Positions 1 to 64,000 of a DNA stretch of 64,000 nucleotides are shown here, piece by piece. Positions within the stretch are counted from its first letter, which is position 1. Each line of letters begins with the position of its first letter. Made by a program: the position numbers and the translations under genes. This DNA is from Paracoccaceae bacterium (GTDB taxonomy: Bacteria; Pseudomonadota; Alphaproteobacteria; Rhodobacterales; Rhodobacteraceae). The stretch is taken from assembly GCA_965221935.1 (NCBI GenBank), contig CBDCSZ010000063.1, positions 57,764-121,763 of the forward strand. The letters run 5' to 3'. Under the pieces are notes generated by a model. That model was not told the DNA's origin. It searched no databases and saw nothing but the letters and a program-made list of their open reading frames with translations.

Positions 1-267
1 ATATGTCATGAGCAGGTACACGGGGTTGCAATCAAATATCTACGCAGCTAACATGGCAAGAGGAGGATATTGCTGACATGCGCCTCGGCAACTCCGCTGA
101 GGCTGGCACCCAATTCGGTTGGACCCGCCTCGAAGAGATGCTCTGCCACCTTTCGTTGGCCTTGATGCCGCATGACGGTCAAATCCAGATAAGAGCGCAT
201 GCTTGAGGCAACAAGTGTGACGCAGAACCGGTGGGCCTCTGCTCACCGACAACGAAAGGAATATTTG

Positions 268-2301
268 ATGCGTTTCAAATATATTCAGCTCGGCACCGTG
301 TTTGTCTGTGCGGCCGGAATTGCATCAGCAGACTGCCCGCCAGTCACTGTTGACGATCCAATGGGCGTTCCGGCAGGAAAATACGCGGATCAGTACGAGC
401 TGTCGGAATTCGAAACCTTGGCCAACTGCAAGCTGAGTTTCAGCGAAAATCCGGCAATTGCTGATCTCAACAGCCGCATCCGCGGCAACCCGGATCTGCC
501 GCCGCTGGCCGAACGGCTGCCGGAAGAGCCGCTGGTCATGGCACCCTATCATTCGATCGGGAAATACGGCGGCACGTTCAACGGCATGTCAAATGCCACA
601 GAAGCCGGCACCGGTGACTTCTTGAACATCAGGCACGTGAACCTGGTTCGCCTGGATGAGGACAATGTGTCGATCGTGCCCGATGTCGCCAAGGATTATG
701 AGTGGAACGACGACTTCACGCAGCTGACGTTCTATCTGCGCAGGGGCCACAGGTGGTCGGACGGCGCGCCTTTCACGGCGGACGACGTGAAATTCTGGTA
801 TGACAACCTGGCGCTCGATTCAAAAGTCATTCCGAATCCCACGGACTATACGCTGGTTGCGGGTGAGCGCATGACCGTGGATGTGATCGACCCGCAGACG
901 GTCAGGTTCAATCTGCCGGCCCCGAAGCCGGGTCTCTTGACGCACTTTGCGACGTCGTGGGCGCAGGGCTTCCAGCCGAAGCACTTCCTCGGCCGCTATC
1001 ATCCGGACATCAACCCTGACGCGGACAAGCTCGCCAAGGAAGCCGGTTTCGAGAACGGGCTCGCGGTGATCAAGGCCTATTGGGGGAACACGGACTGGAC
1101 CGACGCGCCGTCGGCGCTGCTCAGCGCCCCCGACCGGGTCGCGAACCTCCCGGCCGATGTCGTTCCGACGCTCGAGTCCCACATCTACATCTCGGACACA
1201 GTCGAAGGGCGTCATCTGGTGGCGAACCCATACTTCCACATCGTGGACACGGCGGGCAATCAGCTGCCCTACATCAACGAACAGGACGAGACCTATATCC
1301 CGAACACCGAAGTCCGCATTCTCAGGCTGATCAACGGTGAGGGCGATTACAAGTCGCAGGGACTGACACTGCCGAATGCGCCTCTGCTCCTTGAGAACCA
1401 GGAAGCCGGCGGCTACCAGATCGACTTGCTGCCGGTGCCGCATATGGTGACAGTTGGCTTCAACGTGACCTCGGACGACCTGGAAAAGCGCAAGGTTTTC
1501 GGAGACCTGCGTTTTCGACAGGCCATGTCGATTGCGATCGATCGGAATGCGATCAACGAATCAGCGTATTTTGGGCTGGGCGAACCGATGCAGTATTCTG
1601 GGATTAATCCGTTGCCGGACTTTATCGACCAAAAATGGACGTCCCATTATGCCGAGCATGATCCGGACCGGGCCACGGCGCTGCTTGATGAGGTCGGTTT
1701 GGCCGACACGGACGGCGACGGATTCCGCGAGCTTCCGAATGGCGACCCGTTTGTCCTCAACATACAGTTCAGCACACAGGAAATGCCGGTGCAGGCTATA
1801 GAGATCATCAGCCTGAACTGGTCGGAGGCGGGCGTGCGGACGACCATCAAGGAAGTCGCCACGGACGAGTACCGATCGGCACAATCGGCCGGCAAGCTTG
1901 ATGTAGGAATGTGGTCAAAGGGCCGGTTGCTCACGGGTCACCTCGGCACCAACGATTACTGGGTGCCGCCGTTCGGAGACTACTTCAATCTTCGGGTCGG
2001 AATGAAATGGGCTGAATGGATCCAAACAGACGGCGCCAATGGTGTCGAACCTCCTGACTATGTTCATGAAATGATCAAGGACATTGGCACGTTCCAGTCA
2101 GTTGCGATTGGATCCGAGGAATTCGAAGCGGCGGGCAATCGTATGGTGGAAAACATGGTCTCCAACGTGCTCCAAATTGGCACGGTCGCGACGCCGAACC
2201 CGGTCTACCACCGCGACGCCTTGAAGAATTTCGTTGCCGTAGCGGGCGGCCGACCCTTTTCGTGGCGGTCACACCAGTGGTATCTGGACGAGGGCAATTG
2301 A
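268..2301 (+). CDS. ABC transporter substrate-binding protein, family 5 (Dpp/Opp-like), orphan
   Basis: ORF 199..2301. I chose ATG 268, which is preceded by AAAGGA at 255-260. The N-terminus is signal-peptide-like (MRFKYIQLGTVFVCAAGIASA). It is about three-quarters identical by eye over the first ~105 mature residues to the SBP at 15425..17470. No permease or ATPase genes are adjacent. Confidence 0.85.
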   Translation: MRFKYIQLGTVFVCAAGIASADCPPVTVDDPMGVPAGKYADQYELSEFETLANCKLSFSENPAIADLNSRIRGNPDLPPLAERLPEEPLVMAPYHSIGKYGGTFNGMSNATEAGTGDFLNIRHVNLVRLDEDNVSIVPDVAKDYEWNDDFTQLTFYLRRGHRWSDGAPFTADDVKFWYDNLALDSKVIPNPTDYTLVAGERMTVDVIDPQTVRFNLPAPKPGLLTHFATSWAQGFQPKHFLGRYHPDINPDADKLAKEAGFENGLAVIKAYWGNTDWTDAPSALLSAPDRVANLPADVVPTLESHIYISDTVEGRHLVANPYFHIVDTAGNQLPYINEQDETYIPNTEVRILRLINGEGDYKSQGLTLPNAPLLLENQEAGGYQIDLLPVPHMVTVGFNVTSDDLEKRKVFGDLRFRQAMSIAIDRNAINESAYFGLGEPMQYSGINPLPDFIDQKWTSHYAEHDPDRATALLDEVGLADTDGDGFRELPNGDPFVLNIQFSTQEMPVQAIEIISLNWSEAGVRTTIKEVATDEYRSAQSAGKLDVGMWSKGRLLTGHLGTNDYWVPPFGDYFNLRVGMKWAEWIQTDGANGVEPPDYVHEMIKDIGTFQSVAIGSEEFEAAGNRMVENMVSNVLQIGTVATPNPVYHRDALKNFVAVAGGRPFSWRSHQWYLDEGN

Positions 2302-2321
2302 CCCGACAACCAATTGGCAGG

Positions 2322-2342
2322 GGCGCCCGGGATTCGGGCGCC
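2322..2342 (+). terminator. GC stem-loop after the SBP gene (weak terminator candidate)
   Basis: ggcgccc (2322-2328) and gggcgcc (2336-2342) are reverse complements with a 7-nt loop. The structure begins 21 nt after the stop codon. No U-tract follows. Confidence 0.25.
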
Positions 2343-2802
2343 TCCGCAACAACCGGACAATCCTGGTTTCAGCGGTCCTGATGCGCCTGTTGCCGTAGAT
2401 TTGCAGCCAAAAGCTGTGCGCCCGGGGAAAGGCGTCCCCAAACCCGCCCTGACCGCTGCCGGCAAGGCTTCCGCACCGGCGTCGGCAACAGAGATTTCCC
2501 AACCTCGCAATGGCTCTTGACACATGCCGCCGGCGCCTTTGAAAATCCGCGCCGCGAACAGGCTCGGGGCTGTTCTTCAGCAATCTCCCGCGAACGAAAA
2601 CATGCACGCTGCCCAAAGCGGATTTCGCCAGATTTCAATGGGCTGGCAGATCTGGCGGAACCGGTCCGGCTGTGCCGGGGCAAGTGCGAAAATCGTGCCA
2701 AAGCCGCAACGATAACGGCGGTTCGACTATGCCGGGCGCGGATTCAGTTTCAAATTGTTCCGTCGGCGGAGATAAAGCGGCAACGCTGGAGGGAGCTACC
2801 AA

Positions 2803-4101
2803 TTGCCGATCAAAGCCGGAATCCTGCATCCGTCCTTCCCTGATCAAGAATCTCCGCGCACGGCCGAGGCCTGCCTGGATGAGGCGGTCTCTCTCGCGAC
2901 GGCTCTGGGCTTCACGACCGCATTTAAGCAGGTTGTCCGGCTTCGTTCTGTCAACGGCGCAACCCTGTTTGGTTCCGGAAGATGTGACAGTCTGAAGCGG
3001 GAAATTGATGCGGCCAATGCGTCGGCCGCGGTTGTCGACGGCTCGATTTCAGCGGTCCAGCAGCGAAATCTGGAAAGGCTCTGGGATGTCCGGGTGCTGG
3101 ATCGAACAGGTCTGATTCTGGAGATATTCGCCAGCCGGGCGAAAACCCGGGAGGGTGTGCTGCAGGTCGAACTGGCACAACTGGAATACCTGAAATCCAG
3201 ACTGGTCCGCCGCTGGACCCACCTCGAACGTCAGCGTGGCGCCCTTGGGTTCGTGGGCGGATCCGGGGAAACCCAGATCGAGTCCGACCGGCGCGCGATT
3301 GACGACAGGATAATTCGTGTAAAGCGCAAGCTGCTGGCGGTCAGACGCACGCGCGGGCTGCACCGGTCGGCCAGAAAAGCCGTCCCATACCCAGCCGTTG
3401 CGCTTGTCGGCTACACAAATGCCGGAAAATCAACACTGTTCAACCGCCTGACCGGCGCGGAAGTATGGGCAGACGACGCATTGTTCGCGACGCTTGACCC
3501 GACCATGAGATTGGTCACGCTCCCCTCAGGCCGGCAAGCGGTGTTCTCCGACACGGTCGGCTTCATATCCGATCTTCCGACGCAGCTGGTCGCCGCATTC
3601 CGCGCAACACTGGAAGAAGTCACCAACGCTGACATCGTCGTGCATGTCCGGGACCTGACGCACCCTGAATTCGAATCACAGGTTCTCGGCGTCAATGAAG
3701 TTCTCAGAGAACTGAACGTTGATCCCACCGACTCCCAAAGAGTTGTGCAGGCCTGGAACAAGATCGATTTGCTGGCGACCGGCGACAGGGAAGACATGCT
3801 GACCGGGAACGGATGCAGCCAGTCTCATTTTCCAGTTTCGGCGATTTCCGGCGACGGGCTCGACCAATTGCTGGGTAAGATTGACGAGCTTCTTCGCGCC
3901 GGCGACCGGACGGAGACCGTGCTTCTATCGTGCGCCGATGGAAAACAGCGGGCCTGGCTTTTCGGAGAGAGGGTCGTGCAAAACGAGACACTGCGCGACG
4001 AATGCCTGGAACTCAAGGTGCGCTGGTCAGACGCCCAGGCAGCGCGATTCCGGAATCGGTTCGGCTGCAGCCCGGGCGCCGGCTCTGTCGGGGGCAAATA
4101 A
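2803..4101 (+). CDS. hflX: GTPase HflX
   Basis: 432-aa ORF with a TTG start after GGAGGGAG. GTPase motifs are present: G1 GYTNAGKSTLFNRLTG, G3 DTVGF, G4 NKID. The N-terminal domain shows the typical HflX pattern (LEYLKSRLVR..ETQIESDRR). Confidence 0.85.
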   Translation: MPIKAGILHPSFPDQESPRTAEACLDEAVSLATALGFTTAFKQVVRLRSVNGATLFGSGRCDSLKREIDAANASAAVVDGSISAVQQRNLERLWDVRVLDRTGLILEIFASRAKTREGVLQVELAQLEYLKSRLVRRWTHLERQRGALGFVGGSGETQIESDRRAIDDRIIRVKRKLLAVRRTRGLHRSARKAVPYPAVALVGYTNAGKSTLFNRLTGAEVWADDALFATLDPTMRLVTLPSGRQAVFSDTVGFISDLPTQLVAAFRATLEEVTNADIVVHVRDLTHPEFESQVLGVNEVLRELNVDPTDSQRVVQAWNKIDLLATGDREDMLTGNGCSQSHFPVSAISGDGLDQLLGKIDELLRAGDRTETVLLSCADGKQRAWLFGERVVQNETLRDECLELKVRWSDAQAARFRNRFGCSPGAGSVGGK

Positions 4102-4497
4102 GCTGTCGCCGGCTTTCGCTGCCGGTCGGCGCCTGTCAAGGCACGGTCATCGCGGCGGGTTGTCCTGTTCTGTCACCGCCGAAGCGCCGCAGTTCAGACC
4201 GATCGGAAAGGCGTCAGACCTTCCAGCCTGATTCAACCCAGGTGCGAATTGGCGTGGTCCTGGGCGGCTGAATATCCCGGTCGAGATTCCGCGCCGCCCG
4301 ACATTGTGGTTCACCGGCGACCGGCCGGATTCAATGCGGGCGTGCGCCATTTCGGCGAATTCTCCGGGGACGACAGTTTCATCAGCCGCCTTCGGGGCCA
4401 AATGAAGAGAGTCGCATCGTCGCGCGGGGCCCCTTAGCTGCCCTTCAGCGCCGCCGCGCGCCCATTCACCGCGGGTGGTGAGCCGACGCGTGTCGGA

Positions 4498-5292
4498 TTA
4501 TGAATTGCTGTAGATCAACGGGTTCTGGTCTTCGTCGTTAAGCAGGTCACCGACACTGATTGTATTCAGGATCCGTTCTGGAAGGACGTTGGGTTCGCCA
4601 TTGAACCGGCTGTGATCGGGCATGTAGGCGCAGGTAAAAGCCCGCCGCGGTCTCGGCGTCATGTTCGCATTGGCGCCATGAGCCACCAGACCGTTGTGAA
4701 AGGAACATCCGCCCGCAGGCATGATGACAGGCACGGGTTCCATGCTGCTGAGTTCAGGATAGGCTTCGAATAAGGCGCCCAAGTGGCCTTCCGTAGGGTA
4801 GTCAACCAGTCTGCGCTTGTGCGTGCCCGGCATGAAAAACATGCAGCCGTTCTGCATTGTCACATCGTCCAGCGCGACCCAGATGCTTATGGAGTTTTCC
4901 GACGCGAAGGACCACTTTGTGTTGTCTTGGTGCCACGCCGTAGGAACTGCCCAAGGCAATTTTATCAACGCCTGATCGTGCCATATGCGAATTCCGTCGA
5001 CCCCCGCCAGGTCGGCCGCCATTTTGCCCAGCCGGCTGTCCAGCATTATTTCGCGCACACCGTCACGATCCATCCACAGGTTGATGCGCTGCTGGAACAC
5101 GTTATTTTTCTCTGACGTGCTCTCAAATTGATGGGATCCGACGGGCAGCACATTGTTTTCCCGAAGGGAGACCGCTTCGTCCACCGCTGCCCGCCAGGTG
5201 TCCAATTCGGTTTTGTCCAGAAAATCCTCGATGATGAGAAAACCGTTTTCCCGGTAGAAGGAAATCTGCGCGCTCGTCAGTGCATCGTTCAT
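4498..5292 (-). CDS. phytanoyl-CoA dioxygenase (PhyH) family Fe(II)/2-oxoglutarate oxygenase
   Basis: ORF 4498..5406. I chose the internal ATG at 5292, preceded by AAAGGAG on the minus strand. Family motifs seen: WHQD..., ALDDVTMQNGCMFFMPGTHK, and a distal His in HNGLVAHGA. Confidence 0.8.
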   Translation of the reverse strand: MNDALTSAQISFYRENGFLIIEDFLDKTELDTWRAAVDEAVSLRENNVLPVGSHQFESTSEKNNVFQQRINLWMDRDGVREIMLDSRLGKMAADLAGVDGIRIWHDQALIKLPWAVPTAWHQDNTKWSFASENSISIWVALDDVTMQNGCMFFMPGTHKRRLVDYPTEGHLGALFEAYPELSSMEPVPVIMPAGGCSFHNGLVAHGANANMTPRPRRAFTCAYMPDHSRFNGEPNVLPERILNTISVGDLLNDEDQNPLIYSNS

Positions 5293-5922
5293 AGATCCAC
5301 TCCTTTCGTGTGGATTGGCCTCGCAGGCGATCCTCCAGCGATCCGATCCGAACGGCGGCGCGCGCCGGACCTGACACATGAAAGACGCGTGTGCGCAAGA
5401 ATGCACGTCAGCTTCGCTGTATGCAACCGAATCTTAATACCGTCATGTTGAAAGTCGCAAAGCAAAGAGCAAACATCTGACTGTTCGAAATACGTGACGT
5501 GGCGGTCAAGCGCTTCGCCCTTGAAGTGCTTGGGGACCGTGTCGACTTGATGCAAAACTGCGGCGCCGGGAGCAGCGAGCGCAAGGCGGCGATCGCAGAA
5601 AAGTCGGCAATTCACCTTGGGGACGCACAACAGCAGACCGCTCAAACAGCATTGAGTCGCTCCACTGCGCCTTGAATTGCGGTCAGTTTTGCAAAACCCG
5701 TTTCAACGGCTTGAGAAGGCCGCGACTGCAGTGCATCGAAATGTTTGTGAGAATGGGTCGTCGACCCGCACCTTGCATGCCCGCGGTTCCTGCCGCCAGC
5801 CGCAGCGGTTTGGCATGAAATCATATTCGCCGACGGTAACTCCGAAATCATGCATCGGTCAATTTTCCGCCTCCAGCGTTATCGTCTCCGCGATGTGGGC
5901 CGCCCGACTCCACATACGAGGC

Positions 5923-7464
5923 TCACGACTTCAGGCTGTATGTTTCTTCTGAATTCTCTTTGACAGCCCCGGCCTGACCCGCTTCGGAGCACGAATTTAC
6001 CAGGCGCCGGTTCAATGGATTGAGACTGCCGTACAGTTCCTGGAACATGCCAAACCGATCCTCTGATAGACCGCTCAGTTCCGGCTCGGGCCGAAAGTCC
6101 GTTTCTGTGGCGACAAGAGTCTCCGTCGCTTCACGCAGATCCGCCATGCCGCCGGATGCCACAGCCGCCAAGACCAATGCGCCCATCGCGCCTGTCTCTT
6201 TGGCGGCGACCCGGCTCAAAGTTCGACCTAAAGCGTTTGCTCTGATCCGGCACCAGACATTGGATGACGCGCCGCCACCACCATGGCGAAGCTGCCGGAC
6301 CGTACGGCCGCCGCTCGTTTCTATCGACTCAAGAGCGAGGCGCGCTGAAAAGGCAACTCCTTCCATAACTGACCCCGCCAGCTCGGCCGGGCCGGTCACG
6401 CTGGTCATGCCCGCAAAAGCGCCGCGCGAATGCGGGTCCCAGAGCGGCGCCCGTTCTCCTTCAAGGTGCGGGAGGAAAAGCGGACTGTCCCGCTCGATTC
6501 GCACGGTTCCCGCCAGCCTGTCGATTGCGGCGATATCTTGGCCGATGACACTGGACAGCCACACCAGCGAAGCCCCGCCTGACTGGGTCGGTCCCGCATG
6601 CAGCGTGATGCCGCGCCAATCCGGGAAGGTGACAATGCCGGGTGCTCCATTGCGTTTCCTGGAAATCAGACCAAGAACCTCGCTGGTGCCGGAAAGGTAC
6701 ATCGCCTCGCCGTCTGACACCACGCCAAGACCGAACATGCCCGCCCATGCGTCCATGGTGCAGACGGCGACAGGCACACCCACAAATGGGCAGTCTGGCC
6801 GGACATAACCAGCGATATCAAGAGGATCGCCGAGTGCCGGAAGACGCGCGGCGGCGTTGGGCACGAGGTCAACGACCGCCCCGGCATAGCCCAGATCGGC
6901 TCCGACGAGCCCGACGCTGGAAATCGGGTCGGCGACAAGCTCTCCGGTGAGTTTCCTGATTACGAAATCTTTGGGCAGCATGACGTGCGCCGTCGACTCC
7001 CAAATCTCCGGATGGGTTTCGATGACCCAAGCCATTCGGGCCAGCGCGTGGCTTGCATCAATTGTGATTGGCGCACCGAGAGCCGCAATCTTCGCGGCAA
7101 CATCGATTCCCGCATCCAGTCGGCTGGCATGATGCGCCGGCCGTGTATCCTGCCAAGTCAGCGCTGGATGCAGCGGCATGCCTCCCGCATCGCAGAACAC
7201 GTGCGAATTGACCTGCGAAGTGACACCGATCGCTGCAACTTCCCGTGCCCGGCCGTGTTTTGCAAATTGGGCAAGCGCCGCCTCAGCCCCTGCAATCCAG
7301 TGATCAGGATTCTGTTCAGCGGCACCTGGTGTTGGCCGGTTTGTATGATGAACGGATGAGAAGGAGTCCAACAATATGCCGCCCGGCGCGCGCATTGACG
7401 CCTTGACCGAACTGGTCCCGATATCAATTCCGATAAAGACGAACCCCGTCTCATACGGTGCCAT
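5923..7464 (-). CDS. FGGY-family carbohydrate kinase
   Basis: ORF 5923..7497. I chose ATG 7464, which has GGGAG 6 nt upstream. The N-terminal ATPase motif GIDIGTSSVKA is present and the length (~513 aa) is typical of xylulokinase/gluconokinase-like kinases. Confidence 0.85.
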   Translation of the reverse strand: MAPYETGFVFIGIDIGTSSVKASMRAPGGILLDSFSSVHHTNRPTPGAAEQNPDHWIAGAEAALAQFAKHGRAREVAAIGVTSQVNSHVFCDAGGMPLHPALTWQDTRPAHHASRLDAGIDVAAKIAALGAPITIDASHALARMAWVIETHPEIWESTAHVMLPKDFVIRKLTGELVADPISSVGLVGADLGYAGAVVDLVPNAAARLPALGDPLDIAGYVRPDCPFVGVPVAVCTMDAWAGMFGLGVVSDGEAMYLSGTSEVLGLISRKRNGAPGIVTFPDWRGITLHAGPTQSGGASLVWLSSVIGQDIAAIDRLAGTVRIERDSPLFLPHLEGERAPLWDPHSRGAFAGMTSVTGPAELAGSVMEGVAFSARLALESIETSGGRTVRQLRHGGGGASSNVWCRIRANALGRTLSRVAAKETGAMGALVLAAVASGGMADLREATETLVATETDFRPEPELSGLSEDRFGMFQELYGSLNPLNRRLVNSCSEAGQAGAVKENSEETYSLKS

Positions 7465-7557
7465 CAGTAACTCCCTGGTTGGCTGTTCTATGGACAATCA
7501 GACAATCCGGTGACAAGACTAAGGTTATCGGATCAGCGAGACCACCGGGAGAAAACA

Positions 7558-8472
7558 ATGCTTTTTCGCACTTTCTTAGTTGCGGCAGCAATCGCCGCAG
7601 GGTTTGGCAAAGCTGCTCTGGCACAAGAGGTGGCGGTGGTAACCCCTTACCTTGCCCAGCCAGGAACGCAGTTCTATGTCGACGGTTTTGAAATGCGCGC
7701 CGAAGAACTTGGATGGAATGTGAACGTCATCGACACCGCGGGCGATGTGGCGGCCGTCATCAGCCGAATCGAAGATGTCGTGACTCAAGGCGTTGACGCA
7801 ATTGTCATCAACGTCGATCCTTCCCAAATCGGCGCCGGGCTGCAGACTGCAGCTGATGCGAATGTCCCTGTTGTAGGAATGGATGCCGGCAGCGACCCGC
7901 TCGTCGCAGCCAACATCACTTCCAACGGATACGCAATGGCCGCCGAAACCGCCGTTTACGTCGCCAACCGGATCGGCGGCGAGGGCAATGTTGTCATGTT
8001 TACCTTCGATCCGTTCCCGCCGGTGCAGGTCCGGGGAGTGATCGCTGATGCCGTCTTCGGCAATTTCCCGGATATTGAAGTGATCGACCGAATCACACCC
8101 GATGTCAGTGACGGCGGAATCGCAGACAGCCGCGCACAGATGGAAGCGGTGCTGTCAGCCAATCCCGAGCCCGGCGCAGTCGCCGCGGTATGGGCCGCGT
8201 GGGACCAGCCCGCGTTGGGCGCGCTGCAGGCGATCGAAGCGGCGGGGCGTGAAAACGAGGGTATCGTCATCACTGGTATTGACGCCAATCCTCAGGCCCG
8301 CGCGGCAATCGCCGCGGGCGGCAGTTTTGAAGCGTCTGTCGCTCAGGACTTTGACGGCATTGGGCAGGCCACCGCTGATACAGTTGCGCGGCTGCTTGCC
8401 GGAGAAGATCTCGTTCAGAAAGTGATTTACGTCCCGACGAGACTGATTACAGCGGCGAACGCTGGCCCATAA
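7558..8472 (+). CDS. sugar ABC transporter periplasmic binding protein (ribose-type fold)
   Basis: ORF 7510..8472. I chose ATG 7558 after GGGAGA. A signal peptide is present (MLFRTFLVAAAIAAGFGKAALA). It is followed by matching ATPase and permease genes. Confidence 0.85.
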   Translation: MLFRTFLVAAAIAAGFGKAALAQEVAVVTPYLAQPGTQFYVDGFEMRAEELGWNVNVIDTAGDVAAVISRIEDVVTQGVDAIVINVDPSQIGAGLQTAADANVPVVGMDAGSDPLVAANITSNGYAMAAETAVYVANRIGGEGNVVMFTFDPFPPVQVRGVIADAVFGNFPDIEVIDRITPDVSDGGIADSRAQMEAVLSANPEPGAVAAVWAAWDQPALGALQAIEAAGRENEGIVITGIDANPQARAAIAAGGSFEASVAQDFDGIGQATADTVARLLAGEDLVQKVIYVPTRLITAANAGP

Positions 8473-8514
8473 ATCTGAACCCAGGGCGCCGCACAGGCGC
8501 TCTGCGCACATTTA

Positions 8515-10032
8515 ATGCGCGAATTCGAACTCTCCCGCGTCAGCCGGAGTTTTGGCGCAGTTCAGGCTTTGGATGATGTCAGCCTGACCCTCAGGTCGGG
8601 TGAAATCAACGCGTTGGTCGGAGAGAACGGCGCCGGCAAATCAACCCTGATCCGGATTCTCGCGGGGCTCGAAAGGCCCGACAAGGGACGGCTGCGAATA
8701 GACGGAGCCGAACTGCCGGAAGCAAACCCGTCCGCCATGCGGTCGGCCGGACTGCGGTTTATCCATCAGGAACTGCATTCCGTAGGCTGGCTGTCGGTGG
8801 CCGAAAACATGCACTTGGATCACCCGTACCCGAGCATCGGCGGCTTGGTGAATTGGCGCGCGCTGAACCGGACCGCAGCGGAAGGACTGCGGCGGCTGGG
8901 TCTCGGAAGACTTGATTCCCGCGCTGCCATGTCCGAACTCGGAGCGGGCGATCAGATGTTGGTTCGGATTGCCGCTTCTCTGATCGAAACCGCGGGACCG
9001 CCGCCTTGGCTTTATGTCATGGACGAACCGACGGCGGCGCTGACAGCCGAAGAAACAGACCGGCTCTTCGCCGTGATCGACGGCCTTGTTCAGCGCGGTG
9101 CCGGCGTGCTCTATGTTTCTCACCGCATGCCCGAGGTCATGAAACTCGCAGACCGCATCTCGGTTTTGCGCGACGGCAGAAGCATTTCAACCCGACGCCT
9201 GAAAGAAACGACACAGGCACAGGTAATCGAAGACATGACAGGGCGGCACCTGAGACAGCTTTTTCCCCGGCGGCGCGAAAACAACACACCCGGCGACGTC
9301 GTTCTGAGGGTCAGGGGATTGCGTGCAGGAAAATTGATGCGCGCTGACTTTGAACTTCGGGCAGGCGAAGTGCTGGGCATTGCGGGCGTTTCCGGATCTG
9401 GGCGCGGAACGCTGCTGCGGATCTTGCTGGGCGACATTGCCAAACAGGGAGGAAGCGCCGAATTGGACGGTCAGCCGCTGGGCCGCACACCTGAAGAGTC
9501 TTGGAAAATCGGGCTTGCTTATGTTCCGCGGGAGCGCCGCTCCGAAGGGCTGATGATGCGCCGCAAAATCTCCGAAAACATAGTGCTGCCCCACCTTTCC
9601 GGACTGTCCCGCGCAGGGTGTTTTCTTGACCACAGCCGGCAGAAACGCGTCGCAAGACAGCTTGGCGAACGTGTCCGGCTGAAGGCGCAGTCCGTTGCTC
9701 AATTCTGCGAGGAACTTTCCGGCGGTAACCAGCAAAAGGTTCTGTTCGCGCGGGCTCTTGTCGATAATCCGCGGGTCCTGTTGCTCGATGAACCGACCCG
9801 AGGCGTGGATATCGGCGCCAGGCACGAACTCTATCGCCTGATCCGTCAGTTCAGTGAACAGGGCCTCGCGGTCATCATCTCCTCTTCTGATCTGCCGGAA
9901 CTGATTGGTCTCTCAGACCGCATTGCCATTTTGCGCGACGGAGCGATGGCGGACATTATTGAGGCGGCTTCACTTTCAGAAGCCGACCTCCTTTCGCGCA
10001 TCTATGCTCTGCCGGAGAGAGAAGCGGCGTGA
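8515..10032 (+). CDS. sugar ABC transporter ATP-binding protein (two fused ATPase domains)
   Basis: 505 aa. Walker A GENGAGKST sits in the first half and GVSGSGRGT in the second. The signature LSGGNQQK is present. The stop overlaps the start of the next gene. Confidence 0.9.
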   Translation: MREFELSRVSRSFGAVQALDDVSLTLRSGEINALVGENGAGKSTLIRILAGLERPDKGRLRIDGAELPEANPSAMRSAGLRFIHQELHSVGWLSVAENMHLDHPYPSIGGLVNWRALNRTAAEGLRRLGLGRLDSRAAMSELGAGDQMLVRIAASLIETAGPPPWLYVMDEPTAALTAEETDRLFAVIDGLVQRGAGVLYVSHRMPEVMKLADRISVLRDGRSISTRRLKETTQAQVIEDMTGRHLRQLFPRRRENNTPGDVVLRVRGLRAGKLMRADFELRAGEVLGIAGVSGSGRGTLLRILLGDIAKQGGSAELDGQPLGRTPEESWKIGLAYVPRERRSEGLMMRRKISENIVLPHLSGLSRAGCFLDHSRQKRVARQLGERVRLKAQSVAQFCEELSGGNQQKVLFARALVDNPRVLLLDEPTRGVDIGARHELYRLIRQFSEQGLAVIISSSDLPELIGLSDRIAILRDGAMADIIEAASLSEADLLSRIYALPEREAA

Positions 10033-11012
10033 TCTTGCTTCTGAGGCGTTTCGGCGGTCTGCTGGGGATGCTCGCCATCATCATCTTTTTCACTGTCAAC
10101 CTGCCGGATACCTTTCTGACCTTTCGGAACTGGCTTAACATCAGCCAACAGATCAGCATGCTGACCGTGGTCGCGGCCACTATGACCGTCGTTATGGTGA
10201 TGGGTGATTTTGACCTCTCTGTCGGCTCGATGGCGTCACTTTCCGGCGTGGTTGCGGCAATCCTTTTCCTGCACGGCTGGCCAATTTCCGCAGCGCTGGC
10301 GGTTTCTCTGTCGGTTGGACTGGCGGGCGGCCTCTTCAACGGCGCGATCGTCAGCATCATGGGGATTCAGCCGTTTGTGACCACGCTGGCGACGCTTACG
10401 ATTTTTAGTGGCTTGGCGTTCGTCCTGAGCGACGGCCGCACGATTTTCGGAGCAGATATACCAGCTGCCTTTGGAGAATTCGCCCGCAGCGGCCCGCTGC
10501 TTGCGGAGTCCGGCGGGCGTGCGCTCCTGCTTCCCAATCTGACGATCGTTGCCGCTGCGACAGTAGTGGCTGCCTGGGTCATTCTTGAGCAGACAAGCTA
10601 CGGCAGACGTCTTTATGCGATCGGCGGCAACCGTGACGCCGCCCGTCTTGCTGGAATTCCAGTGATGCGTCTGCGGCTGTCTGCGTTTGCCGTGACAGGT
10701 GTCGGAGCCGCGCTTGCGGGTTTGATGTATGCCAGCCGCGTGGCCTCGGCCAATCCGACACAGGGTGATGGTCTCATGCTGCCTGCGATCGCTGCGGTTT
10801 TTCTGGGCATGACGCTGACAAGAGATGGCCAGCCAAGGGTGCCGGCCACACTTGCCGGTGTGCTGGTGCTGGGAGTTCTCGACAACGGGCTTACCCAAAT
10901 GCGGGTTGACAGTTACGTGCGAGAAGTTCTCGTCGGCGTGATCATTCTCGTCGCTGTGGGCATAAGCGCGCTTGGCAAACGCAGCTTTTTTCGTCGCAGA
11001 GAGTCCGGCTGA
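10029..11012 (+). CDS. sugar ABC transporter permease (RbsC/AraH-like)
   Basis: 327 aa, highly hydrophobic and multi-TM. Shows the typical YAIGGNRDAARLAGI motif. Its start overlaps the ATPase stop by 4 nt. Confidence 0.9.
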   Translation: MILLLRRFGGLLGMLAIIIFFTVNLPDTFLTFRNWLNISQQISMLTVVAATMTVVMVMGDFDLSVGSMASLSGVVAAILFLHGWPISAALAVSLSVGLAGGLFNGAIVSIMGIQPFVTTLATLTIFSGLAFVLSDGRTIFGADIPAAFGEFARSGPLLAESGGRALLLPNLTIVAAATVVAAWVILEQTSYGRRLYAIGGNRDAARLAGIPVMRLRLSAFAVTGVGAALAGLMYASRVASANPTQGDGLMLPAIAAVFLGMTLTRDGQPRVPATLAGVLVLGVLDNGLTQMRVDSYVREVLVGVIILVAVGISALGKRSFFRRRESG

Positions 11013-11378
11013 ACAGAACGAACAGCCCGGTGGCCGGTCAACAAAAAACGGCTTCGCATCGGGCACCGGTCGCGGACAGAACACGAACGCAGCAAACCCG
11101 CCTGAAGCCGCATGCGGATGCCAGCCCGTTTCACGATGCAGCCCGCAGCGGGAACCGCGCCCGAAATGACTCGGAGAGCACAAATATCCGCAGCCCAAGA
11201 GCGGCAGGTTCAGCGTTTACGCAGCCTGCCGCCGTTGTCCCCGGGCCCATCCGATCGCCTCATGAGCTTCTTTGTCCAGCGCATCAAGCCATTGCCTTCC
11301 ATCGGCTTGTCGAAAAGTTTGTTCTCGGCTTCGGAGAAAATCCGGACGCCCCTGTAGGGCTGCCAAGAATCGATAACG

Positions 11379-13226
11379 GCTGAATCCAAAGGTTCTGCCC
11401 GGACTTACTGCAACACCGGAACACGCTGATGGCAGATCGGTGCTTGAGTGGTTTGACGGCCGGATCGCGTCGGAATCCCGGCTCGGGGATGCGCTGGATC
11501 AGGGCCTGCTCTGCCCGTTCCATTGCTTCGGCGTGAACGACCCAACGAATTTCGCAGCGGTGAAATTTCAGCGGGGCCGCTACGTTGCGGGACATCTCGA
11601 CGATGTTCTCACCAGCGATCACGCGCGGGCACTGAGAATCCGGCAGGCGGTCGAGAGACTGGTGACCGATCCCAACCGGATGCGCGCCCTGGGCTCTTGC
11701 GTCGGAGTTTGGCATGCGCGCTTCATGGCAAAATATTTTGGCCGTGCCGGCTACCCGTCGGGTGCACTCGACGCCAATTCGCCGACCGAAGATCGCCGCG
11801 CGTCGCTGACGCCGCTGCGGCAAGGCAAAATTCGCGCGATCTTTGCTGTCGATTTGTTAAATGAAGGTTTGGACCTGCCTGAGGTGGACACCGTGTTGAT
11901 GCTTCGTCCGACCGAAAGTGCCACAGTGTTACTACAGCAACTCGGGTGGAGATTGCGATGGGCCGAAGGCAAACAGGTGCTGACAGTTCTTGATTTTGTC
12001 GGTCAGGTGCGCCGCAAAAACCGGCACGATGTGCGCTGCCTGGCCATTTTGGGAGGGACCCGGCACCAGGTCAGGACTGCCGTTGAGGCCGACTTTCCGT
12101 CATTGCCGCCGGGATGCGCCCTCAAACTTGATCGTCAAGCCAAGGACTGTGTCCTGAAGAACCTGCGGGAAGCGGTGGTAAACTTCCGGCAGCGCCTTGC
12201 CGGAGAACTGAAAAGACTTGGTTCCGACACACGTCTCGGCGGGTTTCTGCGTTACGCTGGCGTTGAACTTGAGGACTTCTTTTCACGGCCCCAGTCAGGT
12301 CACTGCTTTGCCGATCTTCGCCGGCGTGCAGGATTTTTACCGGCAACCTCTGCCGACGTCCATGACACGCGCTTGCTGCGGACCGTCGGCAGTTGCTTCA
12401 CGTTGTCGACCACGAGCGGCTGGACGCTTGGCGGGACATAGTGCTGACCGATCACGCCGATCCGGTTGGAACGCCGCAAGGCCGCGCCCATCGCCTGGGC
12501 CTCATGTTCTTTTCGTCGCTTGGCGCCCGCCATCAGGCGATTGGCGAGGCTGGCCGGATGTTTGATCTGATACGGCAGCCTGCGGACCTGCACCGTGAAC
12601 TCGGCGATTTCTTTGAGATTCTCGCGGATCGCATCCGGACGGTGTCAGAACCGATGGACGCCAATGGTGAGGTTCCCCGGGCAAGCCACGCGACATATTC
12701 ACTCGGAGAGATCGTTGCCGCCTAAAGGTTCCTTGACAAAAAGGGCGCGCTCCATCTGCCGCAGACCGGGGTCCTGTGGCACGATGCGACGAAGACTGAG
12801 CTGCTGTTTGTCACGCTGGAAAAGTCTGACAAGGATTAATCACCAACAACCCGCTGTGCCGATTGCCCGATTTCGCCGACCCTGTTTCACTGGGAGTCGC
12901 AGAACAGCCCTTCCGCCAATACCCGCACCGGGCGGCGCTATATCCAGCAAAGGCGCCAGGGGACGAATGTCATCCTCCTTGTTCGTGAACGGAAACGGGA
13001 CAGCAGGGGTGAATCCGTCCCCTACCTTTCTCTTGTCCGGGCCCACTATCGCAGCCATAAATCGGAACGGCCAATGAGAATCCTGTGGGAACTCGAACGA
13101 CCGATGCCGGGCTGGCTGAACAGTCTGGAAAAGTGGTTGCAGGCTGAGGATCAGCGACGTGGCATCTGCCGGTCCGCCGCCCGCCTCATGCCCGCTGCGG
13201 CGCGGGTCCCGGAGGCCGACAGTTGA
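11379..13226 (+). pseudogene. DEAD/DEAH-type helicase with C-terminal DUF3427, 5'-truncated and frameshifted (copy 1)
   Basis: Reading starts abruptly at helicase motif III (GLTATPEHADGRSVLEWF). The helicase C-domain follows (IRAIFAVDLLNEGLDLPEVDTVLMLRPTES). The frame then changes at least three times (ORFs 11440..12441, 12393..12725, 12595..13077, then frame 0). The C-terminal strings LFHWESQNS...RRYIQ... and ERPMRILWELERPMPGWL match my recollection of DUF3427 helicases. Confidence 0.7.
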
Positions 13227-14760
13227 CCGTTCCGCCGCCGGTGACCTTCATATCGGAAAGCGTGTGGTCGGCATGCCTCATGCGATGATCCAGCAGCCTT
13301 CTGGTCAGGCGCAGAACTTCGCCGGTATAATCCGGATCGTCCGCGAGGTTTCGGAACTCGCCTTCGGCCGACTGCGTGTCAAACAGCAGCGGCGGCAGGC
13401 CGCCGTTGAAATGCGCGAACCGGTAGCGGTCCTCCTGTATGATCGCAAGATTGGCCTCACGCAGGCTGAGCCCCGTATCCCGCTGCCAGTGCGTCGGGCA
13501 TTCAGGATCGCCAAAGTCCACCTCGGCGTAGGCATAGTCCCGCCAGCCGGACGGGGCCTTTCCCTCCAGCCACGGCAACAGCGACGCGCCGTTCATCGCA
13601 ACCGGCACCTCGCCTGACAACCAGTCGAGAATTGTCGGTGACACATCCACGGATTCCGTAAAGGCATCGAACTGTCTGCCGTTGCGGGACGTGCGCTTCG
13701 GGTCGCGGATTATCAGCGGCACCTGCGATGCGGCATTGTATACCGACCTCTTGCCCCATTGCCGCCGCTCCCCAAGCATCTCGCCATGATCCGCGGTGAA
13801 CACGATCAGTGTGTCGTCGTACTGCCCGGTGTCTTTCAGCAAACCGATCAACCGGCCAACATGATGATCAACTTCACTGGCCAGTCCGTAGTAGACTGAG
13901 CGCATCTCCGCCACATCGCGCGGATCTTCTTCGTCGAGATGGCAATTGAAGTCGCCGATAAAGCCGTTGATCACATCTTGCCCAAGTTCGGAAGCAATAT
14001 ACGGATGGACTGCCGCTTCCGCTTCCGGGGTCTGCATACGCGCCGGCGGCGGAATTTTATCCGCACCGAACATCCGGTTATAGGGTTCCGGGGCGATGAA
14101 TGGCGGGTGCGGTCGGACATAGGTCACGTGCGCCAGCCACGCCTGATCGGTACGGACGGCAAGCTCCCTCATGCATTCATCCGTCAGAAACGCAGTGTCG
14201 CTGTCCTCGGCGCGGTAGAATGCGGGATCGTCCGGGCGCGGCCCGGTTGCCGGATCGAAATCCTGCGGTGTGTAGAAACGGCTGTGCTCAGGCAGATCAT
14301 AGCCCTTGGCTTTCAGATGCGCCCGCCACGCATAATAGTCCGCTTCCAGCTGCATAACCGTGATTTCCTTGAATCCCGGCATCGGTTTTTCGAAGCTCCT
14401 GACCGCCGGATCATTGGGGTGCAGGTTCCGCGGATCGCCGCTGGTGTCGGTGTAACCGAACAGCAATGGCTCATAACCCGATTTCCGCGCTTCGAGCGCG
14501 AGGTTTGAAATGTCCGCGCGCAGCGGCGTGCCGTTGCGCACGGACCGGTGATTCATCGCATAGAGGCCGGTCAGGAGACTGACCCGGGCGGGACCGCAGG
14601 GAACGGTGACCGTATAGTGCCTGCGGAATGTGACGGCATCCTCCATGAATTCCCGCAGATTCGGCAGCACCGCCCGACCGCTGATGGCCGTTTGCAGGCA
14701 GTCCGCCCGAAGCTGGTCCACAACGATGAAAAGGACATTTCCACGATTCTTTTCAACCAT
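13186..14760 (-). CDS. sulfatase-family hydrolase, Cys-type, no signal peptide (phosphonate-monoester-hydrolase-like)
   Basis: ORF 13186..14850. I chose ATG 14760 after AAGGAGA. The N-terminal metal-binding motif is LFIVVDQLRAD. The formylglycine motif is C-G-P-A-R (VPCGPARVSLLTG). Also present: FTADHGEMLG and YVRPHPPF. The N-terminus is not hydrophobic. Confidence 0.85.
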   Translation of the reverse strand: MVEKNRGNVLFIVVDQLRADCLQTAISGRAVLPNLREFMEDAVTFRRHYTVTVPCGPARVSLLTGLYAMNHRSVRNGTPLRADISNLALEARKSGYEPLLFGYTDTSGDPRNLHPNDPAVRSFEKPMPGFKEITVMQLEADYYAWRAHLKAKGYDLPEHSRFYTPQDFDPATGPRPDDPAFYRAEDSDTAFLTDECMRELAVRTDQAWLAHVTYVRPHPPFIAPEPYNRMFGADKIPPPARMQTPEAEAAVHPYIASELGQDVINGFIGDFNCHLDEEDPRDVAEMRSVYYGLASEVDHHVGRLIGLLKDTGQYDDTLIVFTADHGEMLGERRQWGKRSVYNAASQVPLIIRDPKRTSRNGRQFDAFTESVDVSPTILDWLSGEVPVAMNGASLLPWLEGKAPSGWRDYAYAEVDFGDPECPTHWQRDTGLSLREANLAIIQEDRYRFAHFNGGLPPLLFDTQSAEGEFRNLADDPDYTGEVLRLTRRLLDHRMRHADHTLSDMKVTGGGTVNCRPPGPAPQRA

Positions 14761-15220
14761 TGCTGTTCTCCTTGTGATCGGGAAATCGGTTGTGCGCAGG
14801 CTTCCGCAGCCGTCCGGTTCAGTGCCTGAACTGTTTGGAGAAACAGTCAAGCGGATTCTTCAAATCGCCGCAGCTTTGGATATGGATGTGGAGCCCCGGC
14901 GGCAATGCGGTGTCCACGATAAACACGTAACCGCACTGGCAGCCCCCAGGCGATTCTTCCGGTGAGTTGTTTAAACCGATCTTCAGTGCGCCGTGGAAAG
15001 GCGCGTTTTCCTTGTGGGTGCGAAACCCATTCAGCAATTGTCGCTTCGGTTGTTGCGTGATTGGCATGGTTTCCGAGATGTTCAGGATGGATTTCGGCAG
15101 CCGGTAATTTTTGACTTGCAGAGGGCGTGACCGGGGCGTAAAGGGATCGCATTCAATTGGGAATTTTCCCGTGATCTAATCTGGTTTCGGCAAAGCCCCA
15201 TACTCTTGGAGCAAGTGGAG

Positions 15221-15416
15221 CGGGCTCTGCCTTCCGCGAACAAAGGGGCGGGCTCTGCCTTCCGCGAACAAAGGGGCGGGCTCTGCCTTCCGCGAACAAA
15301 GGGGCGGGCTCTGCCTTCCGCGAACAAAGGGGCGGGCTCTGCCTTCCGCGAACAAAGGGGCGGGCTCTGCCTTCCGCGAACAAAGGGGCGGGCTCTGCCT
15401 TCCGCGAACAAAGGGA
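15221..15416. repeat. perfect tandem repeat, 7 x 28 bp (unit cgggctctgccttccgcgaacaaagggg)
   Basis: Unit starts were counted at 15221, 15249, 15277, 15305, 15333, 15361 and 15389. All copies are identical except the last base of copy 7. The array ends inside the GGGAGGA Shine-Dalgarno of the SBP gene at 15425. Confidence 0.97.
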
Positions 15417-15424
15417 GGAATATC

Positions 15425-17470
15425 ATGTTTTCCAGAATCTTTATGATTGGCGCCGCAGCGGTGTTTACGGCCGGCGCCGCATTGGCAGACTGTCCTGCCG
15501 TCACTGTGGCTGACCCAATGGGAGTTCCGGCAGGGGCCTTTCCACAGCAATATGAACTCGCTGAATTCGAAGAGCTTGCCAACTGCAAGTTGACATTCAG
15601 CGCCAACCCGGACATCGCTGCGCTCAATGCCCGGATTCGCGGCAATCCGGAATTGCCGCCCTTGGCGGAGCGGCTTCCGGAAGAGCCCTTGGTCTATGCG
15701 CCGTACCATTCGATCGGGAAATATGGCGGTACGCTCAGAGGGATGTCGAATGCGACAGAATCAGGGACGTCCGACTTTCTGTCAACACGCCACGCCACTC
15801 TGGTCCGATATCTCGACGATCTGCAGACCATCGTTCCGAACGTGGCCAAGAGCTGGGAGTGGAATGATGACTTCACCCAGGTGACGTTCGTCCTGCGCAA
15901 GGGCCACAAGTGGTCCGACGGAGCGCCGTTTTCCGCGGACGATGTCAAGTTCTGGTATGACAACCTGGCGCTCGATCCCAAGGTCATCGCAAGGCCAAGG
16001 TCTGGGTGGCTGGTGGCCGGCGAGAGAATGACCGTGGATGTGATCGACCCGCAGACGGTGCGTTTCAATCTTCCGGCGCCGAAACCGGGACTGCTCGCCC
16101 TCTTCGCGTCTGAGGGATGGGGGGTGTCCTTCCGACCCAAGCACTTCCTCGGCCGGTACCACCCGGATCTCAATCCTGACGCCGACAAGCTGGCGCAGGA
16201 CGCCGGATTTGAAGACGGTCTGGCTGTCCTTGCCGCCTATTACGGCAGTACCGATTGGAACGATTCCCCGTCGCCGCTGCTCAACAGCCCGGATAGGGTG
16301 GCCAACCTGCCGGCAGACGTCGTGCCGACACTGGAAGCGCATATCACCATTTCAGACAGGGCGACCGGCCGGCACTTCGTTGCCAATCCGTATTTCCACA
16401 TTGTCGATACGCAAGGCAACCAGTTGCCGTACATCAACGAGCAGGACGAGGTTTACATCAACGACACCGAAGTCCGGGTCCTGAAACTGATCAACGCGGA
16501 AGTGGACTACAAATCCCAGTCCCTGGAACTGCCGACAGCGCCGCTGCTGCTCGAAAACCAGGAAAAAGGCGATTACACGATCCACTTGAAGCCGGGAATC
16601 GGCGCTCCCAGTTTCTCGTTCAACGTGACGTCGGATGACCTTGAAAAGCGGAAGGTGTTTGGCGACTTCAGGTTCCGCCAGGCAATGTCGGTGGCGATCA
16701 ACCGTGATCAGATCAATGAAGTCGCTTTCTTCGGTCTGGGAACTCCACGGCAGCATATCGGGTTTTCGCCCAAGCCGGACTTCATCGATGACAAGTGGCT
16801 GACCTACTTCACACAGTACGATCCGGACATGGCGAACTCGCTGCTTGACGAGATCGGCATGGTCGACACCGGCGGTGACGGTTTCCGGGAATTGCCGAAC
16901 GGTGAGAAAATCACGCTGAATATTCAGTTTGCGAATCAGGGCATCCCCGTACAGGTCGTCGAACTGGTCGCCAACGACTGGGCCGAAGTCGGGGTGCAGA
17001 CGACCGTCAAGGAAGTCACGCCGGACGAGTACCGGTCGGCACAGTCGGCGAACCTGCTGGATGTCGGGGCATGGGGCCGAGGGGTGCCGCTGGCGCTCAC
17101 TTTGGGCAACAACCAAGAGTGGGTGCCGCCGTTCTCTTCCTATTTCGGCCACCGGCAAGGCATGCTCTGGGGCGAGTGGGTGCAATCTGACGGCGGCGCC
17201 GGCGCTGAGCCGCCCGATTATGCCAAGCAGCTGATGGATGACATAGGCGCCTTCCAGTCCGCGCCGATTGGCTCCGACGAGTTCAAGGCGTTGGGTCAGC
17301 GGATGGTCAAGAACATGACCGAGAATCTGCTGTTCATTGGCACCGTGATTGGGCCGCTGCCGATCTACCATCGAAACGCGCTCAAGAATTTCGTGGAATT
17401 CCAGACTCAAGGCCACGCCTACTACCGGACTTACCCGTATCGCGCGACGCAGTGGTACTTTGACGAGTGA
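15425..17470 (+). CDS. ABC transporter substrate-binding protein, family 5 (Dpp/Opp-like), first gene of operon
   Basis: ORF 15206..17470. I chose ATG 15425 after GGGAGGA. A signal peptide is present (MFSRIFMIGAAAVFTAGAALA). It is a paralog of 268..2301. Confidence 0.9.
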   Translation: MFSRIFMIGAAAVFTAGAALADCPAVTVADPMGVPAGAFPQQYELAEFEELANCKLTFSANPDIAALNARIRGNPELPPLAERLPEEPLVYAPYHSIGKYGGTLRGMSNATESGTSDFLSTRHATLVRYLDDLQTIVPNVAKSWEWNDDFTQVTFVLRKGHKWSDGAPFSADDVKFWYDNLALDPKVIARPRSGWLVAGERMTVDVIDPQTVRFNLPAPKPGLLALFASEGWGVSFRPKHFLGRYHPDLNPDADKLAQDAGFEDGLAVLAAYYGSTDWNDSPSPLLNSPDRVANLPADVVPTLEAHITISDRATGRHFVANPYFHIVDTQGNQLPYINEQDEVYINDTEVRVLKLINAEVDYKSQSLELPTAPLLLENQEKGDYTIHLKPGIGAPSFSFNVTSDDLEKRKVFGDFRFRQAMSVAINRDQINEVAFFGLGTPRQHIGFSPKPDFIDDKWLTYFTQYDPDMANSLLDEIGMVDTGGDGFRELPNGEKITLNIQFANQGIPVQVVELVANDWAEVGVQTTVKEVTPDEYRSAQSANLLDVGAWGRGVPLALTLGNNQEWVPPFSSYFGHRQGMLWGEWVQSDGGAGAEPPDYAKQLMDDIGAFQSAPIGSDEFKALGQRMVKNMTENLLFIGTVIGPLPIYHRNALKNFVEFQTQGHAYYRTYPYRATQWYFDE

Positions 17471-17488
17471 TCGATTGACGCTATAAGT

Positions 17489-17515
17489 GAGGCGGGCGAG
17501 ATGTTCGCCCGCCTC
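17489..17515 (+). terminator. intercistronic stem-loop between SBP and permease genes (attenuator/RNA-stability element candidate)
   Basis: gaggcgggcga (17489-17499) and tcgcccgcctc (17505-17515) form a perfect 11-bp stem with a 5-nt loop, 19 nt after the SBP stop. There is no U-tract. It is conserved in the duplicated copy at 22449-22475. Confidence 0.5.
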
Positions 17516-17568
17516 TGTCGTGGAAAGGGGGTCGGTCGCCTCAGGGCGATCTGACTTTGGGGAGCCGC

Positions 17569-18570
17569 ATGCAGTTTGCCAGATTCGCTTTCGTGCGCGC
17601 AGTCCTGGCAATCTTCACCCTGTTTATTGTTTCGCTGTTTGTGTTCAGCCTTATGGAGCTCGTTCCCGGCGACTGCGCGGAACGGTACCTTGCGTACAAG
17701 AACACTCAGGGCGCTCCGGTCACGATCGCCGACATTGAATCCGAGCGGATCCGGCTGGGACTGGACAAGCCGTTCATCGTCCGCTGGTCGACCTGGATCG
17801 GCAACGCATTCAGAGGCGAATTCGGCGAGAGCTGTATCCTGCGGGTCAACATCAACAGCCTGCTCGGCGACAAGTTCCTGATTTCGCTCGGGATCTGCAC
17901 GACGTCGCTGGTGCTGTCCTACCTGATCGCGGTGCCGGTGGGCATCCTGTCGGTGACCGCCAACAGCGCGCTGCTCAACAATTCACTGCGCTTCATCAGC
18001 TATCTCGGGCTGGCGCTGCCCAACTTCCTGCTGGCGCTGGTGATCATGCTGTTCTCCACGGTGTATTTCGGCGACAGCATGACCGGCCTCTTCTCAGCTG
18101 AATACCGCGACGCCGAATGGTCATACGGCCGGGTGCTCGATTTCCTGAACCATGTCTGGCTGCCGATCATTATCCTTGGCTGGTCGGCCACCGCCTTCGC
18201 CACCCAGACGGTGCGGGCGCTGATGGCGGACGAGATCAGCAAGCTGTACGTGACCGCGGCGGCTGCCCGCGGCGTGGCCGGCCGCCGCCTGATCCTGCGG
18301 TATCCGGCGCGGCACGCGCTGGGCCCGATCATCAACTCGATCGGATTTGACCTCAACCGGATATTCAGCGACCTGCCGATCGTCGCCTTGATCTTGACGC
18401 TGACGGAATCTGGATTGCTCCTGATCGATGCGCTGGCCAAATCGAACGACCAGCAATTGGCAGGCGCCATCATCTTTCTGATCACCGCCAGCATCATCGG
18501 CCTGAACTTCATCACGGATGTGCTGCTCGCTCTGATCGACCCGCGCATCCGGCGCAGCATCCTGAGGTAA
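17569..18570 (+). CDS. ABC transporter permease (DppB/OppB-like)
   Basis: ATG 17569 follows GGGGAG. The protein is multi-TM and ends with the typical ...DPRIR tail of DppB-type permeases. Confidence 0.9.
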   Translation: MQFARFAFVRAVLAIFTLFIVSLFVFSLMELVPGDCAERYLAYKNTQGAPVTIADIESERIRLGLDKPFIVRWSTWIGNAFRGEFGESCILRVNINSLLGDKFLISLGICTTSLVLSYLIAVPVGILSVTANSALLNNSLRFISYLGLALPNFLLALVIMLFSTVYFGDSMTGLFSAEYRDAEWSYGRVLDFLNHVWLPIIILGWSATAFATQTVRALMADEISKLYVTAAAARGVAGRRLILRYPARHALGPIINSIGFDLNRIFSDLPIVALILTLTESGLLLIDALAKSNDQQLAGAIIFLITASIIGLNFITDVLLALIDPRIRRSILR

Positions 18571-18575
18571 ACGCA

Positions 18576-19739
18576 ATGGCGGACATCGCAGAAGTCAGGC
18601 CGGATGCCGGTCCCGAGGTCGACCAGAAACTCAAGGAAGCGTATTTCACCGCCTCCCAGAGCCAGCTGGTCTGGGCCCGGTTCCGCCGCATCAGGTCGGC
18701 CATGGTTGCGGCGTACATCCTGATCTTCCTGATCACCTGCGGGCTGTTTGCGCCTTTTCTCTCGCCCTACGATCCGACCATCGCCGGCCGGAACAAGGAA
18801 TACCTGAACGGGGCGCCGCAGATCCCCAAATTCTGCGACGAAAACGGCTGTTCATGGCGCCCCTTCATCTACACCTATGAGCGAACGCGGTCGATCAAGA
18901 CCAATTTCCGCTGGGTCACCGAGGTGAACCGGGACAAGCGGCGCTACGTGACGCTGCTGCCGAAGGGATCCGAATACAGGCTGCTCCGGATTCCATTCCT
19001 TTCCTTCGACCGGCATCTGTTCGGCGTGGATCAAGGGAAGATTCACATTTTCGGAACCAATGCCGCCGGCAAGGATATATTTTCCCGGACCCTGCACGCC
19101 ATCAACACCACGCTTGCGGTCGGCACGATCGGAGTGCTGATCTCCTTTGTGCTGGCGCTGATCATTGGCGGCATCTCGGGCTATTTCGGCGGGTTCATCG
19201 ACTCGCTGCTGCAGATGCTGATGGACGCCGTCAAAGTCGTGCCGTCAATTCCCATGATCATGGCCCTGGCGGCGTTCGCCCCGGACGAATGGAGCGCCGA
19301 GACACGGTTCTTTTTCATCGCGGTCATACTTGGCTTCGTCGGCTGGACGACGCTGGCGCGCCGTATCCGGACCCATCTGCTGGCGGAGCGCAACCAGGAA
19401 TATGTGCTGGCGGCGCAGCTGTGCGGAGCATCCTCCGGCCACGTCATCCGCCGTCACCTGCTGCCGAGCTTCACCAGCTACATCATTGTCGACCTGGTGA
19501 TCTCGTTTCCGTACATGGTGCTGGGGGAAACGGCGCTGAGCTTTATCGGCCTGGGCCTCAAGGATCCCGTCAATTCGCTCGGTGTCATGCTGCAGAACGT
19601 CACCAACGCCGACGTGCTGCTGAATTATCAGTGGTATTTCATTCCGGTCCTGTTCTTCATCACCCTGGTGCTGGCCTTCGTTTTTGTCGGCGACGGGCTG
19701 CGCGACGCCGCCGACCCCTACGCGGAAATCCAGAAATAA
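18576..19739 (+). CDS. ABC transporter permease (DppC/OppC-like, long N-terminal extension)
   Basis: 387 aa with a C-terminal ABC transmembrane type-1 region (..LARRIRTHLLAERNQEYVLAAQLCGAS..). It ends with the typical DGLRDAADP tail. The gap from the upstream gene is 5 nt. Confidence 0.9.
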   Translation: MADIAEVRPDAGPEVDQKLKEAYFTASQSQLVWARFRRIRSAMVAAYILIFLITCGLFAPFLSPYDPTIAGRNKEYLNGAPQIPKFCDENGCSWRPFIYTYERTRSIKTNFRWVTEVNRDKRRYVTLLPKGSEYRLLRIPFLSFDRHLFGVDQGKIHIFGTNAAGKDIFSRTLHAINTTLAVGTIGVLISFVLALIIGGISGYFGGFIDSLLQMLMDAVKVVPSIPMIMALAAFAPDEWSAETRFFFIAVILGFVGWTTLARRIRTHLLAERNQEYVLAAQLCGASSGHVIRRHLLPSFTSYIIVDLVISFPYMVLGETALSFIGLGLKDPVNSLGVMLQNVTNADVLLNYQWYFIPVLFFITLVLAFVFVGDGLRDAADPYAEIQK

Positions 19740-20734
19740 TGCCGCTGCTTGACGTCGAAAACCTGACCCTGCAGTTCGACACCGACGAGGGAAGGGTCAC
19801 GGCCGTCGAGGAGTTCTCGCTGAGCCTGGAGGCCGGCGAAATCGTCGGCCTTGTGGGCGAGAGCGGCTCCGGCAAGTCCGTCACCGCCAAGTCGCTGATG
19901 AAGCTCAACGCCGGCAATGCGGTCTACAGCGGAGAAACCGGGATCACGCTGCATCTTGAGCAAGGTCCGGTCGACATCATGAGCCTCAGGTCGGCCAGGG
20001 AACTGCAGCTCGTGCGCGGCGGCGCCATCTCGATGATTTTCCAGGAACCGATGGCGAGCTTTGCGCCGGCGCTGACGGTCGGCGACCAGATGGTCGAGCA
20101 GCTGCAGATCCACACCGACATGTCGCCCGCAGAGTGCCGCACCCTGTCTATCGACATGCTCGAGAGGGTCGGAATCGCCGATGCCGCCAAGCGTTTCAGG
20201 CAGTTCGCCTTCGAGCTGTCCGGCGGCATGCGGCAGCGGGCAATGATCGCCATGGCGCTGTCGACGCGGCCGAAGCTGTTGATCGCCGATGAGCCGACAA
20301 CCGCCCTCGACGTCACCATTCAGGCCCAGGTGATCGACCTGATGAAGGACCTGGTTCAGGAATTCGGAATGGCGATCATCTTCATCACCCACGATCTCGG
20401 AGTGGTGGCGCAGACCGCCGATACCGTCGCCGTGATGTATCTCGGCCGGCTGGTCGAGAAAGGGCCGGTGCAGGAAGTCATCAAGAATCCTTCCCATCCC
20501 TACACCAGGGGACTGCTCGAAGCCCTGCCGCGGCTGTCCGATCTTGACGCGCCGCTGACGCCGGTGCCGGGCGACATACCCTCGCCGCTGGAGCGGCCGG
20601 CCGGCTGCGTGTTCCAGACCCGCTGCCCGTCACTGGTCGGAAACGTGTGCCGGTCGGTGATACCGGACTTCCGGACCATCGGGCCGCGGCACCGCTCGGC
20701 GTGCCATCTGGTTGCGGCGGAGCGGGCGGCATGA
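19739..20734 (+). CDS. ABC transporter ATP-binding protein (DppD/OppD-like)
   Basis: ATG 19739 overlaps the TAA of the previous gene. Walker A is GESGSGKS and the signature is LSGGMRQR. The C-terminal Cys-rich oligopeptide-transporter tail reads CVFQTRCP...C...C. Confidence 0.9.
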   Translation: MPLLDVENLTLQFDTDEGRVTAVEEFSLSLEAGEIVGLVGESGSGKSVTAKSLMKLNAGNAVYSGETGITLHLEQGPVDIMSLRSARELQLVRGGAISMIFQEPMASFAPALTVGDQMVEQLQIHTDMSPAECRTLSIDMLERVGIADAAKRFRQFAFELSGGMRQRAMIAMALSTRPKLLIADEPTTALDVTIQAQVIDLMKDLVQEFGMAIIFITHDLGVVAQTADTVAVMYLGRLVEKGPVQEVIKNPSHPYTRGLLEALPRLSDLDAPLTPVPGDIPSPLERPAGCVFQTRCPSLVGNVCRSVIPDFRTIGPRHRSACHLVAAERAA

Positions 20735-21732
20735 GCCGCGACGTCCTGATTTCCGCCCGAAACCTTTCCGTCCGGTTTCCGCTTCGCGGCGGTCTTTTTG
20801 AGGAGAAGACCTATGTGCGCGCGGTGGAAAATGTCAGCATCGACATCGAAAAAGGGAAGTTCTTCGGCCTCGTCGGTGAATCCGGCTCCGGCAAGACGAC
20901 GCTCGGCCGGGCCCTGCTGCTGGCCAATCCGATCACGGAGGGCGAAGTCACCTATTCCGACGGCCAGGTGAGCTATGACCTGCGGAATATCACCGCACAG
21001 CAGCGCCGCGATTATTATTCACGGGCCCAGCTGATCTTCCAGGATCCATATGCGGCGCTCAGCCCGCGCATGACCGTCCGGGACATCATCGCCGAGCCGC
21101 TCGAAGTGATGAGGCTGACCCGGTCGCGGGCCGAAACCGACGAAAGAGTGCGCGAGTTCGCCGCCAAGTGCCGGTTGAACCTGGAGCACCTGCGGCGGTT
21201 TCCGCATGCGTTTTCGGGCGGCCAGCGCCAGCGGATATCGATAGCCCGGGCATTGGTGTCGCGGCCGCGGTTCGTGGTCGCCGACGAAAGCGTCGCGGCG
21301 CTCGATGTCTCGATCCAGGCCGATGTGCTCAATCTCCTGAAATCCATTCAGCGCGAGCTCGGCCTCACCTTCCTGTTCATCAGCCACGATCTGAGCGTGG
21401 TGGCGCATATCTGTGACCATGTCGCGCTGATGTATTTCGGGCGGCTGGTTGAGACCGCCCCGACGCGGCGCCTTTTTGCGAACCCGAAACACCCCTATAC
21501 CAAGGCCCTGCTGTCGGCCATTCCCTCGCTCGACCCGGACGTGCGCGGCACAGGGCAGAAGCTCGAGGGCGAGATTCCGTCACAGACGAATCCGCCGCCC
21601 GGCTGCAAGTTCCAGACCCGCTGCCCGTTTGCGGTCGATCACTGCCGGGAAGAGGAACCGGCGCTGGAACCCGTCGAGGGAGAACACAATGTCGCCTGCC
21701 ACAGGTGGCGGGAACTCGAGGCCGCCGCCTGA
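20731..21732 (+). CDS. ABC transporter ATP-binding protein (DppF/OppF-like)
   Basis: ATG 20731 forms an ATGA overlap with the upstream stop. Walker A is GESGSGKTT and the signature is FSGGQRQR. The C-terminal tail reads CKFQTRCPFAVDHC. Confidence 0.9.
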   Translation: MSRDVLISARNLSVRFPLRGGLFEEKTYVRAVENVSIDIEKGKFFGLVGESGSGKTTLGRALLLANPITEGEVTYSDGQVSYDLRNITAQQRRDYYSRAQLIFQDPYAALSPRMTVRDIIAEPLEVMRLTRSRAETDERVREFAAKCRLNLEHLRRFPHAFSGGQRQRISIARALVSRPRFVVADESVAALDVSIQADVLNLLKSIQRELGLTFLFISHDLSVVAHICDHVALMYFGRLVETAPTRRLFANPKHPYTKALLSAIPSLDPDVRGTGQKLEGEIPSQTNPPPGCKFQTRCPFAVDHCREEEPALEPVEGEHNVACHRWRELEAAA

Positions 21733-21884
21733 CGGGAATGCGCCTTCCGAACCGGCCAGGCGCAGTTCCAGACAGAATTCAGACCGGACCCGGCGCCGGG
21801 GCGATACCGGGTTCGCATCATCCGGATTGGCGCAGGCCGGCGGCGGAAAGCGTCCGCCTCCGAATTTGAAAGCGCCAGGCACTG

Positions 21885-22430
21885 CGATGACAAGTGGCTG
21901 ACCTACTTCACACAGCACGACCCGGACATGGCGAACTCGCTGCTTGACGAGACCGGCATGGTCGACACCGGCGGCGACGGTTTCCGGGAATTGCCGAACG
22001 GTGAGAAAATCAGGCCGAGTATGCGGTTTGCGAATCCGGGCCTCCCAGGTGTGGTCGTCGAACTTGCCGCCAGCGGCTGGGCCGAAGTCGGGGTGCAGAC
22101 GACCGTCAAGGAAATCACGCCGGACGAGTGCCGGTCGGCGCCGCTGGTGATCACGCTGGATGCCAACGAGCGCTGGGTGCCGCGCCGTCCTCTTCCTATT
22201 TCGGCCACCGGCAAGGCATGCTTTGGGCCGAGTGGGTGGAAAGTGGCGGCGCCGCCGGCGCTGAGCCGCCCGATTATGTCAAGCAGCTGATCGATGACAT
22301 CGGCGCCTTCCAGTCCGCGCTGATCTGCCATCGAAACGCGCTCAAGAATTTCGTGGAATTCCAGACTCAATCCTACTTCTACCACCGGACTTGCCCATAT
22401 CGCGCGACGCAGCGGCACTTTGACGAGTGA
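21885..22430 (+). pseudogene. 3' fragment of family-5 SBP gene (duplicate, deleted and frameshifted)
   Basis: Translations in two frames (21928..22290 and 22128..22430) match the last ~225 residues of the SBP at 15425..17470 (DKWLTYFTQ...GDGFRELPNGEKI..., ...HRNALKNFVEFQTQ...). There are internal deletions and a frame change. Confidence 0.85.
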
Positions 22431-22448
22431 TCGGTCAACGCTATAAGT

Positions 22449-22475
22449 GAGGCGGGCGAGATGTTCGCCCGCCTC
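22449..22475 (+). terminator. duplicate of the intercistronic stem-loop
   Basis: Same gaggcgggcga/tcgcccgcctc hairpin as 17489-17515, at offset 4960. Confidence 0.45.
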
Positions 22476-22528
22476 TGTTGTGGAAAGGGGGTCGGTCGCC
22501 TCAGGGCGATCTGACTTTGGGGAGCCGC

Positions 22529-23530
22529 ATGCAGTTTGCCAGATTCGTTCTCGTGCGCGCAGTCCTGGCAATCTTCACCCTGTTTATTGTTTCGCTGTTT
22601 GTGTTCAGCCTTATGGAGCTCGTTCCCGGCGACTGCGCGGAACGGTACCTCGCGTGGAAGACCACCCTAGGCGCTACGATCACGTTCGCCGACATTGAAT
22701 CCGAGCGGATCCGGATGGGACTGGACAAGCCGTTCATCGTCCGCTGGTCGACCTGGATCGGCAACGCATTCAGAGGCGAATTCGGCGAGAGCTGCATCCT
22801 GCGGAAGAACATCAACAGCCTGCTCGGCGACAAGTTCCTGATTTCGCTCGGGATCTGCACGGCGTCGCTGGTGCTGTCCTACCTGATCGCGGTGCCGGTG
22901 GGCATCCTGTCGGTGACCGCCAACAGCGCGCTGCTCAACAATTCACTGCGCTTCATCAGCTATCTCGGGCTGGCGCTGCCCAACTTCCTGCTGGCGCTGG
23001 TGATCATGCTGTTCTCCACGGTGTATTTCGGCGACAGCATGACCGGCCTCTTCTCGGCTGAATACCGCGACGCCGAATGGTCAACCGGCCGGGTGCTCGA
23101 TTTCCTGAACCATGTCTGGCTGCCGATCATTATCCTTGGCTGGTCGGCCACCGCCTTCGCCATCCAGACGGTGCGGGCGCTGATGGCGGATGAGATCAGC
23201 AAGCTGTACGTGACCGCGGCGGCTGCCCGCGGCGTCGCCGGCCGCCGCCTGATCCTGCGGTATCCGGCGCGGCACGCGCTGGGCCCGATCATCAACTCGA
23301 TCGGATTTGACCTCAACCGGATATTCAGCGAGCTGCCGATCGTCGCCTTGATCTTGACGCTGACAGAATCTGGATTGCTCCTGATCGATGCGCTGGCCAG
23401 ATCGAACGACCAGCATTTGGCAGGCGCCATCATCTTTCTGCTCACCGCCAGCATCATCGGCCTGAACTTCATCACGGATGTGCTGCTCGCTCTGATCGAC
23501 CCGCGCATCCGGCGCAGCATCCTGAGGTAA
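22529..23530 (+). CDS. ABC transporter permease (DppB-like), diverged duplicate, frame intact
   Basis: Same length and frame as 17569..18570. I counted about 17 amino-acid differences by eye, clustered near the N-terminus (LAYKNTQGAPVTIADIES versus LAWKTTLGATITFADIES). It is probably not part of a complete transporter. Confidence 0.7.
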   Translation: MQFARFVLVRAVLAIFTLFIVSLFVFSLMELVPGDCAERYLAWKTTLGATITFADIESERIRMGLDKPFIVRWSTWIGNAFRGEFGESCILRKNINSLLGDKFLISLGICTASLVLSYLIAVPVGILSVTANSALLNNSLRFISYLGLALPNFLLALVIMLFSTVYFGDSMTGLFSAEYRDAEWSTGRVLDFLNHVWLPIIILGWSATAFAIQTVRALMADEISKLYVTAAAARGVAGRRLILRYPARHALGPIINSIGFDLNRIFSELPIVALILTLTESGLLLIDALARSNDQHLAGAIIFLLTASIIGLNFITDVLLALIDPRIRRSILR

Positions 23531-23535
23531 ACGCA

Positions 23536-23607
23536 ATGGCGGACATCGCAGAAGTCAGGCCGGATGCCGCCGGCAAGGATATATTTTCCCGGACCCTGCA
23601 CGCCATC
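23536..23607 (+). pseudogene. DppC-like permease gene, duplicate copy, 5' piece (internal 456-nt deletion, then IS insertion)
   Basis: The first 33 nt equal 18576-18608. The sequence then jumps to the equivalent of 19065 onward, and is interrupted at 23607/23608 by the IS. Confidence 0.85.
23600..23607. repeat. target-site duplication, left copy (acgccatc)
   Basis: An identical 8-mer lies at 26909-26916, immediately outside the other IS end. The paralogous uninterrupted site at 19096-19103 has a single copy. Confidence 0.9.
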
Positions 23608-23632
23608 GTAAGCGGGTAAACGGCGACGTCCG
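23608..23632. repeat. IS66 terminal inverted repeat (left)
   Basis: gtaagcgggtaaacggcgacgtccg. The reverse complement of 26884-26908 is gtaagcgggtaaatggcgacgtccg, giving one mismatch. Confidence 0.9.
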
Positions 23633-23792
23633 TTGATTTAGCGTGGTTTCTGGTGTCGTTCTGGCGGCTGCGGCCGATCCTGCGGCTTGTGCATTCTCCG
23701 ATTTGTTGCTGCTGCGCCGTTTTTTTCGTTTGACACGATAGGCCGCCGGGGCTATTCCCGGCGAATCAAGACGAACCGTCGGGAGATCGGCC

Positions 23793-24458
23793 ATGGCATC
23801 ATGGTATGGTTCCAAAGGGACGACAGGGCTCTGCCAGCCGCTCATCGCGATGTGTCCGCCGCATTCCGTATTTTTGGAAACACATCTTGGGGGCGGTGCG
23901 ATCATGAAGCGCAAGCCTCCGGCGCTCAGGAACATCGGCATCGATCTCAACCGCCGGGCCATCGACAGCTTCAGCTGCGACTATCCGGTCGAGCTTCACC
24001 ACGGCTGCTGCCACGCGTTCCTGTCCGATTTCGACTTCGACGGCCGCGAACTGGTCTACAGCGACCCGCCCTACGTGCAGTCGGCGCGCAAGTCGCAGCG
24101 CCGCTATCGCTTCGACTATACGGACGCCGACCATGCCGCGCTTCTCGGCATTCTGAAGTCGCTGCCCTGTTCGGTGATGGTCTCCGGCTATCCGTCCCGG
24201 CTCTACGACGAACACCTCTGCGAGTGGCGTTCGCTGGAGATCCAGGTCAACAACCAGTCCTGCATCGTCACCGAGAAGCTGTGGTTCAACTTCGCGCCCG
24301 ACCGGGTGCACTGGGCGGCCTTCGCCGGACGGAACTTCACCCACCGCCAGGTCGTCAAGCGCAAGGCGGCGAGCTGGGGGCGGCGCTACGCGGCGATGCC
24401 GCCGGGCGAGCGGCTGGCGGCGCTGGCGGCGATCATGGCGGTGGAGGCGGAGGAATGA
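23793..24458 (+). CDS. DNA N6-adenine methyltransferase, D12 class (Dam-like), IS cargo
   Basis: 221 aa. The N-terminus has Y-G-S-K and the AdoMet-binding-like ETHLGGGA. The catalytic DPPY is present (VYSDPPYV). The start is preceded by GGGAGA. The stop overlaps the tnpC start (ATGA at 24455-24458). Confidence 0.8.
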   Translation: MASWYGSKGTTGLCQPLIAMCPPHSVFLETHLGGGAIMKRKPPALRNIGIDLNRRAIDSFSCDYPVELHHGCCHAFLSDFDFDGRELVYSDPPYVQSARKSQRRYRFDYTDADHAALLGILKSLPCSVMVSGYPSRLYDEHLCEWRSLEIQVNNQSCIVTEKLWFNFAPDRVHWAAFAGRNFTHRQVVKRKAASWGRRYAAMPPGERLAALAAIMAVEAEE

Positions 24459-26194
24459 GCGGGATCGACCCGTCCGACCCGGATGCGGTCCGCCGTCGGC
24501 TTGACGGGCTCCGTTCGGAATTCGCGGGGCTGAGCGGCGGCGGCCTGCTGCGGGGCGTCGCCTCCCTGTTCAGGGAGTTGTTCGGGCTTGCCGGGACGCA
24601 GTCGACGATCATTGCCGCGCTGCAGGACAAGCTCACCGAGGAAGTGGCGAAGAACAGTGCGCTTTGCGACCAGCTCGCCCGCTATGAGCGCCAGCAGCAC
24701 GGCCGGAGCTCGGAGAAGCGCCGCAATGCCGGCACCGCCTCCGAAGGTGGTGCTTCCGATGGTGCCGCAACGCCGGATGCCGGGGAGGATGAACCCGAAG
24801 CCGGAAAGACAACCGGAAAGAAAGCCGGAAAGAAGCCCCAGGGCGGCGTCAAGGGGCGCAAGAAGGATCGCGGCGATGCCGTCAACGGCGCCGGGCTGCG
24901 CTTCGGCCCCGAGGCAACGGTGATCGACATCGATGTGATGCCGCCGGAGATCGACGGGCTGGCGGCGGGCGAGTTCGAGCTCATCTCAGAGCGGGTGTGC
25001 TGCAAGCTGGCATCGGTGCCGATCCGCCACGTGGTCCTGCGTTACCATTACAAGAAGGCGAAGATCATGTCCTCCGGCGCCCTGGTCTGCGCCCCGGCCG
25101 TCGAGAGCGTGTTCAAGAATTCCTGCGCGGACGTGACCTTTATCGCCGGAATGCTGGTCGACAAGTTCGCCTGGCATCTCCCCCTCCACCGCCAGCGCCA
25201 GATGCTGGCCGGGAGCGGGATCACCGTCAACCGCAGGTCCTTGAGTGGCTGGGCCAACCGGGCGATCTCGCTGCTGGAGCCGGTGTTCGAGGCGCAGCGC
25301 CGCTCGGTTCTGGAAAGCTCCGTCATCGTCATGGACGAGACGCCGGTGCGGGTCGGGCGCGACCCCGCCAAGCCGGGCAAGATGAAACAATGCTGCTACT
25401 GGCCGGCGCTCGGCGACCGGGACGAGGTTGTGTTCCACTTCGCGCCCTCCCGCGCCCACCACCATGTCGAGCGGTTCCTCGGCGATTTCGAGGGCACGCT
25501 GGTCAGCGACGGCTACGGCGCCTATGCGGCGTACGCCGAGACGCGGGGGGCGGCGGTGAGACAGCAAAACTGCTGGGCGCATTCCAGACGCAATTTCGAG
25601 GAGCAGCTGGACAACTGCCCGGTGTTGGCCGGGGAGGCGCTGGACCTGATCGGGGGCATGTGCGGGATCGAGAAGGAATTCCGACTCCGGCCGCCGCCGG
25701 AACTCCTTGTGGCGCGGCGCATACACACCCGCCCGCTGGTCGACGCCTTCTGGCTATGGTGCGCGCAGACGCTCGGGGATCCGGCGCTGACGCCGAAGCA
25801 CCCGATCCGCCGGGCGGTCAACTGTGCCGTCGAACGCCGGCAGTCCCTCGAGGTGTTCCTCGACGACCCGCTGGTGCCGATCGATACCAATGGTGTCGAG
25901 CGCGCACTGCGCCGCGTCAAGCCGGGGCAGAAGAACTGGCTGTTTTCCTGGACGGAATCGGGCGCGTACAACGTGGGGATCGTCAACAGCCTCACCGCAA
26001 CCTGCCAGCTGCACGAGATCAGCCCCCTTGTGTATCTGACCGACGTCCTCCAGCGCATCGACACCCACCCGGCCGACCGGATCCACGAACTGACGCCGCG
26101 CCTGTGGAAGGAGCTCTTCGCCGACGCCCCGATGACCGGCATCGACATGACCGTCGTCCGGGCTCACCCGGACGCCACTTGGGGACCGTCGTAA
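24455..26194 (+). CDS. tnpC: IS66-family DDE transposase (TnpC)
   Basis: ATG 24455 follows GGAGG. Family strings seen: LPLHRQ, VMDETPV, SDGYGAY, CWAHSRRNF, TNGVERALR, and the C-terminal ELTPRLW. Only the part of the 835-aa ORF 23687..26194 downstream of 24455 is family-like. Confidence 0.85.
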   Translation: MSGIDPSDPDAVRRRLDGLRSEFAGLSGGGLLRGVASLFRELFGLAGTQSTIIAALQDKLTEEVAKNSALCDQLARYERQQHGRSSEKRRNAGTASEGGASDGAATPDAGEDEPEAGKTTGKKAGKKPQGGVKGRKKDRGDAVNGAGLRFGPEATVIDIDVMPPEIDGLAAGEFELISERVCCKLASVPIRHVVLRYHYKKAKIMSSGALVCAPAVESVFKNSCADVTFIAGMLVDKFAWHLPLHRQRQMLAGSGITVNRRSLSGWANRAISLLEPVFEAQRRSVLESSVIVMDETPVRVGRDPAKPGKMKQCCYWPALGDRDEVVFHFAPSRAHHHVERFLGDFEGTLVSDGYGAYAAYAETRGAAVRQQNCWAHSRRNFEEQLDNCPVLAGEALDLIGGMCGIEKEFRLRPPPELLVARRIHTRPLVDAFWLWCAQTLGDPALTPKHPIRRAVNCAVERRQSLEVFLDDPLVPIDTNGVERALRRVKPGQKNWLFSWTESGAYNVGIVNSLTATCQLHEISPLVYLTDVLQRIDTHPADRIHELTPRLWKELFADAPMTGIDMTVVRAHPDATWGPS

Positions 26195-26529
26195 CGCCTG
26201 CGGCGGCGCCGGACGGTGACGTCGATGCCGTCGATCAGCGCCATCAGCTCGGTCGATGACAATGCGAGCGCCGCATGGCCAGACGCCGGCGGCGGGGCGA
26301 ACAGGCCCTGCTCCAGGCGCTTGGACCAGATGAAGAAGCCGCCCCGCTCGAAGCCGAGGATCTTCACGATCGTCCGTCGCCGATTGACGAACACGCACCA
26401 GCGCCCGTCAGCCGGGTTGCACCCGAGATGGCCCGACACCAGGGCGCACAGCCCGTCGAAACTGCGCCGCATGTCGGCCGGATCACTCGACAGCCAGATG
26501 CCGCCCCGCGGCCAGCCGCCAAGCATCAC
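26164..26529 (-). CDS. tnpB: IS66 Orf2 (TnpB) family protein
   Basis: 121 aa. DMRRSFDGLCALV...VFVNRRRTIVKILGFERGGFFIWSKRLEQGLF... matches the IS66 Orf2 pattern I know (DMRKGFDGL..VF.N.R....KIL......SKRLE.G.F). There is an ATGA-type overlap with tnpA. Confidence 0.85.
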   Translation of the reverse strand: MMLGGWPRGGIWLSSDPADMRRSFDGLCALVSGHLGCNPADGRWCVFVNRRRTIVKILGFERGGFFIWSKRLEQGLFAPPPASGHAALALSSTELMALIDGIDVTVRRRRRRYDGPQVASG

Positions 26530-26810
26530 GAACGCCGAACCCGCAGGACGACCCCGTCGCCCAGCTCGAGCTCGACATCCCAGCCGGACACCGCAGGCGG
26601 CGCCAGCTCGACGAAGGAACCCTTCCCGCCCCCGAGGCAGAGACGGCGCCGCCAGTTCCCGAAGGTCTTCAACGACAGCTCACGGGACTCGCAAAACTCC
26701 CGCCGCGACAGCCCCGAACGCTCGAAATCCGCCATGATGCTGTTCCACTCCGCCTCACTGCGCACCACCGGCGCAGGACGGGAACCAGCCGAACCATTCA
26801 AACCTGACAT
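26526..26810 (-). CDS. tnpA: IS66 Orf1 (TnpA) helix-turn-helix protein
   Basis: 94 aa. Contains EWNSIMADFERSGLSRREFCESRELSLKTFGNWRRRL, an HTH-like segment. The start lies 98 nt from the IS end and GGAGG lies upstream. Confidence 0.75.
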   Translation of the reverse strand: MSGLNGSAGSRPAPVVRSEAEWNSIMADFERSGLSRREFCESRELSLKTFGNWRRRLCLGGGKGSFVELAPPAVSGWDVELELGDGVVLRVRRS

Positions 26811-26883
26811 GACAATATCCTCCGATCATTGATCAATGACCGGAATTATCCCCATGCACCCCCCGCACGGGCAACCGAATTAT

Positions 26884-26908
26884 CGGACGTCGCCATTTAC
26901 CCGCTTAC
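26884..26908. repeat. IS66 terminal inverted repeat (right)
   Basis: cggacgtcgccatttacccgcttac, the reverse-complement partner of 23608-23632. Confidence 0.9.
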
Positions 26909-26916
26909 ACGCCATC
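26909..26916. repeat. target-site duplication, right copy (acgccatc)
   Basis: See 23600-23607. Confidence 0.9.
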
Positions 26917-27552
26917 AACACCACGCTTGCGGTCGGCACGATCGGAGTGCTGATCTCCTTTGTGCTGGCGCTGATCATTGGCGGCATCTCGGGCTATTTC
27001 GGCGGGTTCATCGACTCGCTGCTGCAGATGCTGATGGACGCCGTCAAAGTCGTGCCGTCAATTCCCATGATCATGGCCCTGGCGGCGTTCGCCCCGGACG
27101 AATGGAGCGCCGAGACACGGTTCTTTTTCATCGCGGTCATACTTGGCTTCGTCGGCTGGACGACGCTGGCGCGCCGTATCCGGACCCATCTGCTGGCGGA
27201 GCGCAACCAGGAATATGTGCTGGCGGCGCAGCTGTGCGGAGCATCCTCCGGCCACGTCATCCGCCGTCACCTGCTGCCGAGCTTCACCAGCTACATCATT
27301 GTCGACCTGGTGATCTCGTTTCCGTACATGGTGCTGGGGGAAACGGCGCTGAGCTTTATCGGCCTGGGCCTCAAGGATCCCGTCAATTCGCTCGGTGTCA
27401 TGCTGCAGAACGTCACCAACGCCGACGTGCTGCTGAATTATCAGTGGTATTTCATTCCGGTCCTGTTCTTCATCACTCTGGTGCTGGCCTTCGTTTTTGT
27501 CGGCGACGGGCTGCGCGACGCCGCCGACCCCTACGCGGAAATCCAGAAATAA
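26909..27552 (+). pseudogene. DppC-like permease gene, duplicate copy, 3' piece
   Basis: Colinear with 19096..19739. I found one silent difference. ORF 26836..27552 starts inside the IS end and reads into this piece. Confidence 0.85.
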
Positions 27553-28547
27553 TGCCGCTGCTTGACGTCGAAAACCTGACCCTGCAGTTCGACACCGACG
27601 AGGGAAGGGTCACGGCCGTCGAGGAGTTCTCGCTGAGCCTGGAGGCCGGCGAAATCGTCGGCCTTGTGGGCGAGAGCGGCTCCGGCAAGTCCGTCACCGC
27701 CAAGTCGCTGATGAAGCTCAACGCCGGCAATGCGGTCTACAGCGGAGAAACCGGGATCACGCTGCATCTTGAGCAAGGTCCGGTCGACATCATGAGCCTC
27801 AGGTCGGCCAGGGAACTGCAGCTCGTGCGCGGCGGCGCCATCTCGATGATTTTCCAGGAACCGATGGCGAGCTTTGCGCCGGCGCTGACGGTCGGCGACC
27901 AGATGGTCGAGCAGCTGCAGATCCACACCGACATGTCGCCCGCAGAGTGCCGCACCCTGTCTATCGACATGCTCGAGAGGGTCGGAATCGCCGATGCCGC
28001 CAAGCGTTTCAGGCAGTTCGCCTTCGAGCTGTCCGGCGGCATGCGGCAGCGGGCAATGATCGCCATGGCGCTGTCGACGCGGCCGAAGCTGTTGATCGCC
28101 GATGAGCCGACAACCGCCCTCGACGTCACCATTCAGGCCCAGGTGATCGACCTGATGAAGGACCTGGTTCAGGAATTCGGAATGGCGATCATCTTCATCA
28201 CCCACGATCTCGGAGTGGTGGCGCAGACCGCCGATACCGTCGCCGTGATGTATCTCGGCCGGCTGGTCGAGAAAGGGCCGGTGCAGGAAGTCATCAAGAA
28301 TCCTTCCCATCCCTACACCAGGGGACTGCTCGAAGCCCTGCCGCGGCTGTCCGATCTTGACGCGCCGCTGACGCCGGTGCCGGGCGACATACCCTCGCCG
28401 CTGGAGCGGCCGGCCGGCTGCGTGTTCCAGACCCGCTGCCCGTCACTGGTCGGAAACGTGTGCCGGTCGGTGATACCGGACTTCCGGACCATCGGGCCGC
28501 GGCACCGCTCGGCGTGCCATCTGGTTGCGGCGGAGCGGGCGGCATGA
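27552..28547 (+). CDS. ABC transporter ATP-binding protein (DppD-like), near-identical duplicate
   Basis: The protein string is identical by eye to 19739..20734. Confidence 0.8.
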   Translation: MPLLDVENLTLQFDTDEGRVTAVEEFSLSLEAGEIVGLVGESGSGKSVTAKSLMKLNAGNAVYSGETGITLHLEQGPVDIMSLRSARELQLVRGGAISMIFQEPMASFAPALTVGDQMVEQLQIHTDMSPAECRTLSIDMLERVGIADAAKRFRQFAFELSGGMRQRAMIAMALSTRPKLLIADEPTTALDVTIQAQVIDLMKDLVQEFGMAIIFITHDLGVVAQTADTVAVMYLGRLVEKGPVQEVIKNPSHPYTRGLLEALPRLSDLDAPLTPVPGDIPSPLERPAGCVFQTRCPSLVGNVCRSVIPDFRTIGPRHRSACHLVAAERAA

Positions 28548-29545
28548 GCCGCGACGTCCTGATTTCCGCCCGAAACCTTTCCGTCCGGTTTCCGCTTCGC
28601 GGCGGTCTTTTTGAGGAGAAGACCTATGTGCGCGCGGTGGAAAATGTCAGCATCGACATCGAAAAAGGGACGTTCTTCGGCCTCGTCGGTGAATCCGGCT
28701 CCGGCAAGACGACGCTCGGCCGGGCCCTGCTGCTGGCCAATCCGATCACGGAGGGCGAAGTCACCTATTCCGACGGCCAGGTGAGCTATGACCTGCGGAA
28801 TATCACCGCACAGCAGCGCCGCGATTATTATTCACGGGCCCAGCTGATCTTCCAGGATCCATATGCGGCGCTCAGCCCGCGCATGACCGTCCGGGACATC
28901 ATCGCCGAGCCGCTCGAAGTGATGAGGCTGACCCGGTCGCGGGCCGAAACCGACGAAAGAGTGCGCGAGTTCGCCGCCAAGTGCCGGTTGAACCTGGAGC
29001 ACCTGCGGCGGTTTCCGCATGCGTTTTCGGGCGGCCAGCGCCAGCGGATATCGATAGCCCGGGCATTGGTGTCGCGGCCGCGGTTCGTGGTCGCCGACGA
29101 AAGCGTCGCGGCGCTCGATGTCTCGATCCAGGCCGATGTGCTCAATCTCCTGAAATCCATTCAGCGCGAGCTCGGCCTCACCTTCCTGTTCATCAGCCAC
29201 GATCTGAGCGTGGTGGCGCATATCTGTGACCATGTCGCGCTGATGTATTTCGGGCGGCTGGTTGAGACCGCCCCGACGCGGCGCCTTTTTGCGAACCCGA
29301 AACACCCCTATACCAAGGCCCTGCTGTCGGCCATTCCCTCGCTCGACCCGGACGTGCGCGGCACAGGGCAGAAGCTCGAGGGCGAGATTCCGTCACAGAC
29401 GAATCCGCCGCCCGGCTGCAAGTTCCAGACCCGCTGCCCGTTTGCGGTCGATCACTGCCGGGAAGAGGAACCGGCGCTGGAACCCGTCGAGGGAGAACAC
29501 AATGTCGCCTGCCACAGGTGGCGGGAACTCGAGGCCGCCGCCTGA
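28544..29545 (+). CDS. ABC transporter ATP-binding protein (DppF-like), near-identical duplicate
   Basis: The protein is identical to 20731..21732 except for one residue (EKGKFFGL versus EKGTFFGL). Confidence 0.8.
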   Translation: MSRDVLISARNLSVRFPLRGGLFEEKTYVRAVENVSIDIEKGTFFGLVGESGSGKTTLGRALLLANPITEGEVTYSDGQVSYDLRNITAQQRRDYYSRAQLIFQDPYAALSPRMTVRDIIAEPLEVMRLTRSRAETDERVREFAAKCRLNLEHLRRFPHAFSGGQRQRISIARALVSRPRFVVADESVAALDVSIQADVLNLLKSIQRELGLTFLFISHDLSVVAHICDHVALMYFGRLVETAPTRRLFANPKHPYTKALLSAIPSLDPDVRGTGQKLEGEIPSQTNPPPGCKFQTRCPFAVDHCREEEPALEPVEGEHNVACHRWRELEAAA

Positions 29546-29699
29546 CGGGAATGCGCCTTCCGAACCGGCCAGGCGCAGTTCCAGACAGAATTCAGACCGG
29601 ACCCGGCGCCGGGGCGATACCGGGTTCGCATCATCCGGATTGGCGCAGGCCGGCGGCGGAAAGCGTCCGCCTCCGAATTTGAAAGCGCCAGGCACTTGG

Positions 29700-30725
29700 T
29701 CTGACGGCGCCGGCACCTGCTCTTTACGGCGCACCGGCGGGAGATTCCCAGCCGAGCCGGCAGGTCTTCAAGTTGGTCACGCAATAACCGGAATTCGATG
29801 AAACGATGGCCGGCGGCGCGCGCCCGCAGTCAGGCAGCCACAACTTTTCCTCAGTTCAGCCGCTGGTCAACTGCGTCGGGGACAATGAGCGTGACGGTTT
29901 TGATATAGTCATTGTTGAAGAGTTTCATCACGCCGCGGCAAGCAGCTATGAGCGCTTGCTTAAACGACTGAATCCAAAAGCCCAGCCCGGACATAAGGCA
30001 ACACCGGAACGCGCTGACGGCAGATCGGTGTTCGAGTGGTTTGACAGCCGGATCAAGTCAGTGTCCCGCCTGTGGGATGCGCTGGATCATGGCCCGCTGT
30101 GCCCGTTCCATTGTTTCGGCGTGAAGGATCCGACTGATCCCGTTATGGTGCGGTATGCACGAGGCCGTTAAGTCGGGGGACAGCTGGGCGATGAGCTCAC
30201 CGGCGATCAGGTGCGGGGATTGAGAATCCGGCAGGCGGTTGAGAGACTTGTGACCGTTCCCGACCAGTTGTGCGCCCCTGGTTTTGCGCCGGGGCTGGCC
30301 ATGCGCGCCTCGTGGCGAGATTTTTTGCCGGTGCCGGCTGCCCATCGGCCCCGCTCGACGTCATACGCCGGTCGAAGGCCTCGCACGCCGCCGGCGCGGC
30401 TGCGGCAGCGAAAGATTCGTGCGATCTTTGCTGTCGACCTGTTCAACGATGGTTTGGACCTGCATAAAGTGGACACCGTGTTGATGCTTCATCCGACAGA
30501 AAGCGCCACCGTGTTTCTGCAGCAGTTCGGACGGCATTGCGATGGGCCGAGGACTGGCCGGCGATGACCGCACTTGATTTTGTTAACCAGGTGCGCCGCG
30601 AATATCGCTATGAATTTCGCTTCCAGGCCATTGCCGGAGGCACACGGCATCAGGGCAGGAGTTTGCAGCACAATGTTGCATAGAGATTTGACTTCTGTCA
30701 GTTTGATTTGGCAAGAGCCCGAACG
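29700..30725 (+). pseudogene. DUF3427-type helicase, copy 2, 5'/middle fragment, multiply frameshifted
   Basis: Contains helicase motif II context (FDIVIVEEFHHAAASSYERLL), a degenerate motif III (KATPERADGRSVFEWF), and then CPFHCFGV and IRAIFAVDLFNDGLDL in shifted frames. It is about 80% nucleotide-similar by eye to 11379 onward. Confidence 0.7.
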
Positions 30726-30757
30726 CATGCGCAAACGGAACGAGGAAGGAAGCCCCC

Positions 30758-31975
30758 ATGGCAGTTTCGGCGGTATCGCGCGTGGAAGTCGTAGAGTTCA
30801 CCTTTCAGTTGAGGAATTTGGGGGTCGCGAAATCGAAGGGGCCAGCCACGCAATATAGTGGTGCCACGCCTGGCGGTTCGATCGAATACGCGCCAGGCCA
30901 AATGGCGACCCTGTCGCGCTTTGCGGTAAAAGTCGAAACCGAAGATGGGTGCCGAGGCGAGTATGTGCCGCATTTCAGTACGCGGGCGACATTGGCACAG
31001 TCGCTCATGCTGGCGCCGCTGCTGGTCGGGCGCGACGCGGAGGCCCGTGAAGGAATTTACGACGACATGAAGCGGGAGCTTCGCCAATATGACCATATGG
31101 GCCAAGGCCCGATTGACATCGCACTCTGGGATCTTGCGGGCAAGAAGTATGGTGTGCCAGTCGCAAAGCTTCTTGGAGGCTACCGGAAGCGGCTTCCCGC
31201 TTATGCTTCGACATTTCACGGCGATCGAAACGGCGGCCTTGAAAGTAAGGAGGCATTTGCCGATTTCGCGTTTCAATGCCTTGAGCTGGGATATCCTGCC
31301 TACAAGATACACGGCTGGCATGAGGGCGACCCCCGAGAAGAAGCTGAAAACCTCCTTCATGTCCGGAAATCCGTCGGCGACAGAATGGCATTGATGCTTG
31401 ACTGCGCATGTGAACTCCGCACGCTGGCAGACGCGATCTATGTCGGCCGAGCCTGCGACGACGCAGGATTTTTCTGGTACGAAGATCCGTACCGGGATGC
31501 CGGCACCAGCGCCCATTCCCACCGCCTACTGCGCGAGAGAATCCGGACGCCGCTCCTCCAGACGGAGCACATTCGTGGCGTCGAACCGAAGGCGGATTTC
31601 GTGCTCGCGGGCGGCACCGACTTTCTGCGCGCTGATCCAGATTACGACATGGGGATCACAGGCGCACTGAAGATTGCGCATCTTTCCGAAGCGCTGGGCA
31701 TAGACTGCGAAATCCATGCCTCGGGGCCAGCTCACCGCGCACTAATGAGCGCCATGCGGAACACGAATTTTTACGAGGTGGCACTGGTGCATCCAGACTG
31801 CGACAACCCGATTCCACCGGTTTATGCTTGCGGCTATACCGACCAGATCGACTGCATCGGAGGCGATGGGTGCGTTCCGGTTCCGGATGGCCCTGGTCTC
31901 GGGGTCGTCTACGACTGGGAGTTTATCGATGGGAACGTGCAGGAGCGGCACGTTTTCGGTTCCAAGACATCTTGA
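30758..31975 (+). CDS. enolase-superfamily enzyme (mandelate racemase/muconate lactonizing family)
   Basis: 405 aa. Contains DIALWDLAGKKYGVPVAKLLGG and downstream acidic metal-ligand regions. The start follows GAGGAAGGA. Confidence 0.8.
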   Translation: MAVSAVSRVEVVEFTFQLRNLGVAKSKGPATQYSGATPGGSIEYAPGQMATLSRFAVKVETEDGCRGEYVPHFSTRATLAQSLMLAPLLVGRDAEAREGIYDDMKRELRQYDHMGQGPIDIALWDLAGKKYGVPVAKLLGGYRKRLPAYASTFHGDRNGGLESKEAFADFAFQCLELGYPAYKIHGWHEGDPREEAENLLHVRKSVGDRMALMLDCACELRTLADAIYVGRACDDAGFFWYEDPYRDAGTSAHSHRLLRERIRTPLLQTEHIRGVEPKADFVLAGGTDFLRADPDYDMGITGALKIAHLSEALGIDCEIHASGPAHRALMSAMRNTNFYEVALVHPDCDNPIPPVYACGYTDQIDCIGGDGCVPVPDGPGLGVVYDWEFIDGNVQERHVFGSKTS

Positions 31976-31988
31976 TGGGAGGATACGC

Positions 31989-33167
31989 ATGAGTCTTGCA
32001 GGATCGGAATTGTACCCTGCTGCGAAGCGACGGTTGAGACTTGGAATCGTTGGCGGCGGCCGAGGCTTGGTCGGCCAATGGCATTGGGCGGGCGCGCGCC
32101 TTTCAAATCGCTGGGAGTTGGTTGCCGGCGCTCTTTCCGCGGATGCAGGAGTGGCACGTTCGTCAGGGCGCGCATGGATGCTTCCGGAAGACCGCATCTA
32201 TACAGATTACGAAGAAATGGCGAAAGCCGAAGCGGTTCGTGATGACGGGATTGAAGCGGTGGTGATCGCCACACCCAACTGGACCCATCGGCATATCGCC
32301 GAGACGTTCATGAATGCCGGAATCGATATAATTTGCGACAAGCCGATGGCAATTTCGCAACAGGACTGCACCGCATTGGTTGCGCTTCAGAAAGAAACCG
32401 GATTGGTCTTCGCCATTACCCATCCCTACCCCTACCACCCAATGGTGCGTCAGGCCCACAAAATGGTGAGAGCAGGCACAATTGGGAAAGTGCGGCAAGC
32501 ACTTGTGGAATACGCGCAGGATTGGGCCACCGTTCCTGAAGATCCGGAATTTCGAACATTGGCCTGGAGGCGCGACCCGTCAAAGATCGGACGTGCATCA
32601 GCAACCGGAGATATCGGCACCCACGCGCTCCAGATGATTGAGTTTGTCTCGGGATTGAATGTCAATCAGCTCCGTGCAGAGTTTCACGTCTGTGGCGCCC
32701 CCAAGGCCATGGAGGACACCGCCTATATCAATCTCCGGTTTGATAACGGAGCCCCGGGTTCACTTTGGGTGACGCAGGCGGCGCCGGGCAACTATTGCGC
32801 TCTTCGTTTCCGAGTTTTCGGCGACAGGGGCGGGCTTGAATGGAACCAGGAGTTTCCCGAGCATCTCCGGTATTCACCGGTCGACGAGCCCGAACAGACA
32901 ATTGTGCGCGGCCACGGCGCAGGCATCCTGCCGGACGCGGAGCGCATGGCGCTCTTGCCCCGCGGACATGTCGAGGGACTATCCGACGCTTGGGGCAACC
33001 TCTACGCGGAAGCTGCTATCGCCATAGAGGCTCGCCGAAATGGCGGCACAGTGCCGGAAGGACTTCTCGCTCTCCCGGACATTCACACAGGCGCGCGCGG
33101 CGTGCATTTTGTTAATGCGGCTGCCGACAGCCATGAGGCTGGCGGGGTTTGGATGGATCTCAAGTGA
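31989..33167 (+). CDS. Gfo/Idh/MocA-family oxidoreductase
   Basis: ORF 31824..33167. I chose ATG 31989 after GGGAGGA. The N-terminal Rossmann motif is LGIVGGGRG and the string ICDKPMA is present. Confidence 0.8.
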   Translation: MSLAGSELYPAAKRRLRLGIVGGGRGLVGQWHWAGARLSNRWELVAGALSADAGVARSSGRAWMLPEDRIYTDYEEMAKAEAVRDDGIEAVVIATPNWTHRHIAETFMNAGIDIICDKPMAISQQDCTALVALQKETGLVFAITHPYPYHPMVRQAHKMVRAGTIGKVRQALVEYAQDWATVPEDPEFRTLAWRRDPSKIGRASATGDIGTHALQMIEFVSGLNVNQLRAEFHVCGAPKAMEDTAYINLRFDNGAPGSLWVTQAAPGNYCALRFRVFGDRGGLEWNQEFPEHLRYSPVDEPEQTIVRGHGAGILPDAERMALLPRGHVEGLSDAWGNLYAEAAIAIEARRNGGTVPEGLLALPDIHTGARGVHFVNAAADSHEAGGVWMDLK

Positions 33168-33699
33168 GACGGTCCATCGATATTGGCTGGCGCCAAGACT
33201 CAAAGTTAGGCGTAAGGCTGAGCGAAGACCTTGGCCAGACCGCCATAGCGCCAACTGGATTACGGGCGGATTTCGCTTAGTCGGCAATCTGGCAATTGCC
33301 GTCTGGCACAATCCTCTGCCGCAATTGAGTGTGCCGCGATTTCAATGCAAATTGTGCCGCGCACAGAGTGGATTGTCAGGGATCTTTCCGGCCGGATGAA
33401 CTCGTTCATTTGGCTGAAACCAATTGCGGCTGTGAACAGGCGCCGCACGTGACGGCAAAGAGCACGAATTGTTGCCAATGACAGATTCGGACTCAGGAGT
33501 CCCGATATGCCGAACGTCACGGCAGGTGCGTTGTGCCGATTCAATATTAAAGATCAGCGGCGTCACAAGCGATCGCCAAACGAAGTCGTAACCCTCTGAA
33601 TATGCGGCGGATTTCTCCACCGAAGATCGCGGTCATCTTCCGGACCATTTCCGGGGATTAACCTGCATTTCTCATACCTTATTGTGAGTCCCTCCGCCC

Positions 33700-34250
33700 G
33701 ACGGATTTCCGAGATTTTCGGCTGCGCCGCCGGCGGGGCGGTCAGCCAGGCGGCGGCGAAGGCCTCCCGGTCCGGGCATGCGCTGGACAGGGCGAAGTGG
33801 ATGCGCCGGACCGAGATCCGGACCCGGGCCCCGAGTTTCAGAAGCCGCAGCCGCAGCGTCTCCGGCGCCGAACAGGTTTGACGGGGAGCGGTCCGCGAAC
33901 AGGCCGGTGTTGAGATCTTTCGCACGGTTTTCCGCGTCGCCCCTGGCACAGTGATAATCCTCGTAGAGCTTCTTGGCGGAATGCCCGGAGGCCGGAAGCG
34001 CGATGACGATGAAGCGCGCGTTGGGCTTCGGGGCGCCGCTTCCGGGAAGCGCCTCTGCCTTGCCGATCACACGCCGGACCCGGCTCCATCTGCTCCGCGT
34101 GCGGTGTGTGAAAGAGCGGAACCGCCGCGACTTCCGGCCGGTCACGGCCGCGCGGCTCCGCGAGCACCGCAACTGGCGCGCAATTTTCGCCTCCAGACCG
34201 GCGTTGCGGGCCACGCCGATGACATAGTCCACCCCCATAGTGCGCCCGCG
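33700..34250 (-). mobile_element. IS1380-family transposase gene remnant (C-terminal part, frameshifted, 5'-truncated)
   Basis: YVIGVARN...LYEDYHCARGDAENRAKDL..LFADR (ORF 33672..34307) continues in another frame as LRLRLLKLGARVRISVRRIHFALSSACP (ORF 33563..33949). This is the pattern I associate with IS1380 transposases. There is no N-terminal half. Confidence 0.55.
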
Positions 34251-34261
34251 CCAGGACATGA

Positions 34262-34430
34262 TGGACTCCCGGCAGATGAGAATCCTGTGAGAACTCGAAT
34301 GGCCCATGGCAGGCTGGCTGTGCCAGTCTGGGAATGTGGTTGCAGATTGAGGATCAGAATCAGAGCATCTGCCGATCCGCCGCCCGGCCTCATGCCCGCT
34401 GCGGCGCGGGTCCCGAAGGCCGGTAGTTCA
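34262..34430 (+). pseudogene. DUF3427-type helicase, copy 2, extreme 3' end
   Basis: atgagaatcctgtgagaactcgaatggcccatggcaggctggctg... parallels 13074-13226 of copy 1 (MRILWELERPMPGWL) and is in the same convergent position relative to the sulfatase paralog. Confidence 0.6.
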
Positions 34431-36000
34431 CCGTTCCGCCGGCAGTGACCTTCATATCGGAAAGCGTGTGGTCGGCATGCCTCATGCGATGGTCCAGCAG
34501 CTTTCCGGTCAGGCGCAGAACTTCGCCGGCATAATCCTGATCGTCCGCGAGGTTTCGGAATTCGCCGTCGGCCGACTGCGTGTCAAACAGCAGCGGCGGC
34601 AGACCGCCGTTGAAATGGACGAACCGGTAGCGGTCCTCCTGAATGACCGCAAAATTGGCCTCGCGCATGCTGATCCCCAATTCCCGCTGGCAGTGGGTGT
34701 AGCCAACCCATTCCGGCGGGCAGCGGGTATGGCATTCCGGATCGCCGAACTCCATCTCGGCATAGGCATAGTCCCGCCAGCCGGACGGGGCATCTCCCTC
34801 CAGCCACGGCAGCAGCGAAACGCCGTTCATGGCGACCGGAACGTCGCCCGCGAGCCAATCGAGAATCGTCGGAGACACATCGACGGATTCAGTAAAGGCG
34901 TCAAGCTGACTGCCGTTGCAGGACGGGCGCTTCGGGTCGCGGATAACCAGTGGCACGCGCGTTGCGGCATCGTAGAACGACAGCTTGCCCCATTGCCGGC
35001 GCTCCCCAAGCATCTCGCCATGATCGGAGGTGAATATAATCAGTGTGTCGTCGTACTGCCCGGTGTCTTTCAGGAACCGGATCAGGCGGCCAAAATGATG
35101 ATCAACTTCACTGACCAGCCCGAAATAGACCGCGCACAAGGTCGCCACATCGCGCGGATCTTCATTGTCGAGATGGCAGTTGGAAGTCTCAATATAGTCG
35201 TTGATCATGTCAAACCCCGCCAGATCGGCGGCAACAAACGGATGAACCGCCGCCTCAGCTTCCGGCGTCGCCAGTCGGGCCGGCGGCGGAATTTCATCCG
35301 CGCGGTACATCCGGTTATAGGGTTCCGGGGCGATGAACGGGTCGTGCGGCCGAATGTAGGCCACGTGCGCAAACCACGCCTGGCCGGTCCGGACGGCAAG
35401 CTCCTTCATGAATTCATCCGTCAGAAACGCCGTGTCGCTGTCTTCGGCGCGGTAGAATGCGGGATCGTCCGGGCGCGGCCCGGTTTCCGGATCGAAATCC
35501 TGCGGCGAGAAGAATCGACTGTAATTATTTGGCAAGCCATAGCCCTTGGCCTTGAGATGCGCCTTCCACGCAAAGCAGTCGTAACCCTGCTGCTGCGGCA
35601 CGACCTCCTTGAACCCCGGTGCCGGGCTTTCTGGGATCCTGATCGCCGGATCACTGGGGTGCAGGAACCGGGGATCGGCACTGAAATCGGTGAAACCGAA
35701 CAGCAAGGGCTCATAACCCCTTTTCCGCGCTTCGAGCGCGAGGTTTGAAATGTCCGCGCGCAGCGGCGTGCCGTTGCGCACGGACCGGTGATTCATCGCA
35801 TAGAGGCCGGTCAGGAGACTGGTTCGGGACGGACCGCAGGGACAGGTGGCCGTATAGTGCCTGCGGAATGTGACGGCATCCTCCATGAATTCCCGCAGAT
35901 TTGGCATCACCGGCCGGCCGTTGATGGCCAGCTGCAGGCAGTCCGCCCGAAGATCGTCGCAAACGATAAACAGGACATTTCCACGATTCTTTTCGACCAT
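34390..36000 (-). CDS. sulfatase-family hydrolase, Cys-type, no signal peptide (paralog of 13186..14760)
   Basis: ORF 34390..36015. I chose ATG 36000 after GAGGAGGA. Motifs seen: LFIVCDDLRAD, C-G-P-S-R (CPCGPSRTSLLTG), FTSDHGEMLG. It is about 80% identical by eye to the first copy. Confidence 0.85.
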   Translation of the reverse strand: MVEKNRGNVLFIVCDDLRADCLQLAINGRPVMPNLREFMEDAVTFRRHYTATCPCGPSRTSLLTGLYAMNHRSVRNGTPLRADISNLALEARKRGYEPLLFGFTDFSADPRFLHPSDPAIRIPESPAPGFKEVVPQQQGYDCFAWKAHLKAKGYGLPNNYSRFFSPQDFDPETGPRPDDPAFYRAEDSDTAFLTDEFMKELAVRTGQAWFAHVAYIRPHDPFIAPEPYNRMYRADEIPPPARLATPEAEAAVHPFVAADLAGFDMINDYIETSNCHLDNEDPRDVATLCAVYFGLVSEVDHHFGRLIRFLKDTGQYDDTLIIFTSDHGEMLGERRQWGKLSFYDAATRVPLVIRDPKRPSCNGSQLDAFTESVDVSPTILDWLAGDVPVAMNGVSLLPWLEGDAPSGWRDYAYAEMEFGDPECHTRCPPEWVGYTHCQRELGISMREANFAVIQEDRYRFVHFNGGLPPLLFDTQSADGEFRNLADDQDYAGEVLRLTGKLLDHRMRHADHTLSDMKVTAGGTVNYRPSGPAPQRA

Positions 36001-36153
36001 TGCCTTCCTCCTCAATGCCGGGAATTCCGTTGCGTTCAGTCTTCAGGAACCGGCAGGTTCAGCGCCTGACCACGCAACGAAGTTTGAATGCAGAGTTCCA
36101 AGCTGTACAAAAAGCTGTGCTTGCTCGCTACATTTGGGACGCGTGGCCTCCTT

Positions 36154-36440
36154 CAATTCGCCGTGATTCGAGGAACCAATTTGGCACCCGCCAATCAATC
36201 GCGCTGTGCAGCCCTTTATGTTGTAAAAGTCGACATATTTGTTGATGAGCGGTCTCATCGCTGTGATGCTTGCCGCCTCGTCCGGGGCACAGTGGAATTG
36301 GTTCCGCCGAGTCGCCTGCATTCTCTCGACGCGTCCGTTCATTGTCGGCCCAGGAACCGGCTGCAGCCGGCTCAGGCTGGGAAAGAAATGGCGTTGATCC
36401 TCCGGAGGGCGCGCCTGAAGGAATCTTCGGCCGCATCCTA
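36154..36440 (-). pseudogene. integrase-core (rve) transposase remnant, IS481/IS3-like
   Basis: Within ORF 36043..36534, the strings PTMNGRVERMQATRRNQF and ...YVDFYNIKGCTARLIGG resemble the P.TNGKVERF..T...E and ..YN..RPH.ALGG C-terminal patterns of rve transposases. The match is degenerate. Confidence 0.35.
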
Positions 36441-36641
36441 CAGCAGAAACTTCGACCGCCGGGCATGCGCAACGGTCCGATCGGCACGGCGATTCCACGC
36501 CGCGCCGATTCACTTCATATGCGCCCAGGGCCACTTGTCGCCGCAGTGCGCGCAGCCAGCCTACTGGTCAATCACCGCCCGTCCGGGATGATCAGCCGGC
36601 GGGAAAAGGCAGCGGCGTCACCCGCCGCTGCCGAGTTTATT

Positions 36642-38366
36642 CTACTGGTCACCAAGCACGTAGCCGGGATGCTCGAGACTGGCCGGAGCTCCGGGCCGGA
36701 CCGAGACCGTGCCCGCCGCGTCCTCGCACATGTAGATGTTGTTTTCGTTCAGGTACGCGAAATGCTGGTCGGTGAACATCTCGACAACACCGCAGAATTG
36801 CGGTTTTACCAGAACGAAAGTGGTGATGTTCCAAATCGGTATCCCGGGCAGCTCGTCGTTGAAGATCTCCTGTATTTTCATAAAGAGCTGCCGCTGTTCC
36901 TCTCCGCCGGCGCGGCCTGCCATCCTCAAGAGTTCTTCATACTCGGGATTGCTGTAGTTGCCGAAATTCCACGCGCCGTTGGGGCCGAAATAAGCCAGGT
37001 GATTTCCGACCACATCTTTCGAATACCCGGTGAGCCACAGATCAAGCTCGCCCGCCTGGCCGGCTTTGTCCATGTCAGGCCAGTCCATCTGCCGAACTTT
37101 GATCTTCATGCCCACATCGCCAAGCTGTTTCTGCATGAAAGCCAGCCAGTCAAGAGCGTCCTGGTGCTCGTAGTATGTCGCCAGCTCCACGACCTGGTCC
37201 GGATCCCAGTTCGCCTCGGCCAGAAGTTCCCTCGCCCGGTCAGGGTCGAACGGATAGGCCGGAGCATCGGGATTGAACAAGTGATGGTCAGCAGGCAACA
37301 CGGAGTAAATGGCAGCCCTCATCCCGAAGGGAGTCAGAAGATCGATCATCTGCTGACGGTTGATGGCAAATGAAATCGCCTGGCGGACCCTTTTATCCTT
37401 CAGGTAGGGCTTGTCGCCGACGTTGAGGTAGTTGGCGGCCAGGGGGTTTCCGCGCAGGAAAACATAACCCTCGGGGTTCGTCTCGGCATATCGCGTAACG
37501 TCCTGGGTCGTGAGACCGTCCAGCTGGTGCGCTTCCCCCTTTTCAAAAGCAAGCGATCCGGTTTCATACTCTTCAAAAAATCTCAGCACGATCCGGTCCA
37601 GATGCGGCCGGCCGGCCCAGTAATCCTCATTCGCTGTCACGGATGCAAACTGTCCCTCGGCATGCTCCTCGAACACGAACGGGCCGGTTCCCACTCTTAT
37701 CTCGGGCGACCACCAGTCCTCCGCCAGCACATCCTCCATTGGCCTGCCTTCAAAAAGATGGGCCGCAAGGATGTAGACCTTGCCCACTCTGTCAAAGAAA
37801 TTTCCGTTGGGGACCGCCGTTTCAAAGACGATCGTATGGTCGTCGACAACCGTGATGCCGGGGACACTGTCCGCCGTGCCGTCGATGTAGGCCTGGGCGC
37901 CTATCAATTCCGTCAGACGGGCATCCTGCATCAGGAAGTCCGCGCCTTCCGCCCGGGGATTCATAGTCAGCAGGTAGCTCCACTCGACATGCTTTGCGGT
38001 CAGCGGAGTGCCGTCATGGAACTGCACGCCCTCGCGCAGATGAAATGTCCCCTTGGTCAGGTCATCGGAGATCTCCCAATGTGTCGCAAGGTCGGGAAGC
38101 CGGACATTGTTGAACGGATCCAGAATAAACAGGTTCCCGAAATTGAGTCGTGCGAGTTGGTTGTCCGCCCCCGCACCCCACACAAAAGGCCGCGGCGATC
38201 CGCGGTAGGCAATGGTGTGGGTTCCGCCGTAGGCTGGCTCGCATGACGCAGGGCACATTGTGACGTTTCCTGCGTCTTCCGGGTTCTGCATCGCAGTGGC
38301 CGCGCCTGCTGTGACAAAAAGCAGCGGCGCCAAGGCCAGCGGTTTAAATGTTACATTAATCCTCAT
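36642..38366 (-). CDS. ABC transporter substrate-binding protein, family 5, orphan
   Basis: 574 aa. A signal peptide is present (MRINVTFKPLALAPLLFVTAGAATA). The start follows AAAGGA. An AT-rich upstream region precedes it. No transporter membrane or ATPase genes are adjacent. Confidence 0.85.
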   Translation of the reverse strand: MRINVTFKPLALAPLLFVTAGAATAMQNPEDAGNVTMCPASCEPAYGGTHTIAYRGSPRPFVWGAGADNQLARLNFGNLFILDPFNNVRLPDLATHWEISDDLTKGTFHLREGVQFHDGTPLTAKHVEWSYLLTMNPRAEGADFLMQDARLTELIGAQAYIDGTADSVPGITVVDDHTIVFETAVPNGNFFDRVGKVYILAAHLFEGRPMEDVLAEDWWSPEIRVGTGPFVFEEHAEGQFASVTANEDYWAGRPHLDRIVLRFFEEYETGSLAFEKGEAHQLDGLTTQDVTRYAETNPEGYVFLRGNPLAANYLNVGDKPYLKDKRVRQAISFAINRQQMIDLLTPFGMRAAIYSVLPADHHLFNPDAPAYPFDPDRARELLAEANWDPDQVVELATYYEHQDALDWLAFMQKQLGDVGMKIKVRQMDWPDMDKAGQAGELDLWLTGYSKDVVGNHLAYFGPNGAWNFGNYSNPEYEELLRMAGRAGGEEQRQLFMKIQEIFNDELPGIPIWNITTFVLVKPQFCGVVEMFTDQHFAYLNENNIYMCEDAAGTVSVRPGAPASLEHPGYVLGDQ

Positions 38367-38952
38367 TGTCTTTATCCTTTCAATTTGAATCAGATTTTAA
38401 GGCTAACAGCTTTGGCTCGGATTCACAAATATGCCATTAAGATTTAAGCCAGAAATTCGAAATAATAATGCATCATTGCCCGGCCTATTCTCCTGCGGTC
38501 TCTGCTGCGAGTTGGGCGGTGTCTGAGTGTGTGTTTGCCGGGATTTTAACACAGCCGTTCGCTGTTGCGGAAGTTGCCTCGGCAGCTCGCTCGTGGCGAT
38601 GGCCCGCAGCATTTCGTCCCGGTTTTTATGCACGGCACCCGCCCGTCTGAATTTTTCCGCCCGGGATCAAAAAAGCACTTGAAACCAAAATCTATAATCT
38701 TCCGACGCAAGAACCGGAATGACTGCGGGCAAGCATCCATGTTTTGAGTCAAGCCCGGATTCGGCCCTTTCCGGCGGTTTTCGGAGGCCCTGTTCCGAGT
38801 TTTCCACATTCCGTCCACAGGCCTGTCCACAGGCGGGCGCAATGCGGGCGCAATGCGGGCATGCCGAGGCAGTCCGGCCGCGGTGGCCTGACCGGCGCGT
38901 CTGATTCGTTTTGTGCCCCGCAGACGGCCGCGGCACGCGGCCCGCGCGGGCG

Positions 38953-39738
<786 letters not shown>

Positions 39739-39759
39739 TTACAAACTTTGGATTGAGCC

Positions 39760-40599
39760 ATGGATGTCCGAAAGTGCGTAAGCGAGCTTCGTTATGCGTT
39801 AAGCGACACCGAAGTTGATGTTTATAACCGTGACGGAATCATTGGCCCGTTCATGCTGATGCCGCCTGAGGAAATGAAGGAGGAACGGTTCCTCATCAAT
39901 CGTGAAATCATCGTGCCGGCAAAGAACGACGACTCCGATCCGGAAATGCACTATCACGACCGCCATCTCGACTAGGAATCCGTCTGCAGAATCTGCCGGC
40001 GCCCGGAACTTGTCGAAAGGGTATCGTCATTGCTGGGCCCGGATGTTTTGATCTGGCGCTCCAATTTTCAAGTCAAGAATCCGGCCGCGGCGGCAGTCGG
40101 GGAAGCAAAGAGATACACCAAAGTGCCGTGGCATCAGGACGGCGCCTACTTTGACTTGCAGCCATTGGTGCTCGTTTCCGCCTGGATAGCCATCACCGAG
40201 GCCACAGAGGAAAACGGCTGCCTAAAAATCGTCGCGGGATCCCACAGGCAAACCTTTGACCATGACGTCGAGCAAGACCGGAACGAGTTTGAAAAATCGA
40301 TTCCCGACGACGCCATTGATCAGGAAGCAGTGCGGTCGTTGTTGTTGAGGCCTGGCGAATTCGTGCTCTTTAACGAGAACACCGTGCATGCTTCCGAGCC
40401 GAACATGACACCGCGCGCGCGCATCGGCCTGACGCCGCGGCTCAGCGTGCCGTTCGTGAAGGTGACCGGCAATCCGCGCTACGCCGGTCGTGACCGCGAC
40501 CGCCATGCGCCAGATGAGCTGCGCGAAGTGGCGATGCTGTGCGGCCACGACTACACGGGCCGGCATCGGGTCGTTTCTCTTCCCTGTGGAGAAAGCTGA
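39760..40599 (+). pseudogene. PhyH-family oxygenase gene interrupted by a single in-frame TAG
   Basis: ORFs 39760..39975 and 40030..40599 are in the same frame, and the sequence between them is open apart from the TAG at 39973-39975. The joined protein reads ...HYHDRHLD*ESVCRICRRPELVERVSSLLGPDVLIWRS...VPWHQD...ENGCLKIVAGSH, a normal PhyH layout. Confidence 0.7.
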
Positions 40600-40943
40600 C
40601 GAAGGCGCCGGCCGCCGCGGACGATAGAAAACATCCATCGGTCGGATATTGCCGGTCGAAGAGGCGGGTTTTCTCCTTCACATCAGGCCATTGGGCTGCC
40701 GCTTGTCAGAACCCGTCTCGGCAGCCGTCGCCGCCGATTCGATCTCCGGCCGCGCCTGCAATCTGAATCCGGCCGCATTATAGGATGGCCCGCCCTTTCG
40801 CCTGTGAACGGGCAGGAAAATGCGGTTCGAGGCTGGGGGAAGGGCGAACGCAGACCGACCGGACCCGCGCAGTCCCTTTACATGGCGCCCGCCGGTTGTT
40901 TTGGGACTGGCGCCGTGCGGAAACTCATCACCCGGCGCGGCAA

Positions 40944-40971
40944 TACAAAAGGGCTTGACCGCCTAAAGCCC
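40944..40971 (-). terminator. rho-independent terminator candidate for the 84-aa ORF
   Basis: On the minus strand the sequence reads GGGCTT-taggcggtc-AAGCCC followed by TTTTGTATT. The stop codon lies in the loop. Confidence 0.5.
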
Positions 40972-41217
40972 GGCCTCTCGAAGCCTTTTCAACAATCTCT
41001 GTTTGGCGTCAGCGGGTTCCAAAAACGGGTGATGATTGTCCTGCTCCATCCGCATTCTTTGCTGAAGCTCCGGTGTAATCGCTTCGCCACAGGCTTCCGC
41101 CGCCAAGTCCTCCTTCCCACGCTGGTAAGTCTGCGCCACCCATGCCTTCTGTTTAGGGGCCAGCTTAGGCGCCACATCAAAAAAAGGTTCCTGCGGTCCT
41201 CGCGCATCCCGCGACAT
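40963..41217 (-). CDS. hypothetical small protein (84 aa)
   Basis: ATG 41217 is preceded by GGAGGAGG plus 6 nt. A terminator-like hairpin sits at the stop. The protein is charged and helical-looking (MSRDARGPQEPFFDVAPKLAPKQKAWVAQTYQRGKEDLAAEA...). I recognise no family. Confidence 0.55.
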   Translation of the reverse strand: MSRDARGPQEPFFDVAPKLAPKQKAWVAQTYQRGKEDLAAEACGEAITPELQQRMRMEQDNHHPFLEPADAKQRLLKRLREAGL

Positions 41218-42115
41218 ATCACACCTCCTCCACACCGATCATCCACCGGCGTCCTCTCCCACTCAATTTCCATATACAGCGCTTTGACCACTGTGTCAGT
41301 CTCCCGCAGCGGCTCTTACCCGCGGGCACTGACTGAATTTCTCAAGACTGTTGCCGTTGCCTGTGTCAGCACGACTGCACATTGCCGTCGAAACCCTTTC
41401 AGCACTGGCGGAAGGATAGTTGTGCCAATCATGTGGGGTGCCCCCGGCAAGACGTCAAACTCCTCCTTCTTGAGCGCCACTCGGCGCCGGACCTGTTCGG
41501 CACCCGGAGTTCGGCGGCGATATCGGCTCGCTGGCCGCGTGGGGAGAACGGCAATCAGCGTCATAAGCACAGAGCGGTGCGCCATGCTGCGCCTTGGTTG
41601 CATCGAAACAGGAACTGAAACGAATTCCTGGCAGAATTGGAAGGAAGAAGCATGGCAGCGCCCGATCGGCAATCTCAACGATGACAGTTTGAGCCAATTC
41701 AATGTCAAGAATTGTCAACAGCGACGGGCTGTGAAGTGAAAAGCCTTGCGGCGTGAAGGTTGATGACATTTCGCCTTTTTCAAGCGATTCACGGTGGCGC
41801 GCTAACAGATGAACGTTCTCAAGCAACGTGCTTGCTGCACCGGCGCATCACCGGCATGCGGTGACCGCAGATGAGCTGGCATTCGCCCCGAATAAACCGC
41901 GGCTGTACTGCGGAAGCGGGCCGTTCGGAGACAGGTCAATGGTCAATCATGCCTTTCACACGCCTCGAGGCGCATTTGCCGGCAGGGAGCTCAGTTGAGA
42001 CTGGGGCCTCGAGGCGACTTTGTTTTCAGCGCATCCACAGCATGATGTCTGCCTTATCGTTTGTCGGTTGCAACCGGACCGATAACGCTGACCTGCAACA
42101 GGAAGGATCAATCAC

Positions 42116-43327
42116 ATGACAGAACTGAAGGGCGTCACCCACCACGACATCTTCAGGCATCCTGAACACTGCGTAAACCAGATTGCGGCGCGCACCATCG
42201 CGAATGGTGACATTGTCGCTGTTTTTAATGAAGAGCGGTTTCCCTTTCACCATGACAGCGGCCAGACGCTCTTTGTCAGATCGAGCGATGGCGGCATCAC
42301 TTGGAGCGAACCGCAGATCGTGCTGCCGTGGACCGACACGACCGGCAACTGGGACTGCGGCATCTGTGAGCTTGCGGACGGCACGCTGTTGGTGAACCTG
42401 ACCATCACCGGGTTCTTCAAGCGCGGCATCAAACCCGAGCAGCCTTCCTGGGGGTCCCAGCCCAACACCGAAGAGTGGGGCGACTGGACTTGGGCATTCA
42501 AAACCCAGGGCTGGCTGGGAACCTTCGTCGTGAAATCCACCGACGGAGGGAAAAGCTGGAGCGAGCCTGTGCCGTGTAATGTCCGCCCGCTGAAACATGG
42601 CGGCACACGGAGCGGGTGCTGGCAGCTGCCGGACGGAGGCATATTGATGGGCCTTTACGGCCGGATTCGAGGCTACGGTGAACAAGGCGAGGGCGAATCG
42701 ACAAGGTCGGCATTGCTCCGTTCCGATGACGGCGGAACGAACTGGGAATATTATTCGACAATTGCCTATGACCCGGCGTCGATCATCGACTACGAGGAGC
42801 CGGCCATCCTCCGGCTCGCGGACGGGCGGATCGTCTGCATGCTGCGCACGCACGTCAATCCAAGCGGCGACGCCAAGAATATGGTCATGACAGTTTCGGA
42901 GGATGACGGGTTTTCCTGGTCGCCGCCGAAATGGACCAACATCTGGGGCTACCCGGCGGATCTGATCACGATGGCGGATGGCCGCTACCTGATGATCTAC
43001 GGCTACCGCCGTCCTCCCTACGGCGAGCGCGGCGTCGTTTCGGAAGACGGTGTCACCTGGGATGTGGCGAACGAATTCGTCATCCGCGAGGGCGGCGTGC
43101 CCGGACTCAGCGGCGATGGCAAACCCGGAAGCGGTCATGGCTGGACTGCGGCAGCCGGAGGCCGGGGAGCCGGCGGCATCGACCATCACAATCCGGGGCT
43201 GTTCCAGCATATCGGCTATCCAACCGTGGTGCAGGCTCCGGACGGCGCCGTCGTCGGCTGCTACCATGAATGGAGTGAAGCCGATCCGACTCTGCAGTTC
43301 GTCATGTGCACCCGATTCAATATTTGA
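42116..43327 (+). CDS. BNR/Asp-box repeat protein (sialidase/exo-alpha-sialidase-like beta-propeller), no signal peptide
   Basis: 403 aa. Four Asp-boxes are present: SSDGGITWSEP, STDGGKSWSEP, SDDGGTNWEY and SEDDGFSWSPP. The start follows AGGAAGGA. Confidence 0.8.
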   Translation: MTELKGVTHHDIFRHPEHCVNQIAARTIANGDIVAVFNEERFPFHHDSGQTLFVRSSDGGITWSEPQIVLPWTDTTGNWDCGICELADGTLLVNLTITGFFKRGIKPEQPSWGSQPNTEEWGDWTWAFKTQGWLGTFVVKSTDGGKSWSEPVPCNVRPLKHGGTRSGCWQLPDGGILMGLYGRIRGYGEQGEGESTRSALLRSDDGGTNWEYYSTIAYDPASIIDYEEPAILRLADGRIVCMLRTHVNPSGDAKNMVMTVSEDDGFSWSPPKWTNIWGYPADLITMADGRYLMIYGYRRPPYGERGVVSEDGVTWDVANEFVIREGGVPGLSGDGKPGSGHGWTAAAGGRGAGGIDHHNPGLFQHIGYPTVVQAPDGAVVGCYHEWSEADPTLQFVMCTRFNI

Positions 43328-43855
43328 CCGGAATCTGACCGCGGCGGCGATGAATCTCCGGGGGTTGGGCGGCAAATCGGAAAAGGCAGCGCTGTCGGCA
43401 GCTTGCAACACAGTCCGCGGGCGCACCTCAATCACGCGGTCGGCTGCGGCGCCGCTGCGAAACGAAAACCGGCCGACCGAGGCCCCATGCGGGCGGTCTC
43501 GCATGCCTGCCTGCGTGTGTTCACGCAGTCGAAGAATAGGCCCGCTTGATCGTTATCCGGTCCGGCAGTTGGGCCGTCGATCCAGTTGCTTTTGTCGATA
43601 GGCTGCAAAGTCATGTGAAGCTGCGGCGTGAATTTAACGAATGCGGCGGGTCAAAGCCGTTGCTTGCCAAAGTCACCGTGCTTGAGAATGGGCCCCGGAA
43701 CATGACTCGGCCTACGGCCTCGTGAGTCAGTCGAGTTCCGCATCGCCTCCGCGGCCGGTTTCATCCTACGTCTCGGAAACCGGACTGATCCGGCCGGACA
43801 CGGCGAACAGCACCAGGCAAAAATATTTCTTGACCAAAAAAACGTGGTTGTTAAA

Positions 43856-43880
43856 TTAGTTCGGCACCTTTACGAACTAA
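43856..43880. promoter_or_regulatory. perfect palindrome TTAGTTCG-N9-CGAACTAA (operator candidate) overlapping a sigma70-like promoter
   Basis: ttagttcg (43856-43863) and cgaactaa (43873-43880) are reverse complements. TTGACC at 43830-43835 is followed by a 16-nt spacer and TAAATT at 43852-43857. The site ends 11 nt upstream of the ROK regulator start. Confidence 0.45.
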
Positions 43881-43890
43881 TGGAAGTGTC

Positions 43891-45105
43891 TTGAGCTCCG
43901 GAAACAGCATATCGCGCCGCCTTTCCCTTTTTTCCGTTATGCAGACCATTCTGCACAAGGGGCCAATCTCACGGGCCAGCATGGCCAGAGAAACCGGACT
44001 GTCAAAACAGACAATCGGCGAAATCGCGCTCGCGCTCGAAAGCGATGGCTGGATCCACGAAATGGGGCGCACAACAGGGCATGTGGGCCGCTCGGCGACG
44101 AACTATGAAATTGTTCCTGAAGCCGCCTGCATAACAGCGGTTGACCTTGGCGGAACGCGTGTCAGGACTGTTATCGCCGATCTGGCGGGGAATATTCTCG
44201 ACGAAGTGGCTGAACGGACAGCCGCCGGAGGCGGCTCACAAGTCGTGTCGCAGGTTGCGCGGCTGTGCCGGGAAACCGCGCGGCGGAACCGGGTCGATTA
44301 TTCAAAGGTGAAACTGGCCGTAGTCGGCGTTGCGGGCGTTCCGGATGAACTGACGGGCCGAGTCAATCTTGCGCCGAATATCGCGGGCATCGACAAAATC
44401 GATTTCAGATTAGCGCTCTCTGGCGCGATGGAGGTGCCGGTGTCGCTGGAAAATGACGTCAATCTGGCGATCATCGGCGAGCACTGGATCGGCCGCGGAA
44501 GAGGTGAGGACAATCTGGTATTCGTCGCGCTCGGAACAGGGATCGGTTCGGGCATCATGGTCGATGGCAATTTGGTTCGGGGATCGACCGGCGCCGCGGG
44601 TGAGCTGGCGTACCTTCCGCTCGGGGCGGACCCATTCGAATCCGAATCCATGCAGACAGGCGCACTGGAACGGGTTGCCGGCAGCCATGGGATAATTCGC
44701 CGTTACAGGCTGTTGTCCGGTCGCGAGGCGGGTGTTCCCGAAATCTTTGAACTTTCCGCGCAGGGCGACTGCATAGCGGCAACCGTCTTGGACGAGACGG
44801 CCGGACATGTGGCCTGTGCGCTCTCCGCGATCTGCGCGATTGTGAATCCCGCCAAGGTCATCCTCGGCGGTTCAATTGGCGAAAGGCCGGAATTTGCCGC
44901 AAGAGTGCGCGAATTGCTGCCCGGCTGCGCACCCTCTCCGGCGCAGGTTGAAATCAGCTCTCTGGGAAGCCGCGCCGCGCTCGCGGGCGGCGCCGCGGTC
45001 GGACTTCACAGGCTGCACACGATGCTCTTTTCCGGCGGAATAAACGGGCTGCGCGTCGAATTGCCGCGTTCCGGCGATGCGGGTTCTTTGGAGGCGGCGC
45101 CATGA
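43891..45105 (+). CDS. ROK-family transcriptional regulator (NagC/XylR-like)
   Basis: 404 aa. The N-terminal winged-HTH reads ISRASMARETGLSKQTIGEIALALE. ROK sugar-kinase-like fold strings are present (AVDLGGTRVR, ALGTGIGSGI). The start is TTG, so its exact position is uncertain. Confidence 0.8.
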   Translation: MSSGNSISRRLSLFSVMQTILHKGPISRASMARETGLSKQTIGEIALALESDGWIHEMGRTTGHVGRSATNYEIVPEAACITAVDLGGTRVRTVIADLAGNILDEVAERTAAGGGSQVVSQVARLCRETARRNRVDYSKVKLAVVGVAGVPDELTGRVNLAPNIAGIDKIDFRLALSGAMEVPVSLENDVNLAIIGEHWIGRGRGEDNLVFVALGTGIGSGIMVDGNLVRGSTGAAGELAYLPLGADPFESESMQTGALERVAGSHGIIRRYRLLSGREAGVPEIFELSAQGDCIAATVLDETAGHVACALSAICAIVNPAKVILGGSIGERPEFAARVRELLPGCAPSPAQVEISSLGSRAALAGGAAVGLHRLHTMLFSGGINGLRVELPRSGDAGSLEAAP

Positions 45106-46361
45106 ATGCGGCGGGTCTGCATCATGAGTTTTCCGAACGGCTGGACAGACAGGCCAGTGTTCGGCTGCTCAGGGAAGCCGTTGCGATTGAAAGCGTGACC
45201 GGCAACGAGGCGGAATTTGCCGATTTCCTGCGCCGAAAGCTGGAAACGATTGGAGCCTCGACGCGCGTTGCGGAATTCGAGCCTGGGAGGCCGAACGTCT
45301 GGGCGGAATTCTCAGGCGGCGGGAGAGGGCCTCGTCTGCTGTTTGTTGGCCATACCGACACGGTTCACGCGAGAGGGTGGCGGCGCAAATGGGCCGGCAC
45401 TGAACGCGAAAACCCGTTTGGCGGCGCGGTTGTCGATGGAGAGCTGTGGGGCCGGGGAGCCGCAGACCTGAAGGCGGGAATCTGCGCCGCGCTCGCCGCG
45501 GTCAGCCTCATCCACGAAAGCGGCGCGCGCCTCGCCGGCGCAGTCGGATTCGCTCTCGTCGGAGATGAGGAAAGCGGCGAACCCGGATCAGGCCGCAGCG
45601 CCGGCATCAGGGACTGGTCAGCGCGTGTCAATGCCGGTGAGATCACCAAGCCGGATTTCGCGATTTACACCGAACCGACCGATCTTGCGATCTACACAGC
45701 CCAGATGGGTTTCTTCATCGCCGAGGTCAGTGTGACCGGAAAATCCGCGTATTTTGGCGTTCCCGAGAAGGGCGTGGATGCGTTGAAGGCCGCGCACGCG
45801 CTCTTGACGGCGATCTGGGCGCACTCGGAAGACATTGCATCCGCCGGCGGCCATGATTTGGTCGGGCGGTCGTTTGCGCTGGTCACTGAAATGCGCTGCG
45901 GCGGATTGATCGCGGTTCCGGGTGAATGCCAGTTCAGCCTCATTCGCAAGCTAAGGCCGGGCGAGTCGCTCGAATCTGCGGTGGCCGCGTTTGAATCTGC
46001 GGTTGCCGCATGTGCACAGGGCATGGACGGCATTAGCGTTCAGCTCGAATATCCGGCCGGCAGGGATCAGCGACACGGCGGCTCCCCGGCTGAAATCGAT
46101 CCCGGTTTGCCTGCCGTCTCCCTGCTCCGGCGGTCGCTTGACGCCGCCAGGCAAGGCGCAGGTTTGGTGAAGGGAGCGCCGTACTGGTCGGAGTCGACGT
46201 TTCTGATCAACGAAATCGGGTGTCCCGCGGTCTATTGCGGACCCGGAGACATCACCAACTGCCATACCCTGGACGAGCGCGTCAGCGTTTCCGACTATCT
46301 GGCGTGCATAACTGCCTTCGCAGCCTTTGCCGCCAGTTACTGCGGAACCGTTGGAAACTGA
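45102..46361 (+). CDS. M20-family metallohydrolase (ArgE/DapE/amidohydrolase-like)
   Basis: Motifs seen: GHTDTVH, GRGAADLKAG, LVGDEESGE. There is an ATGA overlap with the ROK gene stop. Confidence 0.8.
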   Translation: MNAAGLHHEFSERLDRQASVRLLREAVAIESVTGNEAEFADFLRRKLETIGASTRVAEFEPGRPNVWAEFSGGGRGPRLLFVGHTDTVHARGWRRKWAGTERENPFGGAVVDGELWGRGAADLKAGICAALAAVSLIHESGARLAGAVGFALVGDEESGEPGSGRSAGIRDWSARVNAGEITKPDFAIYTEPTDLAIYTAQMGFFIAEVSVTGKSAYFGVPEKGVDALKAAHALLTAIWAHSEDIASAGGHDLVGRSFALVTEMRCGGLIAVPGECQFSLIRKLRPGESLESAVAAFESAVAACAQGMDGISVQLEYPAGRDQRHGGSPAEIDPGLPAVSLLRRSLDAARQGAGLVKGAPYWSESTFLINEIGCPAVYCGPGDITNCHTLDERVSVSDYLACITAFAAFAASYCGTVGN

Positions 46362-46394
46362 CGGTTCCAAACACAAAGAGAGAGGAGACCCACT

Positions 46395-47447
46395 ATGAAC
46401 TTTCGATTGATACTCGCGGCCTCCGCGGCGCTGCTCGCCGCCGAGACTGCCATGTCGCAGACGATCGGGCCTGGAGGCGAGGCCGCGACAGCTTCCGCAT
46501 CGGTCACTGTCCCCGACGACAAGGTCGCCATGCTGCAGGCGGGTGGCCATAAGGCGGCGCTGCTCTGGCACGATCAGTCCGATTTCGTGAATGCCGTGAC
46601 CGCCGGGGCCAGCGACGAGTTCGCACGGCTTGGAATTGAGGTCGTCGCAACCACAAGCGCAGGATTCGATGCGGCGAAACAGAGGAGCGATATCGAAACC
46701 GCACTGGCCAAAAAGCCGGACATCATCCTGTCGCTTCCGCTTGATCCGGTGACTTCGGCGGCCGCATTCGCTGAAGCCAAAGAAGAAGGGGTCGCGCTCG
46801 TCTTTCTTTCCAACCTGCCGCAGGGTTACGTTCACAATGTCGACTATGCGGCCATTGTGACCGACGATCTGTTTCAAATGGGCAAGCAGGCCGCCGATGC
46901 GCTCGCCGCCGCCATGGGCGGCAAGGGCGCCGTCGGCTGGATTTTCCACGACGCGAACTACTATGTGACAAACCAGAGGGACAACGCATTCAAAACCACG
47001 ATCGAATCCAGCTACCCGGATATCAGCATCGTCACTGAACACGGCATCAGCGACCCGGCGAGGGCGGAGCAGATCGCCAACGCGATGATGCTTCAGAATC
47101 CGGATCTGGACGGAATCTACGTCACTTGGGCCGGTCCCGCCGAGGGCGTCCTCGCTGTGCTTCGCGCCAACGGAAATGCAGAAACCAAGATCGTGACTCT
47201 GGACCTGTCCGAACCAATCGCGCTGGACATGGTGAGGGGTGGAAACGTTGCGGCGATTGTGGCCGACGAAGCGTACGAACTTGGCCGCGCAATGGCAGCG
47301 GTCGGCGCCCGAAAGCTGGCTGATCTGGACTCGCCGCCTTTCATCGTGGCGCCGGCGATCACCGTGACTGCGGACAATGTCGCGGATGGCTGGATGACGT
47401 CGCTGCACAGGAGCGCGCCCGAAAGCGTGCTGAACGCCGGAAACTGA
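46395..47447 (+). CDS. sugar-type ABC transporter periplasmic binding protein
   Basis: 350 aa. A signal peptide is present (MNFRLILAASAALLAAETAMS). The start follows GAGGAGA. The periplasmic-binding-protein type I pattern is visible. Confidence 0.8.
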   Translation: MNFRLILAASAALLAAETAMSQTIGPGGEAATASASVTVPDDKVAMLQAGGHKAALLWHDQSDFVNAVTAGASDEFARLGIEVVATTSAGFDAAKQRSDIETALAKKPDIILSLPLDPVTSAAAFAEAKEEGVALVFLSNLPQGYVHNVDYAAIVTDDLFQMGKQAADALAAAMGGKGAVGWIFHDANYYVTNQRDNAFKTTIESSYPDISIVTEHGISDPARAEQIANAMMLQNPDLDGIYVTWAGPAEGVLAVLRANGNAETKIVTLDLSEPIALDMVRGGNVAAIVADEAYELGRAMAAVGARKLADLDSPPFIVAPAITVTADNVADGWMTSLHRSAPESVLNAGN

Positions 47448-47497
47448 AAGCCGGGCCGCTGCGCCGGCTTCCGAACGGATTCGCGGGCAACAACTTT

Positions 47498-47531
47498 GCG
47501 AACCGGCGCCGCGGCCGCGGCGCCGGTTCGC
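47498..47531 (+). terminator. perfect 34-nt GC-rich palindrome followed by TTT (intercistronic terminator/attenuator candidate)
   Basis: gcgaaccggcgccgcggccgcggcgccggttcgc equals its own reverse complement. It lies 51 nt after the binding-protein stop and is followed by tttgg. A smaller hairpin lies upstream (aagccgg 47448-47454 / ccggctt 47464-47470). Confidence 0.55.
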
Positions 47532-47635
47532 TTTGGCAGCGGCAGACGCGGGATCGTCTTGTCAAGGAACCGCCGTTTCGTGAAGCATCGTCGGCTCAAG
47601 GCGAATATCAAGGGCCAAATTGCGGGTGACAGGCG

Positions 47636-48589
47636 ATGAGGGAACTGGCGAAGGCGGCCAGAAAGTTCGACGCGCAAAGATTTGTCGTCTATTTCGGGTT
47701 TCTTGCGATTTTTCTGTTCTTCGCCGCGGCGCTCCATGACGACGGATTCCTGAGTTCGCGGAATCTCACGAACATCATACTGCAGACCGCTCCCGCGACC
47801 GTCATGGCCGTCGGGCTTGTGTTTGCGTTTTCCGCCGCCGAAATCGACATTTCCTTCGGATCAATCGTTGCGGTTTCGGCCTTGTCCGCGGCCGTCGTCA
47901 TGCGCGAAGCGCCCGCAGCGGCCGGCATAGCGGCCGGACTGGGAGCGGGGTTCGCGATCGGCGCCCTGAACGGCGCGCTGGTGGCCTATCTCAGACTGCC
48001 TTCGTTTCTTGTGACTTTGGCCACGCTCGGCCTCTTTGCCGGGATCGCGCGCTGGATGACCAACCTCCAGTCCGTTCCGGTGATCAACGATTTCTTCACG
48101 GGGTTTTTTGGCACCGGTTCTCTTTTCGGCATTCACTCGCTGATCATTTGGACCGTCGTGACTGTCGCCGCCGGCCAGCTGGTGCTGAAATCCACCCGGT
48201 TCGGCGCGCATGTCACAGCGACCGGCGATAATCCAGCGGCGGCGCGTGTTTCCGGAATCAAGGTCGCGCGCATCCGGTTTCTGGTCCTCACTTTGAGCGG
48301 GGGCTGCGCCGGACTTGCGGGTCTGCTCTATGCCGGGCGCCTCCAAGCGGCAAAATACACGCTCGGCGAAAGCGACCTGATGACAGTGATCGCGGCCGTG
48401 ATTGTGGGCGGAACCGCGCTCACCGGCGGCAAGGGCTTCATCATCGGCGCCTGCGTCGGATCGCTGCTGATGGGCATGCTCAATAACGGCCTCATCCTGA
48501 TGGGGCTGTCAGTATCGGAACAGATGATCGTGCGCGGTCTGATCATACTGTTCGCCGTCGCAGTTTCACTGCGTGACGCGGGCCGCTGA
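47636..48589 (+). CDS. sugar ABC transporter permease (RbsC-like)
   Basis: 317 aa, multi-TM. Contains the motif VTATGDNPAAARVSGI, typical of this permease family. Confidence 0.85.
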   Translation: MRELAKAARKFDAQRFVVYFGFLAIFLFFAAALHDDGFLSSRNLTNIILQTAPATVMAVGLVFAFSAAEIDISFGSIVAVSALSAAVVMREAPAAAGIAAGLGAGFAIGALNGALVAYLRLPSFLVTLATLGLFAGIARWMTNLQSVPVINDFFTGFFGTGSLFGIHSLIIWTVVTVAAGQLVLKSTRFGAHVTATGDNPAAARVSGIKVARIRFLVLTLSGGCAGLAGLLYAGRLQAAKYTLGESDLMTVIAAVIVGGTALTGGKGFIIGACVGSLLMGMLNNGLILMGLSVSEQMIVRGLIILFAVAVSLRDAGR

Positions 48590-48601
48590 AAGGAGCGCAG
48601 G

Positions 48602-49813
48602 ATGTTTCTTGACGTGCTGAGACGGCGCAACCCGCAATTCATCGAAGCGGCGATCGCGCTGCACCAGTCGGGCGATTTGCCGGCGAATTGTTTTGTCCTT
48701 GACCTGGATGCTGTGGAAGCGAACGCCCGGCTCTTTAAGGCGGAAGCCGACAAGTTCGGCATGAAAACCTTTGCCATGACCAAACAGGTCGGGAGACACA
48801 GCGGCTTTTGTCAAGCCGTGATGGATGGCGGAATCTCGAGATGCGTGGCCGTCGATCTCGCCTGCGCGGCCGCCTGCCTCCGAGGGGGAATGCGCACCGG
48901 CCATCTGGGCCACCTCGTGCAGATTCCAAGGCACGACGCGGAGTTTGCGGCCTCTGTCGTAAAGCCGGATTTCTGGACGGTATTCAGCATTCTGAAGGCG
49001 CGGGAAGCAGCCGCCGCCAGCCGGGCGGCGGGACGCGAGCAGCCATTGCTGGCGCGCATACAAACCACGGGCGACACATTCTACCGCGGGCATGAGGGTG
49101 GATTTGAAGCCAGTGGGATTCTGCGCGCCGCCGACCGGCTGGATGGCCTCGATGGTGCCCGTTTTGCCGGGGTCACGACGTTTCCCGCACTGCTCTACGA
49201 CAGCGACACATTGTCGGTCCTGCCCACACCAAATCTGACGACCCTGGCCAGCGCCGCCAAACTGCTCGCGGGGGCCGGACGGTCCGATATCGAGATCAAC
49301 GCCCCCGGCACGACCTCATCGGCGGTTCTGGCGGCGCTCGCCGACGCCGGAGCGACCCAGTGCGAACCTGGAAACGGCCTGCACGGAACGACGCCGCTGC
49401 ACGCGGTCCGGGATCTGCCGGAGACTCCCTCGGTCCTGTATTTGACCGAAGTCTCGCATGTTCACGCCGGCCGGTCCTATTGCTTCGGCGGCGGGCTGTA
49501 TATCGATCCGGTGTTTCCCGAATATGATGTCAAGGCTGTCGTCACGCATGAACCGGCGACCGGCGACGATGTGCTGTTCTCCGTTGAAATCCTGCCGCCA
49601 TCCGCCATCGACTATTATGGAATGATCAAATCGGACACCCGCTTCAGACCGCATCCGGGCGACTCGGTGTTGTTCGGGTTCAGGGGGCAGGCATTTGTGA
49701 CCCGGGCGTTCGTCGCCGGCATCAAGGGCGTTCTGTCGGGGCGGCCGGAAGTCGGCAAAATTGAGAACGCGTTTGGGCAGGAATGCGATTGGTTCCACAG
49801 GAAGGCGCGATGA
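48602..49813 (+). CDS. alanine-racemase-fold PLP enzyme (YhfX-like), inside the ABC operon
   Basis: 403 aa. The start follows AGGAG. The N-terminal pattern is FVLDLDAVEANARLFKAEADKFGMKTFAMTKQ, which contains a candidate PLP lysine. The similarity to YhfX-type proteins is from memory only. Confidence 0.55.
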   Translation: MFLDVLRRRNPQFIEAAIALHQSGDLPANCFVLDLDAVEANARLFKAEADKFGMKTFAMTKQVGRHSGFCQAVMDGGISRCVAVDLACAAACLRGGMRTGHLGHLVQIPRHDAEFAASVVKPDFWTVFSILKAREAAAASRAAGREQPLLARIQTTGDTFYRGHEGGFEASGILRAADRLDGLDGARFAGVTTFPALLYDSDTLSVLPTPNLTTLASAAKLLAGAGRSDIEINAPGTTSSAVLAALADAGATQCEPGNGLHGTTPLHAVRDLPETPSVLYLTEVSHVHAGRSYCFGGGLYIDPVFPEYDVKAVVTHEPATGDDVLFSVEILPPSAIDYYGMIKSDTRFRPHPGDSVLFGFRGQAFVTRAFVAGIKGVLSGRPEVGKIENAFGQECDWFHRKAR

Positions 49814-50565
49814 CAGAAACGGTGCGGAATCCCAGCCAACCGGCCCTGTCGCTCCGCAACATACACAAGCGCTTTGGCGGAATCGTCGCGCTTGAGGACT
49901 TTTCAATCGATCTCTTCGAGGGTGAAATCATTGCCTTGGTGGGCGACAATGGCGCCGGCAAGTCGACGCTGGTCAAGATTGTGGCCGGAGTTCATGCGCC
50001 CACCTCCGGAACTGTCGAGCTGGACGGCCAGACGGTCGCCTTTGCCGACGCCAGCAAGGCGCGGGGAAGCGGCATCGAGGTCGTTTATCAGGATCTTGCG
50101 CTGGCCGACCAGCAGCCGGTTTACATGAACCTGTTCCTCGGAAGGGAGCTCACCAGAGGGCCGTTCAACCTGCTCGACCGCCGGACCATGGTTGAAGAAT
50201 CGGTGCGCCTCCTGGATGATTTGGATATCGCAATTCCTTCCGCCCGCACCGCGATCAGCAAACTGTCCGGCGGGCAGCGTCAGGGCGTGGCGATTGCGCG
50301 CGCCGTGCGCTACGCGAGGAAACTCATTCTGCTCGATGAGCCGACCGCCGCTCTGGGTGTCGCGGAAACCGCAAAGGTGGAAGCCATCGTGAATTCCCTG
50401 AAGGATAAGAAGCTCGCAGTGCTTCTCATCAGCCACAGTCTTGACCAGGTGTTCCGCCTTTCCGACCGGATCTGTGTGCTGCGGCAGGGACGGCAAATCG
50501 GGATTCGGACGACGGCTCAGACCCACAAGAACGAAATCGTCGCGATGATCACAGGTGTGCATTGA
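49810..50565 (+). CDS. ABC transporter ATP-binding protein (single domain)
   Basis: ORF 49783..50565. I chose ATG 49810, which forms an ATGA overlap with the upstream stop. Walker A is GDNGAGKST, the signature is LSGGQRQG, and Walker B is LILLDEPT. Confidence 0.85.
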   Translation: MTETVRNPSQPALSLRNIHKRFGGIVALEDFSIDLFEGEIIALVGDNGAGKSTLVKIVAGVHAPTSGTVELDGQTVAFADASKARGSGIEVVYQDLALADQQPVYMNLFLGRELTRGPFNLLDRRTMVEESVRLLDDLDIAIPSARTAISKLSGGQRQGVAIARAVRYARKLILLDEPTAALGVAETAKVEAIVNSLKDKKLAVLLISHSLDQVFRLSDRICVLRQGRQIGIRTTAQTHKNEIVAMITGVH

Positions 50566-51611
50566 AGGATTCCGGCCGCACTTGCAGCAGTGGCAGCCGT
50601 CTGGCCGCTGAAATCGCAGAAATCCCTGAGGCGGCTGCCCGGCAGATAACCGCGAATCTAGACTCCTATATCTTCGCCGGCAGGGAGCTCGCCGATCTGT
50701 GCCCGCGGTTATTTGTGACTTGCGCGCGGGGCACATCGGACCATGCGGCGAATTTCTTCAAATATACCGTCGAGTCGCGGCTGGGACTGCCTGTGGCGTC
50801 CATCGGGCCGTCAATCGCATCGATTTACGGAGCCGAACTCAGGCTGGAAAACGCGGTTTGCCTGACGATTTCCCAATCGGGCGCGAGTCCAGATCTGGTC
50901 GCCCTGCAGGCACATGCGCGGCAGGGCGGCGCGCATACCGTTGCCTTGCTGAATACGGTTGATTCACCGGTTGGCCGCGGGGCGCAACGCGTCCTGCCGG
51001 TTGACGCCGGTCCTGAACTGGCGGTGGCGGCAACAAAATCTTTTGTGAACAGCATGATAGCGGTCTGCGGACTGTTTGCGGGAATGGCGCGCGATCAAGG
51101 GCTTGCGATGTGCCTGCGGGAACTCCCGCCTGCCCTCGAGGCTGCGCTGGCCTGTGACTGGTCATGCGCCGCTGACCGGCTTGCTGGCTGTTCTTCCATA
51201 TTCGCGATCAGCCGGGGGCCATCGCTGTCCGCGGCGCTTGAAGCGGCACTGAAACTGAAGGAAGTGTGCCGCCTGCATGCTGAAGCGTGCAGCGCGACTG
51301 AATTCCAGCATGGCCCAGTCAGTCTCGCCGGCAGTGACATGGCCGCATTTGCATTCCTCCCGGAAGATGCGGGGCGGGCCAGCGTAATTGAGGCAGCGCA
51401 GACACTGCGCCGCGCCGGCGCGCGCGTTCATATGGTCGGGGGCAGCATGAAGGGCGCGTTCAATTTGCCCGCCTCCCGGCCGCCGCACCCCCTGTGTGCG
51501 CCCATCTGCCAAATCGCAGGCTTTTACCGCTTCACCGAACAGTTGGGGCGGCATCTGGGAGTCGACTGCGACCGGCCGCCTCTCCTCTCCAAAGTGACCC
51601 GAACCCTATAG
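50562..51611 (+). CDS. SIS-domain protein (GlmS C-terminal-like sugar-phosphate isomerase/deaminase/deglycase)
   Basis: 349 aa. Two SIS-like halves are visible (CARGTSDHAANFF...SQSGASPD and ISRGPSLSAALEAALKLKE). There is no glutaminase domain. The start is TTG overlapping the upstream stop, so its position is uncertain. Confidence 0.7.
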   Translation: MKDSGRTCSSGSRLAAEIAEIPEAAARQITANLDSYIFAGRELADLCPRLFVTCARGTSDHAANFFKYTVESRLGLPVASIGPSIASIYGAELRLENAVCLTISQSGASPDLVALQAHARQGGAHTVALLNTVDSPVGRGAQRVLPVDAGPELAVAATKSFVNSMIAVCGLFAGMARDQGLAMCLRELPPALEAALACDWSCAADRLAGCSSIFAISRGPSLSAALEAALKLKEVCRLHAEACSATEFQHGPVSLAGSDMAAFAFLPEDAGRASVIEAAQTLRRAGARVHMVGGSMKGAFNLPASRPPHPLCAPICQIAGFYRFTEQLGRHLGVDCDRPPLLSKVTRTL

Positions 51612-52241
51612 CGGAGGGAAAGGCAGGAGCACCCGATCTTGTTTTCGCCTTGTGGTGCCGCAGCTGGGAAGAGGCTGTGCAGCCGTCCCAATGCGGTCGT
51701 CATTGCCATTGCCGCCTCGTTTTCAGGGAATTCGGATTGAAGCCCTTTCCCGCGGACCGTTCACACACCGTTGCCATTCCTCCTCGAGCGCTGGTGTCGA
51801 CCCGCTGCCAAGCTGAGAATCACGTGTCTGGGACAAACGCGGCATGGTCACGAAGGCCTGCGCCGGTGCGGTGCGGGCCGGAATCGTCCGGATCCGGTCA
51901 GGCCGGCCGAAGGCATGTTCACAGAGTTCACCTCCGCTCCGGTCGATCCCGGTTGCAGGGGCCATCTTGAAGCCAGCGCCGGCCGGTCGATGGCACAGCC
52001 TCGCAATGTTTCCTGCCGATCTCGGGGCACTGACACCGGATGACGCCTTTCCGCCGGCGCGGCCGCAACCCGCTTCACACCTTTGCCGAAGCCGAAAAGA
52101 ACCGGACCTGGCCCATTGAGCTCACCGGGCCTGGTCTGATTCGCGTGGTCCGCTTTGTGGGTCGGGCCGAATGACCCGCAATCGCCTGTGCACAGGCCAA
52201 CAATTCGAGTTTCGGCAGGTTGACGCTCTTGCCAATGCGGC

Positions 52242-53444
52242 TCAGGGCGCGATCCAGTAATCCTCAGGATGTCGCACATATTCCTGCAGCTTGCAGGAAT
52301 AGACGGCGCTGGGGTCAAACGGATACCTGGATTCAATCTCCGGCGTAAGGCGCGTGCCGATGCCGGGCGCTTCCGGACGCCGGAGTTCGCCATCGGCGAT
52401 TTGCAGCGGTTCGGTCAGCATTTCCGGACCGAGCGGGAACGCAAGCATCGGATACTCCACCAACCGGCCGCCGCCGGCAAACGCCGCATGATAGCTGGCC
52501 ATGACCGCAACCTGACCGCCCCAGGCATGCACCACGACGTCAGTCTGCTCTTGGCGGGCCGCCGCGAAGACCTCCATTACGGCAAGCAAGCCGCCAATCA
52601 CCGAGGCATCGGGCTGGACAAAATCATAGACGCCGTTCCTCAGCCGCCAGATCATCTCCCCCGGCGTTGTGATAATCTCGCCGCCGCAGACCTGCGGCTG
52701 GCACTGCGAGCGCAGTTCCCTGAATGCGTCGGGCGCGTCTGGCCCGATCGCCTCCTCCACGAATTCGATCAGGTGGCTGGTGTGCTGCGCCACCGCCGAC
52801 AGATACGACACGACGTCAGCAACCGACTGCGGCGGGTCGGCGAGGTTCTGACACATGTCGACCCCGACCTTTATGCCGTGCCTGCCGGCCTCGTTGACGG
52901 CCCACGCCGTGCGCATGATATCGGTCTTGACCGCCCGAATCTTGTAGAGCGTGATTCCCAATTGCCCGAGCAGGCCGAGCTCGTCCTGAAAATGCTCGCG
53001 CGTATCGCAGCAGCCTCCGCTGCCATAGAGCCGGATGGATTCTGCGGTCGAACCGCCCAGCAATTCATAAGCGGGAATGCCGAGCGTCTTGGCCTTGGCG
53101 TCGTGCAGGGCAATGTCAAACGCGCTGATGACGTGCCGGGCCGCGCCTTGCAGAGACCAGTAGTCACATACGCTGCGCAGATCCGCGATCCGCCGCGGAA
53201 TATCGAATCCGTCTTCGCCCTTCAGATAGGGCACGCACAATTCGAATATCGACTTGAACACCAAGGGCGCGAAGACCGCCAAATACCCCTCGCCGATGCC
53301 AGTGACGCCGTTCTCAAGCGTGACCTCGACCATGCCCACGGTGCGCTTTGGTCCGTTCGGAAAACACTCCTTGATTTCCGCGTCCTCGGCGAAGGAGTAA
53401 GGCGAGCTCAGCAGAACGCACCGCAGGTCAGCGATTTTCACCAT
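52242..53444 (-). CDS. enolase-superfamily enzyme (mandelate racemase/muconate lactonizing family)
   Basis: ORF 52242..53597. I chose ATG 53444, which forms an ATGA overlap with the upstream gene stop. Contains FDIALHDAKAKTLGIPAYELLGG. Confidence 0.8.
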   Translation of the reverse strand: MVKIADLRCVLLSSPYSFAEDAEIKECFPNGPKRTVGMVEVTLENGVTGIGEGYLAVFAPLVFKSIFELCVPYLKGEDGFDIPRRIADLRSVCDYWSLQGAARHVISAFDIALHDAKAKTLGIPAYELLGGSTAESIRLYGSGGCCDTREHFQDELGLLGQLGITLYKIRAVKTDIMRTAWAVNEAGRHGIKVGVDMCQNLADPPQSVADVVSYLSAVAQHTSHLIEFVEEAIGPDAPDAFRELRSQCQPQVCGGEIITTPGEMIWRLRNGVYDFVQPDASVIGGLLAVMEVFAAARQEQTDVVVHAWGGQVAVMASYHAAFAGGGRLVEYPMLAFPLGPEMLTEPLQIADGELRRPEAPGIGTRLTPEIESRYPFDPSAVYSCKLQEYVRHPEDYWIAP

Positions 53445-54367
53445 CAGTGTCCTCTTGTGAAATCCACTACATTCGCGAGTTGTCCGCCTCGTCGGTAGCG
53501 CTCCAGGTTTTCGGCGAAAAACCGAATCTTCTCCCTGATTTCGCCGCCTGTTCCGCCCGCAGAGTGCTGGGTCAAAATCAGATTTGGGCAGGACCAAAAC
53601 GGATGCGTCGCGGGCAATGGCTCATCGACCGTCACGTCCAGCGCCGCGCCGGCCAGCTGTCCTCCCAAGAGGGCGTCTGCGAGCACTCTTTCATCGACCA
53701 GCGAACCCCGTCCGGCGTTCACAAGGATTGCGGAGCGGGGAATCAGCGCAATGCGTCTGCGGTCAAACGCGCCTCGTGTCCGCGGCGTGTCCGGGACGGC
53801 GCATACGATGACGTCCGCATTTGCCAGCGCCCGGTCGAGCGCGGCGTCGGTCCAGTCCGACCCAAACATCTCGGTCTCGCACCCGAATGGCGCCAGCAGC
53901 TGCCGCAGCCGGTCGCCGATGGAGCCCTTCCCGAACAGCACGACCCGCCGTCCCCGCAGCAGCCAAAGTTCCGGCCGCAGGTCGCCGCCCCGCCAGTGCT
54001 GGTCCCGTTTGAGCTGGCGGCATTCGCCGATGCCGCGTGCCAGGGAGAGGATGCTGCCAAGAATGGTTTCGGCGACCGGGTCGGCGAAAAACCCGGCGAG
54101 ATTGGTGATCACCAGACCGGAGTTGTCGTGGTCAAGCTCCAGATATTCGTCAATTCCCACTGAATCGAGCTGCAGCCACAAAGGGCCGGGATGGGCCTCG
54201 ACCCACCTGCGCGAGGGATCGCCGAATGCGATTTCACTGGCGAGGAATTCGGCGGGCGGGTCAACGGAATCCTGGCCGGCGCCAAGGATCAGCCGATCAG
54301 GCGCGACCGCCTCCCGCAGGCTGTCCGCCTCGGCCGGGTTTAACTCGAGAAAGCTGAACACCTGCAT
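53444..54367 (-). CDS. D-isomer-specific 2-hydroxyacid dehydrogenase family protein
   Basis: NAD-binding motif FGKGSIGDRL, NAGRGSLVDERVL, and a catalytic His context (LTQHSAGGT). Confidence 0.8.
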   Translation of the reverse strand: MQVFSFLELNPAEADSLREAVAPDRLILGAGQDSVDPPAEFLASEIAFGDPSRRWVEAHPGPLWLQLDSVGIDEYLELDHDNSGLVITNLAGFFADPVAETILGSILSLARGIGECRQLKRDQHWRGGDLRPELWLLRGRRVVLFGKGSIGDRLRQLLAPFGCETEMFGSDWTDAALDRALANADVIVCAVPDTPRTRGAFDRRRIALIPRSAILVNAGRGSLVDERVLADALLGGQLAGAALDVTVDEPLPATHPFWSCPNLILTQHSAGGTGGEIREKIRFFAENLERYRRGGQLANVVDFTRGH

Positions 54368-54479
54368 GGGATTCTCGATTGGCGGTCAGGCGCTGTGCCG
54401 AGGCGCGCGGGCATGAATTGACATGCCGCGGCAGACGGCAGACTGCGTCAATGAGAAGGCCGGCCGAACATTGAGGCGA

Positions 54480-55454
54480 TCATACGTCTGCAGGGTCCGG
54501 CAATAACCTGGGCGCGTTGATCTGCTGCATCATGGCCCTGGTTTCATCGCGGTAGCGGCGCCTGATGTCACGCGTGGGCGGTCGGCATCTGCTCGATGGC
54601 AGTCCGACCAGTTCCATGCACAGTTTGTCCAGATAACCGTCGCCGCTGGTGAATTCCTCCTCGATTTTGGTCCACAGCTTGTAAAACGGCATGGCCTCTT
54701 CGATCAGCATGCGGGCGATTTCCGAGTAGTTTCCGGATCGCGCCTCATCAACCAGCTTGATGCCCCACTCCGGCCAGAAATTGCAGTTGTGGACTTCAAA
54801 TGCGCGGGCGCCCAAAGCCGGCATGGCGCTGACTGCGAAATAGAGATTGTTGTCGATGATGGTGAAACGGTCGGAATACCGTGATGTCACATCTTCAAAC
54901 TCCATGGCGTCGGAGCGCTGAACCGCCCATTTCAGGCCAACGACATTGGGTATTTCAGCGAGCCTTGACGCCATTTCGCCGGAAACTTCGGTGCTGGTCC
55001 AGAACGTGTTGTAAATTATGATTCCGATGTCAGGCTCGGCCTCGCAGGCCGCCAGCACGAACTCCTCAAAATCCCCCTCTGTGTGCGCGAAGTAGAACGG
55101 GCATGACACCTGGATGAACTGGGCGCCGGCGCGTCTGGCGGCCTTTGCCAGCCGCTGCAGCTCCAGCGTGCTTGTCGTCTGCGCTCCCATTGCCAGCGGC
55201 ACCTGGCCATCGGCCGCGTCGGCAACCGTTTCCATGACCCTGATGCGTTCGTCAAAGGTCATGGCGGAAAAGTCGCCGGCGGCTCCCCCGGCCAGAAAGG
55301 TCGCGTAGCTGCTGTTCAGCCCGGCATCGATCAGGAAGCGGACATGCTGCCGCAGCGCGCGCTCATTGACCGAAAACTCCGGATCGTCATGGAACGGTGT
55401 CGGAACCGTGACGTAACAGCCGGCCAGATCTTCCTTCAGCTCTTCTGTGTTCAC
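54480..55454 (-). CDS. dihydrodipicolinate synthase/N-acetylneuraminate lyase family class I aldolase
   Basis: 324 aa. GTG start after AGGAGG. Motifs seen: TVPTPF, GAAGDF, and a candidate Schiff-base lysine in VVGLKWA. Confidence 0.75.
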   Translation of the reverse strand: MNTEELKEDLAGCYVTVPTPFHDDPEFSVNERALRQHVRFLIDAGLNSSYATFLAGGAAGDFSAMTFDERIRVMETVADAADGQVPLAMGAQTTSTLELQRLAKAARRAGAQFIQVSCPFYFAHTEGDFEEFVLAACEAEPDIGIIIYNTFWTSTEVSGEMASRLAEIPNVVGLKWAVQRSDAMEFEDVTSRYSDRFTIIDNNLYFAVSAMPALGARAFEVHNCNFWPEWGIKLVDEARSGNYSEIARMLIEEAMPFYKLWTKIEEEFTSGDGYLDKLCMELVGLPSSRCRPPTRDIRRRYRDETRAMMQQINAPRLLPDPADV

Positions 55455-55921
55455 GCTTCACCCTCCTAACCTGGCGGACTTGCTGACCGCAAATCCCGGC
55501 GCCGGCGCCTTGCCGGTGAATATGGCCAAGTAAAACCCGCCTCTGCCGGGCGCATTTGAAGCGTATCGGCAGGGCAATGAATCTCTTGACAATCCCTGAC
55601 CGAGTATTAACGATTTTTGACAGAGGAAGGCAGACGGCCGCGCCCTCTTCTTCCTGTGCGCAGTGCCGCCGCATCGATTCAGCGCGGTCGCGCCTGCCCG
55701 AAGTCTGTTGCCGGCCATGTCTGCGATGGCCCGGGTTGTTCTGGCTTGAACCGGCTTGTTTGTCAGATATTCTGCCGCCGGCGTGTCCGGTGATTCATGG
55801 ACAATCCGGGCCATTGCAACGGCGGCATGTCGCAGATGCCGGCCATGACATGCGGCGGGTTTCCGATCCCCAGATCTCCAGCGCCGGCAGGACCCGGAAG
55901 GTGGCCCGCGCACCGAACGGT

Positions 55922-56572
55922 TCAGCGCCGCATCGCCCAGAGGCAGCCCCGGCGCATGATCTCCTTGGCTTCGGGGACGTCGAAATCCGACGCCACATGT
56001 CCGAGTGAACTGTAGAAGACCTTGCCTGCCCCATAACGCTTCTTCCAGACAACCGGCATCCTGACGCCCTTCACCCAGTCGATGCCCCAGTGCCGGCCCT
56101 TGAAGGTGGTCGTCGCCAGCACTTCGTTGGACGGATCGACGTGCATGAAATACTGCTCGGAGTGCATTTGAAAGTCGTTGATGCCGGCGACGATCGGGTC
56201 GTCGCTGGAGACATTGACCTCATACTCGACGATGCCGCCCGGATGGCAGATGAACTGGCCCCCGACCATGAACTGGTACTCGACGCTGGTGCGGAACGAA
56301 TCCGCCATGCAGCCGTGCCAGCCCGCGCAGCCGGTGCCGGCACGGACCGCCTTCAGGAGACCCGCTTCTTCCGCTTGGCCAATCCGGGACTTGGTCCACA
56401 CCGGCACGACAAGATCGACCTCGGCCATGAACGTCTCGTCGGCGAAGGGGTCGAGCACATCCGTGACGGTGACCTCGTGGCCTGCGGCCGACAGCAGGTC
56501 GGCAAAAATGCCGGCGGTCGTTTCCGGCTCGTGACCTTCCCAGCCACCCCAGGTGATGAAGACGTTTCCCAT
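55922..56572 (-). CDS. ThuA-domain protein
   Basis: 216 aa. The start follows GAGAGGAAG and lies 10 nt after the upstream oxidoreductase gene. The pattern GGWEGHEP...VPVWT...GWHG... is what I associate with ThuA-like proteins. Confidence 0.65.
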   Translation of the reverse strand: MGNVFITWGGWEGHEPETTAGIFADLLSAAGHEVTVTDVLDPFADETFMAEVDLVVPVWTKSRIGQAEEAGLLKAVRAGTGCAGWHGCMADSFRTSVEYQFMVGGQFICHPGGIVEYEVNVSSDDPIVAGINDFQMHSEQYFMHVDPSNEVLATTTFKGRHWGIDWVKGVRMPVVWKKRYGAGKVFYSSLGHVASDFDVPEAKEIMRRGCLWAMRR

Positions 56573-56582
56573 GACTTCCTCT

Positions 56583-57674
56583 CTATCGCAATTCGCCGTG
56601 AGCCAGTCCCCGTGGCAACGGCGCCGGCCGGTCGGGACGGCTCATCACGTCGATATGTCGACCCTCGGCTGCGGAACGGCCAAACGCCTCCATGATCTCC
56701 AGGATGTGGTGGGCCAGGCGCCCGTCGCAGCGATGATCGCGGCCAGTGCGAATGCCGACCGACATGTCGGCGAGGCCAATGCTGCGCAATTCGTCCGTAT
56801 AGCCGTGGGTCAGCTCCTGATCTTCCCACCCGCGGTCGCCGGACAGGCGCACGATGCCGCCGAAACCGTTCGGATCCGGGACCGACAGGCTGGCATCCAC
56901 GCCGTGTATCTCGATGAAGTGGTTGCTATGCAGACACACGTCGAAACTCATGACCGCAGTCGCGACCACTCCGGAGACGAACTCCAGCGTCCCCGCGGCA
57001 TGTGTATCGACCTCCACATCGATCAATTCGCCGCGGCGGGGTCCGGAACCGACGGTTCGTGTGGCACGGCCGCGGCTGGTGATGGCAGCCACGCGTCGCA
57101 CCGGCCCGAGCGCGTGAACCAGGGCGGTCAGATAGTACGGCCCCATGTCGAAGAGCGGTCCACCGCCGGGCTGGTAGTAAAACGCTGGGTTGGGGTGCCA
57201 GGCTTCGTGGCCCAGCGCCATCATGAATGCCGTGGCGGCGACCGGTGTGCCGACGGCGCCGGCGTCGATCAGGCCGCGAACCGTCTGATGGCCGCCGCCC
57301 AGGAACGTGTCCGGCGCACAGCCCACCCGCAGGCCGGCGGCGGCCGCGGCTTCGAGCACGCGTTCGCCTTCCGCCACGCTGAGGGCCAGCGGTTTCTCGC
57401 AATAGGCGTGTTTGCCGGCGTCGATGGCAGCGAGGTTCACCGCAGTGTGAGCGGCAGGAATCGTGAGGTTCAGGATGACTTCCACTTCGTCGCGGCCGAG
57501 CAGCTCGTCCACCGACATGGCCGGCACACCGAATCTCTCTTCCGTGCGATGGGCTGCCGACGAGTCGATGTCCGCGCAGCCGACAAAACGCAAGACATCG
57601 AACGTGGCGGCGGCGCGGAGATAATCCTCGCTGATAATGCCGCAGCCGATTAAGCCGATCCTTACGGGGTCCAT
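56583..57674 (-). CDS. Gfo/Idh/MocA-family oxidoreductase
   Basis: ORF 56583..57713. I chose ATG 57674 after GGGAGAAG. The N-terminal motif is IGLIGCGIIS and the string YCEKPLA is present. Confidence 0.8.
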   Translation of the reverse strand: MDPVRIGLIGCGIISEDYLRAAATFDVLRFVGCADIDSSAAHRTEERFGVPAMSVDELLGRDEVEVILNLTIPAAHTAVNLAAIDAGKHAYCEKPLALSVAEGERVLEAAAAAGLRVGCAPDTFLGGGHQTVRGLIDAGAVGTPVAATAFMMALGHEAWHPNPAFYYQPGGGPLFDMGPYYLTALVHALGPVRRVAAITSRGRATRTVGSGPRRGELIDVEVDTHAAGTLEFVSGVVATAVMSFDVCLHSNHFIEIHGVDASLSVPDPNGFGGIVRLSGDRGWEDQELTHGYTDELRSIGLADMSVGIRTGRDHRCDGRLAHHILEIMEAFGRSAAEGRHIDVMSRPDRPAPLPRGLAHGELR

Positions 57675-57934
57675 GGTTTTCTTCTCCCTGGCGTGTGATG
57701 TCGACGAGAGCATTTGGCGGCGTTAAACTCAGGATGCATCAGAATCCAAGAAATCGGACGACACCTAAGCCCCAAACCACGAACTGCGAAATTCCTTCTT
57801 CGTCGCAAACCTTGCCCGGTGGGTGCTGTTCAGAGGAGTTTTCCATTGCGGTGATCTTCGTCCGCAAACTTTCGATTCTGAATTTTATGGGAAAATCGGC
57901 GTATCCTGTGCCGCAAAACCAAAGCGAACTCTGT

Positions 57935-58744
57935 TCAATCGGTCCGTTCCAGGTCGTAGCCCAACATCGTTCCGGTCTCCTCGCAAATTGACCAGACTTC
58001 GAGGGCTTTGCTGTCGCCTGTCACCCAACTTCGGCGACGCTTGCTATCAATTATCCCCCCGACCGCACTTATGGTTACTGGAATGTCAAGAAAACGGGCA
58101 ATTGCATCCGATACCGTCTGTGCATCGTCGCACAGATCCTCGAACCGGATTTCAATGTACCGATTCGGGCCCAGTTCCCTGCCAAACCGAATGACCCTTT
58201 GCACCTGATAAACCCAAGAGGCGGAATTGCGGATATAATCATCGTCGTCTTCTGGATCTCTGCGCCAACCCAGCCACGAGTAAGCCGCTCGAAGTGTCGC
58301 CGCACCGACGGGGTTGTTTGTTTGCGATGTCACATGAGGCGCCCTCAAACAGGTATCAACAGGATGTCGCACCAGATGGATGATCGTGGCGTTCGGAAAT
58401 GCATGCATGACTTCCGGCAGTATCAACATCGTCTCCGGGAGCTTCCATCCCCAGAGCTGACCTTTCTGCCATTGGCCCCCGGTGAGAATGCTCTCAGCGC
58501 ATCCTGACACTTCCTCGTGCCACGGCCCGCACAAAGGTGGGCCGTGCGTGAGCTTCCTAACGGCGGATTCATATAGCGCTCCGACCCATTCGATTGAATC
58601 TTCGGAACCATTCAAACGGTTTCCCAGAAACAACCCATGTTCCTGCAGCAGCATGGATAAAAGCCTGGTGCCGCTGCCTCCTCGCCCAGTCGCGACAACA
58701 GGTCGTGAAAGTACCTTTTCGGAAACCTTGGTTAATCCCATCAC
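57935..58744 (-). CDS. sulfotransferase-family protein, low-GC orphan
   Basis: 269 aa. A PAPS 5'-phosphosulfate-loop-like string is present (ATGRGGSGTRLLS), as is a 3'-phosphate-site-like string (IIHLVRHPVD). Two spot-counted 60-nt lines give about 50-52% GC. The gene is flanked by 260 bp and about 1.1 kb without convincing genes. Confidence 0.6.
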   Translation of the reverse strand: MMGLTKVSEKVLSRPVVATGRGGSGTRLLSMLLQEHGLFLGNRLNGSEDSIEWVGALYESAVRKLTHGPPLCGPWHEEVSGCAESILTGGQWQKGQLWGWKLPETMLILPEVMHAFPNATIIHLVRHPVDTCLRAPHVTSQTNNPVGAATLRAAYSWLGWRRDPEDDDDYIRNSASWVYQVQRVIRFGRELGPNRYIEIRFEDLCDDAQTVSDAIARFLDIPVTISAVGGIIDSKRRRSWVTGDSKALEVWSICEETGTMLGYDLERTD

Positions 58745-58799
58745 GACCCCTTCAGCTCATGGGTGCTTGCCAACCGAAAACCGGGCGGGTCCGCACAAC

Positions 58800-59130
58800 A
58801 CATCTCGCCGTTCAATGCAAGTCAAGCCGTACAACCTTTACGAGTTGCATCTGATCTCGAAAGTTGCCCACATCTTTCTCGCATGTGGACGTCCATACAC
58901 TGCCACTGGGAGTTCGGGCCGCCAAGCGCGTGTCCAAGTATTCTTCAGACATCGCAAGCTTTACGGCCAGATCCTGCAGCGAGGGACCTGTCGATCAGTC
59001 TTCCGAAAAACGGCGAACGTCCACCGGAGAGACTAATTCTGATTCCGAGGATCACGGCCGCCACGGAGATCAAACTCGCAACCGCGGGCAACAGGCGGGT
59101 CTCCGGCCAGGCCAAGTCTTCGCGCAACTG
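58800..59130 (-). pseudogene. possible AraC-type HTH regulator remnant (frameshifted)
   Basis: The minus-strand translation SLQDLAVKLAMSEEYLDTRLAARTPSGS... resembles the S.LA....MS..YL.R.F......S motif of AraC C-terminal domains. A stop codon lies just upstream in that frame, and a different frame (ORF 58945..59127) covers the preceding part. Confidence 0.25.
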
Positions 59131-59844
59131 ACCCGCCCCTTGTTATAGCGTTGGTCCATTGTATTTAAACGTTTCTCGAGGACAGCAATCTGCAGTGCGA
59201 GATTGTGGGCAGTTAGCGGCCCGCCCCGCCGGCAGCCCATGCACTCGACCGGCCAGGGTCAATGCGATAACGCATTGTAGCTGCTTTCCGGAGGCGTGAC
59301 AGTCCGGTGCTGCCGTATTTGGAACTGGAGCCATTTTCGCCGCAACCTCATGCCGCCGGGCAAGCGTCGGGCAGGACGGCGCGCTCACTTCCAACGCGAC
59401 GCACAGCGTGTTAACCTCGCCCCCGGAAGGGGTCACGCCGTTCAACTCTTTCGGCATTCCTGATCTCTTTTCACCCGGCAAGGGGTTGCCGATTAACGGC
59501 CCCTTGCCACCATATGTTGATGTCAGAACGCCTCTTTGGACCGAATCATCCCCAAGGGCAATTCCCAACAAGACTCATGGCATCTGCTCAGTTCGTTCAC
59601 ACGCCCCCGGATGCGTGTGCCGAATCCGAGAATGCGCGACGAATGGTGATATGGGGCATCAGACACGAAACTATGCAGGCCGCCGCCGCACGGCTGGCCT
59701 GCCGCGGCGGCCCGCGGACCGGAACCCACCTTGAGATGACTTCCAGAACCGCCGGAACTTCGGTAACATCTCCTGGCAAGACAATTCGGGCTGTCATCAA
59801 CATTGACGCGCTGCATTTCGCAACATTTCTAAGAGGAGGTCGAC

Positions 59845-61341
59845 ATGTCTTTGACAAGAGAAGAGTATCAGGATCGCGCATCTGCTATTTCACTGACCGC
59901 CGAAGCATGCATCGATGGAAAGCGCCGTGCGGCTTTGGACGGATCAACTTTCACAACGGTCAACCCGGCCACAGGTGAGACGCTCTGCGGGGTCTCACAC
60001 TGCAAAGAAGACGATGTGGACCTCGCGGTCCGTGCTGCGAGGCGCAGTTTCAACGACGGAGCATGGTCGCGGGCGGCGCCTGAGCACCGGAAAGAGGTGC
60101 TCCTGAAGCTGGCCGAGTTGGTGCGGGAAAACAGCACCGATCTTTCGGTGATGGAGAGCCTCGACAGCGGCAAGACCATTACCGATTGCGAGGATGAAAT
60201 CGGTGGTGAAGTGGCGAATTTCTTCCAGTGGTACGGTGAGCTTGCCGACAAGTCTTTCGGCAAGATCGCTCCCACAGGCGAAGATGCGCTGGCGCTGATC
60301 GTCAGGGAACCCGCCGGTGTCGTGGGGCTGGTTCTGCCCTGGAACTTTCCGCTCCTGATGGCCGCATGGAAACTTGCGCCTGCCCTGGCCGCCGGGTGTT
60401 CCTGCATCGTCAAACCCGCGGAACAGACCCCCTTGACCGCGCTGCGGCTGGCGGAGCTGGCGCAGGAAGCCGGGGTCCCCGACGGCGTTCTGAACGTGCT
60501 TCCCGGACTCGGAGAAACGACCGGGCAGGCCGTCGGCCGGCATCCTGACATCGACATCGTGTCTTTTACCGGTTCGACCGAAGTCGGCGGTTACTTTCTG
60601 CGCTATGCCGGAGAAAGCAATCTCAAGGTCATTGGACTCGAGATGGGCGGCAAGAGCCCGTTTATCGTTCTGGACGATGCCGACCTGGACGATGACCTGA
60701 TCGAACACGCCGCCACCTCGGCGTTCTGGAACGGTGGGCAAAACTGTTCGGCCAACATGCGTCAATTGGTCGATTCCAGGATCGCAGACACGTTTCTCGA
60801 GCGCGTCGTTGAGCGTGCCAAGGCATACAAGGTCGGCGACCCGCTCGATCCCAATACCGATATTGGCGCGATGGTATCCGGAGAACATATGGAACGGGTT
60901 ACCGGCTATATCGACATCGGGAAGTCGGAAGGCGCGCGCATGCTGACGGGCGGTGCACGGGAAGGACAGGGATATTTTGTCGAGCCGACGGTTTTTTCCG
61001 GTCTCAACCCGGACATGACGATTTCCCGCGAAGAGATTTTCGGTCCCGTGCTGGGTGTTCTGCCGGTCAAGGGTGTGGACGATGCGCTGCGTGTTGCGTC
61101 AGATTCCGATTACGGGCTGCACGCCACGGTGTTCACTCGCGACATCGACCGCGCGTTGCACATGGCGCACCGCCTTCCTTGCGGCACCGTTTCCGTGAAC
61201 GGTTTCTCGGAGGGGGATATTAAGACGCCGTTTGGCGGCTACAGGCAATCGGGTTCGCTGTCGCGGGACAACGGCACGGAAGCGATGCAGCAATATCTTC
61301 AGACCAAGACGATCTGGATTTCACGCGGATCGGCCGCATAA
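59845..61341 (+). CDS. aldehyde dehydrogenase family protein
   Basis: 498 aa. The start follows AGGAGG. Motifs seen: LEMGGKSPFIV and a catalytic Cys context (GGQNCSA). Confidence 0.9.
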   Translation: MSLTREEYQDRASAISLTAEACIDGKRRAALDGSTFTTVNPATGETLCGVSHCKEDDVDLAVRAARRSFNDGAWSRAAPEHRKEVLLKLAELVRENSTDLSVMESLDSGKTITDCEDEIGGEVANFFQWYGELADKSFGKIAPTGEDALALIVREPAGVVGLVLPWNFPLLMAAWKLAPALAAGCSCIVKPAEQTPLTALRLAELAQEAGVPDGVLNVLPGLGETTGQAVGRHPDIDIVSFTGSTEVGGYFLRYAGESNLKVIGLEMGGKSPFIVLDDADLDDDLIEHAATSAFWNGGQNCSANMRQLVDSRIADTFLERVVERAKAYKVGDPLDPNTDIGAMVSGEHMERVTGYIDIGKSEGARMLTGGAREGQGYFVEPTVFSGLNPDMTISREEIFGPVLGVLPVKGVDDALRVASDSDYGLHATVFTRDIDRALHMAHRLPCGTVSVNGFSEGDIKTPFGGYRQSGSLSRDNGTEAMQQYLQTKTIWISRGSAA

Positions 61342-61689
61342 GCGCCATCGAGACACGAAACACAAAGACCCTTCGCGTGAACGGTCGATGCATTGGACCT
61401 ATGGAGGCGTTCAGCCCCTGAGCAAACCCGGATTGCGATGATCGGCTGTGACCGGCCAGGCTCCGGCGTTTCAGCGCATTGCCTGTCTGCGACGGCTTGC
61501 CGATGCGCGTGAATCCATTTGCCAGGCGGGGGTGAAATGGCGTGACTCCCGCGCCGCGCCGCCCTCGGCTTCAATGGCAAGGCCTTCGAGCATCCGGCAG
61601 TCCGCCGGGGACTGAAACGTTTTGTCAAGGCCGTCACGTCGACGACCCGCTGTGTGCCGGTCAGCGCTTTCGCCGGATTTGTGCCGGCG

Positions 61690-62255
61690 TGGCACCGGTT
61701 TCCCGACTGGTCCGCGATCTTCCTGATTTTGCCGGCCTCAATCATGATCCTGGTTGAAATTTCCGAAATACCGATGCTGTTGGCCACTATAAAGATTGGC
61801 CGGGCCAGCGCTGACAAGGCCTTGATGCTTCGAACGATTGCCAATCGTGTTCTCAATCCACATGAATCGCCGGTGTTCCTGAGATTTCCGAAGGAAATCA
61901 CTGAAGCGGCCTGTTTTGGTTGGGGCAGTTCCGTTCCGGCTGTTTCTGCTGATCGCCTTTCCGTTTGCGCGCGCGCCCGTGATTGCAGCGGCAGTCCGTG
62001 ATTGCGGCGGCAGTCATTGTCTTTACCCTGAACCGGAACAGTTTCCTGTGGCCAATGCTGATCGTATTTGACGCAAGCATGGAGACCATTCCGCCCGGAA
62101 TTGCCCGTTCTGCAGCCGGTCGTCGGAACCCATATCCAAATGGAGGGATATTCCGTCGCCAGGCCGGCATTGACATTCTGTCCGTGCCCGGCTTCGTGCT
62201 ATTCTTTGTCCTGCAAATGAGTTTCAAACAGGGGATTTCCCATGACGGTATCAAG
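61690..62255 (+). pseudogene. remnants of carbohydrate (CUT1-type) ABC permease genes
   Basis: ORF 61983..62306 reads NRNSFLWPMLIVFDASMETIPPGIARSAAG...ILSVPGFVLFFVLQMSFKQGI, resembling the W..FLWPL.V.....TLP.GL ... LP.L..F...Q..F..G C-terminus of MalG/UgpE-like permeases. ORF 61654..62001 has a MalF-like N-terminal TM string (IFLILPASIMILVE). Most of both genes is missing. Confidence 0.45.
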
Positions 62256-63774
62256 CAACAGCGGGATCGCGGCTTCTGTTCTCGCCTTTGGGCGGATGCA
62301 GGCTGACGCGCGACACCGGGCAACCGCGCCAAGCCTCGATACAGTCTGGATCGACAATGCGGCGCGGCCGGCCCGGACCGGAAAGCGGATTGGCGTCGTC
62401 GATCCGGCAACCGAAGCTGTTGTCGCCCGCGTGTCGAGGGGCGGCCGTGCGGACGTTGAAGCGGCTGCCGCAGCGGCGCGCGCTGCGCTCCGCGGTCCGT
62501 GGTCGGCATTCTCGCCGCAAGGCAGAGGCGAACTGCTTTTGCGGCTTGCCGACAAGCTTGAGCGCAATGCCGAGACCTTCGCTCTGCTGGAAACCGTGGA
62601 TGTCGGCAAGCCGATCAGCGCCGCCCGCGGCGATGTCAGCGGCGCGGTGACAACGCTGCGGTACAATTCCGGGGCTGCCGACAAGATCGAAGGCATTACC
62701 GTGCCGCTTGGCCCCGATTTTCTCGATTACACCGAACTTGAGCCGCTCGGCGTCACGGCCCACATCACTCCCTGGAACTTTCCACTCGGAATGGCCATCC
62801 GTTCGGTGGCGCCGGCGCTCGCCGCAGGCTGCACCGTGGTCGTCAAACCGTCGGAACACTCGTCGCTGTCAACTGCCGCCCTTGCCGAAATGATGTCTGA
62901 GGCCGGATTTCCGCCGGGGGTGTTCAACGTCGTCTCCGGTTATGGACCGGAGGCTGGCGAAGCCCTTGTGACCAACCCGGAAATCGACGGCGTCACCTTT
63001 ACCGGTTCGGTCGCGACCGGACGGCGGATCGGCGAACTCGCGGGCAAGTTGATCAAACCGGCTGTGCTCGAGCTTGGCGGAAAGAATCCGCTGATCGTAT
63101 TCGAGGACGCCGATCTTGAGGCAGCAGTCGAAACCGCTCTGGAAGGTGCTTTCGACAATTCCGGTCAAGTCTGTTCTTCAGTTTCACGACTCGTGCTCCA
63201 CGAGAAGACAGCTGAGAGGTTTCTTGACCGGTTTGTTGCGGCCGCGGCTGAACTCACGATCGGCCCCGGCGGATCGGACCCCGATCTGGGGCCGCTTGTT
63301 TCGGCAGAGCATTTCGACAAGGTGCGGTCACATATCGACGAGGCGCGTGAAAGCGATGCCCGTTTCCTGCTGGATGGAGACCTGAACCAGAAGAACGGCC
63401 CGGGCTTTTTCGTTGCGCCGACGATTGTCGAGAACATCGATATGAATTCCCGCCTGGCACAGGAAGAGACATTTGGCCCGGTGGTCTCGGTTTTCCGGTT
63501 TTCATCCGACGACGACGCGGTCGAAATCGCCAACAGTCTGCCATATGGCCTCGTCGCCGGAATTCACACCCGTGACATCGGCCGCGCCACCCGCCTGGCC
63601 CGCCAGCTGGATGCCGGATCGGTTTGGATCAATGGCTGGTTCATCGGCGGTGTCCAAGCTCCGGCCGGCGGCGTCAAGCTCAGCGGAATCGGCCGAGAAC
63701 GGGGACTTGAAGGCGTACGCAATTATTTGCGCATCAAGAATATTGGAGTCCGGCTGCTCAATCCCGAGCTGTAG
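62242..63774 (+). CDS. aldehyde dehydrogenase family protein
   Basis: 510 aa. Motifs seen: LELGGKNPLIV and a catalytic Cys context (SGQVCSS). Confidence 0.9.
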   Translation: MTVSSNSGIAASVLAFGRMQADARHRATAPSLDTVWIDNAARPARTGKRIGVVDPATEAVVARVSRGGRADVEAAAAAARAALRGPWSAFSPQGRGELLLRLADKLERNAETFALLETVDVGKPISAARGDVSGAVTTLRYNSGAADKIEGITVPLGPDFLDYTELEPLGVTAHITPWNFPLGMAIRSVAPALAAGCTVVVKPSEHSSLSTAALAEMMSEAGFPPGVFNVVSGYGPEAGEALVTNPEIDGVTFTGSVATGRRIGELAGKLIKPAVLELGGKNPLIVFEDADLEAAVETALEGAFDNSGQVCSSVSRLVLHEKTAERFLDRFVAAAAELTIGPGGSDPDLGPLVSAEHFDKVRSHIDEARESDARFLLDGDLNQKNGPGFFVAPTIVENIDMNSRLAQEETFGPVVSVFRFSSDDDAVEIANSLPYGLVAGIHTRDIGRATRLARQLDAGSVWINGWFIGGVQAPAGGVKLSGIGRERGLEGVRNYLRIKNIGVRLLNPEL

Positions 63775-63818
63775 GCGGATTCGACGGAAGAACCCCAAAG
63801 CCCGAAAGGGTTGAAAAA

Positions 63819-64000
63819 ATCACTGGGCTGTCCGGTGTGACCCATCACGAGATTATCCCGCGTCTGGAGCGCGGTATGAACCGAATCACGGCACGGGCAC
63901 TTGTAAGTGGCGGCATAGTCGCCGTGTTCAACTAAGAGCGGTTTCCATTTCATCATGACGGCGGCCAGACGCAATTTGTCCGGTCACGGGATAGCGGAGT
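63819..64000 (+). pseudogene. BNR/sialidase-like paralog, 5' end, start codon lost and in-frame TAA (partial at window edge)
   Basis: The frame-0 translation ITGLSGVTHHEIIPRLERGMNRITARALVSGGIVAVFN*ERFPFHHDGGQTQFVRSRDSG parallels MTELKGVTHHDIFRHPEHCVNQIAARTIANGDIVAVFNEERFPFHHDSGQTLFVRSSDGG of 42116..43327. ATC (63819) replaces the ATG, and TAA (63933-63935) replaces a Glu codon. Confidence 0.6.

Follow-up and report, generated by a model that had tools for sequence, protein, structure and literature searches.

The MIRU-VNTR loci and the promoter tandem-repeat loci of Mycobacterium tuberculosis are bacterial intergenic VNTRs, or minisatellites. MIRUs are an interspersed family that occurs at many loci, and some of them carry overlapping mini-ORFs. 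The locus described here, a 28-bp repeat in the 5′ leader of an ABC importer gene, is like bacterial VNTRs in that its units of tens of base pairs lie head to tail near the start of a gene, are non-coding, are perfect copies of one another and vary between strains. Unlike the MIRUs, its 28-mer is present at one locus only and is made from local leader sequence. Neither dispersal of the unit over many loci nor mini-ORFs with overlapping stop and start codons were found for the 28-bp unit.

Tandem repeats close to a start codon have been studied in other bacteria, with different consequences. For the 5′-UTR VNTR of clbR, in the colibactin island of E. coli, alleles of 5 and of 19–20 repeats differ by about 2-fold in expression (PMC7364221). 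Both that repeat and ours lie within a 5′ untranslated region and have a length that depends on the isolate. They differ in organism and in repeat, the clbR effect is transcriptional, and the 28-bp array abuts and partly forms the Shine-Dalgarno sequence (SD). By analogy, we would expect an effect at the present locus to be no larger than the ∼2-fold change at clbR.

At the contingency loci of Neisseria and Haemophilus, among them nadA (TAAA), porA (poly-G) and hifA/B (TA), units of 1–7 bp alter the spacing of the −35 and −10 elements or the number of regulator sites, giving ON/OFF switching (reviewed in PMC3899988). Those loci likewise have a slippage-prone repeat upstream of a gene, and there it creates heritable, reversible expression variants. 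Here, by contrast, the unit has 28 bp, its position is 3′ of the observed RNA 5′ end, and the context of the ribosome-binding site (RBS) stays unchanged; the promoter-spacing and frame-shift mechanisms of contingency loci probably do not apply to it. A third comparison is offered by marine Beggiatoaceae, for which PMC4679880 describes 7-bp intergenic direct repeats, TAACTGA, at 169 loci genome-wide. That paper places them between promoter and start codon and proposes them as post-transcriptional elements, which makes them similar in position to the present array, whereas a 28-bp unit at a single locus sets the array apart from the TAACTGA repeats as they are described there.

A leader VNTR is therefore an already known kind of feature, and what is unusual about this one is only that expansion recurred at a single site. 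The window, by which we mean the whole stretch of 64,000 nucleotides that was analyzed, very probably contains a real, slippage-driven VNTR that arose from the gene's own leader, in front of a periplasmic solute-binding protein (SBP) gene, and has at most a small effect on its expression.

Sequence and context of the array

Tandem Repeats Finder (TRF), run on the window, reports a minisatellite of 7.0 copies with a period of 28, 100% matches, 0 indels and a score of 392. The array occupies positions 15220–15415 of the forward strand, in the 5′ leader of the SBP gene. Its unit, in the phase given by TRF, is GCGGGCTCTGCCTTCCGCGAACAAAGGG (28 bp), and the copies are perfect and head to tail. Both TRF and a reading of the sequence thus confirm the seven perfect 28-bp tandem repeats that a preliminary description of this DNA had placed before the SBP gene. 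The units are contiguous with zero spacers, so its statement that this is not a CRISPR array holds, and its view that the array is recent fits copies with 100% identity, since perfect copies imply recent slippage. An array of this kind is far beyond chance. Genome-wide, TRF finds comparable repeats (period 15–60, ≥3 copies, ≥95% identity) at only 5 loci in 5.05 Mb.

The 3′ edge of the array reads ...AAAGGG and is followed directly by AGGAATATCATG. This edge falls inside the Shine-Dalgarno sequence GGGAGGA (15413–15419, forward strand), so that the last repeat unit provides its first three G residues. The SD lies 5 nt before the ATG at 15425, where the SBP gene (15425–17470, forward strand) begins. 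The product is of the SBP_bac_5 (Opp/Dpp/Nik) type (Pfam PF00496 at 1.4e-53), with an N-terminal signal peptide, and the gene is the first of an ABC importer operon; importer permeases (17557–18570 and 18576–19739) and then two ATPases follow, the downstream genes matching PF00528, PF12911, PF00005 and PF08352. To the left is a divergent sulfatase-family gene (13186–14760, reverse strand; PF00884 at 1e-42 plus PF16347), and the spacer between the two genes measures 664 bp, as had been described. No match to the sigma-70 promoter consensus was found in 14600–15600. The leaders of paralogous SBP genes in the same genome show no repeat, which agrees with the earlier remark that the paralogous SBP has no such array.

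The unit contains no ATG, GTG or TTG and no stop codon, and all six frames are open across the array. A coding role might accordingly be proposed, either as an N-terminal extension of the SBP from an in-frame TTG at 15206 (73 codons), whose frame joins that of the ATG, or as an upstream ORF that runs through the repeats. We find this scarcely credible. There is no SD before 15206 and a strong one before ATG 15425, a signal peptide beginning at the ATG would be internal to the extended protein, and relatives with a single unit use the same ATG. Because 28 is not a multiple of 3, any change in copy number would also shift the frame of such an extension. With no start codon in the unit and the real start at 15425, the array is non-coding, as the preliminary description had concluded.

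The spacer that holds the array also holds a truncated 5′ fragment of a group II intron (14986–15052, forward strand), which went unmentioned in the preliminary description. It comprises ∼67 nt of domain I, starts with GTGCG and has dispersed matches; the sequence just before it (14969–14985) resembles the insertion-site sequence common to the intron family, and the fragment together with that sequence matches ∼50 other places in the genome. A connection between the array and the adjacent intron fragment was considered and rejected, since L029, a relative with a single copy of the repeat segment, has the same fragment. The fragment must therefore predate the expansion and is unrelated to the array.

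Locality of the unit and support for the copy number

The preliminary description had proposed a search of the genome for the 28-mer, and this search returned no second site: there were 0 further matches in the genome at up to 6 mismatches, and blastn-short against the genome gave only chance matches of 13 nt. The exact 28-mer was likewise found 0 times in two public contig collections (genome_contigs and metagenome_contigs). A 28-mer that is unique to one locus is not a mobile or dispersed repeat.

The source genome, that of a sponge-associated Paracoccaceae bacterium, is a metagenome-assembled draft of 83 contigs (5.05 Mb, 61.5% GC). The organism is uncultured, and the locus was found in runs from sponge metagenomes and metatranscriptomes. 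Given a draft of this kind, and given that the left flank of the array (15053–15220) is missing from the Logan contigs of the DNA runs, it might be argued that the assembler created the array or its copy number. Several observations make this very improbable. Three head-to-tail, 100%-identical introns of 1999 bp are resolved within one 278-kb contig; since short reads could not resolve tandem identical introns, the assembly appears to be a long-read one, and single long reads would span the 196-bp array. The flank is present at ∼93% identity in run X15 and in L029, and its loss elsewhere may be attributed to graph cleaning, a step likely to discard a short unitig of low depth that has a high-depth repeat on either side.

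Reads bear directly on the array as well. Note that Logan contigs (k = 31) collapse it, so that only the loop unitig and depth ratios are usable. A 58-nt cyclic unitig (28 + 30; all 28 rotations) was found without mismatch in six independent runs (X1, X2, X9, X3, X4 and X5). X1 and X2 come from one sample and X3, X4 and X5 are RNA. At least three sample sets are represented among the runs, and several samples must therefore contain molecules with over two units. The k-mer depths of loop and flank in X1 have a ratio of 23.7/3.9 = 6.0. Setting (L−30)/28 = 6 gives an array length L of ∼198 nt, which fits seven units. Ratios in the other runs range from 2.4 to 4.9 at 2–8x depth and are too noisy for a copy number to be read from them. 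A count of exactly seven should be considered rough, because it derives from the assembly and one approximate depth ratio.

Leader states among relatives

An exact look-up of the SBP protein encoded in the window gave no record. The 90%-identity cluster of this protein has 21 members, mostly on long-read metagenome contigs, and their leaders were compared with that of the window, designated state A, which reads GTGGA-(28 bp)x7-AGGAATATC-ATG. State B is represented by L029 and L036, from two samples. These are the closest relatives found: their SBP is 99% identical and starts at an ATG homologous to 15425, the spacer is colinear at roughly 93–95%, and both the sulfatase neighbor and the intron fragment of the window are present. 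Here the segment homologous to the repeat unit occurs once, in a leader of the form GTGGAG-AGGGCTCTGCCTTCCACAAATAGAGGG-AGAGGAATT-ATG. The native leader is therefore the source of the 28-bp unit. In L036 (3001–5042 of ena:ERZ25072076:ctg243675_3x_l, at 3x coverage) the SBP is split into three ORFs of 455, 120 and 100 aa, either a pseudogene in that strain or the result of low-coverage indel errors.

State C belongs to a third lineage, whose SBP is 96–98% identical. Its leader reads GTGGAG-TGAGCTTTACCTTC- and then has a different unit, CACAAGCGAGAGGAGAAGAAT, of 21 bp, which contains the SD and coincides in part with the 3′ half of the 28-bp segment. Two copies are present in L024, L025, L026, L031/L032, L034 and L035; these copies differ by 1–2 nt, which points to an older duplication. 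L027 (a 5.95-Mb contig labelled circular) and L030 have three perfect copies, and L028 has five, also perfect. One sample (ERZ25069580) holds both L024 (two copies, on a 29x contig) and L028 (five copies, on a 43x contig). L031 and L032 are the same locus found twice, ∼10.8 kb apart, on ena:ERZ21862620:ctg182254c (20,410 bp, labelled circular), which is probably a concatemer artefact of the assembler rather than a plasmid. In state C (seen in L024–L028 and L030) the upstream position of the sulfatase gene is taken by a gene for a HisKA/GAF sensor kinase and by a RelE/MqsA pair. When the region upstream of state C is compared with 15053–15219 of the window, clear homology starts only ∼45 nt before the ATG, at GTGGAG. 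This onset marks a rearrangement breakpoint beside the repeat-prone segment, and the promoters of the two states differ.

Copy number thus varies between strains, as the proposal of a copy-number-variable leader had anticipated, with 1 versus 7 copies of the 28-bp segment and 2, 3 or 5 copies of the sister 21-bp unit. The array combines the features that define a VNTR or minisatellite: a head-to-tail unit in the range of ∼10–100 bp, a difference in copy number between close strains and a non-coding position. Leaders of more distant GTDB relatives (SBP ≤77% identical) do not align with that of the window and are therefore uninformative on the repeat. Runs X12–X20 hold the 21-bp lineage or the CDS alone. 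Four marine metatranscriptomes (X24–X27) contain a form that differs at its N-terminus. In a comparison covering 15515–15800 this form matches the window from 15515 on, but toward its 5′ end (…GCCGACTGCCCGCCAGTCACAGTTGACGAT) it is similar to the paralogous SBP at ∼280 of the window, and it is a paralogue or a recombinant between paralogues.

Across ∼14 near-identical loci, the RBS-proximal segment of ∼45 nt has undergone at least five length changes with two different unit boundaries. From the density of TRF loci in the genome, the probability that one particular 60-bp target contains a second tandem repeat is ∼0.001–0.002. Recurrence at so improbable a target marks the site as a hotspot, either mutational or selected. 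Two independent expansions in one 45-nt segment could reflect selection rather than neutrality.

Transcription of the leader

The SBP gene is covered in four sponge metatranscriptomes (X3–X6). The sulfatase gene and positions 15074–15175 are without RNA cover in these data, which identifies the signal as RNA rather than DNA contamination. A contig of 1558 nt from X3, which is a random-PCR library, matches the window with 0 mismatches over 15179–15219, a unique leader segment (forward strand) on the 5′ side of the array that is conserved in L029 and L036, and then continues through one repeat unit into the CDS. Its continuity shows that the SBP gene and the leader on the 5′ side of the array share a transcript, and the array lies in the 5′ leader of that gene, where the preliminary description had put it. 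With the observed RNA 5′ end (15179 or upstream) on one side and the SD on the other, the array is not part of the CDS and seemingly not part of the core promoter either.

The X3 contig presents a one-unit form of the window's own allele. This single RNA contig could correspond to a real allele or to a template-switch product of RT/PCR. The depth of the loop unitig in RNA is 0.5–1.0 times that of the CDS, where ∼6 times would be expected for seven fully transcribed units. Only a minority of the RNA molecules there would therefore have leaders with many units.

These positions also bear on the suggestion that the repeats are regulator sites, with a near-palindrome in each unit. According to such a scheme, a transcription factor would bind TTCCGCGAA in every unit and copy number would set the strength of repression or activation. 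One TTC-N3-GAA per unit, at a regular spacing of 28 bp (∼2.7 helical turns), is what an operator array would look like. However, only the outer TTC...GAA of TTCCGCGAA match, and it is not a true palindrome; single-copy segments do not have the motif, the sequence there being TTCCACAAA in L029 and L036 and TTCCACAAG in the third lineage; its position is 3′ of 15179, where the RNA 5′ end was seen; and no regulator gene is adjacent. The suggestion is weakened to the point that we give it very little credence.

RNA structure and predicted effect on translation

The array folds no better than shuffled sequences (z = +1.56 for RNA and +1.86 for DNA). Searches against Rfam gave no match at gathering score in the whole window and only chance-level matches at E ≤ 1 in 13000–17000. 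Neither the fold z-score nor Rfam thus indicates a structured cis-regulatory RNA.

The 3′ tail of the 16S rRNA in this genome (…GGATCACCTCCTTTC) has the canonical sequence CCUCCUUUC. Duplexes with this tail have calculated energies of −11.9 kcal/mol for the real SD and −7.5 kcal/mol for the AAGGGGCGGG junction inside the array. The SD-like motif of the 21-mer pairs at −13.2 kcal/mol, that is, at full strength. The series of pseudo-SD sequences that had been suggested for the array therefore stands insofar as the motifs exist, but they are weak (−7.5 versus −11.9 kcal/mol) and have no start codon behind them. A local hairpin can form within each unit between CCUUCC and AAGGGG, and in the last unit CCUUCC has the real SD as a further possible partner (−8.7 kcal/mol).

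Opening the RBS (−16 to +13) is computed to cost 8.35 kcal/mol with one unit, 7.44 with seven and 7.54 with ten, a difference below 1 kcal/mol from one unit to seven, in a thermodynamic prediction that leaves out ribosome standby, RNase and Rho effects. The cost is almost flat because the last unit and the SD are constant at any copy number. This prediction suggests that any effect of the array on expression is probably modest at most. No sign of ON/OFF phase variation, which the preliminary description had considered, was seen in these data.

The expansion very probably ran as follows. A 28-nt piece of the leader immediately 5′ of the SD was duplicated in tandem, and expansion to seven identical copies then proceeded by slipped-strand mispairing or by unequal exchange between copies. 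The array is transcribed within the leader of the SBP mRNA, with pyrimidines (CCUUCC) and a weakly SD-like run of purines (AAGGGG) in every unit, able to pair with one another. Each step of expansion would add a 28-nt module and leave the immediate ribosome-binding context unaltered, and the consequence for expression would be either neutral or a slight adjustment by way of leader length, mRNA stability or ribosome standby. A small effect is to be expected because the last unit and the real SD remain unchanged whatever the copy number.

The chief competitor to this slippage-driven, near-neutral account is that translation or mRNA stability of the binding protein is tuned as SD-like leader modules are gained and lost, and that both lineages came to expand this segment because it is adaptive in the sponge host. 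We judge this unlikely, though it keeps some probability since expansion has recurred at one place and both units have SD-like content. Two different units (28 bp and 21 bp) have expanded at a homologous RBS-proximal segment against the low probability given above, with at least five length changes over ∼14 contigs. Both kinds of unit contain an SD-like motif (a weak one in the 28-mer, one of full strength in the 21-mer), the SBP gene is expressed in sponge metatranscriptomes, and a shift of about 2-fold has been reported for the clbR 5′-UTR VNTR in E. coli (PMC7364221). Against these points, the predicted accessibility of the RBS is nearly independent of copy number, and the depth of the loop unitig in RNA does not suggest abundant long leaders. 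The genome is host-restricted and rich in introns, IS elements, duplications and pseudogenes, which fits drift, and a purine-rich mutational hotspot explains the recurrence equally well. A more specific form of the idea, in which the last ∼45 nt would be a translation rheostat under diversifying selection in the host, with the number of modules setting the recruitment or decoying of ribosomes, is a reading of the sequence that we hold to be doubtful and less probable again. It builds on the independent expansion of SD-like modules in two lineages of one sponge symbiont (28 bp x7; 21 bp x2–5) and on the difference in copy number between strains that co-exist in one sponge.

Ordinary in itself as a leader VNTR, the locus provides a clean natural allele series in front of near-identical genes, with one unit present once or seven times and another two, three or five times. 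This series, found partly within one sample, is well suited to testing whether RBS-proximal minisatellites change translation. The array could also serve as a strain marker for the sponge-symbiont population in long-read metagenomes.

Introns and other repeats in the genome

The dispersed element represented beside the array by a fragment is a group II intron family. Its full copies start with GTGCG and score above the gathering threshold (GA) of two Rfam models, RF02003 (group II D1-D4; 59–79 bits, GA 49) and RF00029 (42 bits, GA 40), and an ORF of 446 aa lies inside the 1999-bp copies. About 50 intron 5′ ends and ten full-length copies of 1999 bp were counted genome-wide. Sites include C46:77327–83323, C46:101859–109308, C61:16324–20410 and C58:9527–11750, in addition to 14986–15052 of the window. 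Intron copies abut without an exon between them (…GACTCTAC joined directly to GTGCGCC…), including the three 100%-identical copies in a row, and tandem 719-bp derivatives that lack the ORF are also present. Tandem arrays of intron after intron are unusual.

A second strong non-coding minisatellite is located at C67:105821–106024 and consists of 9.2 copies of a 22-bp unit (CGCTCAGGGGGGCGTCCACATA, 98%). The reverse complement of this unit and its flank is found at C9:∼51655, at a point where an intron copy is truncated, and the CGCTCAGGGGGGCGTCCACATA minisatellite could have come from the terminal part of another mobile element. A different 22-bp unit, GCCGGAATCTTGGTCAAGTGTC, forms arrays of 4–5 copies at about ten loci, in both orientations and often paired ∼2.8 kb apart (C36:116286, C36:119120, C33:5302, C46:273029, C77:152108 and C77:154970, with further loci at C3:395, C77:154, C33:180 and C71:32524). 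The GCCGGAATCTTGGTCAAGTGTC arrays look like the terminal repeat blocks of a transposable element.

Follow-up and report, generated by a model that had tools for sequence, protein, structure and literature searches.

A Dam-like methyltransferase gene and a candidate promoter operator form a conserved module beside the transposase genes of IS66-family and other insertion sequences

Insertion sequences of the IS66 family typically have terminal inverted repeats that start with GTAAGCG and make 8-bp target duplications, and to our knowledge the control of their transposition is essentially unknown. Some restriction-modification methyltransferases and controller proteins regulate their own promoters via palindromic operators. 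Transposition of IS10/Tn10, IS50/Tn5 and IS903 is under the control of the host Dam enzyme (PMC9296519). Other IS66-family members have been described with ends quoted as GTAAGCGTCC..., and the family includes tIS elements with passenger genes, such as ISPa75, which carries fosZ (PMC12888890). The element analysed here lies in a 64,000-nucleotide stretch of DNA from a Paracoccaceae bacterium (the whole stretch that was analysed, referred to as the window) and carries a gene for a Dam-like protein directly upstream of its transposase gene.

By sequence inspection, this IS66-family element is 3301 bp long (23608-26908). Its 25-bp terminal inverted repeats, IRL GTAAGCGGGTAAACGGCGACGTCCG (23608-23632, forward strand) and IRR (26884-26908, reverse strand), match at 24 of 25 positions, and it is flanked on both sides by the 8-bp target site duplication ACGCCATC (23600-23607 and 26909-26916). 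The same octamer occurs once more, uninterrupted, at 19096-19103, in a paralogous copy of a permease gene with identical flanks: 19060-19103 equals 23564-23607, and 19095-21883 corresponds to 26908-29696 at 99.9% identity. The repeats, the duplication and this empty target site identify the element as an IS66 member by its ends, and the ends GTAAGCGG.TAAA are common to the window element and its sister elements.

The gene content agrees with this assignment. The tnpC gene (24455-26194, forward strand) encodes a 579-aa IS66-family DDE transposase (DDE_Tnp_IS66, PF03050, 5.6e-75; PF13817, 1.9e-11; NF033517, 2.2e-93 and 313 bits against a cut-off of 180). On the reverse strand, tnpB (26164-26529; 121 aa, IS66 Orf2-like, confirmed by Pfam and NCBIfam at 1e-26) is convergent with tnpC, their 3' ends overlapping by 31 nt, and tnpA (26526-26810; 94 aa, NCBIfam IS66_ISAeme5_TnpA, 1e-14) reads inward from the right end. 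A promoter-like site for tnpA and tnpB, TTGCCC and GATAAT with an 18-nt spacer (26845-26874, reverse strand), is partly conserved in the right-end alignment. The element therefore resembles canonical IS66 members in its DDE transposase, TnpB and TnpA homologues, GTAAGCG-type ends and 8-bp duplications. Whereas tnpA, tnpB and tnpC share one orientation in the canonical layout, here tnpA and tnpB lie on the strand opposite to tnpC and converge on it, which leaves two inward-reading transcription units. This inversion is kept in relatives; on plasmids, the nearest TnpC relatives (~40% identity) are encoded in the canonical gene order, and no methyltransferase gene accompanies them. A further departure from both canonical IS66 and ISBst12 elements is the extra methyltransferase gene 5' of the transposase gene. 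No other credible gene was found among the open reading frames of 23608-26908, a restriction endonuclease gene is absent from the IS, as the preliminary description had noted, and an Rfam search of the IS and its surroundings (E <= 1) returned no known RNA element. Separately, we considered whether the methyltransferase had replaced the zinc finger lost from the TnpCs linked to it, and rejected this idea; the nearest canonical TnpCs also have no zf-IS66 match.

The extra gene (23793-24458, forward strand) encodes a 221-aa homologue of Dam-like SAM-dependent N6-adenine methyltransferases, here called ORF221, without a Dam-type target-recognition domain. Its N-terminus reads MASWYGSKG, and ETHLGGGA at aa 29-36 and DPPY at aa 91-94 follow, so that SAM motif I, the acidic residue of motif II and catalytic motif IV are all present. 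ORF221 shares the catalytic core and motif order of E. coli Dam, T4 Dam and DpnM (D12 class, alpha-type), namely an N-terminal GxK, E/D-x-F/L-x-G-x-G, an acidic residue at the end of strand 2, DPPY and the S-G/N-Y-P-S strand. The preliminary description had called the protein a D12-class enzyme, and this holds at the level of motifs and fold though not of family thresholds: the Pfam D12 model PF02086 scores 14.7 bits against a cut-off of 22 and covers aa 84-125 only, and the Dam model TIGR00571 scores 23 bits against 114.85. Faint precomputed PF02086 matches are also listed for some relatives. Among solved structures, DpnM (2dpm) is the best sequence match in a profile comparison (E 1.2e-4), aligned in two pieces with DpnM residues 74-160 skipped. 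An AlphaFold model (pLDDT 74.9) has seven strands in the expected order, and its best Foldseek matches are E. coli Dam (E 1.3e-6, with a moderate TM of 0.55) and DpnM (E 2.7e-5), which points to a predicted class I methyltransferase fold closest to Dam. Profile and predicted fold thus agree in placing ORF221 with Dam.

Unlike the Dam family, ORF221 has only 221 aa and lacks the inserted domain of ~87 aa (the skipped residues of DpnM) that reads GATC. D51 and D91 are only 40 residues apart, leaving out the insertion that Dam-type enzymes carry between motifs III and IV, and GATC specificity is therefore not to be assumed. At its C-terminus ORF221 instead has a basic helical extension of 55 aa, and no other part of the protein is a candidate for reading the sequence. 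The residues expected for catalysis are well kept, in line with the preliminary proposal that ORF221 is a Dam-like methyltransferase: G6-S7-K8, E29, G33, G35, D51 and D91-P92-P93-Y94 are invariant in 62 IS-borne sequences, and when two plasmid relatives are added most GSK and catalytic residues stay invariant (among them E29, G35, D51 and D91-Y94) and the rest, including G33, are conserved at 90% or more. The gene is under purifying selection (dN/dS 0.19-0.37). Because catalytic and SAM-binding residues are invariant or nearly so, we argue that catalysis itself is under selection.

The methyltransferase gene and tnpC are closely joined. The TGA stop of the former overlaps the ATG of the latter (ATGA, 24455-24458), and the Shine-Dalgarno sequence GGAGG for tnpC (24443-24447, forward strand) falls within the 3' end of the former, with 7 nt between it and the ATG at 24455. 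Upstream of both genes, the -35 hexamer TTGACA (23730-23735, forward strand) is followed after 17 nt by the -10 hexamer TATTCC (23753-23758, forward strand; family consensus TATGCT). A consensus promoter scan of the window did not call this left-end promoter because TATTCC does not have the final T, so that the case for it rests on conservation in relatives: 126 of their 129 unique upstream regions have TTGACA at a distance of ~58-68 nt upstream of the ATG, and the other three have TTGACG or no such hexamer. Relatives conserve both the coupling and the promoter. The coordinates and IS features given in the preliminary description, this promoter and translational coupling from the left end among them, are thus all borne out.

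The association extends far beyond the window. In species-representative genomes, the methyltransferase gene is found directly upstream of a window-type tnpC at 77 of 80 loci, mostly with tnpB and tnpA convergent, and the same layout is seen in ENA contigs. Some genomes have at least 20 copies; the copies of multi-copy elements are identical, retain the methyltransferase gene and have 8-bp duplications on their flanks. Long-read MAGs with many copies of this IS include CBDBCV01, CAXXGT01 and CBDETS01, and homologues of the methyltransferase number roughly 3100 in total. Around a metagenome scan, 82 loci were typed (as reported, 80 from the scan plus five genome loci re-examined), and at 69 of these the gene lies directly 5' of an IS66-type transposase gene. 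The partner at 63 of the 82 is an ISBst12-like IS66 transposase of ~475-495 aa, in a second layout of 2339 bp that consists of the methyltransferase and one transposase and so resembles the single-gene ISBst12-like group. These transposases share 23-25% identity with the window TnpC in short local BLASTP alignments (E 0.018-0.028), and the accompanying methyltransferases are 72-73% identical to that of the window. IS701-family partners were typed at three loci and an ISKra4-family partner at one, which brings the transposase partners to window-type IS66 TnpC, ISBst12-like IS66, IS701 and ISKra4. No convincing terminal repeats could be found for the IS701- and ISKra4-linked elements, so we place the methyltransferase gene inside them from adjacency; L126 and L146 represent one locus, seen in related strains, and only L147 is an independent second context.

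In a neighbour-joining tree without support values the IS-borne proteins form one clade, inside which the IS701- and ISKra4-linked methyltransferases nest at three places. Amino acid identity is ~0.8 for the methyltransferase versus 0.55 for TnpC in lineages C, D and F, and the relation is reversed in lineage E, a contrast that indicates exchange of modules. PLSDB contained no match to the IS DNA, no plasmid or phage record had a methyltransferase more than 60% identical, and among the 80 viral contigs listed the best match was 50% identical; the IS-borne clade is thus seen here only in genomes and metagenomes. Our search of the full-text literature, with ISfinder and TnPedia outside its scope, found no published description of an IS-borne methyltransferase like ORF221, and no methylation or binding results for any member of the family.

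The preliminary description had regarded the gene as cargo. This view has to be given up, and so has accidental capture. Like ISPa75-type tIS, the element is an IS66-family member with a gene beyond those for transposition. In tIS, however, passenger genes have their place downstream of the transposase, vary among close relatives and benefit the host, whereas the methyltransferase gene lies upstream, occurs in all relatives, is common to several IS families and supplies the transposase promoter. It is neither patchy among close relatives nor unrelated to the transposition module, as a passenger gene would be. Since practically every relative of the IS has the gene and other IS families have it too, sequence comparison identifies it as a conserved core module rather than accidental cargo, associated with at least four transposase lineages.

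Relatives of ORF221 also exist on their own. Stand-alone methylases with 43-49% identity over the full length and the same invariant residues are encoded on the IncP-1 plasmid pB12 (adjoining upf31.0), on Xanthomonas, sphingomonad and Shewanella plasmids, and in the P2-like Salmonella phages SEN4 and SEN5. They differ from ORF221 in lying outside insertion sequences without an adjacent transposase gene, and they group apart from the IS-borne clade in the tree, which is without support values. We found no reports in the literature that characterise them.

The promoters of the IS-borne genes and of many stand-alone ones share an inverted repeat. In the window it reads ATAG-N10-CTAT (23738-23755; arms 23738-23741 and 23752-23755), extends over the promoter spacer into the first bases of the -10 hexamer, and is a candidate operator or methyltransferase target. 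The family form is CATAG-N10-CTATG. In 84 unique promoter cores, TTGACA is conserved at 96-100%, ATAG (positions 9-12) at 90-100% and CTA (positions 23-25) at 94-100%, and the 10 nt between the arms are variable. Of the 84 cores, 45 have perfectly complementary arms and 28 have arms with a single mismatch. Some of the changes are compensatory (CGTAG/CTACG and, in plasmid relatives, CATCG/CGATG), and all six G9 variants have C26. The covariation is partial, with 5 of 11 C26 variants and most G26 variants mismatched; the window's own five-base arms are imperfect (GATAG versus CTATT) and its -10 hexamer is weak. The repeat accompanies the methyltransferase gene whichever transposase gene follows (L114, L146). 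It is also found upstream of many of the stand-alone relatives, as CATAG-N10-CTATG or the doubly changed CATCG-N10-CGATG, including plasmid-borne ones without a transposase, some of which have two or three tandem copies. Across the IS types and orphan plasmid contexts that have the repeat, the methyltransferase is the only shared protein. In one group of P2-like phage relatives the region upstream of the gene is organised differently; the repeat therefore does not extend to the whole of the wider family.

Alignment across these contexts identifies this repeat, not GATC, as the conserved regulatory element. Its right arm overlaps the -10 hexamer, and promoter function alone accounts for part of the conservation of that arm; independent evidence for an operator comes only from the left arm. 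The arms are 15 bp apart centre to centre and should thus face opposite sides of the helix, which would be unusual for a dimeric repressor. The arrangement recalls restriction-modification autoregulation in that a modification enzyme gene has a promoter overlapping a symmetric site that co-evolves with the gene. It differs in that there is no controller protein or recognisable helix-turn-helix and no endonuclease partner, and in that the half-sites are 10 nt apart.

Gene, promoter and repeat are shown to be conserved across elements; the enzymatic activity of ORF221, its target site and any influence on transcription or transposition are what we infer. The methyltransferase module probably controls its own expression and that of the transposase. 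More specifically, we propose, with a probability of about one half, a portable and self-regulated cassette of methyltransferase plus operator, in which ORF221 is the catalytic subunit and the transposase is kept under feedback. The methyltransferase gene and tnpC would be co-transcribed from the single left-end promoter, with tnpC translation coupled to that of the methyltransferase via the ATGA overlap, and tnpA and tnpB would be expressed separately from the right end. The methyltransferase would act on the promoter repeat by binding, by adenine methylation or by both; one repeat adenine is the second base of the -10 hexamer. Such action would limit the synthesis of methyltransferase and transposase alike and, because the methyltransferase would diffuse, the feedback could respond to how many IS copies the cell contains in all. 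The proposed logic is that of Dam control of IS10, IS50 and IS903, in which promoter adenine methylation limits transposase, possibly to a period after replication. Here, unlike in the Dam systems, the enzyme would be encoded by the element, the candidate site is not GATC and no site was found in the terminal repeats.

This proposal can be taken further, to a self-contained epigenetic transposition switch, a cassette that moves between unrelated insertion sequences and methylates its own promoter; in this fuller form we regard it as unlikely. The adenines of CATAG-N10-CTATG would be methylated, including the second base of the -10 hexamer, which RNA polymerase flips out, and methylated promoters would be off. 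Replication would then leave one daughter duplex with an unmethylated -10 strand and permit a brief burst of transposase, and each IS copy would read the copy number from how much enzyme is present. The IS66-type, ISBst12-like, IS701 and ISKra4 elements would all have taken up a ready-made controller.

The stand-alone relatives suggest another explanation, which we consider possible if rather doubtful: ORF221 may be a genome-wide orphan modification enzyme, kept for a benefit to its carrier such as protection of host or plasmid from restriction, or altered host gene expression. The promoter repeat would then control only the enzyme's own expression, with the transposase gene merely sharing the promoter. 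The closest non-IS relatives are indeed 'DNA (adenine) methylase' genes on conjugative plasmids (132 of 176 matching plasmid records are typed conjugative, IncP-1 among them), similar genes occur in P2-like phages and in viral contigs of ~30-37 kb, and a modification role is presumed for these plasmid and phage relatives. For several IS copies (L003, L004, L005) the surrounding locus is one of restriction-modification or defence, and the plasmid relatives that have the same kind of repeat without a transposase imply that autoregulation predates capture by an IS. A benefit to the host, however, leaves unexplained why the gene always directly precedes that of the transposase, often with its stop codon overlapping the next start codon, and why at least four transposase lineages acquired it in the same position. 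Nor could an enzyme from a resident IS protect incoming DNA at entry, and multi-copy expansion would add no protective benefit.

The tight coupling, which favours making both proteins in one place, invites a different thought, that ORF221 is mainly a DNA-binding or architectural partner of the transposase, active at the IS ends, in target choice or in base flipping within the transpososome, with methyl transfer secondary or lost. The missing canonical target-recognition domain would suit such a role; IS66 TnpA and TnpB have no assigned functions, and next to an ISBst12-like partner there is no accessory protein besides the methyltransferase. Yet the transposases belong to three IS families (IS66, IS701 and ISKra4), the two IS66 lineages are deeply divergent, and the ends differ between the window type (GTAAGCGG) and the ISBst12-like type (GTAACTACT), which makes a specific protein-protein or end-binding role unlikely. 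The near-complete invariance of the SAM-binding and catalytic residues, the orphan relatives that function without any transposase and the absence of further copies of the promoter motif from the ends of the IS also weigh against this explanation, and we think it improbable. The preliminary description had suggested that the element might control its own transposition by GATC methylation, as described for Dam with IS10 and IS50; such a reading, with a Dam-type enzyme captured by accident, would place control at GATC sites near translation starts. The sites it named do exist, at 23785-23788 (between the Shine-Dalgarno sequence GGGAG and the ATG of the methyltransferase gene), 26824-26827 and 26831-26834; moreover, TGATCGGAGG at the tnpA ribosome-binding site is common to five of seven lineages, and in many ISBst12-like elements the -10 hexamer is soon followed by GATCC. 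But a gene conserved in all relatives is no accidental capture. The GATC at the methyltransferase start is absent in lineages A, B, C, D and F and that at tnpA in D and F, the 29 GATC sites of the IS are within chance (21 +/- 4 in shuffles), and none lies in the -35 or -10 hexamer or in the terminal inverted repeats. With sites neither conserved nor enriched and the GATC-reading domain absent, we reject GATC control as highly improbable.

The self-regulated cassette, if it operates as proposed, would mean that these insertion sequences, a large group that is highly active and mostly environmental, carry a DNA methyltransferase of their own and do not rely on host Dam. The predicted enzyme family is itself of interest as a very small (~220 aa) Dam-like type. 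Current annotation calls these genes 'DNA methylase' or leaves them unnamed, and NCBIfam has no model for them, so they may be mistaken for part of the host's restriction-modification complement; they might also account for orphan m6A motifs where genomes contain many such elements. The reuse of one regulatory cassette across transposase families would, if true, be a concrete example of the modular evolution of transposon regulation.

A complete IS66-family insertion sequence (IS) occupies 23608-26908 of the window (3301 bp), bounded by 25-bp inverted repeats, GTAAGCGGGTAAA[C/T]GGCGACGTCCG, and flanked by an 8-bp target duplication, ACGCCATC. These boundaries are exact, because the uninterrupted target is preserved at 19096-19103 in a tandem duplicate of the same peptide-permease operon. 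The two copies of this ABC-transporter operon (16786-21883 and 21885-29696) are 91-96% identical in their left part and 99.9% identical over the last 2789 bp, 3' of the insertion point. The permease gene is broken by the IS in the second copy only, which also lacks ~450 bp found at 18610-19059 of the first. In a metagenome contig (L185:6524-8365), this permease gene holds the same IS, in which an extra transposase gene (DDE_Tnp_1 with a DruA domain) is inserted between tnpC and tnpB. Elsewhere in the window, seven head-to-tail copies of a 28-nt unit (GGGCGGGCTCTGCCTTCCGCGAACAAAG; 15189-15443) end just 5' of an ATG; as the units have no spacers, the array is not CRISPR-like.

Within the IS, which is present once in the 64-kb window, a 221-aa open reading frame (ORF221; 23793-24458, plus strand) precedes tnpC (24455-26194, plus strand; DDE_Tnp_IS66, 5.6e-75), and tnpB (26529-26164) and tnpA (26810-26526), both on the minus strand, converge with tnpC. 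The transposase, the ends and the duplication place the element in the IS66 family. Canonical IS66 elements carry tnpA, tnpB and tnpC in the same direction, but here tnpA-tnpB is inverted and there is an extra gene. Between the right inverted repeat and the tnpA start (26845-26900), GATAATTC(G/C)GGT is present twice as a direct repeat, to which a protein of the IS may bind. One of the two copies overlaps GATAAT, the -10 hexamer predicted for tnpA-tnpB.

ORF221 resembles Dam-like enzymes in fold and motifs and differs from them in scoring below curated thresholds (Pfam MethyltransfD12, 14.7 bits against 22; TIGR00571, 23 bits against 115) and in lacking the inserted recognition domain. When its relatives are combined into a profile, DpnM of the Dam family is matched in two pieces (E = 1.2e-4; residues 17-62 with DpnM 28-73, and 56-152 with 161-260); the ~87 DpnM residues skipped between them make up the target-recognition domain of Dam-type enzymes. 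In the AlphaFold model (pLDDT 74.9) residues 14-165 contain the complete seven-stranded fold of a methyltransferase, and basic helices come after it; structure comparison gives E. coli Dam complexes as the top matches (E 1.3e-6, TM 0.55). G6-S7-K8, E29, G33, G35, D51 and D91-P-P-Y94 are invariant in 62 relatives; with two plasmid-borne relatives only 43-48% identical added, most of these residues stay invariant and the rest nearly so. Alignment and model together argue for a Dam-like core and for an enzyme that is probably active as a SAM-dependent adenine methyltransferase. Which DNA sequence it recognises is not inferable from Dam, since the GATC-reading part is missing. Gene callers often start this gene at Met38 (184-aa entries P0027, P0058, P0277, P0278 and P0280), which removes the conserved N-terminal GSK motif and motif I; conservation of residues 1-37 supports the long form.

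The individual features reported in the preliminary description (protein motifs, the ATGA overlap, GGAGG before tnpC, TTGACA-17-TATTCC and three GATC sites) were all found at the coordinates given there, and its view that the ORF is homologous to methyltransferases, is coupled to tnpC and has its promoter at the left end of the IS holds. The idea that the gene is cargo does not. Among 3124 relatives of ORF221 in a large protein collection (E ≤ 0.001), identity is 69% or higher throughout the best 120, most of which are ~220 aa long. A genome scan, with one genome per species, found 382 encoding stretches, and in 77 of the best 80 a window-type tnpC lies directly 3' of the methyltransferase gene. 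Absence from other IS copies, the test set by that description itself, was looked for with the opposite result: multi-copy elements of other genomes share the four-gene layout of methyltransferase, tnpC and convergent tnpB and tnpA. Some long-read MAGs of Paracoccaceae and other Alphaproteobacteria hold at least 20 copies. Copies of one genome are 99.8-100% identical and have different 8-bp duplications at their flanks. The methyltransferase gene is very probably a selected, integral part of the element. In one Paracoccaceae MAG, many copies of a sister IS have a ~1.9-kb insertion at about codon 312 of tnpC (L027:7589-9498; also L030, L033, L078, L080, L082-L084 and L086-L090); the inserted DNA, in sense orientation, is identified as a group II intron (Rfam RF02005, 157 bits) that contains a 494-aa ORF, and appears to have multiplied together with the IS.

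The same methyltransferase also accompanies other transposases. In a second layout the element measures 2339 bp, has GTAACTACT ends and is flanked by an 8-bp duplication; its only gene besides the methyltransferase encodes a 495-aa transposase of the ISBst12-like, single-gene type within the IS66 family. This transposase and the window's TnpC share only 23-25% identity over short local alignments, against 72-73% for the two methyltransferases. When 82 loci were typed (80 metagenome loci plus five genome loci re-examined), the partner was ISBst12-like in 63, of window type in five, an IS701-family transposase in three (NF049999, 2.9e-48), and an ISKra4-family transposase (NF033572, 1.6e-82) and another IS66 variant in one each; a few loci have unrelated genes 3' of the methyltransferase and look like remnants. 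In a neighbour-joining tree (without support values), IS-borne methyltransferases form one clade apart from plasmid and phage relatives, with IS701- and ISKra4-linked enzymes nested at three places among ISBst12-linked ones. Of the methyltransferase (dN/dS 0.19-0.37) and TnpC, the former is the more conserved in three lineages and the latter in one, which indicates module exchange. Several methyltransferase-bearing ISBst12-like copies lie inside or beside restriction-modification and toxin-antitoxin loci (L003:1276-4727; L004:3056-4717 and 7167-10660; L005:7268-8382), namely type I hsdM/hsdS, a split N6_N4 methyltransferase with a ResIII helicase, and RES-Xre.

What travels with the enzyme is its promoter. 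TTGACA lies ~60-65 nt 5' of the start codon in 126 of 129 unique upstream sequences. Collapsed to 84 unique cores, these give TTGACA (96-100% conserved), one free base, CATAG (ATAG 90-100%), ten variable bases, CTA (94-100%) and TGCTG. The -35 hexamer is thus perfect, and the -10 hexamer, TATGCT, follows it after 17 nt; an inverted repeat, CATAG-N10-CTATG, runs through the spacer into the start of the -10 hexamer. Sigma-70 promoters do not require any particular sequence where the left arm lies, so its conservation needs another explanation. Covariation of the arms is partial. They are perfectly complementary in 45 of the 84 cores, and each of the six cores in which position 9 is G carries C at position 26. 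The motif accompanies the methyltransferase in ISKra4- and IS701-linked elements and stands 5' of plasmid-borne orphan relatives without a transposase; IncP-1-type plasmids have a doubly changed repeat, CATCG-N10-CGATG, the repeat stands in two or three tandem copies at several genes of plasmids and viruses, and a group of P2-like phage relatives has a differently organised upstream region. In the window the element reads TTGACAcgATAGgccgccggggCTATtcc (23730-23758), with four-base arms and a weaker -10 hexamer. The window IS is strongly depleted in the alphaproteobacterial CcrM site, GANTC, with 4 occurrences where 16 ± 4 are expected. One of them, GAATC at 23763, follows this -10 hexamer by a few bases.

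We propose that the methyltransferase acts on its own promoter repeat, by binding it, by methylating the arm adenines, one of which is the second base of the -10 hexamer, or by both. This is the simplest reading because the methyltransferase is the only protein common to all contexts. The 15-bp centre-to-centre spacing of the arms fits two monomers better than a classic dimeric repressor. Co-transcription of the two genes, to which the window type adds translational coupling, would bring transposase synthesis under the same feedback, which would depend on copy number because the enzyme diffuses. We give this inferred mechanism as a whole a probability of about 0.5.

It is also possible, at appreciably lower odds, that the enzyme has an orphan, genome-wide modification function like that of its plasmid and phage relatives, and that the transposase gene merely shares its promoter. 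A non-catalytic role as DNA-binding partner of the transposase is doubtful, as the transposase partners are unrelated and the catalytic residues are invariant. Least probable is the control of transposition through GATC sites first suggested for this element: the sites are not conserved in position or enriched in the IS (29 against 21 ± 4 expected), and the GATC-reading domain is absent from the enzyme.

The nearest functional analogy is the control of IS10 and IS50 by Dam, but that control relies on a host enzyme acting at GATC. On plasmids, the closest relatives of TnpC (~40% identical) belong to canonical elements without a methyltransferase gene. In the most similar of these canonical plasmid elements, a fourth small ORF of ~105 aa without annotation (L095:3993-4316 and L096:4023-4340) overlaps the 3' end of tnpC. 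In passenger-carrying IS66 elements such as ISPa75-fosZ the passenger is downstream and variable (PMC12888890), and the methyltransferase gene differs on both counts. The arrangement is not described in the full-text literature searched; IS catalogues (ISfinder, TnPedia) were outside that scope and may hold curated entries. Herein we describe a conserved cassette of methyltransferase gene and proposed operator common to insertion sequences of different families, a more interesting finding than the cargo gene originally envisaged.

What the first reader, a model, noticed from the sequence alone, without database searches (positions are those of the whole stretch)
24455..26810. Non-canonical IS66 layout: tnpA-tnpB converge on tnpC and the 3' ends overlap by 31 nt
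As I know them, canonical IS66 elements carry tnpA, tnpB and tnpC co-directionally. In this element tnpA (26810->26526) and tnpB (26529->26164) read inward from the right end. tnpC (24455->26194) reads inward from the left end. The two reading frames overlap tail-to-tail at 26164-26194. Both products keep family-typical C-termini (ELTPRLW... for TnpC and LIDGIDVTVRRRR... for TnpB). A random internal inversion would be unlikely to leave both genes intact with overlapping stops. This may therefore be a stable variant architecture with separate promoters at each end.
Basis: partly seen in the sequence, partly recalled or inferred. Interest (0 to 1): 0.65.

Follow-up and report, generated by a model that had tools for sequence, protein, structure and literature searches.

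The report
Convergent IS66 variant carrying a methylase
This is an intact, mobile IS66-family insertion sequence from a widespread lineage in which a small DNA methylase gene plus the transposase gene read inward from one end and the two accessory genes read inward from the other; that gene order is fixed in the lineage and I found no description of it, so it is neither a one-off inversion nor an assembly error.

Summary
tnpC (24455-26194, +) and tnpB-tnpA (26529-26164 and 26810-26526, -) converge, and their 3' ends overlap by 31 nt.

They belong to one complete 3301-bp element (23608-26908). It has IS66-type inverted repeats (GTAAGCG...) and an 8-bp target duplication (ACGCCATC). The empty site survives in a paralogous opp copy at 19096-19103.

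The layout recurs. About 70 related loci in several marine and sponge MAGs show the same order: MTase>, tnpC>, <tnpB, <tnpA. Of these, 24 are full copies at different sites with perfect 8-bp duplications. The order holds in lineages down to 51% TnpC identity. Relatives at 47% identity or less are canonical and lack the methylase.

Independent assemblies span the junction.

A further result: the Dam-like methylase (65-83% identical) sits directly upstream of the transposase gene in two deeply different IS66 subgroups, the three-gene type here and ISBst12-like single-gene elements. In both it follows the same conserved promoter block, TTGACA-N17-TAnnnT with a TAG-N10-CTA dyad.

No description was found in the searchable literature, and ISfinder could not be consulted. 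Verdict: a new variant of a known kind, of moderate interest.

The parts
23600..23607 (.). Left copy of the 8-bp target-site duplication, ACGCCATC
   Evidence: The same 8-mer occurs once at the empty paralogous site 19096-19103.
23608..23638 (+). Left terminal inverted repeat (IRL), GTAAGCGGGTAAACGGCGACGTCCGTTGATT
   Evidence: (I4): 31 nt, 90% complementary to 26878-26908; two matches in the window against 0 expected.
23730..23758 (+). Inferred left promoter P_L. The -35 is TTGACA (23730-23735), the spacer is 17 nt and the -10 is TATTCC (23753-23758). It contains the dyad ATAG (23738-23741) ... CTAT (23752-23755).
   Evidence: Conserved across all clades and across both transposase types. This is an inference from conservation; the transcription start was not mapped.
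23793..24458 (+). Orphan Dam-like (D12-class) N6-adenine DNA methyltransferase, 221 aa, with an SDPPY motif
   Evidence: TIGR00571 partial hit. (PF02086 in 11 of 12 family members, best E 4.6e-07). (fold hits to E. coli Dam, DpnM and T4 Dam). (3124 homologues).
24455..26194 (+). tnpC, the IS66-family DDE transposase, 579 aa. Its start overlaps the MTase stop (ATGA).
26155..26174 (.). GC-rich hairpin CGTCCGGG-CTCA-CCCGGACG. The loop holds the tnpB stop codon (26164-26166).
   Evidence: A hairpin in the equivalent position (GGCGGC-TTCAG-GCCGCC around the tnpB stop) occurs in the L082 clade.
26164..26194 (.). 31-nt tail-to-tail overlap of the tnpC and tnpB coding ends
26126..26241 (.). 30-nt inverted repeat (arms 26126-26155 and 26212-26241, 77% complementary). 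It encodes the GIDMTV tail of TnpC and the GIDVTV tail of TnpB and folds into a long stem.
   Evidence: I7. (z -3.2 on + and -3.65 on -). It is specific to the window's clade.
26164..26529 (-). tnpB, the IS66 accessory protein, 121 aa
26526..26810 (-). tnpA, the IS66 accessory protein, 94 aa. A GGAGG ribosome-binding site lies at 26819-26823 (- strand).
26845..26874 (-). Candidate right promoter P_R, TTGCCC-N18-GATAAT, reading towards tnpA
   Evidence: the one consensus hit in the region (0.4 expected by chance). The TTG of the -35 is conserved across clades; the -10 is not. Weak.
26878..26908 (-). Right terminal inverted repeat (IRR)
   Evidence: (I4)
26909..26916 (.). Right copy of the 8-bp target-site duplication, ACGCCATC
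19096..19103 (.). Empty target site in the intact paralogous oppC copy
   Evidence: (D2 and D18). Contigs with the joint 23598>26908 appear in X1 and X7.

Best explanation
The region is one complete and probably active insertion sequence of the IS66 family (23608-26908, 3301 bp), inserted into an oppC-like permease gene. It belongs to a lineage whose fixed design is two inward-facing, convergent operons.

From the left end, a conserved promoter (TTGACA-N17-TATTCC, with a TAG-N10-CTA dyad between the two hexamers) drives a small Dam-like orphan adenine methyltransferase gene. The transposase gene tnpC is translationally coupled to it through an ATGA overlap. From the right end, a second promoter drives tnpA-tnpB, which are also coupled. 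The two units meet tail to tail. In this clade their last codons overlap by 31 nt around a GC-rich hairpin that holds the tnpB stop codon.

Shown: the anatomy, mobility as a single unit, recurrence of the layout, and conservation of the left promoter block.

Inferred: (i) The layout arose when a promoter-plus-methylase cassette took over the position directly upstream of tnpC in a canonical tnpA-tnpB-tnpC ancestor related to the L166/L167 lineage, uncoupling tnpC from tnpB. The same cassette sits upstream of the transposase gene in ISBst12-like single-gene elements. (ii) The methylase, or another binder of the dyad, regulates the shared promoter and so regulates transposase supply. (iii) Convergent transcription through the overlap lets the two operons dampen each other.
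For: Element ends:
- 31-nt inverted repeats and an 8-bp direct repeat are present, and an empty site survives in the window.

Protein identities.

Recurrence:
- All roughly 70 genome-collection loci with enough sequence show MT+ TnpC+ TnpB- TnpA-.
- 24 further copies have perfect and mutually different 8-bp duplications.
- The same order holds in the clades at 51-58% TnpC identity, with their own inverted repeats and duplications.
- Relatives at 47% identity or less are co-directional, lack the MTase, and share GTAAGCGG..AAA ends and 8-bp duplications.
- TnpB and TnpA are closest to the same canonical lineage as TnpC (L166: C 47%, B 63%, A 43%). This favours rearrangement in place over capture of a foreign tnpAB pair.

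MTase cassette:
- The MTase, at 65-74% identity, lies 4-30 nt upstream of an ISBst12-like transposase in 65 of 80 metagenome loci and in L076-L081. Those elements are 2.33 kb, have GTAACTACTC ends and make 8-bp duplications. Their transposase is only about 23% identical to the window's TnpC.
- A perfect TTGACA lies 55-68 nt before the MTase start in 91 of 98 distinct upstream sequences (39 nt in two). In the 72 unique promoter blocks, TAG at +9..11 and CTA at +22..24 are essentially invariant, the 10 nt between them are free, and G at +8 always pairs with C at +25 (9 of 9).

Junction and expression:
- The junction is spanned by contigs from three independent studies.
- A sponge metatranscriptome has contigs 90-95% identical to all four genes.
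Against: - No stranded RNA data, mapped transcription starts or transposition assay are available. The metatranscriptome contigs are unstranded, come from related rather than identical copies, and could include DNA.
- The consensus promoter scan did not call P_L, because its -10 lacks the final T the scan requires, and it called P_R only at chance level.
- No intrinsic terminator lies at the junction.
- The 3' overlap and the 30-nt inverted repeat are not conserved across the whole lineage, so they cannot be essential to the design.
- The window's own MTase scores below the Pfam threshold (14.7 bits against a cut-off of 22). The AlphaFold model is mediocre (pLDDT 62.5) and aligns to Dam over only about 95 residues.
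- The methylase target sequence is unknown, and no motif shared between the ends of the two element types was found.
- The G-C covariation in the dyad may reflect a single lineage.
Confidence: 0.8

Rival explanations
1. A one-off internal inversion in this genome, or a misassembly across 26150-26200.
For: Canonical IS66 elements are co-directional, including the nearest plasmid-borne relatives.
Against: The same order occurs in about 70 loci from several MAGs and metagenomes, and 24 further copies have independent target duplications. Contigs from three separate studies cross the junction. Both ORFs are intact and the overlap length is conserved.
Confidence: 0.01
2. Two different elements lie side by side or nested: an MTase-tnpC element next to the tnpA-tnpB stub of another IS66 copy. 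On this view it is not a single transposable unit.
For: MTase-tnpC two-gene elements do exist. The tnpC/tnpB junction attracts other insertions (L175).
Against: There is only one pair of inverted repeats and one 8-bp duplication, and both enclose all four genes. No internal GTAAGCG end exists. The 3.3-kb unit is found whole at 24 other sites. The two-gene elements use a transposase only about 23% identical and different ends (GTAACTACTC).
Confidence: 0.02
3. The MTase-tnpC segment, or the 56-nt piece between the 30-nt inverted repeats, is a switchable invertible segment, and the window shows one of its states.
For: A 30-nt inverted repeat flanks the junction (I7). In two other clades a ~300-nt spacer at the same junction is found in opposite orientations.
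Against: No copy within the clade shows the other orientation or swapped tails. The element encodes no recombinase. No inversion joints appear in the laid contigs. The inverted repeat is absent from other clades that have the same layout.
Confidence: 0.03
4. The architecture is real, but the methylase is only cargo, for example protection of the host or incoming DNA against restriction as for orphan methylases of conjugative plasmids. It would then play no part in controlling transposition, and the convergent order would be a neutral by-product of how the cassette was picked up.
For: The nearest non-IS homologues (49% identity or less) are orphan adenine methylases, mostly on plasmids typed as conjugative (132 of 176 records). 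One of them (Xanthomonas, L172) has the same ACATAG-N10-CTATGCTG block upstream, so the promoter and dyad belong to the methylase gene rather than to the IS. MTase and TnpC identities are not congruent, as expected for a module that moves around.
Against: In two very different transposase lineages the cassette always occupies the same place, directly upstream of and coupled to the transposase gene, so the transposase is expressed from the methylase promoter. Among the related loci examined here, nothing showed the MTase in any other position relative to the transposase gene. The MTase is under strong purifying selection inside elements whose transposases diverge quickly.
Confidence: 0.35

Closest known systems
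Canonical IS66 / IS679-type elements (IS66 family, three-gene group)
   Same: DDE transposase TnpC (PF03050 and PF13817), accessory TnpB (PF05717) and TnpA, terminal inverted repeats starting GTAAGCG, 8-bp target duplication, and coupled tnpA-tnpB. The nearest canonical relatives have 40-47% TnpC identity.
   Different: tnpC is not downstream of tnpB. It is on the opposite strand, coupled to a methylase gene with its own promoter. The element is about 0.8 kb longer (3.3 kb against 2.4-2.5 kb). The PF13007 leucine-zipper match seen in the canonical relatives is weak or absent here.
ISBst12 group of the IS66 family (tnpC only)
   Same: Many metagenomic elements of this type carry the same methylase cassette (65-74% identical, same promoter block) directly upstream of their transposase gene, and they also make 8-bp duplications.
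   Different: They have no tnpA or tnpB. Their ends are GTAACTACTC, their length is 2.33 kb, and their transposase is only about 23% identical to the window's TnpC. Assigning those elements to ISBst12 rests on the single-ORF layout and on inverted-repeat similarity to ISDge4, as quoted in PMC12898284. It was not checked in ISfinder.
Dam-controlled transposition of IS10, IS50 and IS903 (host Dam methylation of the transposase promoter and ends)
   Same: This is a possible functional analogy: an adenine methylase of the Dam (D12) class linked to control of transposase expression. The background comes from established knowledge, summarised in PMC9296519.
   Different: Here the methylase is encoded by the element itself and co-transcribed with the transposase. 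No GATC-type site has been identified, and the regulation is purely inferred.
ISs with passenger genes (tIS) and orphan methylases of conjugative plasmids
   Same: The element has an extra gene that is not a transposase inside the IS ends. The homologues are orphan adenine methylases, mostly on plasmids typed as conjugative.
   Different: The passenger is fused into the transposase operon and is conserved across two IS66 subgroups, unlike sporadic cargo.

Membership tests
IS66 family | DDE transposase of the IS66 type (TnpC) | tested here: met
   PF03050 at E 5.6e-75, PF13817 at 1.9e-11, and NF033517 at 313 bits against a cut-off of 180
IS66 family | Terminal inverted repeats of about 20-30 bp beginning GTAAGCG | tested here: met
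   31-nt inverted repeats, with 25 of 25 terminal bases matching apart from 1 mismatch
IS66 family | 8-bp target-site duplication | tested here: met
   ACGCCATC on both sides, with the empty site at 19096-19103
IS66 family, three-gene (IS66/IS679) group | Accessory genes tnpA and tnpB present | tested here: met
   NF047593 at 54.8 bits (cut-off 28). NF033819 at 86.7 bits (cut-off 50) and PF05717.
IS66 family, three-gene (IS66/IS679) group | Co-directional order tnpA-tnpB-tnpC, with tnpC coupled to tnpB | tested here: not met
   tnpC is on the opposite strand and coupled to the MTase gene. This holds for the whole clade.
ISBst12 group | Single transposase ORF with no tnpA or tnpB | tested here: not met
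   tnpA and tnpB are present. TnpC is about 23% identical to the MTase-linked single-gene transposases.
D12-class (Dam-like) N6-adenine DNA methyltransferases | Catalytic DPPY motif and a glycine-rich SAM-binding motif, in the order I then IV | tested here: met
   LGGGA at residues 32-36 and SDPPY at residues 90-94, invariant in the alignment of 12 homologues
D12-class (Dam-like) N6-adenine DNA methyltransferases | Profile or fold match to the family | tested here: inconclusive
   The window protein scores 14.7 bits on PF02086, below the cut-off of 22, although 11 of 12 homologues match (best E 4.6e-07). TIGR00571 gives a partial hit at 23 bits. The top Foldseek hits are Dam, DpnM and T4 Dam, but only over about 95 residues of a model with pLDDT 62.
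D12-class (Dam-like) N6-adenine DNA methyltransferases | m6A methylation of a defined DNA motif | not testable with these tools
   Needs a methylome of an expressing strain

The most novel reading that the evidence does not exclude
The promoter-plus-methylase cassette may be a self-contained epigenetic governor of IS66-type transposition. On this reading the element's own Dam-like enzyme methylates, or binds, the TAG-N10-CTA dyad inside the promoter it shares with the transposase gene. Transposase would then be made only in a particular methylation state, for example just after replication or on entry into a naive host. This governor module would have been exchanged between two deeply diverged IS66 subgroups, and in the three-gene subgroup it would have forced tnpA-tnpB into a convergent second operon.
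Probability: 0.2. Interest if true: 0.7.

Novelty: new variant of a known kind. Interest (0 to 1): 0.5.

Why it matters
IS66 is a large family whose transposition mechanism, and the roles of TnpA and TnpB, remain poorly understood. This lineage shows three things.

- tnpC can be uncoupled from tnpB and placed under a different promoter while the element stays highly mobile, with dozens of copies per genome in some marine and sponge-associated bacteria. That limits models requiring tnpB-to-tnpC translational coupling.
- A small orphan adenine methylase is fused into the transposase operon in two separate IS66 subgroups. This points to a link between DNA methylation and transposition that could be tested directly.
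- For annotation, these elements would otherwise be read as fragments or as inverted partial copies. The methylases would be counted as host orphan methylases even though they are IS-borne and multi-copy.

Tried and rejected
- A megablast of the whole element against 72,556 plasmids gave no match. The protein search there found only relatives at 41% identity or less, all canonical, so plasmid records could not test recurrence.
- Eight literature searches on IS66 combined with methyltransferase, passenger gene, orientation or ISBst12 found no description of this layout. The Route 66 review of the family is not held. Two candidate papers, on the Paracoccus mobilome and on pink-berry methylomes, do not mention it.
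- The consensus promoter and terminator scan was uninformative at the junction and at the left end.
- A search for a shared candidate methylation motif failed. GACGTC occurs in the three-gene type's inverted repeats but not in the ISBst12-like ends.
- The long stem formed by the 30-nt inverted repeat is not conserved in the L082 clade (z -0.4 and -1.2), so I do not treat it as a family feature.
- Sequence search of the MTase profile against the PDB gave only a marginal DpnM hit (E 0.1).
- The spacer ORF of the L169 clade is not the orf4 of canonical relatives.
- Source names for the proteins are generic, with no ISfinder-derived name.
Full report
**1. The observation**

The ORF list and the sequence show four genes.
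- A 221-aa ORF lies at 23793-24458 (+).
- A 579-aa ORF lies at 24455-26194 (+). Its ATG overlaps the stop of the first ORF (ATGA).
- A 121-aa ORF lies at 26529-26164 (-).
- A 94-aa ORF lies at 26810-26526 (-), overlapping the start of the 121-aa ORF.

Profile searches identify three of them.
- The 579-aa protein is an IS66-family DDE transposase (PF03050 E 5.6e-75; PF13817; NF033517 at 313 bits).
- The 121-aa protein is IS66 TnpB (PF05717 E 1e-26; NF033819).
- The 94-aa protein is an IS66 TnpA (NF047593, 54.8 bits against a cut-off of 28).

The tnpC stop ends at 26194. The tnpB stop (TCA on the + strand) begins at 26164.

**2. The element and its borders**

A 31-nt inverted repeat pair, GTAAGCGGGTAAA(C/T)GGCGACGTCCG..., sits at 23608-23638 and 26878-26908 (I4). 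The 25-nt core occurs exactly twice in the window, against 0 expected. It is flanked on both sides by ACGCCATC (23600-23607 and 26909-26916).

The window holds a tandem duplicate of the opp operon. Region 19095-21883 matches 26908-29696 at 99.9%, and 17354-18609 matches 22315-23569 at 96%. In the uninterrupted copy the sequence runs straight through a single ACGCCATC at 19096-19103 (D2 and D18).

The unit is therefore a 3301-bp IS with IS66-type ends and the family's 8-bp target duplication, inserted in an oppC-like permease gene. Contigs carrying the empty form also appear in two public runs (joint 23598>26908).

**3. Not an artefact**

The sequence is held by runs from several studies, most of them labelled sponge metagenomes. 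Contigs from three different studies cross the tnpC/tnpB junction without a break: X1 covers 24343-26326, X3 covers 24288-26214 and X7 covers 26082-26631.

**4. Recurrence**

A scan of one genome per species (GTDB) with TnpC returned 71 loci. They come from several Paracoccaceae MAGs and from Amylibacter, Silicimonas, a gammaproteobacterial MAG and an alphaproteobacterial MAG.

A tblastn of the four window proteins against these loci shows the same order wherever enough sequence is present: MT+, TnpC+, TnpB-, TnpA-.

Locating the GTAAGCG ends gave 24 further full copies, each with a perfect 8-bp duplication and each at a different target sequence. Their lengths are 3149-3311 bp. This is direct evidence that the four-gene unit transposes as one piece and has done so many times.

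The order is older than this clade.
- Elements with 55-58% TnpC identity (L082-L085) have the same layout, their own inverted repeats and their own duplications. Loci with 54-62% TnpC identity (L046, L072, L075) show the same gene order; their ends were not located.
- A clade at 51-52% identity (L169-L171; 3.63 kb; duplications GGCGCTGC and GCCGGGGA) also has it.

Below that level the picture changes abruptly. TnpC homologues at 47% identity or less lie in canonical co-directional tnpA-tnpB-tnpC elements of 2.42-2.47 kb without a methylase. These are L166-L168 and the plasmid copies L001-L004. The homologue list shows the same break: proteins at 51% identity or more lack the PF13007 annotation carried by those at 47% or less.

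TnpB and TnpA of the window are also closest to the same canonical lineage (L166: TnpC 47%, TnpB 63%, TnpA 43%). I take this to mean that the convergent order arose by rearrangement of a canonical ancestor, not by capture of an unrelated tnpAB pair. That is an inference.

**5. The tail overlap**

The overlap is exactly 31 nt in all eight copies examined of the 84-100% clade and 25 nt in the L082 clade.

In both clades the tnpB stop codon sits in the loop of a short GC-rich hairpin.
- Window: CGTCCGGG-CTCA-CCCGGACG, 26155-26174.
- L082: GGCGGC-TTCAG-GCCGCC.

In the window's clade a 30-nt inverted repeat (26126-26155 and 26212-26241) makes the last residues of TnpC (GIDMTV) mirror those of TnpB (GIDVTV). 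It gives a long stem (z -3.2 and -3.65). That repeat is missing from the L082 clade.

The L169 and L087 clades have a 420-470-nt spacer instead of an overlap. The overlap is therefore a conserved compaction within sub-clades, not a requirement of the design. No intrinsic terminator was detected at the junction.

**6. The methylase cassette**

The 221-aa protein has LGGGA and SDPPY motifs that are invariant among its homologues. It also has:
- a partial TIGR00571 (dam) match;
- PF02086 matches in 11 of 12 family members, although the window protein itself is below threshold;
- E. coli Dam, DpnM and T4 Dam as the best fold matches, over about 95 residues of a mediocre model (pLDDT 62.5).

I call it a compact Dam-like (D12-class) adenine methyltransferase. 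Its activity and target are untested.

It has 3124 homologues at E of 0.001 or less, and the top 120 clusters are all at least 70% identical. On plasmids the nearest relatives (49% or less) are orphan adenine methylases, most of them on plasmids typed as conjugative (132 of 176 records).

Of the 80 loci kept:
- 65 have an IS66-family transposase of a different kind directly downstream and co-directional;
- 6 have the window's kind, with convergent tnpB (and in L087 tnpA) where the contig reaches that far (L087, L089);
- 9 show none, and several of these are short contigs;
- none has tnpA or tnpB upstream of the methylase.

The other kind is a 2.33-kb two-gene IS with ends GTAACTACTC and 8-bp duplications (L076-L079). 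Its transposase is only about 23% identical to the window's TnpC. Its ends resemble those quoted for the ISBst12-group element ISDge4. The same methylase is therefore fused upstream of the transposase gene in two deeply separated IS66 subgroups.

**7. Promoters**

An alignment of the left ends of all three-gene clades shows a block that stays constant while its surroundings diverge: TTGACA, 17 nt, then TATTCC or TATTGA, ending about 35 nt before the methylase ATG. The same block precedes the methylase in the two-gene elements.

Over all loci, 91 of 98 distinct upstream sequences have a perfect TTGACA 55-68 nt before the start codon (39 nt in two).

The 72 unique blocks have these properties.
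- TAG at +9..+11 and CTA at +22..+24 are invariant or nearly so (69-72 of 72).
- The 10 nt between them are unconstrained.
- The flanking pair co-varies. G at +8 is always matched by C at +25 (9 of 9), and A at +8 is mostly matched by T (48 of 62).

I read this as a sigma-70-type promoter with a dyad operator between its hexamers. In the window the -35 is at 23730-23735, the -10 at 23753-23758, and the dyad at 23738-23741 and 23752-23755.

One plasmid homologue (Xanthomonas, L172) has ACATAG-N10-CTATGCTG in the same place, so the block belongs to the methylase gene.

The two-gene elements have no TnpA or TnpB, and their transposase is unrelated at the sequence level. The only element-encoded protein common to all carriers of the dyad is the methylase. 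This makes it the best candidate for the factor that acts on the dyad. That is an inference and was not tested.

At the right end there is a consensus-like TTGCCC-N18-GATAAT (26874-26845, minus strand) and a GGAGG 8 nt before the tnpA ATG. Only the TTG and the ribosome-binding site are conserved across clades. P_R is therefore plausible but weakly supported.

**8. Expression**

No stranded data exist for this organism. One sponge metatranscriptome contains contigs 90-95% identical to parts of all four genes. This is compatible with expression of related copies, but the data are unstranded and DNA carry-over cannot be excluded.

**9. How it most likely works**

Shown:
- It is a single mobile unit with IS66 ends.
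- It has two gene pairs on opposite strands, each internally coupled.
- A conserved promoter block lies upstream of the methylase.
- The layout is fixed in the lineage.

Inferred:
- P_L transcribes MTase-tnpC, and P_R transcribes tnpA-tnpB.
- The transposase supply is therefore set by the methylase promoter rather than by coupling to tnpB as in canonical IS66.
- The dyad, and possibly methylation, regulates P_L.
- Without a terminator, the two transcripts run into each other's 3' ends, or further, giving antisense pairing or polymerase collision that could keep expression low.

The alternative is that the methylase is only useful cargo and the order is a neutral consequence of how it was acquired. 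This remains quite possible; I give it about 0.35.

**10. Comparison and novelty**

By proteins, ends and target duplication the element is a member of the IS66 family. It fails the canonical gene order of the three-gene group, and it is not an ISBst12-type element. The closest functional parallel is Dam control of IS10, IS50 and IS903, with the difference that here the methylase is on the element.

I found no description of the convergent order, or of the methylase-transposase fusion, in the searchable literature. Public protein names are generic. The key family review and ISfinder could not be consulted.

I therefore rate it a new variant of a known kind, with the caveat that a curated database entry may exist. 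Interest is moderate. It would not overturn anything, but it offers a concrete way to study the roles of TnpA and TnpB and a link between methylation and transposition in a poorly understood family.

Noticed in passing
window 15189-15443: A tandem array of about 8 copies of a 28-nt unit (GGGGCGGGCTCTGCCTTCCGCGAACAAA) lies just upstream of, or within the start of, the oppA-like ORF (D1).
   Followed up: no
window 16786-21883 versus 21885-29696: The opp-type ABC transporter operon is tandemly duplicated. The oppC-D-F part is 99.9% identical and the oppB part 96%. The second copy has only a remnant of oppA and lacks about 450 nt of oppC (the equivalent of 18610-19059) right next to the IS, so it is a decaying copy.
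   Followed up: partly
L048-L066, e.g. L051 5936-7845: Many copies of the IS in one Paracoccaceae MAG carry a ~1.9-kb group II intron (RF02005, 159 bits, with a 494-aa ORF). It sits in tnpC at codon 311/312 on the coding strand, so an intron is spreading with, or homing into, the transposase gene.
   Followed up: partly
L028, L029 (also L063): A 3149-bp deletion derivative lacking TnpB residues 1-52 has perfect 8-bp duplications at two different sites. It was presumably mobilised in trans by intact copies.
   Followed up: no
L027 and L030: Two copies in one MAG carry swapped halves of two target duplications (CTTTCTTC and GCAGCAGC). This is the signature of an inversion by recombination between two IS copies.
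   Followed up: no
L175 5862-7703: At the same oppC insertion in another sample, a different IS (a 613-aa DDE_Tnp_1 transposase) sits exactly between tnpC and tnpB. TnpC stays identical and TnpB is 124 aa. The junction seems to attract insertions.
   Followed up: no
L169 5674-6097 versus L087 8330-8799: About 300 nt of the spacer that replaces the tail overlap in two clades is 84% identical between them but lies in opposite orientation. In L169 a 12-nt inverted repeat (ATGACAAGGAGA / TCTCCTTGACAT) flanks the spacer, which carries a 67-aa basic ORF there.
   Followed up: partly
L016, L022, L023, L034, L048, L049, L059, L073: The methylase gene of several copies is split at residue 25 by a ~3.9-kb insert. 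In several loci a more distant IS66-type transposase (28% identical to the window's TnpC) lies next to the detached N-terminal fragment, suggesting a further IS66-type element as the insert. Other copies are split at residues 134-137 by ~3.2 kb, a size consistent with another copy of the same IS.
   Followed up: no
L005-L171 (identity table): Methylase and transposase identities are not congruent. Examples are L169 (MTase 83%, TnpC 52%) and L024 (MTase 78%, TnpC 84%). This suggests exchange of the cassette among elements.
   Followed up: partly
L046, L072, L075: In one MAG the tnpC reading frame lacks the usual stop and runs 180-950 nt antisense through tnpB. These may be degenerate copies or assembly frameshifts.
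   Followed up: no
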